Assembly (NCBI GenBank): GCA_038087875.1
Contig: CM075987.1
Coordinates: 27,530,001 to 27,594,000, forward strand
Direction: 5' to 3'
From: Malacoraja senta
Taxonomy: Eukaryota
Length of the DNA stretch: 64,000 nucleotides
Positions 1-64,000 of this stretch are shown in pieces. The position numbers and the translations under genes were made by a program. Each line of letters opens with the position of its first letter. The first letter of the stretch is position 1. The notes beneath the pieces are model-generated. The model saw nothing but the letters and a program-made list of their open reading frames with translations, was not told the origin of the DNA and ran no database searches.

Positions 1-430
1 GGTAAGGTGTGAAAAGGACATATCAAAGCAGATGGTAATCAAGGAAATGTAGAATAGTTCATTGTTGGCTGAGGGGAAGGTGACAATGAGGCATACAAAC
101 AGTAAAATTAATCAGGACAGTGAAACTAGTCGGAGAACTAGGGTGGGGGAGGGAAGGAGAGGGAAAGCAAGGGTTACTTGAAGTTAGAGAAATCAACATT
201 CATACATGTTCATAAGTAACAACAGAAGTAATTTATTTACTGACCTGACTGACCAATGGATTTGTTTTACTTTCCTTATTAAAAGTTACAAAGTTATTCT
301 TTTTTAAATTATGAAGACCTAATTTTAAGTTAGATAGACACAAAATCTGAGTAACTCAGCGGGACAGGCAGCATCTTTGGAGAGAAGGAATGGGTAACGT
401 TTCGGGTCGAGGCCCTTCTACAGACTGATT
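1..430 (-). mobile_element. Penelope-like terminal-repeat fragments
   Basis: 1-205 matches 35295-35475; 333-428 matches the terminal repeat at 35185-35280. Confidence 0.75.
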
Positions 431-1883
431 TCAATCAATTAACTAATTTAAGTTACTCTGACTGAGATGTGTAAAATGTGGCTAATAAAGTCACGTTTAA
501 TGTGCAAGTCTTATCAGTGTGCAAAAACAGCATTATCTGGTGTGGATAAAATACATTTTGCTGGGCAATATTCAGTACCTGTTCTCACTAAAAACAGGAA
601 CTTGCCTTCAGCTTCCCAGAGATTTGACAATTAACCTAGTATCTCCCAGTTAAAACAAATTAAATTTAGTATAGAAGGTCTGGGCTGGAATTCATCGATG
701 TGAAAATTCTGTTAATATTCCTGCAATATCATCCAACTTTTCCAATGTAGAAAGTGAACAACTGAAACTGTGAAAGACTCAGTCCTGCAGGTAATAAATT
801 GTTCCAGAGGATTGAGAAATCAAATACTTAAAGTTATAGAGTGATACAGCATGGAAACAGGCCCTTCGGCCCAACTTGCCCACACCGGCCAACATGTCCC
901 AGCTACACTAGTCCCACCAGGCGGCATTCGGCCATATCCCTCCAACCCTGCCCTATCCATGTACCTGTCTAAACTGTTTCTAAATGTTGGGATGGTCCCT
1001 ACTTCAACTACTTCCTCTGGCAGCTTTGGGTTAAAGTACGAGAGGAAAGGTTTTCAGCTTTTTCACACAGAGGATGGTGCAGGAAAGAACTGCCAAAGGA
1101 AGTGGTTGATGTAGGTGCCATAACAATATGTAAAAGACACTTTGATAGATATATGGTTAGGAAAAGATTGAAAGGTGTATAAAAAATGGAACCAACATAG
1201 ATGGACATTTATGCTCAGCATGGACCAGTTGGGCCGAAGAACCTTTTCCTATGAGACCAGCTAATACAAAGATAATTTATATCTGTGCCCGCTGCATACA
1301 CACATCAGGTGTTGTAATTGTTTCACATCTTCCAATATCTCCGGTTCAATTCTGCTCCAGAATTACTCAGCAAGTTCAGCCACTATCTAAGGGAAAAGTT
1401 ACAAAGTTAATGTTTCTGGTGAATGTTCTAACGACTGAAGATCCTGACATCAGGCTTAAGAAAGGTTTTGGACTGTTCTCTTTTGTTGGACACCTCCCAC
1501 CCGAGGAAATTATTATTCTGCTGCTGACAAAAATATATGTGTACCATAGAAGAACTAAGAGGGCAAAAAATGTCAATTAAGATTAGTGAAGTCTAGATCA
1601 TTTAATAATACCCTACCAACACATGGGCACCAGATTTTCAATGCAAAAGTCAAAACTAATGCCAATGCCCTCCTTCCTATCATAGACCTGTCAGCTCTAA
1701 GTCACGGCACTCAAAAGAGAAAGAATCCAAAAAAGTTCCCAGATTGGCTTTTGATACTATAGTTAGCACAAAAAGTTTGTCGTATAATTGAATCTTGACA
1801 GCAATGTTTATTACCTGGAGCATGGACAGTTGACAATGAGCATGGAAAAGAAAAATTGAGATATTAGATCATATTTTGTTCAG

Positions 1884-2032
1884 ATGCCACTAAAAATACT
1901 ATCTGGCAGCAGGAGTACTGCCAGAAACTCTTGCCTAAAAAAATCATTGTTGAACAGCTTGATCGTCAAATCATCATGTTGCACTCTGCCGCTGGAATCC
2001 ATTTTGTTGAAGTCAACAAAATCAAATTGTGA
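1884..2032 (+). CDS. Possible terminal coding exon of an unidentified upstream gene
   Basis: Acceptor atattttgttcag at 1883. The phase-1 frame reads (D)ATKNTIWQQEYCQKLLPKKIIVEQLDRQIIMLHSAAGIHFVEVNKIKL* (TGA 2030-2032). The phase-0 frame is also open to 2087. Non-repetitive sequence; AATAAA at 2923. Protein not recognised. Confidence 0.3.
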
Positions 2033-3499
2033 AGCAAACAACAAGGTGTTGCCAATTTGGCATGTTTGCTCGACTGACTGGGGATAAATTTCTCCCAATC
2101 TTATTTCCTGCTGATTTATTAAATGTGGAACGAATTAGACCACTTAATTTCAGAATTATCGTGCAGCTGACTGATAATAATCTGGAGTAGAAATAAGGAA
2201 CAGCACATGCTGGTTAATGCACAAAAAAACACAGTGCTGAAGTTTCAGTTTAGTTTATTGTCACGTGTACCAAGGTATAGTGAAAAGCTTTCGTTGTACT
2301 CAGCAGGTCAAGAGAGGTGGTGTTTCGGGTTGAGACCCTTTTTCAGACTGATTGTAGGGGGAGAAGAAAACTAGAAGAGGAGAGAGAGGCAGGACAAAAC
2401 ATGGCAGTAGATACTCAGGAGAGGTAAGCTGTGAAAGAGGGTCTCGCAGAACTCTGATCTCAGAGGAGAACTTCTCCAAAGTAGGCATACCTTGAGTAGA
2501 TTGAGCAATCAAAATGTAGAAACAAGAACTGTAGATGTTGGTTAAGAATCTGGATTTGGAAGAATATATTGTGAAAAGAAATGCTGAGGAAGTTTTAAAT
2601 GTTCTTTGGATAAATGGACAGTTAATGAACCAAATTGGTATATTTAGCTTTGCAAATAGAGTCATAGTGTAAAATGTAATCCTCTGTTGCCTGAATTAAA
2701 CTTGCAATGATGTCCAATGATCTTTGCTTTATAACATATTCCACTGAATTCGATTGAGTTACATTTTCAGATTTAAGAAGGTTTTAGACTGTTCTCTGTT
2801 GTTGGACACCACCCACCAGAGGGAAATAATTTATATCTATTATGCTACTGTATGCTAAATTCATCATGTGTTACATTGCTCGGTTGTGCACGACTGAGGA
2901 CAGATTTTACTGCAGAGTGCAAAATAAATAATACTTTTGCAATCTTTATAAAGCATTAGTTTGGCTTCAGCATGAGTAATGTGGCCATCTCTGGGGACTC
3001 TGTTTTAGGCAGGAAGTCAAAGCTTTGGAGAGAAAAACGGAATTACATCTGGGAAAAGGATTTCAGTGATGCAAAGAGAAGCTGGGATTGTTCTTGGAGA
3101 AGCTTTAAGTAAGGCATAATAAAGTGTGAAAATAATAAAGTCCGATGATAAATAAGAACAAATTGTTTCCACTGGAATGAGAGTTGCTAACAGAGCACAC
3201 AATTCTAATAACTGAAAAAAATTTAGAGAATTATTTTATATACCATGTTATGATATTTAATCCCAAATTTAAAATAAGTACAATCAGAAGTAAGGCAACT
3301 TTCAAAGGCAAGTTCTACGGCAAACTCTGACACTGCTTCTGTAGCCACAACATTTGTCCCAACACCATCATAAGTTCATGAGTGATAGAGATGAATTAGG
3401 CCATTCGGCCCATCAAGTCTACTCTGCCATTCCATTAGTCTGCCTGTCCATTCTTCTGTTTTGTTATTTAAGTAAGTGTTAAAGAGTCATGTTTTTAGT

Positions 3500-3700
3500 G
3501 TTCACAAAATGCTGGAGAAACTCAGCGGGTGCAGCAGCATCTATGGAGCGGGAAATAGGCAACGTTTCGGGCCGAAACCCTTCTTCAGACCCGAAACATT
3601 GCCTATTTCCTTCGCTCCATAGATGCTGCGGCACCCGCTGAGTTTCTCCAGCATTTGTGTACCTTCGATTTTCCAGCATCTGCAGTTCCTTCTTTAACAC
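3500..3700. mobile_element. Penelope-derived inverted-repeat element with hammerhead-like core
   Basis: Minus strand 3559-3590 reads GTCTGAAGAAGGGTTTCGGCCCGAAACGTTGC. Inverted arms aaaatgctggagaaactcagcgggtg / cacccgctgagtttctccagcatt. Confidence 0.75.
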
Positions 3701-4160
3701 ATGTTTTAGTGTTCTCCGGTTTGTTTTATGTGGGGGGGGGGGGGGGGGGGTCGGGGTGACTTTCTTTTTCAATCTCTTAACTTGCTAGAGATGCGATTTT
3801 TTTCTGGATCGTATCTCCGGTCACTCTGCAGCCTAACATCATTGAGCTGGCGGCCTTGCTCGAGACTGACTTTGAGCCCCACCGCGGGGCCGTGGACTTA
3901 TACCATTGAAGCCTGCGATCCCTTGCCTGGGATCGACGCTCCAACCGCAACCTGCGGATTCAACATCGAGGGGCTCGCAGTCTCGGGTAGAGACTGATGT
4001 CGGGAAACTCCAGGCCTCGGGAGGTTCGACCAGCCCCGACTCGGGAGTCCAATCGCCCGGCGCGGGGAGCTGAGATTCCCCCCAAGGCGGGAGTATGATC
4101 GCCCCGATGTGGAGGGCTCGACCGCCGGTTACGGGAGCCAAGATCGCTCCAACAACGGGA
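3700..4160. repeat. Dispersed GC-rich repeat (second copy at ~10110-10750)
   Basis: Both loci share tgttctccggtttgttttat...gactgactttg-gcccccaccgcgggg...gatcccttgcctgggatcg...gatcgccccgatg. Confidence 0.75.
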
Positions 4161-4629
4161 TGTTTTCGTGTGCTGGGCTGAATGGCCTAATTCAGCTCCT
4201 ATAACTTGTGAGCAGGCCTTTTGACCCAACTTGCCCACGCCAACCAAGATGCACCATGTACACCAGTCCAGCCCGCCTGCATTTGGCCCAAATCCCTCTA
4301 AACCATTTATAGTCTGATGGTACCCGCCTAAAAGTTGCCAAGAAGCACAATCCGTGGTTATCAGAGGTAAACGACCAGCATTTTGCTGAACAAACATAGA
4401 AACACAGAAAAATAATAAGTGCAGGAGTAGGCCATTCGGCCCTTCGAGCAACACCGCCATTCAATGTGATTATGGCTCATCATCTAAAAATCAGTACCCC
4501 GTTCCTGCCTTCTCCCCATATCCCTTGATTCCTTTAGCCCTAAGAGCTAAATCTAACTCTCTCTTGAAAACAAAGGAGATAAAGGACCAGCAATAGGTGT
4601 TTTTGTGTAAACCAGCAACTGCAGTTTAC

Positions 4630-5330
4630 TTACACGACGCCACTGCTGGGTCGACGGCGATGCTTGGTCACGTGCTGCGGGCGGGGACGGCGAGGGCGCG
4701 GTCACGTGCTGCGGGCGGGGACGGCGAGGCGCGGTCACGTGCTGCGGGCGGGGACGGCGAGGCGCGGTCACGTGCTGCGGCGGGGACGGCGAGGCGCGGT
4801 CACGTGCCGCGGGCGGGGCTGGCTGGGAGGTGAGAACGCACGGGGCGCCAGCCCCTGTGACGTCAGCGGCTGCATGGCGGCGCCATTGCCGGCAGGCGGG
4901 TGAGGGTACTCGAGGCGCGGCGGTGTCGGTGGTTGCGGACGAGGATTGACCGACCTGGGGGGCCACGTTGGCCCTGCTGACGGTAGGGTAGCATCGCCTA
5001 AACAATCCCCCCGGGCCGCCTCCGCTCAGCTCCGTCGCTGACTCGGCCATTCCCTGAGGTGAGTTGTAGCGGGAGGAGGAGGTGGAGGGCCTGTCCGGGA
5101 AGGCCCCGCGGAGGCGGCGGGCGCTGCTGGACATGGCGTCTCTCCACTATTAGGCTTTATACACGGAGTCGAGGATTGTATTTTCAATAATTTCGTCGTG
5201 TTTTAGTGAAGGGGAGTTTTATCCGCCGCCTGAGGTGAGTTTCGGTGAGGGGGGTTGGGGAGAGTGGACCATCGTGCTCTCTCCTTCCCGCGCTCGCAGG
5301 CCGCCGTCGCTCCGCGTGTTATTAAACTGT
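4630..5330 (+). promoter_or_regulatory. CpG-island promoter and non-coding first exon(s) of gene A
   Basis: Very GC/CpG-rich. Five GGTCACGTG E-boxes, GC boxes and a palindromic CRE TGACGTCA at 4858-4865. Two strong donors CTGAG|gtgagt after 5058 and 5234. Confidence 0.75.
4654..4818. repeat. ~33-bp promoter minisatellite (GGTCACGTGCTGCGGGCGGGGACGGCGAGGCGC) x5
   Basis: GGTCACGTG starts at 4666, 4700, 4733, 4766 and 4798. Confidence 0.9.
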
Positions 5331-6661
5331 GAGGTGGGAATAGCTGGTCAGGCTCGGGAATAAGACGAAAGTAGTTGGAATGTGAAACTAAAGTGGTTAT
5401 GTTGTCAATTGTCAAAAATAAACTCTGATCTAAAGGTTCAGCTTCTTACCAACAAACCTCAGGTTCTTGAGGCAGCATCTCTGGAGAGAAGGAATGCGTA
5501 ACGTTTTTGTCACAAAAACTTCCACTTCTTCCCTCTCTCGTTGGATAGAAGATACAAAAGCTGGAATGCACATGCTTTCCTGCTGTTATCAGACTACATT
5601 ATGGTCCTCTCATAAAATCAGTAATCCCAGTCTTCCAATCTACCACATTGGGGAACTTGCGCTTTTTTAATCTGCACTTTCTCTGTAACACTGTAATGCA
5701 CCTTGGTATTTTTCTCTTCGCACTACCTGCTGTACTTGTACGTGGCTTGATTGTACTTATGTATCAGTATGATTTGACTGACTAGTATTGCAAACAAAGC
5801 TTTTCACACATACACATGACAAAAATATGTGGGAAGCCCGACGAGCTGTGGCCTTATCCCAACGGCAGGTCTGGCTCGTCCACCGTGAAACTGGGAACTT
5901 GCCCGGAGAGGGAAGCCATGGAGGAGAGGATGGAGGGACTGGACAGGGCGGTGGGCACTGGACAAAAGGCCCCACGGTAAGAAGAACCTGGGGGTCTTAC
6001 CTTCTGCCGCCCTCAAGGTCGTCTGCTTCAAGTGCCCCCTGGGGAACAAGGGCTGAAGAGGGGCTCGACAGGAATGGAGGCAACAGCTGCAGGTGGGACT
6101 GTAAAATGGTTCCTCTTGCACATAGACTCAGTGGGCTGTTCTGTACAATCTGTACTAACTGTGGTTGTGCTTATGTATGATGATAGTTTTGCTCAGCTGT
6201 ATGCAAAAACGTATTTTGCTCTACTGTGCTACACGAAATAAGAAACCATTGAACTTGTTGACTATTTATCCTGAACTGAGATGACAATAATCAACCTGTA
6301 TAATATATAACATAACATAATGCATATTTACTTTTCAAGTGGGCATGAGTGAACCAGAAGGGTCCTTACCAAAATCCAGTGGTTTCATGATCCTCCTCAT
6401 CTCCTTCCGAAAGAAATGTCCTTTAATTCTGAGACTATGACCTCTGGTCCTAGACTCTCCCACAAGTGTATGTATCTAAGTGGAAACATCCTCTTCACAT
6501 CCACTCTATTCAGGCAAATCTTATCATACTCTATCATAGTGCAAATCCTAACCTAATTTCAAGCTAGTACATATCAGATGTGCTTTTTTTTTAAAATAAA
6601 TGTATTATTATTTGTTCTGTATAAATTGTTTAATTTCTTTCTTGAACAGGAAAGTGTCAGT

Positions 6662-7219
6662 ATGGCAACATCTGCGGATAAAAGCCACAGTACGATGTGG
6701 GCAAGATTTCATAGCGAATCAGCAAGTAGGGTTGTGAAATTATTGAGAAAAAGTAAAAGTATGGATACACTACTGCAATCCACCAACTTGATACTAAAAG
6801 ATATTCCAGATTATGATACAGTTGAAACTTTACTCCCTTCATCTCTANNNNNNNNNNNNNNNNNNNNNNNNNNNNNNNNNNNNNNNNNNNNNNNNNNNNN
6901 NNNNNNNNNNNNNNNNNNNNNNNNNNNNNNNNNNNNNNNNNNNNNNNNNNNNNNNNNNNNNNNNNNNNNNNNNNNNNNNNNNNNNNNNNNNNNNNNNNNN
7001 NNNNNNNNNNNNNNNNNNNNNNNNNNNNNNNNNNNNNNNNNNNNNNNCTACCAATGGTGCCACTTACAAAATGGGAGGTTCTGCTCCATCAGCACGGAGA
7101 AGACCATTTTTTGGAATCAAGAAGGAAATTGTCAACTAGCAGTAGCTGTCCATCGCTTGTGTCCAGGCTGGAAACATCTGTCTGTGAAGTACATAGTGTC
7201 GTTCAATCTCGTTCTGAAG
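6662..7219 (+). CDS. Gene A first coding exon (interrupted by 200-N gap)
   Basis: Acceptor cttgaacag at 6649, ATG 6662. Reads ...LLPSSL before the gap and [57 protein letters not shown] after it. Donor G|gttaga, phase 1. Confidence 0.7.
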
Positions 7220-10200
7220 GTTAGATGAAGATTTAGCCTTCATTGTAGTAAGAAATTACCCCACCTGTTAGTAACAATTAGGCACAAGCTCGTGGGACAA
7301 AATGGTTTCTTGCGTTACACAGGATTATGTCCATTATAGATTGGAGCTTGATAATTGTTATTTTCACCCTATTCGTGTGTGTTCTTTGCCTGACAATACG
7401 CCAGTCCTCTCGAGCAATTGATCTGACTTAACCTTTATGCACTCATTAATGCAGATAATTCTGTGTTGATTCAAAATAATTACATTGAAATAAATAAAAA
7501 CATGGAAACAAGTCTATAGATATCTGAATTGGCATGACACTGGTGCAGATTAACCTATTGCTTGTATTTCACAGAACTTCCAAGTGTTACCAATCAACCT
7601 GAAGCTGTTTCATGTGAGGAAACAAATCAGTAAGTTGAAACTTTAATTCTGGGACATGTGTACGGTGTCATTATCAGATGGAAAAAATGCTATGTTATAA
7701 TTTCATTAATCATTGGGACTAAAGACAGATTTCTATCTGGACACGATAAATATGTGGCCTTTATTTTATTTTCTCTGTGCATAATTGTATCACTTTCACA
7801 CCGTTGCAGATTTGGTGCTAAAATGGATGACAATTTGATCCTCAATATATAAGAATTCAGTATTAATATTGACTTGACCAAGGGGGACCCGTTGGGCCTT
7901 TGGCCGCGTGCACACACACACACACACTAACCCCCCCCCCTTCATATATTAATATTATTCATCCGCTCCTTTTACCCCAACCCCCGTCCTATCCACTCAC
8001 GCATAACCCCCAACTGCACAGGCACGGGTGGAGAGGGAGAGGGAGGGGGATAGAGATTGAGGGGTGGGGAGGGTGCCCGGCGTCACAGGGGAGGGCTGGT
8101 TCCCGAACCCCATAGGTCCCAATATTCACCACTCCCTAGGGAGGGGAGGGGCAGAGAGGAAGGGGGGCAGAGAAGGAGGGCCTCCTCCTCCCCCCCCCAC
8201 TCCTCCTTTGCCCCCCCCCCCTCTATCTCTTTCTCTGCCCCGGGGAGGGGGTAGAGGCACCAACTACCCAGGTCGTAAAGCAGAAGCCTCCCCACCAGGC
8301 GCCGGGCCCGAGCTAGGCTGCGGCGTGGACCAGAGCGAGGCCCAGAGCGATTTGAGGACGGTGAAAAGCAGCGGAGGGCCGGTCGATCGTGTCTTCCGAG
8401 AGAGGAAGGCCACCCACCAGCGTGACAGACGACCGGGCGGGGGAGACGGAGAGGAGGTCATCCCCTGTGATGGCCACCACGGCCACTTTTCCACTGCGCT
8501 TGTCCGCGCTGCGATAATGACTGCCGCCGCCATGTTGTAGAACATGAAATAGCCCAGCGAAGCCCGCTGCACGACTGAGCACGTGTTTAGCAGCTTCAAT
8601 CCAGAGCCTGGGGGGGTGGCTGGGTCACGTAACTCGCAGCTCATGGAAAACAGTGCCCCTGCACGTTGCCGCGAGGAGCAGAGGCATTGTGACATCATCC
8701 AGCTCGCTTCAGCTCATTAACTTCAAAAAAGATCTCAGATTGGTGAACAATTTTAGTAAAAAACTCAGGAAATAATGAATCACATTTTCAGATGAGGGGA
8801 TTTTTGAAATCATGAGGTAAATCGCTACCGGAATATGTAAAAATTTCACCATTAGCGCATCGGGTTTTCAAGAAGATGTGATTCACAAGCAAACATACAA
8901 ACGATCAGATCAGAGAAGAGTTTATGTGCAAATGCACCATGAAATGACATGGTGTTTACATTATTAAGAAAGGGTCATTAAGCCTAGAACGTTAGATCCC
9001 TTCATTTAGCGTTTTTTTCTTTCAAGTGTTTGCAAGGGTATTATTAGCCTTTGCTCATTCAATTGCAAATGATACAGATTGGGGAATGACTCTAATGAGG
9101 AGTGCAACAGGTTCCTAGAGGGCATAATAAACTTGAAGAATTGGCAACAATTAGTCAGCGGATAAGATTCTTCATTTTGGACATGGAGACAATGCAAATG
9201 GTTGCAAATAATATCTTTAAGGATGATACAAGAAATAAGAGTATAAATATCAGGAAAGAATGAACAAACTGGATCTCTTTTGAGAAAAGTTTATGAAGTA
9301 AATTCAAACTCTAAAATTGAGAGGAGAAGATGCAGGGAGTGGTTTGTTTTAGATGGGTAGAGAAAACAGAAAGAAAAAAAACTAGTTGATAAAAGATGTA
9401 CGTTGTGACTAATAGAGGCCATTCACCACATTAACTCCATACTAGCCTCTAGACTGATGCAATCAGTCCTATTCTTCCATTCTATCTTCATAGTCCATGT
9501 TTATTTCAACTGCCAACCTAATTTCCAGTGGAAATTACTGAATATCTGCATAAACCTGCCTCAAAGGCATGTTTCACTTGTCAGAGCGGCCTGTTATTCA
9601 AGAATGATATGTTATTCACATTCCACATATCAGAGTACTCTTATTCAGGAGTTAGTATTAAATATTTTTGTTAACATTGCAAATTAAGAAAGACAGGAAC
9701 CAGTATTGCTTGTTATTTGTATTTCTACGATCTTAAAAGGTCAGCTTGTCATACTTTGTTAACAAAAGTTATCTGTCTCCAGGTTAGCTATAAACCTGGA
9801 TGCCTTTACTATGGAATCAGTACAATGTACAGATGATGACAGTAAAATGCCAGATCAGAATGACGAGTTTTTCTCTTGGGCATTGGAGAGGTAAAGTTGT
9901 CTTCATGTCTGTGGCTTTCTCACTGTTAAGAAAACGTTCATGTAGAATGCCGTTGACTATAATGACCGAGGAACTGTGCACCACACACCAGATAAAAAAA
10001 CCTGTTGTTCGCATCCCTCCCTATAATATCTTGGCCGAAACTTTAATTCTGTTTTCCCTAATCCTTGTTTCATCAACAGTCTCTTTTGTCTTTTTTTCAT
10101 TTTTAATGTGTGTTAAAAGTCTGTGTAAATGTTCTCCGGTTTGTTTTATTTGGGGGGAGGGGGTCTGGGAGACTTTTTTTCAGTTTCTTACCTTGCCAGA

Positions 10201-13200
10201 GATGCAATTATTTTCCGGGTCGCATGTCCGGCTGATCTGCGGCATACCATCTATGGAGCTGGAGACCTCCTCGGACTGACTTTGGGCCCCACCGCGGGGC
10301 GTGGACTTAACATCGGCTCCGATCCCTTGCCTGGGATCGCTCCAACTGCCTGCTGACTTTACATCGGGAACTCGCAGTCTCCGGAGAGGCTGAGTCGGAA
10401 GCTCCAACGACGCAGAGGCTCGACCAGCCCCGACGCGGGGTCCGATCGCCGGCGCGGAGGAACTGACATCCCCCCCGATGCAAGAGCTGATCGCCCCGAT
10501 GCGAAGGGCCCAAACGCTGCCGGCTACGGGAGTCAAGATCGTCCCGTCAACAAAGGGCTCAAGGCCCCCGACCGCGGGAGAGCAAAGAAGGGAAGAGATT
10601 TGAACTTTTTTTTGCCTTCCATCATCACAGTGAGGAATGTTTATGTTAAAATGTATTTTTGTGTGTTCCGTTTGTTTTTATTGTATGACTGACTTGGCAA
10701 ATGAAATTCCTCGTATGTTGCCAAACATACTTGGCCAATAAAGTATTATTGTGATTGTAATGGCACAGCAATTCGCTAACTTTTTGCAACCAGAAATCAG
10801 AATCTTGTTTGTCTACAAACATTTTGCCAAACTTTCTTTGTTTTCAGATCAAACATCACCAGTTTCATTTATGTTTTTGCTTCTCTTCTCAACTTATTGT
10901 TTTTATCCTGGTTCTTTTTTGAAGAATTTATTTGACATGAGTTATGCAAGCTATTTTGTTTATTTTATTAAATTCTCTAACTCATCATCCTGTGAGCCCT
11001 GGCTTTCAATCCTTTATCTCTCACGGTATGTAGCTAGACACTGCTTGAAACACCCGTTTCTTGAAGATGTCCCATTTAAATTCTTGTTGCTTTTTGTCCA
11101 TTTTACCTCCGTGGGTCCTGTCTTGTCCAATTGAAATTCGGTCTTTCCCGGTTTAAAAATATACTTTAATTAGATTTAATTAAATTACTAATCTAAAGCT
11201 TATGAAGCGTTGTTTACGGTTTCTGGTTCTGGTTGACTATTGCGCAAACACCTCAAAGACGGTGTGTTGTCCCACTACGTCTTTGCCACTTCATTACCAA
11301 GCAGCAGTTCCAAAATGCCTATTTCCTAGATAGACAAAGAACATATATTGGTCAAGAATCACAAATGTGATAATTTAAAAAGTCTCTGTTAGTCCCTTAT
11401 ATGTAGAATCTAATATAACAACTGCAGTCTTGTGCTTTACTGTTCTGCTGTCTGCCGTCCCTTGTTTTATAGTGAACTGCACTCCTTCAACGTGTTGCTA
11501 TTCTTCCACTATCCTCATGGTCCTTCAAGTTTATTTCAACTGCCAGTCTAATTTCCAGTGGAAATTACTGGCTTTCTTCCCCTCCCCCCCCCCCCCCCCC
11601 TCCGCCCACAATCAGTTTGCAGACGGGTCCAGGCCCAAAATGCCACCTAGATACCAGAGATACTGCTTGACCCTCTGAGTTACTTCTGCACTTTGTGTCC
11701 TGAGCATTTCTCACCAATAATTAAAGAAAATCTCTATTCCCTTTTAAAAATCAAGTTTCTACATCATTACGATGTCATTTTAATTAATACCAGGACTTTG
11801 GTTCGCATGTACCACTGTCTTCTCTCTTTTCTTGATTAATAAAATTCCAAAATATCTCTTTTCCTTCAGTGTACTCAATTCTCCCGTTCACCAAATTCTG
11901 GATGGTACTCTGTAGGAACAGTAAAATCCTCTTTGCCTTTGATGTTAAGAGTTGAGTAAAAGTTCCAAAAGTAAATGCAACACACCAGATGGATTTGTAT
12001 TCATTCAGCTGAGTTTATCAGTTTAGTTTATTCACATGCACTGAGGTACAATGAAAAGCTTTTTGTTGCGTGCTATCCACTCAGCGGAAAGACAATACAG
12101 TGTTGCTACTGTAGCTGTACTGAAGGAAAAAGTGTTGCTACATCATTGGCTGAGCAGTGGCAATAGAGAAATAGGCTATCTATATATATATATATATATA
12201 TACACATACACACACACACAACCATACTGTATGAAAAATAATTGAGATTTACATATAATGAACATAGTTCTATTTCTAGAGCTGAAAAGGCAAATATTAA
12301 AGATCGAGGTTTTGAAGAATTTGTGGTGGAAGAAAAGGAAGGATTGATTTTGGAAAATGACTACCTTAGCCCAGCGATGGCTGTTGGTAAACTGGTAAGA
12401 CTTTTTTTTTAATCTCTTCTCCCATCTGACCCCACAGTTTTTCCCTTTCACTTTACCTAAATGGGCTGTGTTAACCCCTATTCTGTGCCATACCCCAACT
12501 TTCACCAGAAACAAACGTGCTGGGTATATTCCTCGATTTACCAATGCATGCGGGCCAATCTTGGTTAAATAAGGACATGACAGGAAGGGCACCAGATGTA
12601 CCTAAAATGAGGCACAAACGTGCCAACGTTACAGCACAGGACTGCATGCATGATAACAGCAAAATAACACGCTATGTAGAGCTATGTGATACCACAACAA
12701 GTAATGACTATTTCCAGCAAGAAATAACTTAACTATGTACTCTTTACTTTCATTCACTTTACGTTTTGAAGAATCCCACAACTTTGACATCCCGGAAGGC
12801 ACCATTGATCAGAAACTTATTAACCACATGAATAGTTACACGTTAACAATGTCAAGATATTAGCAGCTCCAGAGTTGGTTACTAACTGATACTGTAAGAA
12901 CTCTTTCTTTCTTAGTTGTCATTGCACCCTACTTTGTGCATTTGTTGTACAAGCTCATAAACTATATTTGCATTTTGCATTTCTTCTGCTGCTTGCCTAA
13001 TTTGCTCATTTTGTAGAATTTCCAAGAGGCAAGAAAGCATCTCAAGAACTAACCATGACCACTTATTTTTCATAACGCATAATTTAATGAGAGGTTTTGA
13101 TGGAAAATTTACCAGTAACTGAACTATGAATGAAATGTGATATAATTATATAACCTTTATGTCATCTGGGGTTTGGAGACAAATGTTAGCATGACATTTT

Positions 13201-16200
13201 TATTATCTTAAAGTTTTTTATATGCATGTTATTATATTTCAGTTTAGTTTATTGTCACAGTGAAAAGACTGAGTGATTCTTTTGTATTATTCAGGTGACT
13301 CAAAGAACAAATGCTGGGCCCGCAGTCATGGAGGAGACTCCAGTAAGTGCTTGCATAACCTGCAACTTTGTTCAGTGTCTGATCAAATGTTTTAAAAAAA
13401 CACCCTGAGCACTTTGGAGTTTAAACTGGGTAGAATTCACCCTTGGAATTTGTTTTTCTTTTAACCTAAGCAAAGAATTTCAGGAAATTTCACATTTCAC
13501 CGAAATTTCATATTGAAACTAGGAAAATTTGTTTCAATATATTCTGAAATTGAAGATGTATGTTCTCATTTCGGAAATCTAAGTCAGTTACAATCAAAGA
13601 ATTAATACAATCTGAAATGATTTTTTTCATAAAAAAGATTATCATCCAGATAAAAATTAAATTAATCATATAAAGGTACTTTGTTGTATAATGTGCAAAT
13701 TAATCTAAATGGATAGATGTGCAAATGAATGATAATAGACAATAGGTACAGGAGTAGGCCATTCGGCCCTTCGAGCCAGCACCGCCATTCAATGTGATCA
13801 TGGCTGATCATCCCCAATCAGTACCCCGTTCCTGCCTTCTCCCCATATCCCCTATCTTTAAGAGCCCTATCTAGCTCTCTTGAAAGTATCCAGAGAACCG
13901 ACCTCCACCGCCCTCTGAGGCAGAGAATTCCACAGACTCACAATTCTGTGAGAAAGTGTTTCCTCGTCTCCGTTCTAAATGCCTTACCCCTTATTCTTAA
14001 ACTTTGGCCCCTGGTTCTGGACTCTCCCAACAGCAGGAAACATGTTTCCTGCTTCTAGCGCGTCAAAACCATTAACAATCTTATATGTTTCAATAAGATA
14101 GCCTCTCATCCTTCTAAACTCCAGAGTGTACAAGCCCAGCCGCTCCATTCTCTCAGCATATGACAGTCCCGCCATCCTGGGAATTAACCTTGTAAACCTA
14201 CGCTGCACTCCCTCAATAGCAAGAATGTCCTTCCTCAAATTAGGGGACCAAAACTGCACACAATACTCCAGGTGTGGTCTCACTAGGGCCCTGTACAACT
14301 GCAGAAGGACCTCTTTGCTCCTATACTCGACTCCTCTTGTTATAAAGGCCAACATGCCATTTGCTTTCTTCACTGCCTGCTGTACCTGCATGCTTACTTT
14401 CATAGACTGATGAACAAGGACCCCCAGATCCCATTGTACTTCCCCTTTTCCCAACGACGCCATTTAGATAGTAATCTGCCTTCCTGTTTTTGATACCAAA
14501 GTGGATAACCTCACATTTAACCACACTAAACGTCATCTGCCATGCATCTGCCTACTCCCCCAACCTGTCCAAGTCACCCTGCATTCTCTAGCATCCTCCT
14601 CACAGTTCACACTGCCACCCAGCTTTGTGTCATCTGCAAATTTGCTAATGTTACTTTGAATCCCTTCATCCAAATCATTGATGTATATTGTAAATAGCTG
14701 CGGTCCCAGCACCGAGCCTTGCAGTACCCCACTAGTCACTACCTGTCATTCTGAAAGGGACCCGTTAATCCCTACTCTTTGTTTCCTGTCTGCCAACCAA
14801 TTTTCTATCCATGTCAGCACTCTACCCCCAATACCATGTGCCTTAATATTGCCCACTAATCTCCCATGTGGGACCTTATATGCTTTCTGAAAGTCCAGGT
14901 ACACTACATCCACTGGCTCTCCCTTGTCCATTTTCCTAGTTACATCCTCACAAAATTCCAGAAGATCAGTCAAGCATGATTTCCCCTTCGTAAATCCATG
15001 CTGACTCGGACCGATCCTGTTACTGCTATCCAAATGTGCGGCTATTTCATCTTTTATAATTGACTCCAGCATCTGCCCCACCACCGATGTCAGGCTAAAT
15101 GGTCTATAATTCCCTGTTTTCTCTCTCCCGCCTTTCTTAAAAAGTGGGATAACATTAGCTACCCTCCAATCCACAGGAACTGATCCTGTCTATAGAACAT
15201 TGGAAAATTATGATGAGAGAAAGGCCATCAGACCTGTTGCTAATCACATAACCTGCAACTTGCTCAATTAAAAACGGAGTAATTTCTGGTTTACTCAACT
15301 TATTTTCAGAAAATATTTTCAAATGGGAATGTGCTTTTTATACAAATATTTCATTTACAGACAGGAATGAATGACTTCCATTCAGACTATTTTGCTACGA
15401 TGAAGGAGGTTGGTCATGATTTATTTTACAGATTGTTATGACTGAATTCTACAAATTGTTTTAAGTATTATTTACAGTTTGTCACTGTTAAAATCCAATG
15501 ATATGCTTCTCGGGATTTAAGGCCTGACATTTAGAAAGCTTGAGCAAGAACATGTGAAACTGAAGCAGCATGCTACCTGTTCTGCCTTTCAATGAGATGA
15601 TGGCTGATCTTTTATTTCGTAATCCATTTTCTATATGATCTCCATAATATCTTGTTCCCTTTGATAGCTAAGAATCTTTTGATCTCTTTAAATATGATCA
15701 TCTTCCAATGTTGACTAGAAAAGTCCAAAATAAACCGATTCATTGTAGGAGAGAGGAGGCAATTTTCAACCAGTGCCTAATTGGTAATTTGGTCGATGGC
15801 AGAGTTTCAAGAATAGAAATCTTTTTGTTTCATCCACATCAATCATCTTCCCAGCCATTGTACAAGTTATTCAATTTCGATTCCATTGATTTCCTCAATG
15901 GAATCTGGTAAATGGCTCCCCTTATTGTCAAGATACTCTTTAAAGGCAGTTTCTGGAGCGCTTTTTCTGCTCTTTTCTGTTCTGCAGTATATGTAAAACT
16001 AAAGTGGGTGGTATCGTAGATAGTGAAGATGGTTATCAAAAATTACAGCAGGATCTTGATCAGTTAGGCAAGTGAGCTGTGCAATGGTTAATGGAATTTA
16101 ATGCAGATAAGTGCAAGGTGCGATCTTATAGCTATGTATAATATCACGAGAGGAGTAAATGGGGTGATTCCACACTTTTAACCAGAGTAAGGCAATCAAT

Positions 16201-19200
16201 AACCAGAGGCCATGGGTTTAAAGAGAGAGGGCTAAGATTTAATGGGAATCTGAGGGGCAACATTTTCCGCACAGTGGGTGGTGGGTATGTGGAATGAGCT
16301 GCTAGAGGAGGTAGTTGAGGCATGTACGATGACTACATTTATGAGTTGGACAGGTGAGACTCGTATAGATGGAGCATCTTGGTTGGCAAGGGTGTTGGGC
16401 TGACGGAACTGTTTCCTTGCTGTATAAATCTATGCAGGTGCATGGTTCCTTGAAGGTGGAGTCGCACGTAGATAAGGTGGTCAAAAAGGCTTTTGCACAT
16501 TGGCCTTCATCAGTCGAAGAGTATTAAGTATAGAAGTTGGGAGGTCATGTTGCAGTTGTATAAGACGTTGGTGAGACCGCATTTAAAGTATTGTGTTCAG
16601 TTCTGGGCACCATGTTATAGGAAAGATATTGTCAAGCTTGAAAGGGTTCAGAGAAGATTTACGAGGATGTTGCCAGGACTAGAGAGTCTGAGCTATAGGC
16701 AGACGTTGAGTAGGCTGGGACTCTATCCCTTGGAGTGCAGGAGGATGAGGGGTGATCCTATAGAGGTGTATAAGATCATGAGAAGAATAGATCGGGTAGA
16801 TGCACAGAATCTCTTGCCCAGAGTGGGGGAATCGGGGACCAGCGGACACAGACTCGAGGTGAAGGGGAAAAGATTTAATAGAAATCTGAGGATTAACTTT
16901 GGGTGGTGGGTGTATGGAACAAGCTGCCATAGGAGGTAGTTGGGGCTGGGACTATCCCAATGTTAGACAGGTACATGGATAGGACAAGTTTGGAGGGATA
17001 TGGACCAAACGCAGGCAGGTGGGACTAGTGTAGCTGGAACATGTTGGCTGGTGTGGGCAAGTTGGTCCGAAGGGCCTGTTTCTACACTATGACTCTAAAT
17101 GTTTTTACCGCCAAATTATTTTCTGCCCTTTCAAATTATTACTGTTTTCTGAAAGTTAAATAAAGAATTCAGCTGACTGCACAAAGACTAATTCCTTCAT
17201 ATTTTGTTCTTGGTATAACTTCAAATCTGGTCTGGTCATATATCCATTAAATAAATAGATTCTGAATGATGAGCTGCTGCTATCTCTTTTTAACTGAATC
17301 TGTGCAACAATTAATGGGCAGAGTGCAGGAAAACGTGTCCCAAAATCTAGTATGTATTATTACTTCATTTTGAACCAGTTGTTAGATCCGTCTTGAATGC
17401 TGCCATATAAAGTCTTTTTTAATTTATTATTCTAAAAAAGTCAATTAGTGGAATAGAACAAAAGTTAGCAGCTTTTGCTGTTGCCCTGCTTCCGGATACA
17501 TAACAAAATTTGTCAACATGAACACTTCAAGCTTGCGGTATATTTTACTTTAATTTAGAATTATTTTGTGCTTTACAGCCTGGATATAAAGAGATGGTGC
17601 CTGGAGTTAATACAAAGTGTGATAATGTTGAGGTAAATGCCAGATAAAATACTTTATAGATTGTTAGCTGCTTTTCATCTAAAAAAAAACCTCATCCTTG
17701 CTAAAAATCACGACTCTTCTGTTCGTTTAACAACCTGTCCACTAGTTTGCTTTTTTCATTTTAAATTCATATGAAATATTAAGATAATGGAAAGTAGTTA
17801 ATTAGTTTCATGACTGGATTAGCAAACTGTTGTAGATTAATGTTTTATAAATGTAAAGATTCAAGCTAATTGAACATAATATTCATCACATCAGATACTT
17901 TGAGATTAGCGTCTGAATTTAGTTATTCTAAGCTCATTGCTGTGCTTCATGGGAGCTGATTATAGCGACAATGGATTCCAAGTTAAGAGCAGATCTGCTG
18001 ATCCGTATGACTTTATCCGTCCAGCATGAAGATCAAATGTTTCTTTGCGTTAATATTAAGTATATCAGACCAAAACATGTTTTTCAGATGGATCAAGCGT
18101 TCCAAAAGATGGAACCAGCTGCAGAACCTGAACAACTTGCACAGGTAAATACGATGCAAAGATAAAAAGCTTTTGTATCAGTTTTTATTCATTCTGGATT
18201 TGAATGTTTGATTTTCTTTTAAATGTATGTACTCATGCAGCAGATTACAATTTAGGGAAACACTACAATCTTCCACAGAAGGCAAGATGCAGCTTGTTTT
18301 AAATTAAAACAATATTTGGGATAATTCCCTTCACCTCAAGTTATTCCAGGATTGTAACCAAGTGAATTGGAGTAAAGAAAATCTCATGTTTTTTTATGTG
18401 TACATTTGTGGAGATTGCAGGACCTTGACAAAGATCTTTGTATTTTCTCTAGTCACAGGCAAAGTCCCAAAGGACTGAAGAATTGTCAATGTTGTTCCTT
18501 TGTTTAAGTAGAGATAATCCAGGAAAGTATAGATCGGTGAGCCTCATAATCAGTGGTAGGGAAGCTATTGGAGATAGCACTGCCTTGCACCTTGACATCC
18601 TTTGTATTATTCTGACAAACAGGTGGATAATGAGATGTAGATTGACATGCAATTCCAACAGCCATAGTGTATTTGGACGGGGAATGCGCATTGACATCAG
18701 TTGACTTATCTTTCCAGTTTTCTTCATTGAACCATACTCAACCAGCTTCATGCTGTCAGGATCACCTCTGAAGAGTTACTGCTGGATTTGCTAGATGGGT
18801 AATGTTTCCTGAGATTCTGTAACAACAGAGAAAGCAAAGAACATTTGTATTCTTGATTCAATTAATTGACCAGCATACATGCAGTTAGATATGGATAGAA
18901 CATTCATAGGGAAAAAAGGTACAGTTATGATCCAGCCTTACTCACCTGGTTTATATCGAGGGTTGTGGCCTTTGTTACATTATCGTGTGTTAGTAGGAGG
19001 AGGACCTTCCTGCAGTTTAAGTGGAAGTGCCAGTTTCTGTTTGTTGCTTCAGGTACCTGTTGTGGGCAACTTTAACTCGGAAAATAAAGGGAAATTGGTG
19101 TCTGTGTATGTTTGATCGAGAATTGTGTGTGTTACTGAGAAGGCATAGGATAGTGGAGATTATTGGAGAGTAGCTGCAGTAGGTATCTGTGTAGTTGCGT

Positions 19201-22200
19201 TTAAAGTTGGCATTAATTAAAGAGAGCTCAAGGTGTCAAAGCACTAACCTGGCACATCTTGTTAGGTTCTGGATGTGTTTACAGCACTTCCCCAAGGTTT
19301 GGAGGCCCTGCTGAAGGCTATCACTGATCAGCTTCCGCCAATTGTATCTCTGCTGTGGAGACCCCTCTAAAGTTTAGTTTAGTTTATTGTCATGTGTACC
19401 AAGGTACAGTGGAAAGCTTTTTTGTTGCGTGCTAACCAGTCAGCAAAAAGACAATACATGATTACAATCGATCCATTTACAGTGTACACATACATGATAA
19501 GGGAATGACATTTAAGCTGCTGATAAAGAGAACATAAATCCTGACTTCACTTTTCCGGCCATAATGTTGAGCTCTGAATTTGGGAAGAGTGGGTGCACTC
19601 CCTCTTTTCCATTAGTTTCTCCCACTACTTGGGAATTAGTTTCATAAGGATTGTAATGATTACCAAACCCAACATGCAGCAACGTGAATTAATTGTGTCA
19701 AAGTTACAAACTTTACAGTTTAGCATCAGTCTGATTAGTGGACTGTAGTGAATTTTTAAAAATTGCCCAAAGCTTGACCTGTGAACAGAAATGTAAAATG
19801 TTTTAAAGAATAAAAGATTTCAACAAGTGAAGTTCCATTTTAAAGAAAAATTAACTCTTAAAAAGAGGAGTTACATTACTTCTCTATTTCAGATTGGAAG
19901 CATGGAGTCATTTGAATATACTTTCACTAAATCTAAAAGAAAGGTAACTATCCGTGCTTGCTGTCATTTAAGTACTGCTCATTTATATTTTCATTCTTTT
20001 TGTCTTTCAGAAGACTTTTCACCTTTTTAATTTATTTGTTCATGGAATGTGGAGCCAGCTTTATGTTCCTTCCCTCCTTGCCCCTGAACTGGGATGGAGT
20101 TAAGAGTTGTGTAGAAAGGAACTGCAGATGCTGGTTTATACTGAAGGTAGACGCAAAGTGCTGGAGTATACTGAAGTTGGAGTTACTCCAGCACTCTGTG
20201 TCTATCTGGAGTTAAGTATTAGTTGGTTGTCAAATTGGTTGTCTCAATTCATAAGGATTGTAATGATTACCAAATACTGAATAAGTATGGCAGATTTTCT
20301 CTTCTGAAAGATGTCGGAAACCAGACTGGCTTTAACAAGTCTGAAGAAGGGTTTCGGCCCGAAACGTTGCCTATTTCCTTCGCTCCATAGATGCTGCTGC
20401 ACCCGCTGAGTTTCTCCAGCATTTTTGTGTACCTCTGGCTTTAACAATATTGTGCTGAGGCTAGCCGTTTTTTAAAGATTCCAGACTTATTTAATTACTT
20501 GAATTTAAATTCTACACATGGCATAATAGGATTCAAGCTCAAACCCTGGATTGGTACAGTAGAAGTTATAGTCCTATCTTACAGTTTTGGCTACTTATTG
20601 ATTCTGATCTCCTGTACTATTCCTGTGGAATTTGCACATTCTTCCTGTGAGCTGTGGGTTTCCCCTGGGTGTTCCCATTTCTCCCACCACCTAAAGTGTG
20701 CTGATTACTACGTTAATTGGCCACTATAAATCGCACTCAGTGTAGTTAGATGGCAGGAAAATCGAGGAAGTGTTAATAAACGTGTGTGATAATAGATTAA
20801 CAGGGCTCTCTGCATGGCAGCAAAGGAGCATTGAGTCTGTGGCAAGAGAAATATGTCAATCAATGTTCCAGATCCCTCACTTCTGGTCCAATAACGAGCT
20901 TTGCTCTATTATTCTCGTGTTCACCTGTTTACTTCAAATTAAACAATATTACACTAAACAAAATTTGGATCCCTGAAATATGTTTTAAAATTAACTGAAT
21001 GGTTGTTTTCAATGTGGATAAGGGTATTAGCACAATACATCATATGAGTGCCAGGAAATTAGCTGAGCTCTATTTATCCTAATGCCTATAAATTGTAATA
21101 TGCCTTAAAGCTTGAACCAGAAGTTGTGTGTAGTACTTGCTCACTCCCACACAAATCTACCCCTGGCCTCTAACTATTTTGGGTTTAAATTGCAAACACC
21201 ATTAGTACATAATGTTTTTTAAAAATTATAGCAAATTTGTAACTCGTTTTTTGTTTTGTTTTAATATAGTCGTATTATGCAGAGGAAGAAATGAAACTTG
21301 TGGTGAAGGATAAGGCTGAGGTAACAATACAAATATTTTAAGCATGATAAAAACAGATAATCAGGAGCCTCTAATATATTTGCAATCAAGATAATCAATA
21401 AATTAATTGTGTAAATCTCTAAATTTGCAATTTTGCTATATTTTTCATTATTTTAATTATTTCTCCATAATATGTTGTCAGAAGAAAAACTTGCCATTGC
21501 TTATCTAGAATGGCTAATGTAATTTAATGTCTTCTAGATTTACATAATTCTTATAAATTTCACACCATTTTTTTACTTATCTTTTCTGACACGCGTCTTG
21601 ATTTTAAACTTTATCTGATGTGGGTTATAGTTCCATTAAGCAAACATGAACACTTTTATTTTAATGCAGATCGAGTGCAAGAACCAACAAACTAAATTTT
21701 CTCGAGAGCACTATCAGGTAAGCTTTACAGGACAGTATCTTGCGACAGTGTGACTCGACCACGGAGGACGCTGGAGCTCAGAAATCACCAAAGATGTCCC
21801 TTAGTTGAAAGGCTGAAGCTGTTGCTTTGAGAAGTTAATGAATGACATGGTTTTTAAAGGAAATTAGAGATGAGTGAAATCAAGATAGGACAGCCATTAT
21901 CTAGAATGTGGTTGCATCGAACAGTAGTTGGAATCAAATTCAATTTTTTATTTGGAGTGTCCTCAGACTGCTTTGTGTCTAGACTAGAACTATCATTATA
22001 CATATATATGCATTGAAGCAATCTACATCATGTACCCCACTGTTGCAGTTGTTTCCACACTGGTTTCTTTTTAAAAAACATTTGTCAATCCATTCTCCAT
22101 AAGCCTTCAAAGTTAAGGACAGCGAAGTATATTCACAATGAACATGATGTGGGGGAAATAAGAGTACAAATTAATGAAATTCTGAATTTTATTTAATTAG

Positions 22201-25200
22201 GGATTGGATGAGGACATTAAATATTCTGAGGAGCTGTTTGATGAAATCAATGATGATGATGATGACGATGACAGTACTAACCTGTAAGTACCATAATGTA
22301 ATTTAAGGTATAAATAAATGAGCAAAGTTCGAAAGCAATGTTGACTGCACACCACGCAAGAACATATCGTGCTACTGAGTGATACTAGGACAATGCTGTC
22401 CATCGGAGCGTTTGAAGAACTGTGGCCAACCATCTACATAACAGCATGATTGTTAGGGCAAAATGGTGAGAAGAACAAATGTATATTTGAGATAGAAACA
22501 GAGAAAAATAGGTGCAGGAGTAGGCCATTCGGCCCTTTGAGCTAGCACCACCATTCAATATGATCATGGCTGATCATCTAAAATCATTACCCCATTCCTG
22601 CTTTTTCCCTATATCCCTTGATTCCTTTAGCCCTAAGAGCTAAATCTAACTCTCTTGAAAACATCCAGTGAATTGGCCTCCACTGCCTTCTGCAGCAGAG
22701 AATTCAACAGATTCACAACCCTCTAGTAGATTATAAGGTAACAAATGCAGTGTTTAATATAGGAGGGAGAGAGAAAAGAGGGAACTGTACCTGTTAGCCT
22801 AAGTAATTGGTAAGAAAAATGCAGGGATTTATATTGAAAGGTGAAATAACAACATTGCAAGAAGAAGAATGTGAAATTATTATTTTTGTACCTCAGGAAA
22901 TTCGTGTTAGACTAATCTTTTGGAGTCTTTGAATAAGTGACTCATAGAATATATAAGGAAGATGCAGTGGGTGCGTTATATTTTTGGAAGGTTTTCTATG
23001 TGGTCCCCGTACAGGAGGTTGATGAACAAGGTTGGCGTATATGGAATTGGAGAGAGTACGCTAATGTCGATTGAGAAGTTGGTAATCAGATGGAAATCAA
23101 TAAGTGAGAATATCTTCTCGGTGTAACAGGGCACTGAAGAGTTTGTTGCTTGAGACCCAGTTGTTAGCAATCTATATCAATAATATTGTTGGGGGGAAAT
23201 GTCATAGTTCCATGTTTGCTGACAATACCAAACAAGGTAGGATTATGTGATGTAAGGGTATAGATTGGGCAGAAGGTGAACCAGCTGAAGGAGAGTGGGA
23301 ACCTGCCTGATGAATTATATATTTTAAAATGAGATCATCCATATAACACAAAAGCAGAGTATTTATTAAACAGCGAGAGATTGGGTCATGTTGATGTTTC
23401 AAGGGACCTGGATCTGCTTGTACATAAATCACTGAAGGCAACATGTAATTAGGAGGGCATATGTCATTTTAGTCTTGATGACAAGAGTGTTTGATTCCAG
23501 AAATAAGGAAGTATTATTACGTTTGGAGAGACCTTATCTGGATTATTGAGGCCTGCTTTGGTCTCCTTACCAAAGATTCAATGGACTAGTTTCAGGGATG
23601 GTAGGTTTGCTGCATGAGGACAGTTTAAATAGACTGGGACTGTACCTTCTAGAGTTTAGAAAAGTGAAAGGAGATCTCATCAGAACCTATAAAAGTCTTG
23701 AAGGGTTTAAAAGGTTGGATGCAGGGAGGATGTTTCACTTGACTGAGGGATATTGGACCTGGGACATAGTTTCAGAATAAGGGATAGGCTGAATAAGATG
23801 AAACATTTCTTCACTCTGAGGGCTGTGAACCTTTGGAATCCTCTGCCCTGGGTACTGCTGTTGCATTCATTCAAAACTGAGATTGAGAGGTTCTTGGACA
23901 TAAGAGCCTCAAGAGATTATGGTGACAATGCAGAAAAATGGTCTGAATGAAGATCTCAACGAAGACAGAGCAGGCTGAAAGGGCCATTTAGCCTTTCCTG
24001 TTCCTATTAGTTAAGTTATTATTGTGCTAATTAAAATAGAATGTCTTTAAATATTAGTTAAATTACCAAACGGCAGCTTCTAGGTTGTTCCATCTTTTGT
24101 ATACAGCCTCTTTCATCTAAATGCATTGGGAATTTTTACATTTAAAGCTTTTGGGGGAGCATCTTGTGAAGTCTGAGGAAAGTCCAGTGTACTGACTGAA
24201 TTTAGTCATGTACTTTTTTTGCACAATTTTGTGTATTTTTAGGGAGACAAGAACAATGTTGTGCCTACCATTCTTATGTTGGAGAAGGAGAAATAAGCAT
24301 GTGAAGGAGCAGAAGGTGAGCTACAGGCAAACATTTGTTTTTGTAAAATTACCTTTATTTCTCATGTTATTTTATTAAGTATTTATTCCTGTTTGAGTAA
24401 GGGTTTGAAATTTCCAGCAAATATATCATTGTGTGCAACAAAGCAATAAATCTCTAGTAGAATCAGTATATGATTATTCAGAAATCCTGATGATTTAGCA
24501 TCTGGTTCATGGAGTACAGGTTTTGCTGCTCACTTTCACTTGGGGGGCTATTTTCCATGCTCTCTTTAAACACGTTGGCTCTTTGATTTCCCCACTACCT
24601 TTCACTCACCAGGGCCCCAGTTTCTGCACCTTTTTGTTTAATTTCCTTGAAATTTACCTGGTTTTGCTCCCCACACTTCCTTGAATTTTTAGACACAAAG
24701 CTGGAGTAACACAGCGGGTCAGACAGCATCTCTGGAGAAAAGGAATTGGTGAAGTTTCGGATCGAGACCCTTATTCAAACTCGGCCAGAACAGTTCCTTT
24801 TCTCCTGAGATGCTGTCAGCGCGCTGAGTTACTCAAGCTTTTATTGTCTATCTTCGGTTTAACCAGCTTCTGGAGTTCCTTCCTACACACTTCCTTGAAA
24901 CTTTATTGGGATACATAGATACATAGAAAATAGGTGCAGGAGTAGGCCATTCGACCCTTCGAGCCTGCACCGCCATTCAATATGATCATGGCTGATCATC
25001 CAACTCAGTATCCCGTACCTGCCTTCTCTCCATACCCCCTGATCCCTTTAGCCACAAGGGCCACATCTAACTCCCTCTTAAATATAGCCAATGAACTGGC
25101 GTCAACTACCCGCTGTGGCAGAGAGTTCCAGAGATTCACCACTCTGTGTGAAAAAGTTTTTCCTCATCTCGGTCCTAAAGGATTTCCCCCTTATCCTTAA

Positions 25201-27820
25201 GCTGTGACCCCTTGTCCTGGACTTCCCCAACATCGGGAACAATCTTCCTGCATCTAGCCTGTCCAACCCCATAAGAATTTTGTACGTTTCTATAAGATCC
25301 CCTCTCAATCTCCTAAATTCTAGCGAGTACAAGCCAAGTCTATCCAGTCTTTCTTCATATGAAAGTCCTGACATCCCAGGAATCAGTCTGGTGAACCTTC
25401 TCTGCACTCCCTCTATGGCTATAATGTCCTTCCTCAGATTTGGAGACCAAAACTGTACGCAATACTCCAGGTGTGGTCTCACCAAGACCCTGTACAACTG
25501 CAGTAGAACCTCCCTGCTCCTATACTCAAATCCTCTTGCTATGAAGGCCAACATACCATTCGCTTTCTTCACTGCCTGCTGCACCTGCATGCCTACTTTC
25601 AATGACTGGTGTACCATGACACCCAGGTCTCGCTGCACCTCCCCATTTCCTAATCGGCCACCATTTAGATAATAGTCTGCCTTCCCGTTTTTGCCACCAA
25701 AGTGGATAACCTCACATTTATCCACATTATACTGCATCTGCCAAACATTTGCCCACTCACCCAGCCTATCCAAGTCACCTTGCAGTCTCCTAGCATCCTC
25801 CTCACAGCTAACACTGCCCCCCAGCTTAGTGTCATCCGCAAACTTGGAGATGTTGCTTTCAATTCCCTCGTCCAGATCATTAATATAAATTGTAAATAGC
25901 TGGGGTCCCAGCACTGAGCCTTGCGGTACCCCACTAGTCACTGCCTGCCATTGTGAAAAGGACCCGTTTACTCCTACTCTTTGCTTCCTGTTTGCCAGCC
26001 AGTTCTTTATCCACATCAATACTGAAGCCCCAATACCGTGTGATTTAAGTTTGTATCCTAATCTCTTATGTGGTACCTTGTCGAAAGCCTTCTGAAAGTC
26101 CAGATACAACACATCCACTGGTTCTCCCCTATCCACTCTACTAGTTACATCCTCGAAAAATTCTATAAGATTCGTCAGACACGATTTACCTTTCGTAAAT
26201 CCATGCTGACTTTGTCCAATGATTTCATCACTTTCCAAATGTGCTGCTATCCCATCTTTAATAACTGACTCTAGCAGTTTCCCCACTACCGATGTTAGAC
26301 TAACTGGTCTGTAATTCCCCGTTTTCTCTCTCCCTCCCTTCTTAAAAAGTGGGGTTACGTTTGCTACCCTCCAATCCTCAGGAACTACTCCAGAATCTAA
26401 AGAATTTTGAAAAATTATCACTAATGCATCCACTATTTCTGGAGCTACTTCCTTAAGTACTCTGGGATGCAGCCTATCTGGCCCTGGTGATTTATCGGCC
26501 TTTAATCCATTCAATTTACCCAACACCACTTCCCGACTAACCTGGATTTCACTCAGTTCCTCCATCTCCTTTGACCCGCGGCCCCCTGCTATTTCCGGCA
26601 GATTATTTATGTCTTCCTTAGTGAAGACGGAACCAAAGTAGTTATTCAATTGGTCCGCCATATCCTTGTTCCCCATGATCAATTCACCTGTTTCTGACTG
26701 CAAGGGACCTACATTTGTTTTAACTAATCTCTTTCTCTTCACATATCTATAAAAACTTTTGCAGTCAGTTTTTATGTTCCATGCCAGTTTCCTTTCATAA
26801 TCTATTTTCCCTTTCCTAATTAAGCCCTTTGTCCTCCTCTGTTGGTCTCCGAATTTCTCCCAGTCCTCTGGTATGCTGCTTTTTCTGGCTAATTTGTACG
26901 CAACATCTTTTGCTTTGATACTATCCCTGATTTCCCTTGTTATCCACGGATGCACTACCTTCCCTGATTTATTCTTTTGCCAAACTGGGATGAACATTTT
27001 TTGTAGTTCATCCATGCAGTCTTTAAATGCCTTCCATTGCATATCCACCGTCAACCCTTTTAGAACTAATTGCCAGTCAATCTTGGCCAATTCACGTCTC
27101 ATATCCTCAAAGTTACCTTTCTTTAAGTTCAGAACCGTTGTTTCTGAATTAACAATGTCACTCTCCATCCTAATGAAGAACTCAACCATATTATGGTCAC
27201 TCTTGCCCAAGGGGGCACGCACAACAAGTCTGCTAACTAACCCTTCCTCATTACTCAATACCCAGTCTAGAATAGCCTGCTCTCTCGTTGGTTCCTCTAC
27301 ATGTTGGTTTAGATAACTATCCCTCATACATTCCAAGAAATCCTCTTCCTCAGCACCCCTGCCAATTTGATTCACCCAATCTATATGTAGATTGAAGTCA
27401 CCCATTATAACTGTTTTGCCTTTGTTGCACGCATTTCTAATTTCCTGTTTGATGCCATCCCCAACTTCACTACTACTGCTAGGTGGCCTGTACACAACAC
27501 CCACCAGCGTTTTCTGCCCCTTAGTGTTTCGTGTTCCTTTTAACCTTACCAGGCTTACTGAAAACATCATTATTCTACTGGGTAACATCTCATAAAAAAA
27601 GGTGAAGTAAAAGCATGTTCAAGTATTAGTAGCCTGGTCCAGAAAATTAATTCGATAGCCCAGAAAATCTGCTAACCGATGCCATCAAAGTCTCAACCTT
27701 GTCAGATTTTCCGAGGTTTACTATATTAGTATGTAACGTGATTAGTAAGATAATATCAGAATTCACCTTTAACAGAACCTTTTTGTTTTTCAACAGGGTC
27801 CCAACTTCTTTGAAAGATAA
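6662..27820 (+). CDS. Gene A: uncharacterised multi-exon protein (~390 aa, acidic, probably disordered)
   Basis: Phase-consistent GT-AG chain: 6662-7219 (spans N gap), 7575-7629, 9783-9890, 12280-12394, 13295-13342, 15361-15408, 17579-17632, 18088-18144, 19893-19943, 21270-21320, 21670-21717, 22201-22283, 24243-24315, 27797-27820 (GPNFFER*). AATAAA at 27958. Starts [38 protein letters not shown]. No homologue recognised. Confidence 0.7.
6848..7047. other. Assembly gap (200 N)
   Basis: Run of N. Confidence 1.
7575..7629 (+). CDS. Gene A exon ([19 protein letters not shown])
   Basis: tttcacag / gtaagt, phase 1 to 2. Confidence 0.7.
7870..8925. mobile_element. Non-autonomous GC-rich element, possibly Helentron/HINE(DINE-1)-like
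   Basis: Begins ttgaccaagggggacccgttgggcc (short hairpin), has low-complexity C/G tracts and a CpG-rich core, and ends with aaatttcacc...agaagat...acaaacatacaaac. No credible ORF. Family assignment is by resemblance only. Confidence 0.35.
9783..9890 (+). CDS. Gene A exon ([36 protein letters not shown])
   Basis: tctccag / gtaaag, phase 2 to 2. Confidence 0.7.
10110..10750. repeat. Dispersed GC-rich repeat (copy of 3700-4160 family)
   Basis: Direct sequence similarity to 3700-4160. Confidence 0.75.
12280..12394 (+). CDS. Gene A exon ([38 protein letters not shown])
   Basis: tttctag / gtaaga, phase 2 to 0; alternative donor after 12386. Confidence 0.7.
13295..13342 (+). CDS. Gene A micro-exon ([16 protein letters not shown])
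   Basis: 48 nt, attcag / gtaagt, phase 0-0. Confidence 0.65.
13733..15210 (-). mobile_element. CR1 LINE, 5'-truncated, frameshifted
   Basis: RT fragments ([49 protein letters not shown]) plus 3' UTR ending in (TCTATTG)n. Confidence 0.95.
15361..15408 (+). CDS. Gene A micro-exon ([16 protein letters not shown])
   Basis: 48 nt, tttacag / gttggt, phase 0-0. Confidence 0.6.
15990..17098 (+). mobile_element. CR1 LINE 3' fragments
   Basis: ORF 16493-16939 ...[33 protein letters not shown]. Confidence 0.85.
17579..17632 (+). CDS. Gene A micro-exon ([18 protein letters not shown])
   Basis: 54 nt, ctttacag / gtaaat, phase 0-0. Confidence 0.65.
18088..18144 (+). CDS. Gene A micro-exon ([19 protein letters not shown])
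   Basis: 57 nt, ttttcag / gtaaat, phase 0-0. Confidence 0.65.
19893..19943 (+). CDS. Gene A micro-exon ([17 protein letters not shown])
   Basis: 51 nt, tatttcag / gtaact, phase 0-0. Confidence 0.65.
20339..20370 (+). ncRNA. Putative minimal hammerhead ribozyme motif (Penelope-associated)
   Basis: GT-CTGAAGA-A-GGGT(TTCG)GCCC-GAAACGTT-GC. Confidence 0.55.
21270..21320 (+). CDS. Gene A micro-exon ([17 protein letters not shown])
   Basis: 51 nt, T-rich acceptor / gtaaca, phase 0-0. Confidence 0.65.
21670..21717 (+). CDS. Gene A micro-exon ([16 protein letters not shown])
   Basis: 48 nt, aatgcag / gtaagc, phase 0-0. Confidence 0.65.
22201..22283 (+). CDS. Gene A exon ([28 protein letters not shown])
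   Basis: aattag / gtaagt, phase 0 to 2; poly-Asp. Confidence 0.7.
22490..24010. mobile_element. CR1 3' end (minus, 22490-22725) and old decayed CR1 (plus, ~22780-24010)
   Basis: Recognisable 3' UTR and degenerate RT C-terminal motifs ([19 protein letters not shown]). Confidence 0.7.
24243..24315 (+). CDS. Gene A exon ([24 protein letters not shown])
   Basis: ttttttag / gtgagc, phase 2 to 0. Confidence 0.7.
24911..27530 (-). mobile_element. Young CR1 LINE, 5'-truncated, near-intact ORF2 (C-terminal APE plus RT)
   Basis: ORF 25102-27588 (828 aa): [27 protein letters not shown]. 3' tail (CTATGTAT)n. Lies in the last intron of gene A. Confidence 0.97.
27797..27820 (+). CDS. Gene A terminal coding exon (GPNFFER*)
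   Basis: Strong acceptor ttttgtttttcaacag, TAA stop, AATAAA at 27958. Confidence 0.6.
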   Translation, partial: GPNFFER

Positions 27821-27957
27821 CTTTGTGCCTGTAGAGAATTGTTAAAATGGAGCGATTGACCTGTTTTATAATAAGTGGAGTTCCACAAAAAAAAGTTGTA
27901 AATTGTTTTGCTTGTTGATACGTTTAGCTGCTGTGTTATAACTTTTAAGCTAACTTT

Positions 27958-27963
27958 AATAAA
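27958..27963 (+). terminator. Polyadenylation signal of gene A
   Basis: AATAAA about 140 nt after the stop, followed by T-rich sequence. Confidence 0.5.
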
Positions 27964-28178
27964 AACATTATTTCCATAGTACCTGTCACAGCATTTTTTA
28001 TCTTGTCTCAGGCTATGCTGATGACTGGCTAGTTTTCAGTGGAACAGTTACTGGTTGAAAACGCATGGGGACTATGAACAAAATGTGATAATCCTTAGCA
28101 GGCAGCATCTCTGGAGAGAAGGAATGGGTGACGATTCGGGTCGAGACCCTTCTTCAGACTGAGGAAGGGTCTCGACCA

Positions 28179-28210
28179 GTCTGAAGAAGGGTCTCGACCC
28201 GAAACGTCAC
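28179..28210 (+). ncRNA. Putative minimal hammerhead ribozyme motif (Penelope-associated)
   Basis: GT-CTGAAGA-A-GGGT(CTCG)ACCC-GAAACGTC-AC, inside the palindromic element 28097-28310. Confidence 0.6.
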
Positions 28211-29619
28211 CCATTCCTTCTCTCCAGAGATGCTGCCTGTCCCGCTGAGTTACTCCAGCATTTTGTGTTTACCTTCGATTTAAACCAGCATCTGCTGTCC
28301 TTTCCAACACGTGATGAACCTCATGTTGATACCATATTAGATGAACCGAGGGACACTGTGGGACTGTTCCTGCACTGTACTGTTCTCTGTAACTTTTCAT
28401 GTTACACCCTCAAATAATTAGAGCAAATATAGTTTAGTTTAGAGATACAGCATGGAAATAGGCCTTTTGGTAAATTTGTACATTCTACCATGAATTTAAA
28501 AATGAGCCCATCTGATATCTTAGTGATATTAGCAATGTTTTCCACGATGAACACATGCAAAAATGTATTCAACATATTTGCCATTCCTTTGTTTGCTGAT
28601 ATTAATTTACCATCCTCATTCTTTAGACACCCTATGCTTACCTTAGCTGTCTTTTTCCTCTTTATATCTAAAATTGTATTGATTATTGTTGTCCTCCGTG
28701 TAAGTTTTCTCAAAATCCATTCTCTACCACCTTATGAGCTTTATAGGCATTTGCCACTAAATCCTAACATTTTCCCAGTCCTATGGTCTACCACTAACTC
28801 TTAGCACTTGGTACAGCTTACATTTCAATTTAACATTGTCCTTTACCCGGAGCCACAGGAAGTGTAGATGCTGGAATCTTGCGTATAACACAAAGCACCA
28901 AATTCTGCTTTTATTTCTTGTGTTTTTATGTTACACCTGTGCTATATTGGATGGAGATATTCCTAGAGGAAATAAACAGAAAACAAAAGAAAACTGCATA
29001 TGCTGAAATAAAAAATAATATGCTGTGGATATGCAGTAGGCCAGGTTGTATCTGTGGAGAGAGAAACAAAGCTAATGTTTTAGGAGAAACAATGATCTGC
29101 AGGTGCTGGCTTACAGAAAAGAGATACAAAGTGCTGGAGTAACTCAGCGGCTCACAGCACCGTTGGAGAACATGGATAAAATTTTGAGTCTCCTGAAAAT
29201 ATGTATATACACTGATGAAAGGTTGCCCAATTCTTCTTGTTAAACTTTTTTTTCTCCAAAAATGAACTTTTATTCAGAATAAAAATATATATACCAAACA
29301 GTAACTGAAGAACTCCCAATATTCGAAGCATCCATACATTCATTAGACAATAGACAATAGGTGCAGGAGTAGGCCATTTGACCCTTTGAGCCAGCACCGC
29401 CATTCAATGTGATCATGGCTGATCATCCCTAATCAGTACCCCGTTCCTGCCTTCTCCCCATATCCCCTGACTCTGCTATTTTTAAGAGCCCTATCTAGCT
29501 CTTTCTTGAAAGCATCCAGAGAAATTGCCTCCACTGCCCTCTGAGGCAGAGAATTCCACACTCACAGATTAGTGTCATACTTAATAGTGTTTGCACTTAA
29601 ACATTGCACCATTGCACAC

Positions 29620-30590
29620 GTTACAATGAGGGATTGTTGTCTACAGGCATGCTACAGCGTTGGATTCCCAGTTGCCCACACCTGTGTCACAGTGAGAGAT
29701 TCACTCTTGCCTGTCTCCCTTTAGTGGAGGGATCCCTCTTGCACACAGGCATGTCACAGTGAGGGATTCCCTCTTGCCCCTACACTCATGTCATAATGAA
29801 TTACCTGCTGCTCACACTCGTGTCACAGTGAGGGATTATCTCCTCCTCATACTAGTGTCACAGAGAAGGATTCCCTCTTGCATGCATCCCTGTTGCCTAC
29901 ACACGTGGGACAGTGAGCGATACCCCATTACCCACACGTGTCACACGGATTTCCTGGTGACCACACTTGTGACTGAATTACTCCCTGCTGCCTGTATCTC
30001 TTTAGTGGAGGGATTCCCTGCTGCTTACACGTGTGTCAGTGAGTGATCCCCTGTTGCTTACAAATGTGTGTGGTCAGGGATTTCCAGCAGCCTACACGTG
30101 TGTCACGGTGAGGTATTCCCTGCTGCCTGTATCCCGTTAGTGTTGGGATTGCCAGCAGCCCACACACCAGTCACATGTGTCATAGTGAGGGATTCCCTGC
30201 AGCAGTGCAGCCTGTACCCCTCTAGTAGAGAAATTCCCTGTTGCTTACACGCGTGTCACAGTGCGTGAACCCCTGTTGCTTACACATATGTCACAGAGGG
30301 ATTCCTTGCTGCTTACACAGGTGCCAGCGGGATTCCCTGCCGCCTACACGCGTGTATCAGCGAGAGATTCCGTGCCGCCTACACGGGTGTGTCAGTGAGG
30401 GATCCCCTGCCGCCTATATCCCTTTAGTGTTGGTATTCCCTGCTGTTTACACGCGAGTGTGTCACAGTGAGGGATTCCCTGCCGCCTACACACACATGTC
30501 ACGGTGAGGGATTCCCTTGCCGCCTACACACATATATCAGTGAGGGATTCGCCGTCGCCTGTGTCCCTCTAGTGGAAAGAGGAGGGGAGT
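29620..30590. repeat. Degenerate minisatellite (~38-40 bp; GTCACAGTGAGGGATTCCCTGCTGCCTACACACGT core)
   Basis: About 20 diverged units with recurring GGGATTCCC and CACAGTG. Confidence 0.9.
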
Positions 30591-30594
30591 TCCC

Positions 30595-30830
30595 TGACAA
30601 GGCGTCGGAGCGCGCATGCTCGGGGGCGGGCAACGGCCCAGGCCCGTTGCTAGGCGACGGCCCAGGCCCGTTGCTAGGCGACGGCCAGGCTCGTTGCTAG
30701 GCGACGGCCCAGGCCCAGGCCCAGAGCGCGGTGACCGCCCGCTCCCGGTAAGTGCAGCAACTCCAGCCGCCGGACACTCGGGCCCGCCTCCGCCTCCGCC
30801 TCCGCTGCTGCTTCAGTGAATTCTTTCGCG
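30595..30830 (+). promoter_or_regulatory. CpG-island promoter and non-coding exon 1 of the C9orf43-like gene, with 3 tandem RFX X-boxes
   Basis: GTTGCTAGGCGAC at 30646, 30670 and 30693. NRF1-like GCGCGCATGC at 30610. Donor CCG|gtaagt after 30747. Confidence 0.75.
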
Positions 30831-30973
30831 AAGTGGGTTTTCTATTTCCTTTAACCCTCGATGACAAGCAATTGCCTGCTGTAGAACCAGAAGAGAGGAA
30901 GAACGTCTGTGGGAGAGTCCAGGACCAGAGGTCACAGCCTCACAATTAAAGGACGTTCCTTTAGGAAGGAGAT

Positions 30974-33053
30974 ACATAGAAACATAGAAAATAGGTGCAG
31001 GAGTAGGCCATTCGGCCCTTCGAGCCAGCACCGCCATTCAATATGATCATGGCTGATCATCCAACTCAGTATCCTGTACCTGCCTTCTCTCCATACCCCC
31101 TGATCCCTTTAGCCACAAGGGCCACATCTAACTCCCTCTTAAATATAGCCAATGAACTGGCCTCAACTACCCTCTGTGGCAGAGAGTTCCAGAGATTCAC
31201 CACTCTCTGTGGGAAAAAGTTTTTGCTCATCTCGGTCTTAAAGGATTTCCCCCTTATCCTTAAGCTGTGACCCCTTGTCCTGGACTTCCCCAACATCGGG
31301 AACAATCTTCCTGCATCTAGCCTGTCCAACCCCATAAGAATTTTGTACGTTTCTATAAGATCCCCTCTCAATCTCCTAAATTCTAGCGAGTATAAGCCAA
31401 GTCTATCCAGTCTTTCTTCATATGAAAGTCCTGACATCCCAGGAATCAGTCTGGTGAACCTTCTCTGCACTCCCTCTATGGCTATAATGTCCTTCCTCAG
31501 ATTTGGAGACCAAAACTGTACGCAATACTCCAGGTGTGGTCTCACCAAGACCCTGTACAACTGCAGTAGAACCTCCCTGCTCCTATACTCAAATCCTCTA
31601 GCTATGAAAGCCAACATACCATTCGCTTTCTTCACTGCCTGCTGCACCTGCATGCCTACTTTCAATGACTGGTGTACCATGACACCCAGGTCTCGCTGCA
31701 TCTCCCCATTTCCTAATCGGCCACCATTTAGATAATAGTCTGCCTTCCCGTTTTGCCACCAAAGTGGATAACCTCACATTTATCCACATTATACTGCATC
31801 TGCCAAACATTTGCCCACTCACCCAGCCTATCCAAGTCACCTTGCAGTCTCCTAGCATCCTCCTCACAGCTAACACTGCCCCCCAGCTTAGTGTCATCCG
31901 CAAACTTGGAGATGTTGCTTTCAATTCCCTCATCCAGTTCATTAATATAAATTGTAAATAGCTGGGGTCCCAGCACTGAGCCTTGCGGTACCCCACTAGT
32001 CACTGCCTGCCATTGTGAAAAGGACCCGTTTACTCCTACTCTTTGCTTCCTGTTTGCCAGCCAGTTCTCTATCCACATCAATACTGAACCCCCAATACCG
32101 TGTGATTTAAGTTTGTATCCTAATCTCTTATGTGGTACCTTGTCGAAAGCCTTCTGAAAGTCCAGATACAACACATCCACTGGTTCTCCCCTATCCACTC
32201 TACTCGTTACATCCTCGAAAAATTCTATAAGATTCGTCAGACACGATTTACCTTTCGTAAATCCATGCTGACTTTGTCCAATGATTTCACCACTTTCCAA
32301 ATGTGCTGCTATCCCATCTTTAATAACTGACTCTAGCAGTTTCCCCACTACCGATGTTAGACTAACTGGTCTGTAATTCCCCGTTTTCTCTCTCCCTCCC
32401 TTCTTAAAAAGTGAGGTTACGTTTGCTACCCTCCAATCCTCAGGAACTACTCCAGAATCTAAAGAGTTTTGAAAAATTATCACTAATGCATCCACTATTT
32501 CTGGAGCTATTTCCTTAAGTACTCTGGGATGCAGCCTATCTGGCCCTGGTGATTTATCGGCCTTTAATCCATTTAATTTACCCAACACCACTTCCCGACT
32601 AACCTGGATTTCACTCAGTTCCTCCATCTCCTTTGACCCGCGGCCCCCTGCTATTTCCGGCAGATTATTTATGTCTTCCTTAGTGAAGACGGAACCAAAG
32701 TAGTTATTCAATTGGTCCGCCATATCCTTGTTCCCCATGATCAATTCACCTGTTTCTGACTGCAAGGGACCTACATTTGTTTTAACTAATCTCTTTCTCT
32801 TCACATATCTATAAAAACTTTTGCAGTCAGTTTTTATGTTCCATGCCAGTTTCCTTTCATAATCTATTTTCCCTTTCCTAATTAAGCCCTTTGCCCTCCT
32901 CTGCTGGTCTCTGAATTTCTCCCAGTCCTCTGGTATGCTGCTTTTTCTGGCTAATTTGTACGCATCATCTTTTGCTTTGATACTATCCCTGATTTCCCTT
33001 GTTATCCACGGATGCACTACCTTCCCTGATTTATTCTTTTGCCGAACTGGGAT
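30974..33053 (-). mobile_element. Young CR1 LINE, 5'-truncated, nested in an older CR1 3' fragment
   Basis: ORFs 31728-33017 and 31066-31701 (one frameshift) are nearly identical to the 24911-27530 copy. Flanks 30908-30973 and 33051-33275 are halves of one + strand CR1 fragment. Confidence 0.95.
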
Positions 33054-33414
33054 GAGGAGGAATTTCTTCAGTCAGAGGGTGGGTGAATCTGTGGAATTCA
33101 TTGCCACAGAAGGATGTGGAGGCCAAGTCAGTGGGTATTTTTCAGGCAGAGATTGATTCTTGATTAGTTCGGGTGTCAGGGGTTATGGGGTTGAGAGGGA
33201 AAGATAGATCAGCCATGATTGAATGGTGTAGTGGACTTGATGGGCCAAATGGCCTAATTCTGCTCCTATCACTTGTGAACGACCAAGGCTGTAGTCTTCC
33301 CGCACAACCTCAGGGCGTCCCCATGCCCCTGAGGTGTAGTCACTGATGTGAAGCATGCAACGTTGGGTACAACTCCTGGAAAGAACACAATGATGACCAA
33401 ATAATCAGTCTTTT

Positions 33415-33620
33415 AGTGTAACTCGGTAGGACAGGCAGCATCTCTGGAGAGAAGGAATGGGTGACATTTCAGGTCGAGACCCTTCTTCAGACTGAAGAAG
33501 GGTCTCAACCCGAAACATCACCCATTCCTTCTCTCCAGTGATGCTGCCTGTCCCGCTGAGTTACTCCAGCATTTTGTGTCCATCTTCGGTTTAAACCAGC
33601 ATCTGCAGTTCCTTCTTACA
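33415..33620. mobile_element. Penelope-derived palindromic element
   Basis: Near-perfect inverted repeat centred on 33491 (cttcttcag-a-ctgaagaag). Similar elements at 24690-24890, 42052-42250, 44600-44860, 51800-52020 and 55565-55770. Confidence 0.8.
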
Positions 33621-35179
33621 CAATCAGTCTTAGTGTTGTTGGTTGAAGGTAACTTTTGGCCAAAATCCCTGGGAGAGCTTCCTTACTGATCATTCAACAG
33701 TATTGTCTGTCCTTCTATTTTCACCTTCTCTGATATTAATCAAAATGGACTACAGCTATGGGATCTTTCTTCTGGGTGCTCTGGTCCACGTCATGGTTCA
33801 TACATACATGGTTCCATACATCTGATCCATTACTAAAACAGTTGTGGGAGTTTGCTCAGTGATTGTTCGACATGTTTCCACGAATACCTAGGAAATACCT
33901 AGGCCATATATCTTTAGAATTTAGAGATAGTGTCTAAAGTGTAAGGATTTTTGCCCACCGAGTCATCGCCGACCAGCGATCACCCCATACATTTGGGCAT
34001 ATATACAGAAACCAATTGTATGTCTTTACTTTACACAATGGTGCGTTACTTTAGAGACACAGCGTGGAAACAGGCCCTTTGGCCATCCAAGTCCGTGCCG
34101 ACCAGCGATCACCATGTACCCATGCAGATTCCTATAAACTTGGGACAATTTACAATTTTACCAAAGCCAATTAACCTAAAAACCTGCACGTCTCTGCAGT
34201 GTGGGAGGAAACCTGAGCACCCAGAGTAACCCCATGTGGGTCACAGGGAGAACGTACATACTCCGTACTGACAGCACCCGTATTCTGCATCAAACCCGGT
34301 TCTCTAGTGCTGTGAGGCAGCAACTCTACCGCTGCATCACCGAGCCGCCCAAAATGCTTGTCAGTATTTCCAATCATTTATGGCATACTTCTGCATTGAA
34401 TCTCTTTTGTCACTTTTCTGCCAAATAACCAGTCCATTAACAGTTTGTTTCATCACTATCATTTATTGATTTATTATGGTACAGGTGCCATTCAGCCCAT
34501 CAGGTCCATACCATTTCCCAGCAGACTAGCAAGCACCATTGCAAATAATGACGCAGTCCCACAAGGGAGCTCTGAAACTACTGGCACCTATCAAGGGCTT
34601 TTAACAATACTGGTGCTCTCCAGAACCATGGCCAATGTTCCCAGACTTCAAGGGCCTCCTGCAAGTACTGCTAAACTCAAAGGAAATCCCTGCAAATACT
34701 GGCAGATTCTGGAATCCGTGCAATTATTGAAACAATCCAAAAAAAACTCCTGGATATATTCCTGCACTCCACAGGGGTCCTGCAAATTCTGACAAGCGCC
34801 AAGGGTTGGCTCACTCTTAATTACTCACATTGGCATTGAGCCCACGATAGCCCAGTTGCTAAAGCATGTCACCACTGCCAGTAAGTTAGTCATTATGGGT
34901 AATTATGCACATTAAATGATTCCATTAGGCAACCTGACATTTGCAATACACAGTAAAAACACTGCATATATTCATCAAGATACACAGCGTGTGTGCACTC
35001 CAATGGAACCCTTGCATTTATTGACACAATCTGAGGGAAAAGCCCACAATTATCGGTATATTCTGGGAGCCCCTGAAAATATTGGCAAACTCCAAAATTG
35101 GTTAACTCTTCACTGACTCAATTCATCCATTCAATTATCCAAATTTAAACAAAGATTGAACATAGTTTGAAAGGGTACA

Positions 35180-35720
35180 GAGAATAGACACAAAAAGCTG
35201 GAGTAACTCAGCGGGACAGGCAGCACCTCTGGAGAGAAGGAATGGGTGACGTTTCGGGTCGAGACCCTTCAGACAGTCAGGGGAGAGGGAGATACAGAGA
35301 TAAGGAAGTGTAAAGCATGAAAACGAGACAAAGGGACAAAGTCCATTGTTGGCTGTGGACGAGGTGATAATGTAGGGATACAAACAGTGAAACTAGCAGG
35401 ACGACTAGGATGGGGGAGGGATGGAGAGAGAGGGAAAGCAAGGGTTACTTGTTGTTAGAAAAATCAAATTCATACCCCTGGGGTGTAAGCTGCCCAAGCA
35501 AAATATGAGGTGCTGTTCCTCCAATTTGTGCTGGGCCTCACTCTGACAATGGAGGAGGCCCAGGACAGAAAGGTCAGTGTGGGGAGAAGAGTTGAAATGT
35601 TTGGTAATTGCGCGTTTGCATAGGCCAAGGGGAACTGAGCGTAGGTGTTCAGCGAAACGATCGCCCAGTCTGTGCTTGGTCTTGCCGATATATAGGAGTC
35701 CATCTTCGGTGGAAACCAGC
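35180..35720 (-). mobile_element. Penelope-like element remnant (GIY-YIG endonuclease plus terminal repeat)
   Basis: LLYIGKTKHRLGDRFAEHLRSV...HFNS...KLEEQHLIFCLGSLHPRGMN. Followed by the terminal repeat that recurs throughout the window. Confidence 0.9.
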
Positions 35721-36273
35721 ATCTTCCAAGATGGGCCCCAACCCAGGCGACTATTTGCCTGCTAGCCACAGAAGCAGATCTACAATCACACATTACAATC
35801 GCTCCGCATTCTTAAATCTCTACTCCGACAGTAACATTTCTTACTTTAACTATGTATCTTGTATCTATACACTGTAAATGGCTCAATTGTAATCATGTAT
35901 TGTCTTTCTGCTGACTGGTTAGCACGCAACAAAAGCTTTTCACTGTACCTCGGTACACGTGACAATAGACTAAACTGAACATCTGCAGTTCCTTCCTTCA
36001 CAGTCAGATGACACGCAGTATAACCTCTTCTTTCAGCCTTCAGGCTATTAAACACTACAACCTCAAATAAGCTCTGAACTACAATAGATTATTATTATTG
36101 TGTACTTGTGAGTATGTGTATATATACACACTGATTTTTTTTCTTCTCTTGTTTATCATATTGATTACAGTGTACTATGTCTACATATTCTGCTGTGCTG
36201 CAGCAAGTAAAAATGTCATTGTTCTATCTGCGACATATGACAATAAAACACTCTTGATTCTTCCCCTAGAGCC

Positions 36274-36433
36274 ATGGCAGAGTGGCAGCGATTCTATAAC
36301 ATTGTGGATGAGACCCTGTGTGATAATGTCGTCTGTCAACATCCACTGTGCTGGGCAACCTTCAGACGTCTGGAGCGCGGCCTTCCACGCATCAGATTAC
36401 AGCCTGTCCGCAAGTTCCCTCCAGAAAAGCAAG
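36274..36433 (+). CDS. C9orf43: C9orf43-like first coding exon
   Basis: Acceptor at 36269, Kozak GCCATGG, CQHPxCW motif, donor gtaaag phase 1. Confidence 0.88.
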
Positions 36434-39400
36434 GTAAAGGTGTAGTTTGGTTTTAGTTTAGAGATGCAGTGCGGAAACAGGCCCTTCGGCACACCGAGTC
36501 CATACCGACCAGCGATCCCCGCACATTAACACTCACTATCCTACACATAATTTACAAATACACCAAGCCAATTAACCTACAAGCCTGGGAGGAAACCGAA
36601 GATCTCGGAGAAAACCCTTGCGGTTACGGGGAGTCGTACAAACCCGGCACAGACAACACCCTTAGTCGGGATCGAACCCGGGTCTCTGGCGCTGCAAGCG
36701 CTGTACCGCTGTACCGCTGTACTGCAAGCAACTCTACCGCTACGCCATCGTACCGCCCATAAAGGTGTAGTTTGGTTTGGGAACATCTCCCATCCAAAAC
36801 CACAATGAAATTGCAGCGAATTGTGGACGCAGCGCAGACCATCACACAAACCAACCTCCCTTCCATTGACTCCATTTACACCTCACGCTGCCTCGGCAAG
36901 GCTAGCAGCATAATCAAGGATGAGTCGCACCCTGGCCACTCCCTCTACTCCTGTCTCCCATCAGGCAAAATGTATAGAACGCACACCTCCAGATTCAGGG
37001 ACAGTTTCTTCCCAGCTGTTATCAGGAAACTGAACCATCCTACCACAACTAGAGAATAGACCAGAACTTCTATCTACCTCATTGGTGACCCTCGGACTAT
37101 CTTTGATCGGACTTTACTGGACTTTATCTTGCATTAAACATTATTCACGTTATTCGCTTTATCATGTATATATACACTGTGGACGGCTCGATTGTAATCA
37201 TGTATTGTCTTTCCGCTGACTGGTTAGCACGCAACAACAGGTTTTCACTGTACCTCGGTACACGTGACAATAAACTAAACTCAAGTTTGTAGTTGGTGAG
37301 GTTGAGCGTAAGTGAAGTGATTCCATTGATGGTCCAGGAATTCACTACCACCACAGATTAGTTAATACACAACAATATTTCAGCTGAATTTAGATCAAAG
37401 ATACAGTCAATCACACAAGGTTTACAGTGTACCAGTGTGAGTAAGTTGGATTAATATCAGTAGGATGGCACAGTGGCGCAGCAGAGGAGTTGCTGCCTCA
37501 CAGCGCCAGAGACCCGTGTTTGATCCGAACTGCGGGTGCTGTCTATATGGAGTTTGTCCGTTCTCCCCATGACCTGTGTGGGTTTTCTCCGGGACATTCC
37601 ATGTGAGTTAATGGTGAGATGTCCGCCAGTGTGACGTTTTCTTAATTGTAATAACTGGTTATGATATGGAATATACTATCTGAAGGGGTGGTGGAAGAGG
37701 GTTCTGTCATAACCTACAGTGGTAGTGGATAAATACTTGAAAAGAGAAAGAAATTGCAAGGTTGTGGGTAAGTGAAGGAGTGAGATTATTTGGATGTCTT
37801 ATTTCACAGAGTGACTGCTAATTCCCATTTACAATTACCCTCATAGAGTCATGGAGCCTTACAGCATGGAAACAGGCTCACACTGCTCACACTTGCTAAC
37901 ACTGGCCAACATGTAGCTACACTAGTCCCACCTACCTGCATTTGGCCCATATCCCTATAAACCTGTCCTATCCATGTGCCTGTCTAAATGTTTCTTAAAC
38001 GTTGCGATGGTACCTGCCTCAACTACCTCCTCTGGCAGCTCGTTCCTTACACCTTACACCTAACACCCTTTGTGTGAAAATGTTACCCCTCAGCTTATTA
38101 AATCTCCCCCCCCCCCCAGCTTAAACCTACGTCCTCTGGTTCTCGATTCCCCTACTCTGGGCAAGAGACTCTGTGTGTCTACCCGATCTATTCCTCTCAT
38201 CATAAGATCACCCCTCATCCTCCTGCACTCCAAGGAAAAGTCCCAGCCCCAGACCTCTCCCCAAAGCTCAGCCTGTCGAGTCCTGGCAACATCTTCATAA
38301 ATCTATGATGAACAAAATGTCTTCCTTTGATATATAGTTTGTTACAAATGATAGTTGGAGGAGGGCTTGGCTTCTGAAGACATGCATATCAGTGATTGTC
38401 TGCTTTCATTTGCAGATGATCTTCCTCCTCTGAATATACTGGAGCTCCCTCAGTGGAGTGCAGACAAAGCCATTGATGTATCTTCTGCGCCTATAATTTC
38501 AAGGAAAACAGCTATTAGTGTGCAGTCCTATAAATCAGCCCATCCAGATATCTTGCAGTCTACCAGTATGTTGGGGACCAGCCTTGGAAGCAGGTGAGGA
38601 CTGAGAGAGAACCCAACAAAATATCTCTTGTAGGGGAGTCGAGGACCAGAGGGCATAGGTTTAAGGTGAAGGGGAAAGATTTAATAGGAGTCTGAGGGGG
38701 TAACGTTTTCACACAAAGGGTGGTGGGTGTATGGAACAAGCTGCCAGAGGAGGTAGTTGAGGCTGGGACTATCCCAATGTTTAAGAAACAGTTAGACAGG
38801 TACATGGATAGGACAGGTTTGGAGGGATATGGACCAAATGCAGGCAGGTGGGACTAGTGTAGATGGGACATGTTGGCCGATGTGGGCAAGTTGGGCTGAA
38901 GGGCCCGTTTCCACGCTGTATCACTCTATGACTCTTGACTCTAAAATATCATCAGCCATTCGGCTGGGTCTAAATTTGATCAGAGATCAGAACAGAGATT
39001 CGTAATCTTTTTCAAATCTTAGTTTAGTTTTTTTTAGTTTAGAGATACATTATGGAAACAGGCTCTTCGGCCCACCGAATCGGCACCGACCAGCGATCCC
39101 CGCAACATTTACATTACCCTACACACGCTAGTGACAATTTTGCATTTATACCAAGGCAATTAACCTACAAACCTGTACGTCTTTGGTGTGTGGGAGGAAA
39201 CCGAAGATCTCGGAGAAAACCCACGCAGGTCACGGGGAAAACAGAAGTGATTAGAGTGGATGTGGAGAGGATGTTTCCACTGGTGGGAGAGTGCAGGACT
39301 AACGGTCATAGCCTCAGAATTAAAGGACGTTCTTTTAGGAAGGAGATGAGAAGACATTTCTTTAATTAGAGGGTGGTGAATCTGTGGAATTCTTCGGCAC

Positions 39401-42400
39401 AGACGGATGTGGAGGCCAAGTCAGTGGATATTTTTAAGGCAGAGATAGATAGATTCTTGATTAGTACGGGTCCCAGATGTTATGGGGAGAAGGCAGGAGA
39501 ATGGGGTTAGGAGAGAGAAATAGATCAATCATGATTGAATGGCAGATGACTTGATGGCCGAATGGCCTAATTCTACTCATATCCCTTGTGATTAGCGACT
39601 GTATTCTGCCTATTTCACTGCAGTGGCATTCACCTTTACATCTGTGTAGCACAATTGTTTGTCTCACATATTCCATATTCTCTCATATATGAAATACCAT
39701 GCTTTTGATACGCCTCAAAGGAGAGCACAGTCACATGCTCACACAGAAACACCTCTCCAAAACATGCACCACCCATCAAAATACAGATAACTGTTCCTTT
39801 ACTGAATCTAAATACTTCAACACTCCCCAAAGGTGCAGCAAGAGGACCTACCTGAGTGTAGCAGTTTAAAACAAAAGTGGCTTCTCTCACGTAAACTATC
39901 TCACACAATTAAACAGTCTTCAATACTGTTTGAAGCACGGTTCCAACCCAAAACGTCACCTATCCATGTTCTGCAAAGATGCTGCCTGAACCGCTGAGTT
40001 ACTCCAGCACTCTGTGAAACGTCACCTATCCATGTTCTCCAGAGATGCTGCCTGACCCGCTGAGTTACTCCAGCACTCTGTGAAACGTCACCCATTCCTT
40101 CTCTCCAGAGATGCTGCCTGTCCCGCTGAGTTACTCCAGCACTTTGTGTCTAACTTTGGGGTGATTGTAATGTTTGATAGCAGATCCTCTTCTGGGATCA
40201 GCATGCAAAGAGTCACGTAGCTCAGGTGAATTCTTTAGTCTTCAATACTGACAATCTTAGTTGCATGTGTACATGCCGCCACATGTTTACATATAATCTT
40301 CTGCATGCAGAGTTGATTAACAGTGACAGAGATTTACTTTTCTTCATACATTTTTTACACAAAGGGTGGTAGGCGTATGGAAATGGCTACCGGAAGAGGT
40401 AGTTGAGGCAAGTACTATCACAACATTTGGACAGGTACATGGATAGGAAAATAGGAAATTCAAGTAGACTTGTTGGGCCAAATGACCTAACTGCAGCTAT
40501 GACTTATGAACATGATATGGGCCATCACAGGCAGGTGGGACTAATGTTGGTCAGCATGGGCAAGTTAGGCCGAAGGGCCTGTTTCCACACTGTATGTATA
40601 ACTATTATAGCAGAAGATCACTATTACACAATAATAGAAGTGCATTTAGATCGCAGAATTGCTGCTACTTAACTAATACTCAAGTACTTAACTAATACAT
40701 GATCAAGAGATGATCCATCAAGATTCAGATATTGGGGATTATCATTGGCAATCACAGCTACAGGGTATTATAGGATCAGAGTTATAAATCTAATTTAGGA
40801 GTCCTGGAATCATTAATATCTATCCCTGGGTAATCAGTAACAGAAAACAGTAACCTGGAACTTTGCAATGAGCAGATCTTATTTTGATGTGTATAATATT
40901 TACCTATGTTGTTAGTTTGGCATGTACCTTGTCTCTTTGATGTTAACGCCTGATTTCTGCTATTACAGTATGGAATTTGTGCGCTTTACCGGAAGTCGTT
41001 CTTCTTCTCCTCCAAGCAGGGACAGACCTGTCAGTGTCAGAAAGGTTGGTGTGAAGGGGCTTGTGGTGAGGGCTGGACTATTGTAGGTTTATACATAGAG
41101 TCATAGAGTCTTATAGCCTGGAAACAGGTGCTTCAGCCCAACTTGCCCACAACAGCCAACGCCACCCTTTGTGTGAAAAAGATACCCCTCAGATTCCTAC
41201 TAAATCTTTTCCCCATCATCTTGAACCAATGTCCTCTGGTCCTCGATTCACCTACTGTGGGCAAGAGATTCTCTGCATCTACCCGATCTATTCCTCTCAT
41301 GATTTCATACACCTCGATAAAATCACCCTTCATCCATCAAGAAAGAGAGTCCTAGCTTGCTCAACCTCTCTCTATAGCTCAGACCCTCAAGTCCTGGCCT
41401 CGTAAATCTACGATGAACAAAATTTCTCTGTACCCTTTCCAGCTTGACAACATCTTTCCTGTAACATGGTGCCTAATCTGAACACAATACTCTAAATGCA
41501 GCCTCACCAATGTCTTATACAACTGCAACATGACCTCCCAACTTCTATACTCATGGTGAAGTTGTCCCTTGTTGAAATTGGAGATTGGAATTATCATGCA
41601 TTAGTGAGCCCTGGGTCAATATCAAGAGGGTGTTAGATTTAGCTCTTAGGACTAACGATATCAAGAGATCTGGGGAGAATGCAGGAGCGGGGTACTGATT
41701 CTGGATGATCAGCCATGATCATATTGAATGGCGCTGCTGGCTCGAAGGGCTGAATATCCTACTCCTGCACCTATTTTCTATGTAATATGCTGTTGCTAAT
41801 TCCGGTTAGATATATTGCTATTGCATACATGCTTTACCTGACATCTTCATGCCCTCCCAAAACCAATTGGAGACGGAATAGGTTGTTACCATCTACCATA
41901 TAACCATCAGTTATTTAATATTGTGTCCCAGATGCAATATTTTTATAACTGATAAATTTTAATGTTCAGAAGAGATTTTTAAGAACACAGCATTTTTATT
42001 GCCCTATCATTTTTTCTCCGGCATTTCCACGTTGTTATGTTATTATCATTGATAGACACAAAATGCTGGAGTAACTCAGCGGGACAGGCAGCATTTTTGG
42101 AGAGAAGGAGTTGGTGACGTTTCGGAAGGAAGGTCTCGACCCGAAATGTCACCCTTTCCTTCTCTCCAGAGATGCTGCCTGTCCTGCTGAGTTACTCCAG
42201 CGTTTTGTGTCTACCTTCGATTTAAACCAGCATCTGCAGTTCTTTCCTACATACAGGCTGCATATGACTCTATGACTGGCTCAATAACTCATTATGGAGA
42301 AAAAATGAACCATTTTAAGGCTTGAAATCTGCCATCAGCTTTGCCCTTAATGTGTAGGATGCGAAACTGGGATAACATAAAACTAGTGTTTGTGTGATCG

Positions 42401-45400
42401 ATGGTTGGTGTGGACTTGGTGGGTCGAGGGGCCTGTTTCCACGCTGTATCTCTAAACTAAACTACATATTGTGACAAAATGATCTATTTTATTGGTGTTG
42501 ATTACTATGTATTTTTATAGATAGAGTTATTGTTCTGAGTGAGAAAGACAGAATAATGCCAATCCATCCGCGTGCCACATGATGGGACCCAGGAGGCTTG
42601 ATGTACTGTCTCCTTGCAATAATCATTTACTCTTGGTCAGGTTGACAATTAAAATTAGATAAGAAAATAAATATTTGTATTGTGGCATTTTAGTACAGAA
42701 GTGTATATTGACTTGTAAAAGTACCAGCAGATCCCATTCACAATGTTCCCTCTGTCTGTAGGTTGAGGTGATAGATTTGCGTCAACAGCCTTCCACCTGT
42801 GACCAGTACATGGGGAAGACCACCTTTATCTGGGTTCCAAACCCTAGGAACAAGAGGAAGTGGCCGAAGAAGCACGCAAAATCGTAAGGAAGAACAGCAG
42901 ATGATTGCCCAGAAATTAGATTGCTCAGATATTATCAGAAATGATCAGAGCAATCTAGGGTGGCACGGTGGCACAGCGGGTAGCGTTGCTGCCTCACAGC
43001 GTCAGAGACCCAGGTTCCATCCCGACTACGGGTGCTGTCTGTACGGAGTTTGTACGTTCTCCCTGTGACCTGCGTGGGTTTTCTCCGAGATCTTCGGTTT
43101 CCTCCCACACTACAAAGATGTACAGGTTTGTAGGTTATTTGGCTTGGTCTGTGTGTAAATTGTCCTAGTGCAGGATGGTGTTAATGTGCGGGGATCGCTG
43201 GTCAGCGTGGACTCGGTGGGCCGAAGGTCCTGTTTCCACGCTGTATCTCTAAATTGAACTAAATTAAATCTCGCTGCCCATAGCAACCATCAATCAGTGT
43301 AGAAGACGAATGATTCTGAGCTGCAATGGTCAAATTATGGAAGGGTGCCTTGTATTCCCTTTCCTATGGAATATTACTGCGGGACAAGTGAGGTATTAAA
43401 GCATTTTGTATGGAGATAAATTATTTATTGCGATGGGGCCAATTCATTGCATGGAATGAAGAGAGATCCTGGAGTTAAGATACAGGTTTGTCATTATCCA
43501 ATTGAAGGGGACATATTCAAGGGGCTGAATGGGTCTTCTGGGCCTTTGATCTGGAAATCTATTCAATCATGGCTCAATCTCTCAATATGCCAAGACAAAA
43601 GACGCGTAATGGCGCTGGTGAAGCTGCAGCCTCACAGAACTAGTGACTAGAACTGAGTTTCCAAATATGAAATCTGAATAAATAAAACCATGTCATGCTC
43701 TACTCCATCACGGAAACTGTGCTGTAACAAAGAAAGTCAGTAAATAGAACGAAAGGTATAGATGTTTATTTAGGTTTTCTTCCAGTTTTTCACATAGCAG
43801 CATAACTCCAAGGTCTGTCTCCTTCAAAGAAATCAGCTTCCAGGGTCAGCCATTTGATCAACTTGATGGACTGTCAGTGGAACAGAAACAAAGACAGAAG
43901 ATGGTGAGTGTCACCAAACCTGGACTTCAGCACCATGTTACTGTCAGCACTACTGGTGTATTTGCAACTGCACACCTGCTGCTGCTTTTAACCAACAATC
44001 ACATTGGTATTGCTCCTTTCAAATCCAAAATGTTCATAGGAGTAGAATCTGGCCATTCGGCCCATCATGTCTACTCCGCCATTTAATCATGGCTGATCTA
44101 GCTCTCCCTCTCAACCCCATTCTTCTGCCTTCTCCCCATAACCCCTGACACTCGTACTAATCAAGAATCTATCAATCTCTGCCTTAAAAATATCCAATCA
44201 CTTGGCCTCCACAGCCATCTGAAATTCCTCCTCAACTCCTTTCCGAAGGTCCATCCTTTTGATCTGAGGCTGTGGCCTCTGGTCCTAGACATGTTGCAAT
44301 GCTTTGAAATCAATAATGTTTTTTTTTAACTGTTAACATGTAAAGAAACATGTGGCTAATTGTCACACTGCAGATTCCCATGGATTATATCGAGGTAAAG
44401 ACCAGACAACCTCTTTCAGTGATGTCAATTATGGGATAATGATTAAGCAGAAGATTGAGCCTGGGTCAGCTCAGTCTAGCATCTAACCGAATAGATGTCG
44501 CATTGTGTGGCTTTCCATTAGTACTGCAATCTGGATATGTAGCCCTGCATAAGAGCGAATTGTAGATTTTCATCCTGCTAACTCAACAACAAGAGTGTAA
44601 TGTTTAAGAAGGAACTGCAGTTGCTGGAAAAATCGAAGGTAGACAAAAATGCTGGAGAAACTCAGCGGGTGAGGCAGCATCTATGGAGCGAAGGAATAGG
44701 TGACGTTTCGGGTCGAGACCCTTCTTCAGACTTCGGGTCTCGATCCGAAATGTCACCCATTCCATCTCTTCGGAGACGCTGCCTGTCCCGCTGAGTAACT
44801 CCAGCACTTTGTTTCTATCTTCAGTTTAAACCAGCATCTGCAGTTCTTTCCTACACGTTTCACCTGACTCAACTATCGCGTCCGGCAACTTGTTCCATGC
44901 ACCCACCATCCCATCCGTGTGAAAAGGTTACCCTTAAGATTCCTATAACATCTTTCCCTCTTCACCGCAGACCTATGACCTCTGGTCCCTACTCTGGGCA
45001 AGAGACTCTGTATTGCATCGCCCATCCAGCCAAAACTTGAATGGTACATTTAGTAGGCTGCCATTCTCCAAAATTGCCCAGACAGTCTCCTTGGCAAGAG
45101 TTGTAGAATAGACCATTTTTCTTCTCCTCAGAGAAAAAAGGCTAAAACTAAGGCACCAACAGGAGGACAGCCATATACCTTCCTTGCCAGAAAACAGCAG
45201 AGCCTGAAGAGATGGAAAGACACACAAAAGCAATTGTATAAAGAGCACAGCAACAAATTAACGGAAGTGGCAAAGGGGATTGTACAGCAAGCAGATCACA
45301 GGTAATGAGGGTAAAATAATTCTACATCGTGCTTCACAATGAAGGAATGAAATCTTCAGTGAGGGGGGACCTCATTGAAACTAATTAAATAGAGAAAGGC

Positions 45401-48400
45401 CTGGGTGGAGTGGGTGTGGAGAGGATGTTTCCACTAGTGGGAGAGTCTAGGACTAGAGGGGGAGAAGGGAAAGGGAGCTGAGGAGCAACGTTTGCACACT
45501 TGAGGGTGGTGGGCGTATGGAACCAGCTCCCAAAGGAAGTGATAGAGGTGAATACAATCACAATGTTTCAAAGATATTTGGACAGGTAATGGATAGAAAG
45601 GTTTTAGAAGTACGTGGGCCAAATGCAGGCAAATAGGACTATCTTGGATGGGCATCTTGGTTGAGTTGGGCTGAAGAGCCTGTTTCCTTGCACATCGAGC
45701 CATAGGGTGATACAGTGTGGAAACAGGCCTTTCGGCCCAACTTGCCCACACCAGCCAACTTGTCCCGGCTACACTAGTCTCACCTGCCTGTGTTTGGTCC
45801 ATATCCCTCCAAATTTGTCCTAGCCATGTACCTGTCTAACTGTTTCTTAAACATTGGGATAGTCCCAGCCTCAACTACCTCCTCTGGCAGCTTGTCCCAT
45901 ACACCCCCCACCCAAAGTTACCCCTCAGATTCTTATTAAATCTTTTCCTCTTCACCTTAAACCTATGTCCTCTGGTCCTAGATTCCCCTACTCTGGGCAA
46001 GAATTTCTGTGCATCTACCCAATTTATTCCTCTCATGATATTACGCACCTCTATAAGATCACCCCTCATCCTCCTGCTCATCAAGGAATAGAGACCCAGC
46101 CGACTCAGCCTCTCCCTATAGCTCAGACTCTCTAGTCCTGGCAACGTGAATCCTCTCTGAACCCTTTCCAGCTTGACAATTTCTTTCCTATAACATGGTG
46201 CCCAGAACTGAACACAATATTCTAAATGCGGTCTCACCAACGACTTTTACAACTGCAACATGGCCTCCCAACTTCTATACTCAATACTCTGACTGATGAA
46301 GGCCAATGTGCCAAAAGCTTTGTTGACCACCTTATCTACCTGCAACTCCACCTTCAAGGAACCATGCACCTGTATTCTTAGATTCCTCTGCTCTGCAACA
46401 CTCCCCAGAGCCCCACCTTTGACTGTGTAGGTTCTGCCCATGTTAAACTTCTCAGATATGCAACACCTCACATTTCTCTGTATGACTGTATGATTCTATG
46501 ACTTGTAGCTAGATGGTGATTTATTTTCTTGCTTTTAACTATCTTTGTAACAAGATATGTTTCTGTTTCTACCGCCTACAGTGACTTTGTGGCAGAGCAA
46601 GGTCTAATACAGCAATATATGGCAGCCAAGAGCCAACCTGCATATAATCGCAATGAGTATCAAGATGCTAGAAAGATTCCAGCTAACATTATGCCAATTC
46701 CAGTCAGTAAGAAAGTTATCCTGCATCATTTCACCGAGAAGCAGAAACAAACTCAGTCACCTTGGTATTCAAGAGGTTTATCCAGAATGGAAGAACAGGT
46801 AAAAACAAAGATGAAATAGTGAAATAGTGATGTGGAACTTATTGCTAACAAATGCAATACGATATGATAGAACTTTACTTATCCCAGGAGGGAAATTGGT
46901 CTGCCAACAGTCATAAAACACAACAAGATCCATGAGACATGAAATTAAAGTGACGAGTGGAATGCTAAGGGAGGTTCTACTGCAGTTGTACATGGTCTTG
47001 GTGAGACCACACCTGGAGTATTGCGTACAGTTTTGGTCTCCAAATCTGAGGAAGGATATTATAGCCATAGAGGGAGTGCAGAGAAGGTTCACCAGACTGA
47101 TTCCTGGGATGTCAGGACTTTCATACGAAGAAAGACTGGATAGACATGGCTTATACTCGCTAGAATTTAGGAGATTGAGAGGGGATCTTATAGAAACGTA
47201 CAAAATTCTTATGGGGTTGGACAGGCTAGATGCAGGAAGATTGTTCCCGATGTTGGGGAAGTCCAGGACAAGGGGTCACAGCTTAAGGATAAGGGGGAAA
47301 TCCTTTAAGACCGAGATGAGGAAAAACTTTTTCACACAGAGAGTGGTGAATCTCTGGAACTCTCTGCCACAGAGGGTAGTTGAGGCCAGTTCATTGGCTA
47401 TATTTAAGAGGGAGTTAGATGTGGCCCTTGTGGCTAAAGGGATCAGGGGGTATGGAGAGAAGGCAGGTATGGGATACTGAGTTGGATGATCAGCCATGAT
47501 CATATTGAATGGCGGTGCAGGCTCAAAGGGCCAAATGGCCTACTCCTGCACCTATTTTCTATGTATCTATGTTTGGGGATGTGCAAGGATTTTTTTTGGG
47601 GGGGGGGAGGTAGGGGGAAGCGAGGGGGAAGGCGAGTCAGTCTACTCCATGACAGAGGGGGACGAGTTGTACAGTTTGATAGCCACAGGGAAGAAGGATC
47701 TCCTGTGGCGTACTGTGCTGCATCTTGGTGGAACCAGTCTGTTGCTGAAGGTACTCCTCAGGTTGACCAGTGTCATGGAGGGGGTGAGCGGTATTGTCCA
47801 GGATGTTCCGCAGTTTGAGGAGCATCCTCCCCTCCAAGACCACCTCCCATGAATCCAACTGCCCCCCCCAGGACAGAGCCAGCCTTCCTGATGAGTTTGT
47901 TAATTCTGTTGCCGTCCGTGGCCTTCACCCTGCTGCCCCAGCACACGGCAGCGGAGATGATGGCACTGGCTACCAGCGATTGGTAGAACATCTGCAGCAT
48001 CTTACTGCAGATGTTGAAGGAGTGGAGCCTACTCAGAAAGTACAGCTGGCTCTGTCCCTTCTTGTACAGGGCCTCAGCGTTCCTGGACCAGTCCAGTTCA
48101 CTGTCCAGGTACACTCCCAGGTACTTGTACTCCCTGGGAAACTGCACATAGACTGATGGAGTCAGGACAGGGGAGTTCCTCTCCCCGCTGAGTTACTCCA
48201 ACATTTTGTGTCTATCTTCAGCCAAAACATTAACTGTGACCATCTCTTAAGGCCATAAGGTCATGTGATAGAAGCAGAATTAGGCCATTCGGCCCATTAA
48301 GTCTACTCCGTCAATCAATCATGGCTGATCTATCTTTCTCTCACAACCCCACAGCCTTCTCCCCATAATCCCTGACACCTGTACTAATCAAGAATCTATC

Positions 48401-51400
48401 TCTGCCTTAAAAATATCCATTGTCTTGGCCTCCACAGCCTGTAGCAAAGAATTCCACAGATTCACCACCTTCTGACAAAGAAATTCCTCCTCATCTCCTT
48501 CCTTAAGAAAGTTATCCTGCGTCCTTTAATTCTGAGATATGGCCTCTAGTCCTGGACTCCCCCACTAGTGGAAACATCCTCCCCACATTCATTCTATCCA
48601 AGCCTGAGTATTTCCAACGATATTTTTCATTTCAGACTTCCAGCATCTGCGGTGTTTTGCTCGTAGATGGTTGTTTGGTGTGTTGTGCAGGAAGGAACTA
48701 CAGATGCTGGATTAAACAGAAGATAGACACAAAAAGCTGGATCAACTCAGCGGGACAGGCAGCCAGTATGGGGTGTTGTCTTGGTGACTTAACATACCTA
48801 TTATTTCTTTCTTCCAGCATTTGCAGTGCAAATATTTTGGCATCAATCATCTGAAGCTGCAAAAGTATACAGACAACAATCTTTCTCCCTTCCAAGATAA
48901 CGTACAGACAGATCAAGGTTACTATTTACCTTCATTCATTTATTTGACATTTCCTGGTAGGAAGAGAAATGTGTGCCCCCTCAGCATGGTTTAGTAGGAA
49001 TCCTAGTTGACCTTCGTGCCCAGCCCTGTAACATTTCTTCAAGTTTAGTTTAGTTTAGAGATACAGCACAGAAGCAGGCCCACCAGCGATCCCCAAACAC
49101 TAATGCTAACCTACACACACTAGGGGCAATTTACAATTCCTACCGAAGCCAATTAACCTACAAACCTGCACGTCTTTGGAGTGTGGGAGGAAACTGGAGA
49201 TCCCGGTGAAAACCCACGCAGGTCACGGGGAGAAATTACAAACTCCGTACAGACAGCACCCGTAATCAGGATCGAACCCGGGACTCTGGCGCTGTGTGGA
49301 AGCAACTCTAGCGCTGCGCCACCACGTTCCCTCCAACTGCTGTGTTTCCTCCCACATCCTCAAGAAGTGCAGAATGGCAGGTTCATTATCAATGCAAGTT
49401 GCCCGTAGAATTAAGGTGAAAGGTAGGTGAGACCCCGTGGGTTTTCTCCAGGTGCCCCCGGTTTTCTCCCACATTCTAAAGATGTGCAGGTTTGTGAGAT
49501 AATAGGCTTTGGTTAAAAACTGTCCCTAGTGTGTGTAGGATAGTGTTTGTGAACGGGGTGATTGCTTGCCGGCGCAGACTGGGTGGACCAAAGGGTCTGT
49601 TTCTGCTCTGTGTTTCTAAAGTCTAAAGGAACGTGAGGGAGAATTAAAAGGGATTCATGAAAAATTTGTATAAATCAGTGCTTTATACTGATTTATATCT
49701 GGCCAACATGGACTTGAAAGGCTGAAGGGCCTGATGGCCATTCTGCACTGCATGGCTTTATTATTTGAGAACAGTCATAATCTATCCTAAATATGTTTTT
49801 AGTTTCAGTTTAGTTTATTGTCACGTGTACTGAGGTACGGTGAAAAGCTTTTGTTGTGTGCTATCCAGTCAGCAGAAAGACAATACATGATTACAATCGA
49901 GCCATTTACAGTGTACATATACATGATAATGGAATAAAGTTTAGTGCAAGGTAAAGCCAGCAAAGTCCAATCAAGGATAGTCCGAGGGTCTCCAATGAGG
50001 AAGATAGTAGTTCAGGACTGCCCTCTGGTTGTGGTAGGATGGTTCAGTTGCCTGATAACAGCTAGGAAGAAACTGTCCCTGAATCTGGAGGTGTGCGTTT
50101 TCACACTTCTATACCTTTTGCCTGATGGGAGAGGGGTGAAGAGGGAGCGGCCAGGGTGCAATTCGTCCTTGATTAAGCTGCAGGCCTTGCCGAGGCAGCG
50201 TGAGGTGTAGATGGAGCCAATGGAAGGGAGGTTGGTTTGTGTGATGGTCAGGGCAGCATCCACAATTCGCTGCAATTTCTTCATAGGAAAGGTGGTTTTG
50301 TTTAGTTTAGTTTGGAGATACAGTGCGGAAACCGGCCCTTCGGCCCATCGAGTCCGCGCCAACCAGCGATCCCCACACATTAACACTATCCTACACCCAC
50401 TAGGGACAATTTTTACATTTACCAAGCCAATTAACCTACAAACCTGTACGTCTTTGGAGTGTGGGGGGGAACCGAAGATCTCGGAGAAAACCCACGCAGG
50501 TCACGGTGGCGCAGCGTACAAACCCCTTACATGAATGCAGGGTCGCTGATCGAACTCGGGTCTCCAGCGCTGCATTCACTGTAAGGCAGCAACTCTACCG
50601 CTGCGCCACCGTGACTGACCATGTGTAAGGTGAAGTGATGACGGCTTTATATTATGCATTTGTTTGCAGGTTCTGGGCACCCACCTTCTCCCGCCTCTTC
50701 CATAAATGATGAATGTGTCCAACGATGCTCTGATTTACTGGTAAGTTGTCTACTCCAAAGATCATACAGCGCATCTTTGGTCCACTCCTGGTCTGTGATG
50801 GCAAGAGGCATGATGCTGTCTTTACCACAATCACACATGGATGTGCTTAGTACTGATTCTAGAGACCTGGAATAGAAGCGTTCTCATCTTAAAGTTCAAA
50901 AGTGATAGGAGCCGAATTAGGCCATTCGGCCCATCAAGTCTACTCCGCATTCCATCATGGTTGATCTATCTTTCCCTCTCAACCCCATTCTACTGCCTTC
51001 TCCCCATAACTCATGCCCCCCCCCCCCCCTATTAATCAAGAATCTGTCTCTCTGCCTCTATGAACCACTGTTGTATAACGTTAGTACCTCCACCAATGTA
51101 AAGCACTTTGGTCAACGAGAGTTGTTTTTTAAAAGTGCTATAGAAATAAAAGTGACTTGACTTGACTTAAAAAATATCCGTTGCAGGCCTCCACAGCCTT
51201 CTGTGGCAAAGAATTCCACATTCTCTGACTCAAGAAATGCCCCCCCCATCTTCTTTGCTAGAGGAATGTCCTTTTATTCTGAGGCTGTGCCCTCTGGTCC
51301 TAGACTCTCCCACTGGTGGAAACATCTCCACATCCACTCTATCCAGGCCTTTCACTATTTGGTAAGTTTCAATGAGATCCTCCCTCATCCTTCTAAACTC

Positions 51401-53866
51401 CAGCGTGTACAGGCCCAGCGCCATCAAATGTTCATCATATGCTGACCCACTCATTCATGGGAATCCTTCTCATAAAGTGTCATCAAAGACATTTATTTAA
51501 ATGTAGTAGTCTCCACTTGTAAATGGACAGTATAATTAGGACAGCTGAAGGGAATAGAAAACTGATAGCACCTCCACATAATGCATCCATTTATGTCTGA
51601 GTTTGGGTTCTACAAAACTATTTCTATATGTGCATATTAGCACTATATATCTGCTTATCTTATATCTGAGCTTCATCTTTAAAAATACTGCAATGAACCA
51701 ATTAACGTTGACGACAGTCTAAGGAATCCATCAGTCAAGTGTTTTAGATAAAAGCATTGCATCCTAACTGCATTATTACCTGACTAATTCCTGAGCTTAA
51801 AATTGACACAAAAAGCTGGAGTAACTCAGTGGGATAGGCAGCTTCTCTGGAGAGAAGGAATGGGTGAAGTTTCGGGTCGAGACCCTTCCTCAGAAGAAGA
51901 AGAGTCTCGACCTGAAACATCACCCATTCCTTCCCTCCAGGGATGCTGTCTGTCCCGCTGAGTTACTCCAGCTTTTTGTGTCTCTCTTCGGCTTAAACCA
52001 TCATCAGTTCCTCCCTACATACAGTAATTAATGCCCTTGTTTAATTTTAGGGTATGAAAAGTATTTCAATCCATAATGTGGACGGCAGGCACTTCACTAG
52101 CCTGCAGATGAACCTATTGATGAGCCTACCTGGAACCTCCATGTATGCACAGAAGAGTGATTACTTGACAGAGTCCACAGGTGAAGTAGTATGTCTCGTT
52201 ACTGGAATGGATTCTAGTAAATGTTCACTGGACTTCATCAATTTAAGTCTTAACTACATGAAGCAAAATTCTGCGTTTAGTTCAGTTCAGAGATACGCAC
52301 ACTAGGGACAATTTTACATTTATACCAAGCCAATTAACCTACAAACCTGTACGTCTTTGGAGTGTGGGAGGAAACCGATGATGTCGGAGAAAACCCACGC
52401 AGGTTACGCGGAGCTGAGCCAACTCCAGCGAGTACAGGCTCAGTGACGTCAAACGTTCATCATATGTTAACCCACTCATTTCTGGGATCATTCTCGTAAA
52501 GTGTCAAGAAATACATTTATTTCTATGCAGTAATCTCCACTTGTAAATGGACGGTGGGTGGCCCTCTAATTAGGACAGCTGAAGGGAACTGTTAGCACCA
52601 CATATTGCATCCATTTATGTCCATGTGTTTTGGTTCCATGTGTGCATATGAGCACCATATATCTGCTTCTGCCTCCGTACACACAGCACCCGTAGTCACG
52701 AGCAAACCCCCCACCCCTTTCCCTCCTCTGTGCCCCACCCCACCCTGGACTTCCACCTAATTCTCCCGTTCTTTCCCCCCCCCCCCCCCTTGCTATTTTT
52801 GTCCCTCTGGCTTCACAATCCACAACTCTTCAAACCTGACACGTACCTTCTGTTCTTATCTCTGGCTTCCGTTCCATCTACCTGCCTATCAATACCCTCC
52901 TTCACCTATGTCAACCTATTAGCTGTCACCATGCTTCACCCTTTACCAGCTTTCGACTCCCCCTGTCCCCCACCCCACAATTAGTCTGAGGAAGGGTCTC
53001 GACCCAAAACCTCACCTATCTGCTATCCGATGTAGGGGGTTGGAGGGGGGGGGGGTGCTGTCACAGACCAAAGAGCTAGGACTAACATTTTGAAGAAATA
53101 GCTACAGTTCTTACCATTATACTTCATATGTTAATCAAAAACATGTTTTGTGTATATGATAACCATATATAAAGGAGCAAATTAGTAGCAAGATTCCAGG
53201 AATAGCAATTTTAAGTGACTTTCCATCTTAGTTGCTACTAGGTTGTAATGTTTAATGCTATTTCATTTGCAATCTACAGCCAAAGTACAAAGGATTATAG
53301 ATCAAACGGCCAGTGATATCACTCTCACGGGACTTTCAGCAATGGAACCAACAGCCTCCGGGGGCCAGAACGGCATTTCTGGTGACACACAGAGAAAACA
53401 GCAAGACCTCAGCTCTGCTATTGAAGTGGTAGCTCCAACATTGGAACAGGCAGATTCTGTGGACCAGATCAACGTTCCTGTTGGCGGACAAGATCAACGG
53501 CAGCAACTCAGCGCTTCCACTGAAGTAGGACCTCCGTTAGAACAAGCGAGGTCTGAGGACGAGGGTGGACTTCCAATTGCCAAACCTGATGATGAGCAAG
53601 ACCTCAGTGCTGCTACTGAGGCGGCATCTCCAACGACGGAGCGGGGAGACTCCGAGGAGCAAAGCAACGTTCCAACCGTTGAAAGGGATGAACTGCCAGA
53701 GCAGGAATTGGCAGGCACAGGGATGGATGAACGGGAAGACCTCAGTGCCACTGCTGAAACGGAATCTCCAAGATTGGACCAGGGTGAAGAGGACCAGAGA
53801 GCTCTTCCAACTGCAGAAAGAAATGAACAGAAAGATTTGGGAGCTGTCGCCGAAAGCACAGTTTGA
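36274..53866 (+). CDS. C9orf43: C9orf43-like (DUF4647) protein, ~642 aa
   Basis: The N-terminus [29 protein letters not shown]...DDLPPLNIL matches my recollection of human C9orf43 ([29 protein letters not shown]...DKLPVLTVV). Phase-consistent exons: 36274-36433, 38416-38593, 40969-41044, 42762-42883, 43786-43903, 45132-45301, 46582-46798, 48818-48917, 50670-50740, 52051-52180, 53280-53866 (1929 nt). Confidence 0.8.
36780..37282 (+). mobile_element. Rex1/Babar-like LINE 3' fragment
   Basis: [29 protein letters not shown]...HPGHSL...[13 protein letters not shown]. Same 3' UTR at 19372-19510, 35845-35980 and 49800-50290 (minus). Confidence 0.8.
38416..38593 (+). CDS. C9orf43: C9orf43-like exon ([14 protein letters not shown]...)
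   Basis: tttgcag / gtgagg, phase 1 to 2. Confidence 0.8.
39945..40150. repeat. Tandem triplication (~66 bp) of a Penelope terminal-repeat segment
   Basis: AAACGTCACCTATCCATGTTCTCCAGAGATGCTGCCTGACCCGCTGAGTTACTCCAGCACTCTGT x3. Confidence 0.85.
40969..41044 (+). CDS. C9orf43: C9orf43-like exon ([25 protein letters not shown])
   Basis: ttacag / gttggt, phase 2 to 0. Confidence 0.7.
42762..42883 (+). CDS. C9orf43: C9orf43-like exon ([28 protein letters not shown]...)
   Basis: ctgtag / gtaagg, phase 0 to 2. FIWVP resembles the VLWIP motif of C9orf43. Confidence 0.75.
42960..43268 (+). mobile_element. tRNA-derived V-SINE (HE1-like)
   Basis: A/B-box head ggtggcacagcgg...ggttccatccc, V-domain-like core ggagtttgtacgttctccc...gggttttctcc, (CTAAA)n tail. 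Other copies at 34045-34350, 36445-36760, 39020-39240, 49045-49325, 50295-50615 and 52275-52410 (minus), and 37465-37595 and 49430-49625 (plus). Confidence 0.85.
43786..43903 (+). CDS. C9orf43: C9orf43-like exon ([18 protein letters not shown]...)
   Basis: ttccag / gtgagt, phase 2 to 0. Confidence 0.75.
45132..45301 (+). CDS. C9orf43: C9orf43-like exon ([15 protein letters not shown]...)
   Basis: ttctcctcag / gtaatg, phase 0 to 2; in-frame alternative acceptor at 45057. Confidence 0.7.
45695..46480 (-). mobile_element. CR1 LINE 3' fragment
   Basis: ORFs 45875-46240 and 46247-46471; same subfamily as 16430-17098. Further fragments at 830-1250, 37845-38300, 38625-38940, 39250-39590, 41095-41555, 48250-48605, 50900-51470 and 59950-60365. 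Confidence 0.85.
46582..46798 (+). CDS. C9orf43: C9orf43-like exon ([12 protein letters not shown]...[10 protein letters not shown]...)
   Basis: cctacag / gtaaaa, phase 2 to 0. Confidence 0.75.
46856..48150 (-). mobile_element. Rex1/Babar LINE 3' fragment interrupted by a CR1
   Basis: [18 protein letters not shown]...[14 protein letters not shown]...[13 protein letters not shown]. Confidence 0.8.
46966..47572 (+). mobile_element. Young CR1 3' fragment (same subfamily as the 24911 and 30974 copies)
   Basis: ORF 46932-47480 is nearly identical to the C-terminus of the long copies. Confidence 0.92.
48818..48917 (+). CDS. C9orf43: C9orf43-like exon ([17 protein letters not shown]...)
   Basis: cttccag / gttact, phase 0 to 1. 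Confidence 0.65.
49800..50290 (-). mobile_element. Rex1/Babar-like LINE 3' fragment
   Basis: ORF 50012-50425 C-terminal part; same family as 36780-37282. Confidence 0.8.
50670..50740 (+). CDS. C9orf43: C9orf43-like exon ([24 protein letters not shown])
   Basis: tttgcag / gtaagt, phase 1 to 0. Confidence 0.72.
52051..52180 (+). CDS. C9orf43: C9orf43-like exon ([15 protein letters not shown]...)
   Basis: ttttag / gtgaag, phase 0 to 1. Confidence 0.68.
53280..53866 (+). CDS. C9orf43: C9orf43-like terminal exon with acidic tandem repeats
   Basis: tctacag acceptor in phase 1; ORF 53255-53866; QDLSA-type repeats. Confidence 0.75.
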
Positions 53867-54779
53867 TCAGGGAACCAGGGAACGGTGAGAGCCCTGAAGA
53901 TCCGCAGAATGACTTTACAATTGCTAAAAGTGTTGAAGGGCAAGATTCAGAAGCTGCCGTTTTAAATGGATTATGAATATTAAATGGATTAACATGATGA
54001 ATAGGAGAATTATCATCACAAGTTGATTCTTCACTTTTACACTTAAAATGTTACATCATAGGTATTGACTTTTTCAAATGAGTCACCAGGATTCAGGAAC
54101 AGCGAGCTTTGCAAGGAATTGTGGTGATCAACCTGCAAGCTGGTGATGGGAGAGAACCTAAACATTCTTACATTTCATTGTCTGCTGGTCCTCGATGACC
54201 ATCCCCGATCAGTCAAACAATGGACAAAGTCCAGTCCACACTCTGGCACGGCAACTTGAAGTCAACTCCAGATCACCATTCATACTGGATCAGAAACGTT
54301 CTGTATTATGAACACCACTGCATTCTGTACTTGCTATCTGTTTTCTAAAATGTGCTCAACATTTTTATCCCTTCATTGTACACGGTAAATCCATTTAAAA
54401 ATCCTCAATTAGTTCTATTTATTTAATGACATAAAAAATTGAAACAAGGTGATTTGGTCCCTCTTTGGTTTGTCTTCATTACAATGGGGGCTGATGTTCT
54501 ACATCACCTGTGCTTTCCTCAACAACCCCACATCCCTTGATTCCCTTTATAGTTAAAATCTTGATCTCTGTCCTGAATGTCTAGGCAACAAAGCCTCTTG
54601 GGCGGGGAATTGCAACGATTCATTACCCTCTGGATCAAATGATTACTGCTCAGTCCTGATTGTACAACCATTGCGGCATGAAGCATGAATGCACCGAGAG
54701 TTCTGCCACATCCTCTCTCGCTGCTCCCTCTGTGATTCCTCGAGCTCTCCGGCTCTACGACCACGTTTTAACCCAGACT

Positions 54780-55078
54780 CTCTACCACAGCCACAGGTGT
54801 TCATTGGGTGCTTGCCTGCGCCTCCATCTAATCTCACTGTAACTAGGTTCTCACCTAACACACAGCTAACAATGGTCTGTTTCGTTTATCATTGTTACTT
54901 TGTTTGCATATCTTTCATTCATTTGTTCTATATCTCTCGACATTCTATATCTCATGTTTCTCTTTCCCCCGACTCTCAGTCTGAAGAAGGGTCTCGACCA
55001 GAAATGACACCTATTCCTTCTCTCCAGAGATGCTGTCTGACCCGCTGAGTTACTCCAGCTTTTAGTGTCTATCTTCCA
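54780..55078 (+). mobile_element. Penelope-like 3' remnant with terminal repeat
   Basis: Reverse-complement match to 35180-35400 and 1-100; CTGAAGAAGGGTCTCGACC at 54981. Confidence 0.7.
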
Positions 55079-55904
55079 TATCTTGAGACAATGACTGTGG
55101 CTCTAGATCCTCCAGCCAGGAGAAAAATTACCCTGCATCTACTCTGTCGGGCCGCATAAGAGTTTTGTACATTTCTCTAAATTCAACTCTCATTCTTCAG
55201 AAGTGAAGAGAGTACAGCCCAGTCTGCATCATTTCACTTCACCCTTGGCCATGATCCAAATGAAACACATTGGAGCAGAGTCCCGAGGCTGGCTGCCTAT
55301 TCCAGCTTCTATTGTTTATATTCTCAATTACCCACCATTTCACCACGAATCTGGTGAAACTTTGCTGCACTCCCTTTTTCTACGTATATCATATCTTGGG
55401 GATGTGTTGGGTGGGAGGGGGGTGGAGCAGATTTCCAGAGGATCTTCACAATTGCAACAAGTTGAATATTCAAATTATCTTGCAATAAAGGCCAATTTCA
55501 CACCCATTTGCATGCTGAAGCTACGTTAACTTTCAACAATCTATATCTGAGGGACAACAAAATGTGTCGGAAGGAACTGCAGATGCTGGTTCACAATGAA
55601 GATAGACACAAAATGCTGGAGTAACTGCAGGGCAGGGCAGCATCTCAGGAGAAAAGGAATGGGTGACGAATTGGGTTGAGGGATGAAGGGTCCTGACCCA
55701 AAACGTCACCCATTCCTTCTCTCCAGAGATGCTGCCTGACCTGCTGAGTTACTCCAGCATTCTGTGTCTTTATTTATCAGCCCTACAGGTTTGGCCACCA
55801 TATTTTCTTTATTTGATTACATTCCACTAAAGTGTTTGTGTTGGGTTAAATTCACTAAATAGAAGCTGCAACAGGGACAATGATACAGGGGGAGTGAGGA
55901 AATT

Positions 55905-56345
55905 AAACGCATATGTAGTATCTGTAGGGAGGAACACATATGTAGTATCTGTAGGAGGAACACATATGTAGTATCTGTAGGAACATAGGTAGTAGCTTGG
56001 AAGGAACATGTGCAGTATCTGTAGGAAGGAACACATGTGGTATATGTAGGGAGTAACACATGTGGTATCTGTAGGAACATATGTAGTAGCTAGGAAGGAA
56101 CACGTGCAGTATCTGTAGGAAGGAACACATGTGGTATATGTAGGGAGTAACACATGTATCTAAGAAGGAACACATATGTAGTATCTGTAAGAACACATGT
56201 AGTATCTAGGCAGCTACACACATGTAGTATTTGTGAGAACACATGTACTATCTGTAGGAGGAACACATGTAGTATCTGTAGGAGTACATACAGTATCTAA
56301 GAAGGAACACATATGTAGTATCTGCAAGAACACATGCAGTATCCA
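55905..56345. repeat. ~24-28 bp minisatellite (GAACACATGTAGTATCTGTAGGAAG)
   Basis: About 17 diverged units ending at the CpG island. Confidence 0.9.
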
Positions 56346-56349
56346 TAGT

Positions 56350-56491
56350 GCAGGCAGTGCCCGCCCGCCCGCGCCGCTGTCCGGGCCGCGCCGTCAGTGA
56401 AACACAGAGACAACGTGGGCGGGGCGGGGCGGGCGGCCAGCAATGGCGGGGAGAGGGGTCACAGGTCAAGCGGCGGGAACGCGCGGTGAGT
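56350..56491 (+). promoter_or_regulatory. LRSAM1: CpG-island promoter and non-coding first exon of LRSAM1
   Basis: GC boxes GGGCGGGGCGGGGCGGG and donor CGCG|gtgagt at 56486, upstream of the LRSAM1 coding exon. Confidence 0.6.
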
Positions 56492-57799
56492 GAGGGAGAG
56501 GGAGGGATAGAGGGGGAGAGTGGCCTGTGTGAGGGGAGGGGGGAGGGGAGGGGAGATGTGAGTGAGTGAGGGAGGGAGAAATAGTGAGAAGGATGGGGGG
56601 GAGGGAGGAGAGTGAGGAGCGAAGATAGAAGTAGGAGGGAGAGGTGGTGAGGACAGAGGGAGAGTGTGAGGGTGAATGATGGAGGGGGAGAGGGAGGGGG
56701 GAAGGAAGGAAGGAGAGGGAGAGGGATGGGGAGTGAGGGGAGATGAATGAGGGAGGTGTGTAGGGTGAGGGAGGGAGGGGGGGTGAGGGTTGAGGGGAGG
56801 TGTGGGAGGGAGGGAGGGAGAGGTTGAGGGGATGGGGGGAGTGTGGGGAGGAGGGAGGGTGAGGGTTTGAGGGGGGTGGGGGGAGGTGTGGGAGGGAGGG
56901 AGGGAGAGGGTTGAGGGGGATGGGGGGAGGTGTGGGAGGGAGGGAGGGGAGAGGGTTGAGGGGGGTGGGGGGAGGTGTGGGGAGGGAGGGAGAGGGTTGA
57001 GGGGGGTGGGGGGAGGTGTGGGAGGGAGGGAGGGTGAGGGTGAGGGGGGTGGGGGGAGGTGTGGGAGGGAGGGAGAGGTTGAGGGGATGGGGGGAGGTGT
57101 GGGAGGGAGAGGGTTGAGGGGATGGGGGGAGGTGTGGGAGGGAGGGAGGGAGAGGGTTGAGGGGATGGGGGGAGGTGTGGGAGGGAGGGAGGGTGAGGTT
57201 GAGGGGGTGGGGGGGAGGTGTGGGAGGGAGGGAGGGTGAGGGTTGAGGGGTGGGGGGGGAGGTGTGGGAGGGAGGGAGGGTGAGGGTGAGGGGGTGGGGG
57301 AGGTGTGGGAGGGAGGGAGAGGGTTGAGGGGATGGGGGGAGGTGTGGGAGGGAGGGAGAGGGTTGAGGGGGGTGGGGGGAGGTGTGGGAGGGAGGGAGGG
57401 TGAGGGTTGAGGGGGGTGGGGGGAGGTGTGGGAGGGAGGGAGAGGGTTGAGGGGATGGGGGGAGGTGTGGGAGGGAGGGAGAGGGTTGAGGGGGGTGGGG
57501 GGAGGTGTGGGAGGGAGGGAGAGGGGTTGAGGGGATGGGGGGAGGTGTGGGAGGGAGGGAGAGGGTTGAGGGGATGGGGGGAGGTGTGGGGAGGGAGGGA
57601 GAGGGTTGAGGGGATGGGGGGAGGTGTGGGGGGAGGGAGGAGGGAGAGGGTTGAGGGGATGGGGGGAGGTGTGGAGGGAGGGAGGGTGAGGGTTGAGGGG
57701 GTGGGGGGAGGTGTGGGAGGGAGGGAGGAGGGTTGAGGGGGATGGGGGGAGGTGTGGGAGGGAGGGAGAGGTTGGGGAGGGGGGGGAGGTGTGGGAGGG
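56492..57799. repeat. G/purine-rich minisatellite (GGGAGGTGTGGGAGGGAGGGAGAGGGTTGAGGGGATGG, ~40 bp)
   Basis: About 1.3 kb almost without C on the + strand; runs into an assembly gap. Confidence 0.95.
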
Positions 57800-57999
57800 N
57801 NNNNNNNNNNNNNNNNNNNNNNNNNNNNNNNNNNNNNNNNNNNNNNNNNNNNNNNNNNNNNNNNNNNNNNNNNNNNNNNNNNNNNNNNNNNNNNNNNNNN
57901 NNNNNNNNNNNNNNNNNNNNNNNNNNNNNNNNNNNNNNNNNNNNNNNNNNNNNNNNNNNNNNNNNNNNNNNNNNNNNNNNNNNNNNNNNNNNNNNNNNN
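57800..57999. other. Assembly gap (200 N)
   Basis: Run of N. Confidence 1.
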
Positions 58000-59868
58000 G
58001 CTGTACTCATTAATGTACAGTACGAGGTGTCCAAGGAATCCAACTAACTAACAGTACGAGGTGACCAAGGAATCCAACTAAATCCAAGACACATTCCTTC
58101 GAAACCCGTCCCATCATAAATTGTAACCCATTCATAAATTTACAACATCAATGGATAAAATACTAGCCTTCTCTTTCGTTTAAAAAAATGCCCTAGCTAA
58201 TCCACTCTTCCCCGATTGGGGTGAACAGCTGGATTAAGTAGGCTGGCCCTCATTCTTTATAGTTTAGAAAAATAAGAGATGACCTCACCCTTAGAAGACT
58301 GGGTAGAGTAGACACAGGAAAATAATACGAGGAGTCATGGTCTATAAATAATGGACATGTCAATAGACAACAGGCAATAGGTGCAGATGTAGGCCATTCG
58401 GCCATTCAATGATCATCCACAATCAGTACCCCGTTCCTGCCTCCTCCCCATAACCCCGGACTCCCCTATCTTTAAGAGCCCTATCTAGCTCTCTCTTGAA
58501 AGTATCCAGAGAACCTGCCTCCACCGCCCTCCGAGGCAGAGAATTCCACAGACTCACAACTCTCTGTGTGAAAAAGGAGACCAAGCTGAGAAGATTTTCT
58601 ATCCGTCAAAGAGTGGAATCTTTGGGATTCTCTATCCTAACGGGCTGTGATTTCCTGGTTTTTAGAGGAATCAAGGACTAAGGGGATGGGGCAGGAACAC
58701 GGTGCTAAGGTAGAAGATCAAACATGGTCTCGCTTCAAGGCAGAGCAAGCTCAAATGGTCAAGTGGCATACTTCAATTTCTTATCGTTATGTATTTCAAT
58801 CAGTAGAAATGCAAAGCAAAAGAGGGTGTGATAGTGGACTGGGTTAATGTTAGGAGATGAAGTTCAGTAAGTAGAAGGCAGTGTGGAAAAAAACAAAGTT
58901 ATGTTGGGAATAACATGTACAAATTGGAGCTCGGCCAGTTGAACTGCTGATGTGTGGTTCGGGAATGGTGGACTGGGCAGGACTGTTTGAAATCAGTGTC
59001 CGGAATGAGGAAGTGAGGATTCAGTGCAAAGATTCAGATCGAACGGGGTCTCTACCACTGCACCACTCATTTTCTGATTTTTTCCCTTCCTTCCCTTTTG
59101 AAAACCATGATTTATTTTTCACTTGTTTGTTCTTGTTCCCCTTCCCACCCTACTGTCCATGCTTTCTCCTATCTCCTGTTTACCACTCTTTTCCCACCGC
59201 ACTGATCCATGCTCCAACACCTTCCTCCCAGCTGTGTTCCCGTTTTCTTGCCCTCCCCCCCCCCGCAAGGAGAGCTGACCAGACGCTGCTTTCTAATCGC
59301 TGCACCCTGTCTTCACACGTTGTGTTCAACCCGTAGCATCTCTACTATCTTTACCCAGCTGACTCCTCTCCCTCATCTTCCAATCTCCACCTTAGTCTCT
59401 TTCCTTCTCTTCTATCTCTTTTGCTCGCATCCTCTTTCTTTCTCTGTCCATCTCGCTGCAGTGTCTCCTGTTCTCTTTGTCAGCCCTTGTCTCTCTTATC
59501 CTGGGCCCACAGTGTCTGCATTTTTTTTTCTCTGTCCACTACCTCTGCCATGGTATATCTCTGCTCTTTTTTCCTCTGCCCCCTCAATTTCCCTTTGTAT
59601 ACTTGGTCCACGGGAACAAAATTGGTCCCTCTGTCTCACTCTTCCACCCTTCCTTTTTAACCCCCTCATCCCCTGTCTCTTCCCCTGCCCCCCCGCCCCC
59701 CCCATCCATTCCTTCCTTCTCACAGTTCCCTCCCTCGCTGCTGCTAAGTAACCAAAGTTTGAGGATCTATTTTGTTTGCTGAGTGCTCTTGTGTTTGATA
59801 GTCTCACTGCAAGTTGAGCAAATGTTGAACAGACTCAACATGTAATGCTCTCCTCTCGTTTTGGACAG

Positions 59869-59925
59869 GCCCGTGGAGCTGGTGCAGATGATATCCTGGA
59901 CATCTCAAAGTGTGAACTGCCTGAG
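59869..59925 (+). CDS. LRSAM1: E3 ubiquitin ligase LRSAM1, early coding exon (gene continues beyond window)
   Basis: 57-nt phase 0-0 exon (ggacag / gtaagc) encoding ARGAGADDILDISKCELPE; human LRSAM1 as I recall it has AKEAGADDILDISKCELSE near its N-terminus. Confidence 0.88.
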
Positions 59926-60512
59926 GTAAGCTGTGATAATAGGCCCTTAGAACATCATAAGCAATAGGAATAGAATTAGGCCATTCGGCCCATCAAGTCT
60001 ACTCCACCATTCAACCATGGCTCTCTGTCCTAACCTCATTTTCCTGCCTTCTCCCCATAACATCTGACACCCGTACTAATTAAGAATCTATCTATTTATG
60101 CCTTAAAACTATCTACTGACAGCCTCCACAGCCTTCTCTGGCAAAGAATTCCACAGATTCACCACCCTCTGACTAAGGACATTTCTCCTCATCTCCTTCG
60201 TAAAAGAACCTTTCATTTTGAAGCTATGACCTCTAGTCCTTGACTCTCCCACTAGTGGAAATATCCTCACCACATCCACTCTATCCAAGCCTTTCACTAT
60301 TCTATATGTTTCAATGAGATCCCCCCTCATTCTTCTAAACGCCAGCGAGTACAGGCCCAGTGTATGGATGCAACTACTAGTTCTTTGACTTTCATTGGCA
60401 CACCTTTGGTCCTCATGTTGATAAACAGCAATAAAAGTTTCCAAAGGTGATGGAAAGACTGGAGGAAAGACTAGGTGCTGAAAGCTCTCTTATACCTGCA
60501 TTAAGGAGGCAA

Positions 60513-63500
60513 TTCTTCTTCTTGTAGGATTCCGGCAGCGTAGACGCTGCTAAGCGTATTACTGCCCTCCACAGGTCAAAGTTCGAACTAAATTCTTACA
60601 TAGTCCTGTAACTTGCAGGAATTGAAGAACAGCCCTGGATATCAGTTGATGTTTCTCATTGTGTCCAAACAAAGATAAAACAGAAAAAGCCTCAACTCCA
60701 AGTCCTGTCAGTCTAACAAACAATACTTTTCTTTCTACCCTATACTTTTTACATTCTAGGAAAACATGCTTAACTGTCTCATTACTCCCACATTCACACA
60801 AGCCAGAAACATGTTTCCCTACAATGCACAAATAGTAATTTAACCCACAGTGTCCCAACCTCAATCTACACAGTTTAACTGAGTCCCTACGGGACAGAGA
60901 TGTACAGAAACATATTTTCCTAACTTCAGATTGTATAGAAAAGTAGTGTCTACCCCTGACTTCCATTTCCCATCCTCTCTGCCATTCTTTTGTTAAGCCC
61001 TCTTTAATTATTTCTCTCAGTTCCACTCTCCCCAATGATACATGGATATCTATTTCTCTTCTTAAACTCTCCTTTGCTATGAGGTCCACCTGCTCATCCC
61101 CCCTCACCCCAGCATGCCCGGGAACCCAGCAAAAAGTGATGTTACACGCAAACCCAATTCTAGAAAACACACTCAAGATTTCATTTAGAATGTCAGGACG
61201 AGCTTTAGATTTCCCTACTCTTAAAGTTTCAAGAGCAGTTGCAGAATCAAAACAGATAATGACTTCTCTAAAACTGGCTTCCTCAATCCACCATAGAGCC
61301 CATTGAATTGCCATTAATTCAGTCGTGAGAACAGAACTTCCATCAGAAATGCGCCGGCCAATCTTCAACCCAAGCTGCTCCACATACACTCCAAACCCAG
61401 CTCTCCCACTAACTGGATCTTTAGATCCATCTGTAAAAACAATCAAAGTACTCTCACTGATTGAATTAAGATATTCCACTATTCTTGGAGTCACCTCGCG
61501 CTTATCTTTTTCCTGAAGAAAAGCAAGCTCAATAAACAGTTTCAGGAAGAACCCAATAGGGCACAGGTAGCCTTATTGTATGCTCTATAATACCCCCTTG
61601 TTCCAAACCCAGCTTCCTAGCCCACTGATTTATAATGACAAAAAATGTGTTATATTTGTTACCATCATCAACCTCTTGCAACAAACACCTTGCTGGGAAG
61701 GTATCATTACACCCACAAAGTTTAGCCCAGTAATATAACCCTAGCTTAATGCGCCTTAACCATAAGGGCATTTCTCCCATTTCAACAATCAGGGCAGGGA
61801 CTGGGGAAGTCCTGAAGGCTCCACAGCAAAGCCTCAAAGCCTTTGCCTGCAACACATCTAGCCTAGCCAGAACAGTTTTAGACGCAGACCCATACACAAA
61901 ACACCCATAGTCAAGAGAAGATCTGATCATGGCCTGATAAATTAGCAGCATTGTCTCCCTGTTGGCCCCCCAGTCACACCCAACCAGACTTCTCATAACA
62001 TTCAGAACTTTTTCACACTTCAACACAATTTTACCTACATGAACAGCCCAAGTCATACGCTCTTCAAACCAAACACCCAAAAACTTAAAAACCTTTACCT
62101 TCTCCAATAGAGACCCATACATATACAGCCCTAACTTAGGTAACTTTCTTTTAAAACCAAATACCATATATTTAGTCTTGGAGGCAGAGATTTTAAAGCC
62201 CCATGTGTTCCCCCATTCCTCTACAGACACTAACACTCTTTGAATCTGTTTTAAAACAAACTCTACATTACAACCTCTTTTCCAGATGGCCCCGTCATCC
62301 GCAAACAAAGACAGACCAAATCCTCTCTCTAATTTACAAAATATGTCATTTATCATGATATTAAATAAAACTGGACTGATAACACTTCCCTGTGGGGTTC
62401 CATTCTCTATTTCTACAGACTCTGATCTGACACTACCAACCATTACTTGTATTGTTCTATTCAATAAAAAATCCTTAATCCAGTTGAACATTCGTCCCCT
62501 GATTCCCAAGTCAAAAATTTTAATCATTAATCCCTCCTTCCACAAAGAATCATATGCCTTCTCAATATCAAGGAATACACTCACTACTGTTTCCTTGCTT
62601 CTAAATGCCCTTTTAATATCCTGATCCAAAACTGATACAGACTCCATTGTAGACCTTCCATTCCTAAAGCCATTCTGTACATCAACAAATAGTCCTCTGG
62701 TTTCTAAAAAATAAACTAGTCTGTTGGTTACCATCCTCTCCATAATTTTACAGAGCACTGCTGTGAGCGCTATAGGGCGATATGAACTAGGGTCAGATGC
62801 CTCTTTGCCCGGTTTTAAAATAGGGACCATGACTGCATGTTTCCATTCCTTTGGTAAATAACCCTCTGCCCACACAGTATTAAACAAAGCTAAGATTTCA
62901 TCAAGTACAATATCATCCAGATGTTTAAATAACTCATACGACAACCTATCTCTCCCCGGGGTGGTATTTGCCCCAGACATAATTGCATCCTTCAACTCTT
63001 TTATGGTAAAAAACAGATTAAAGGTATTATCATTTACTAAACTCCTCTCCAGCTTCCACTGATTAACTGCCATCATCTCGGTTCTCTTTCTACACGTCTC
63101 CACTCCCATGCTCTCTGATCTATGCACTGCTTGAAAACTGTCAACACACATGTCTGCTTTTTCCTTATTGGTGACTGCTACCACCTCACCCTTCTGCAAC
63201 ACTGGTAACAAACTTATTTTATATACTCCTGACATTCTACGCACAGCTGACCACAAATGCCTTACTGGAGTTTCCGGGCCTAGCGTACCACAAAACTTCC
63301 TCCAACTATTCCTCTTTGCATCCTTTACAACTCGTCTTGCTACTGCCCTTAGCCGCTTGTACTCCATTGCATTGACCAAAATTGGATACTTTCTTAATTT
63401 TCGATAGGCTATATTCCTATTCCTTACAGCTTCATCACATTCTTTATTCCACCAAGGAACAGACATACGGGACCTAAGTTCCTGCTTCACAGGAATAGTA

Positions 63501-64000
63501 CAACAAGCTGCCTCATGAATCATGAGACTAATGGAAGTATTCCAACTATCTACAGAACCCTCACTATTAACCTCTCCAACTAAACTTTGAGCCTTCTCTT
63601 GGAATTTATCCCATTTGGCCTGATAAAAGTTATATCTAGGGACTTTCTTTTCCACTTCTCTCCTCAAATCCCTACCAAACCTACATAAAATTGGATAATG
63701 ATCACTACCCAGTGTATATCTATCCATTACATCCCATTCACCAATTCTTGCTAAATTTGATGAAGCAATTGATAAATCTATGTGGCTGCAGGTGTTTCTC
63801 ACAATATTATACCTAGACGGCCACCCATCATTTAACAATACCAACTCATACTTGTCTAGAAATTCTTCAACAATAACACCATTTTTATCCCTGTGATCAC
63901 TACCCCATAAAGGATTATGCGCATTAAAATCTCCAATCCATATAACAGGACACCTTACCTTCTCCATTATCTCATCAAAATCTGACAATATCAAGGGTTG
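60513..64000 (-). mobile_element. I-group (Nimb-like) LINE with APE endonuclease, RT, RNase H and C-terminal zinc knuckle; runs off window
   Basis: ORF 61529-63994 (GDFNAH, SDHYPI, YRPIALT, FLDIEKAYD, GTPQGS, LFADD). ORF 60559-61494 (FTDGSK, TTELMAI, WVPGHAGVRG, RLRLGH, CECG...ETVKHVFLEC). 3' (AAG)n tail at 60513-60523. Confidence 0.93.

What the first reader, a model, noticed from the sequence alone, without database searches (positions are those of the whole stretch)
6662..27820. Unrecognised gene built on a run of seven symmetric 48-57 nt micro-exons
Seen: exons of 48, 48, 54, 57, 51, 51 and 48 nt (13295-21717). All are phase 0-0 with canonical splice sites, open frames and mutually dissimilar peptides. 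They are followed by a poly-Asp exon and a Cys/basic tail ([14 protein letters not shown]). The N-terminus has RKSKSMDTL and [12 protein letters not shown], which look like phosphosites or 14-3-3 motifs. The supplied ORF track does not show this gene as a unit. Inference: old serial exon duplication produced a modular disordered protein whose cassettes could be skipped freely without frameshift. I recognise no homologue, so it may be lineage-restricted or fast evolving.
Basis: partly seen in the sequence, partly recalled or inferred. Interest (0 to 1): 0.7.

Follow-up and report, generated by a model that had tools for sequence, protein, structure and literature searches.

The report
Cartilaginous-fish gene with skippable short exons
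This is a real but unstudied gene, found so far only in sharks, rays and chimaeras; it encodes a floppy acidic protein whose middle is built from short exons that are left out in different versions, while both ends stay fixed.

Summary
All seven 48-57 nt exons are at the stated places, with AG/GT ends, phase 0-0 and open frames. They belong to a 14-coding-exon gene for a 389-aa acidic protein with no confident fold (AlphaFold pLDDT 38).

The gene is not unseen: public databases hold it as an 'uncharacterized' model in 12 cartilaginous fishes (Leucoraja LOC129712142 to Callorhinchus LOC103183074). No homologue outside Chondrichthyes, no significant Pfam or PDB match and no paper naming six of its LOC ids was found.

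Each of the eight symmetric exons is missing from at least one deposited form, two of them between isoforms of one species; no deposited form skips an asymmetric exon and rejoins the next in frame. Serial duplication is not supported: the exons show no convincing mutual similarity. The one RNA run laid gave trace depth and no listed exon joints (inconclusive).

Best inferred function (0.45): a membrane-tethered disordered phospho-adaptor, with conserved N-terminal serine motifs, a C-terminal Cys-x4-Cys plus basic anchor, and a spacer tuned by splicing. Runs of symmetric exons in disordered proteins are a known kind of architecture.

The parts
4600..5330 (.). CpG island, likely promoter and 5' non-coding exon(s); candidate donors after 5058 and 5234; 33-bp tandem repeat (4666-4818) with five GTCACGTG E-boxes; TGACGTCA at 4858
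   Evidence: GC 0.67, CpG o/e 1.11; repeat; sequence. Assignment to this gene is inferred, not shown
6650..7219 (+). E1: first coding exon (ATG 6662), interrupted by an artefactual 200-N gap (6848-7047); holds the [10 protein letters not shown] and SxSCPxL motifs; ends in phase 1
7575..7629 (+). E2, 55 nt, phase 1-2
   Evidence: present in 15 of 15 forms that have an N-terminus
9783..9890 (+).
   Evidence: absent from 5 of 15 forms with an N-terminus; differs between isoforms of Scyliorhinus and of Narcine
12280..12394 (+). E4, 115 nt, phase 2-0; conserved [13 protein letters not shown] block
   Evidence: present in 16 of 16 forms that reach it
13295..13342 (+). E5, 48 nt, phase 0-0
   Evidence: absent from the 3 Scyliorhinus forms
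15361..15408 (+). E6, 48 nt, phase 0-0, weakest donor
   Evidence: absent from Rhincodon, Chiloscyllium, Scyliorhinus, Hemitrygon forms and P0019
17579..17632 (+). E7, 54 nt, phase 0-0
   Evidence: absent from Rhincodon, Chiloscyllium, Narcine, Mobula, Hemitrygon, Pristis forms
18088..18144 (+). E8, 57 nt, phase 0-0
   Evidence: absent from Narcine and Hemitrygon forms
19893..19943 (+). E9, 51 nt, phase 0-0; the best conserved cassette (77% mean pairwise identity)
   Evidence: absent from the Pristiophorus form
21270..21320 (+). E10, 51 nt, phase 0-0
   Evidence: absent from Narcine and Hemitrygon forms and P0019
21670..21717 (+). E11, 48 nt, phase 0-0
   Evidence: exactly this exon differs between Scyliorhinus isoforms X1 and X2
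22201..22283 (+). E12, 83 nt, phase 0-2; acidic poly-Asp exon (14 of 28 residues D/E)
24243..24315 (+). E13, 73 nt, phase 2-0; E-x-x-x-[LIM][LM] motif, then C-L-P-F-L-C and a basic cluster (putative lipid anchor)
   Evidence: present in 12 of 13 proteins scanned
27797..27963 (+). E14: last 7 codons, stop at 27818-27820, 3' UTR with AATAAA at 27958

Best explanation
A conserved, single, protein-coding gene of cartilaginous fishes that encodes a 44.6-kDa acidic (pI 4.7, net charge about -29) intrinsically disordered protein of three parts. SHOWN: (1) a constitutive N-terminal ~100-aa block with conserved short motifs; (2) a middle of eight frame-preserving exons that are present or absent as whole units among deposited forms; (3) a conserved C-terminal acidic tract followed by C-[LM]-P-F-[LM]-C and three or more basic residues; no 19-residue hydrophobic segment, so no transmembrane helix. 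INFERRED: the two cysteines are S-acylated and, with the basic cluster, tether the protein to the cytosolic face of a membrane; the adjacent acidic dileucine-type motif may route it to endosomal or post-Golgi membranes. The N-terminal serines are phosphorylated: [10 protein letters not shown] resembles the AMPK/SIK/MARK substrate pattern (Leu at -5 and +4, basic at -4/-3), and SxSCP resembles the TFEB S211-C212 type of site. They would then recruit 14-3-3 or another partner. Alternative splicing and lineage-specific loss of cassettes set the length and motif content of the spacer between the anchor and the phospho-module. Phase symmetry is what permits this; whether it arose by duplication cannot be read from today's sequences.
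For: Orthologues in 12 named chondrichthyan species. Disorder: pLDDT 38, 311 of 385 residues under 50; Atlas model pTM 0.14; no significant Pfam or PDB hit. Exon matrix over 17 deposited forms (the genomic fragments P0001, P0002, P0020 left out): 8 of 8 symmetric exons are absent from at least one form. Within one species, E11 or E3 alone distinguishes Scyliorhinus isoforms and E3 distinguishes Narcine isoforms. P0019, an unnamed 134-aa spliced ORF, lacks E6 and E10. A shark (Heterodontus) and the skates both carry all seven, so the full set is old. Motif conservation in 13 proteins: LRKSKS[ML]DTL 11 of 13, SxSCPxL 12 of 13, Cys/basic anchor 12 of 13, E13 dileucine-type motif 12 of 13; the misses are one N-terminally truncated model, one model with an internal E1 deletion, and one with an unrelated tail. 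Both anchor cysteines are invariant in 11 of 11 aligned proteins including Callorhinchus. Highest 19-residue hydropathy 0.89. Consensus LXRXXSXXXL and its double role as a 14-3-3 site: PMC6890249, passages. TFEB S211/14-3-3 and Cys212: PMC10626434, passages.
Against: No experiment supports any function; acylation, phosphorylation, 14-3-3 binding and localisation are read from motifs. Loose motifs are common by chance: the AMPK-type pattern occurs in 55% and the dileucine pattern in 80% of shuffles of this protein. The Cys/basic and SxSCP patterns were written after seeing the alignment, so their shuffle rates mean nothing. The kinase site has Lys, not Arg, at -3 and lacks the +2 Pro; PMC6890249 reports that a site without +2 Pro needed the -3 Arg for 14-3-3 binding. 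The isoform evidence is from automatic gene models whose reads I did not see; absences between species may be annotation gaps or exon loss, not regulated skipping. The only confirmed RNA run laid showed depth 0-0.3 in the repeat-free bins and no exon-exon joint among the 15 joints listed (8648 not shown). Three of 17 forms lack the anchor exon E13.
Confidence: 0.45

Rival explanations
1. A nuclear or cytosolic acidic chaperone-like protein: the poly-Asp tract binds basic clients (histones, protamines, ribosomal proteins), the basic cluster after the cysteines is a nuclear localisation signal, and the cysteines are not acylated.
For: Net charge about -29 and pI 4.7; E12 is half D/E and among the best conserved exons (76%); the basic cluster is kept in 12 of 13 proteins.
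Against: The invariant hydrophobic C-x-P-F-x-C directly before the basic cluster is not needed for a localisation signal and fits a lipid anchor better (inference). No similarity to any known chaperone family.
Confidence: 0.2
2. A germline- or testis-restricted structural protein of spermatogenesis, as is common for uncharacterised disordered multi-exon vertebrate genes.
For: Only trace expression in the one polyA run laid (tissue unknown). Lies beside a C9orf43-like gene, recalled as testis-enriched in mammals. The CpG-island promoter has tandem E-boxes and a CRE.
Against: No tissue data at all. CpG-island promoters with E-boxes are equally typical of broadly expressed genes. Sequence conservation (55-67% skate to shark) is moderate rather than rapid. 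Not exclusive of the best explanation.
Confidence: 0.2
3. A diverged orthologue of a known bony-vertebrate gene from the human 9q32-34 region, missed because disordered proteins lose detectable similarity.
For: The neighbours are a C9orf43-like gene and an exon recalled as LRSAM1-like, both on human 9q (recalled). Identity already falls to 38% at Callorhinchus. The profile used for the unindexed search (A2) did not include Callorhinchus.
Against: HMMER over 1.84 billion representatives gave 6 hits at E 0.001 or better, all members or fragments of this family. The word-indexed searches gave only the same family. The best Atlas feature hit for the Callorhinchus N-terminus (MACIR/C5orf30, 0.77) is under the tool's chance level and Pfam found no family in that protein.
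Confidence: 0.2
4. One reading: the seven exons are serial duplicates of one ancestral 0-0 exon.
For: Narrow length range (16-19 codons) and 8 consecutive phase-0 introns (0.76% of 13-intron genes under independence with p=0.4628). One pair, E5/E11, scores z 3.3 as peptides. PMC3632108 argues that such runs often arise by internal duplication.
Against: 20 of 21 peptide pairs have z under 2 and 21 of 21 DNA pairs are not significant. Self-BLAST of 7050-24400 finds only four repeat pairs, all intronic. In human, significant similarity is found in only 7.8% of consecutive symmetric exons (PMC3632108), so most such runs show no trace of duplication.
Confidence: 0.25

Closest known systems
Uncharacterized chondrichthyan gene models: Leucoraja erinacea LOC129712142, Rhincodon LOC125486404, Scyliorhinus LOC119955872, Pristis LOC127582189, Mobula LOC134359668, Callorhinchus LOC103183074
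   Same: Same gene: 97% identity over exon 1 and all 14 coding exons matched in Leucoraja X1.
Disordered proteins encoded by successive symmetric (0,0) exons (Schad et al. 2013, PMC3632108; I saw passages and the section with Table 1)
   Same: Same architecture: 9764 of 78,502 human exons lie in runs of three or more 0-0 exons, and such runs are enriched in disorder and alternative splicing.
   Different: Here the run is long (seven) and the exons are uniformly short (16-19 aa against a mean of 43 aa for successive 0-0 exons); no sequence trace of duplication.
Cys/polybasic membrane-anchored disordered signalling proteins such as GAP-43, R7BP, AKAP18 (recalled, no call)
   Same: Disordered, charged chain with a short hydrophobic di-cysteine and basic cluster near one end.
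   Different: No sequence similarity found; acylation untested; the anchor here is C-terminal, and skates have no cysteine in the last residues for prenylation.
MACIR / C5orf30 (PF15435)
   Same: Vertebrate disordered protein that pulls down 14-3-3 (10.1101/841999, passages); nearest Atlas cluster by features for the Callorhinchus N-terminus.
   Different: Score 0.77 with 137 of 256 features shared, below the tool's chance level; Pfam gives no hit on that protein; about 200 aa against 389 aa. Not a homologue on this evidence.

Membership tests
LOC129712142 / LOC103183074 orthogroup | Full-length sequence similarity with collinear exons | tested here: met
   All 14 coding exons align to P0003
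Any Pfam family | Hit at or above gathering score | tested here: not met
   0 of 6 proteins (best E 0.09) and none for Callorhinchus
MACIR / C5orf30 | PF15435 UNC119_bdg domain | tested here: not met
   No PF15435 hit at E up to 1; Atlas score 0.77
Successive symmetric-exon disordered proteins | Three or more consecutive exons of one symmetric phase | tested here: met
   Seven 0-0 exons
Successive symmetric-exon disordered proteins | Encoded region disordered | tested here: met
   pLDDT under 50 for residues 177-323; a shallow alignment of 11 also lowers pLDDT, so this is consistent with, not proof of, disorder
Tandem exon-duplication arrays | Detectable similarity between neighbouring exons | tested here: not met
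   1 of 21 peptide pairs nominally significant (non-adjacent), 0 of 21 DNA pairs
Alternatively spliced cassette exons | Skipping and inclusion junction reads in RNA | tested here: inconclusive
   Isoform models and P0019 show skipping; run X7 gave no listed exon joint
S-acylated peripheral membrane proteins | Conserved Cys next to hydrophobic and basic residues, no transmembrane helix | tested here: met
S-acylated peripheral membrane proteins | Demonstrated acylation and membrane binding | not testable with these tools
   needs experiment
14-3-3 clients | Canonical R-x-x-pS-x-P site | tested here: not met
   Neither N-terminal motif matches; 1 of 13 proteins has a match elsewhere. Non-canonical sites remain possible
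SCPP-type secreted acidic proteins with phase-0 exons (features recalled) | N-terminal signal peptide | tested here: not met
   The N-terminus is polar; best 11-residue hydropathy 1.35, at residue 57

The most novel reading that the evidence does not exclude
A gene family that arose in, or was kept only by, cartilaginous fishes, older than the chimaera-elasmobranch split, encoding a lipid-anchored endolysosomal phospho-adaptor. A bank of eight in-frame cassettes acts as a splice-adjustable ruler between its membrane anchor and a 14-3-3 module, and it sits in a TFEB/MiT feedback loop: five CLEAR-like E-boxes in its CpG island and a TFEB-S211-like SxSCP site in the protein.
Probability: 0.1. Interest if true: 0.65.

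Novelty: new member of a known kind. Interest (0 to 1): 0.36.

Why it matters
If the restriction to Chondrichthyes holds, this is an old, conserved, multi-exon gene family with no name, domain or paper found here, and a candidate for lineage-specific cell biology in sharks and rays. Its cassette bank is a clean natural test of how frame-preserving short exons are gained, skipped and lost in a disordered protein, since every cassette is missing from some deposited form. It does not point to a new mechanism class: the architecture is common in vertebrates and the function is inferred from motifs only.

Tried and rejected
No whole genome is held for this window, so paralogues, pseudogenes and wider synteny could not be checked. 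The cluster-member look-up could not be made, so further isoform names and the source of P0019 are unknown. Sequencing-run search: no RNA holder listed, which is no evidence on expression. Laying 4 of the 10 listed runs (X7, X1, X2, X8) on 7050-24400: the tables were swamped by repeats; X7 (a relative, about 6% of the run read) gave depth 0-0.3 in repeat-free bins, mostly with the first mate on the minus strand as a plus-strand transcript would give, but too little to count; X8 is probably DNA. Pfam, PDB sequences, ESM Atlas whole protein (no usable feature hit, TM 0.24 at most) and N-terminus: nothing significant. Fold search not run because the model is low-confidence. Exon-duplication tests negative. 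FFAT motif: 0 of 13; canonical 14-3-3 motif: not at the proposed sites; LIR-like EELFDE[IL] in 9 of 13 but 29% by chance and not at that place in Callorhinchus. A minus-strand ORF upstream (1880-2131) has no significant Pfam hit; the upstream neighbour was not identified. Five coding differences to relative B visible (4 non-synonymous, 1 synonymous) are too few, and from a truncated table, for dN/dS. Paper searches: six LOC ids, 0 papers; C9orf43/LRSAM1/synteny, 1 unrelated listing; chondrichthyan-specific or orphan genes, 15 of 74 listed, none on this gene by title; searches for TFEB-type motif strings found no paper printing them among those listed; palmitoylation search seen as listing only. 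Supplementary tables of shark and skate transcriptome papers were not searched and could list these loci. Earlier scan findings: none.
Full report
OBSERVATION. With E1 (ATG 6662), E2 (7575-7629), E3 (9783-9890), E4 (12280-12394), E12, E13 and E14 the phases chain 1-2-2-0-0-0-0-0-0-0-0-2-0 into one frame of 389 codons, with 13 of 13 introns GT-AG and AATAAA at 27958. The 200-N gap in E1 hides nothing: three database proteins from skates cross it without a missing residue. Contigs of DNA run X1, which may be the window's own source, agree with the window over the 8 listed pieces.

IDENTITY. The first 62 residues found 14 proteins; a 7-sequence profile found 16 of 6386 candidates. All named hits are 'uncharacterized' proteins of 12 cartilaginous fishes; the closest is Leucoraja erinacea LOC129712142 (97% over the query), so the window is from a related skate, and the most distant is Callorhinchus milii LOC103183074 (38%). 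HMMER without a word index over 1.84 billion representatives returned 6 hits, all of this family; that profile lacked Callorhinchus. A search of shorter proteins with the 11-sequence profile added nothing. Pfam, PDB and the ESM Atlas gave no significant match. No paper in the library holds any of six LOC ids. So the gene is already predicted but unnamed and, at this sensitivity, confined to Chondrichthyes. The downstream neighbour carries DUF4647 (C9orf43-like; E 8e-12).

THE CASSETTES. I aligned 17 deposited forms to the exon model (three genomic fragments left out). Each of the seven 0-0 exons, and the 2-2 exon E3, is missing as a unit from at least one form. E1 and E2 are in 15 of 15 forms with an N-terminus (Heterodontus lacks 34 residues inside E1), E4 in 16 of 16 that reach it, E12 in 16 of 17 and E13 in 14 of 17; the exceptions end in unrelated tails instead of skipping and rejoining. 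Within species, Scyliorhinus X2 lacks exactly E11, X3 lacks E3, and Narcine X8/X9 lack E3 relative to X3. P0019, an unnamed spliced ORF, lacks E6 and E10 and ends in repeat-derived sequence. The Leucoraja and Heterodontus forms hold all seven, so the full set predates the shark-ray split. Caveat: these are automatic models, and my own RNA test was inconclusive: run X7 gave depth 0-0.3 in repeat-free bins and no exon joint among the 15 listed of more than 8600.

HOW ODD IS THE RUN. Phase 0 is 46.28% of human introns, and 9764 of 78,502 exons lie in runs of three or more 0-0 exons, which are enriched in disorder (PMC3632108, passages and Table 1 section). Eight consecutive phase-0 introns among 13 arise in 0.76% of simulated genes: uncommon, yet expected many times per genome. 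The uniform short length is the more unusual trait; I had no genome to measure its background. Duplication left no clear trace: 1 of 21 peptide pairs was nominally significant (E5/E11, z 3.3, p 0.003 before correction), 0 of 21 DNA pairs, and no repeat pair in the self-comparison involves an exon.

THE PROTEIN. 44.6 kDa, pI 4.7, no hydrophobic segment long enough for a signal or transmembrane helix. AlphaFold gives mean pLDDT 38 with only low-confidence helices at the ends. Mean pairwise identity is highest in E9 (77%), E12 (76%), E13 (73%), E1 and E10 (70%) and lowest in E3 (51%) and E14 (46%). Conserved to Callorhinchus are LRKSKS[ML]DTL (11 of 13 proteins), SxSCPxL (12 of 13), an E-x-x-x-[LIM][LM] motif and C-[LM]-P-F-[LM]-C with a basic cluster (each 12 of 13). 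[quoted passage not shown] The second recalls TFEB S211-C212 (PMC10626434, passages; the flanking TFEB residues are recalled, not seen). Such loose patterns occur by chance in 55% and 80% of shuffles for the kinase and dileucine patterns; only their conservation makes them credible.

MECHANISM. Most likely (0.45) a cytosolic-face, S-acylated, disordered adaptor: anchor and sorting motif at the C-terminus, phospho-switch at the N-terminus, and a spacer whose length and motif content vary by cassette splicing. The anatomy and cassette behaviour are shown; acylation, phosphorylation, partners and location are inferred. Rivals: nuclear acidic chaperone (0.2), germline structural protein (0.2, compatible with the first), unrecognised orthologue of a bony-vertebrate gene (0.2, a question of identity), and origin by serial duplication (0.25, a question of history). 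The nearest Atlas lead, MACIR, is a disordered 14-3-3 binder (10.1101/841999, passages), but its score is at chance level and it fails the Pfam test.

VERDICT. A real, conserved, uncharacterised chondrichthyan gene with a documented kind of architecture: new member of a known kind. Interest 0.36. Worth a look for shark and skate genomics and for exon evolution, but nothing shown here departs from known mechanisms.

Noticed in passing
window 36274-53866 (+), promoter near 30560-30830: C9orf43-like gene (DUF4647, E 8e-12 on the first coding exon) with its own CpG island (o/e 0.89) and a long acidic last exon (53282-53863) of loosely repeated units.
   Followed up: partly
window 59870-59925 (+), CpG island 56340-56490: Short exon whose translation resembles the N-terminal part of LRSAM1 (recalled; Pfam gave no hit on 23 aa).
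   Followed up: partly
window 4666-4818: 33-bp tandem repeat, 4.6 copies, holding five GTCACGTG E-boxes (5 of the 9 in the window) and GC boxes in the CpG island; the core matches the first 8 of 10 bases of the CLEAR element. It could serve this gene or an unidentified divergent one.
   Followed up: partly
window 6848-7047 and 57800-57999: Two fixed-size 200-N assembly gaps; the first splits a coding exon with nothing missing, which would break automatic annotation of this gene in this assembly.
   Followed up: yes
window about 6788-6790 (codon 43): The window reads Leu where all aligned relatives that cover the site read Trp; a real substitution or a base error near the gap. Not covered by the read lay.
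   Followed up: no
window 12266-12279: A second AG just upstream of the E4 acceptor would add four residues in frame; Narcine isoforms show a matching extension, which suggests a conserved tandem acceptor.
   Followed up: partly
window 13731-15211, 24910-26993, 30960-33060: Copies of a high-copy LINE-like repeat in introns (two are 80% identical over 1.5 kb); repeat bins attract hundreds-fold RNA depth in run X7.
   Followed up: no
window 56764-57799 and 55913-56343: Long G-rich tandem array (43-bp period) ending at a gap, and a 25-bp minisatellite, flanking the third CpG island.
   Followed up: no
window 60900-64000 (-): Apparently an endonuclease and reverse-transcriptase retroelement of a different type in the last gene's intron (read by eye, not tested).
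   Followed up: no
window 570-2130: Unique-looking, repeat-free stretches with possible splice sites upstream of the CpG island; no coding gene identified.
   Followed up: partly
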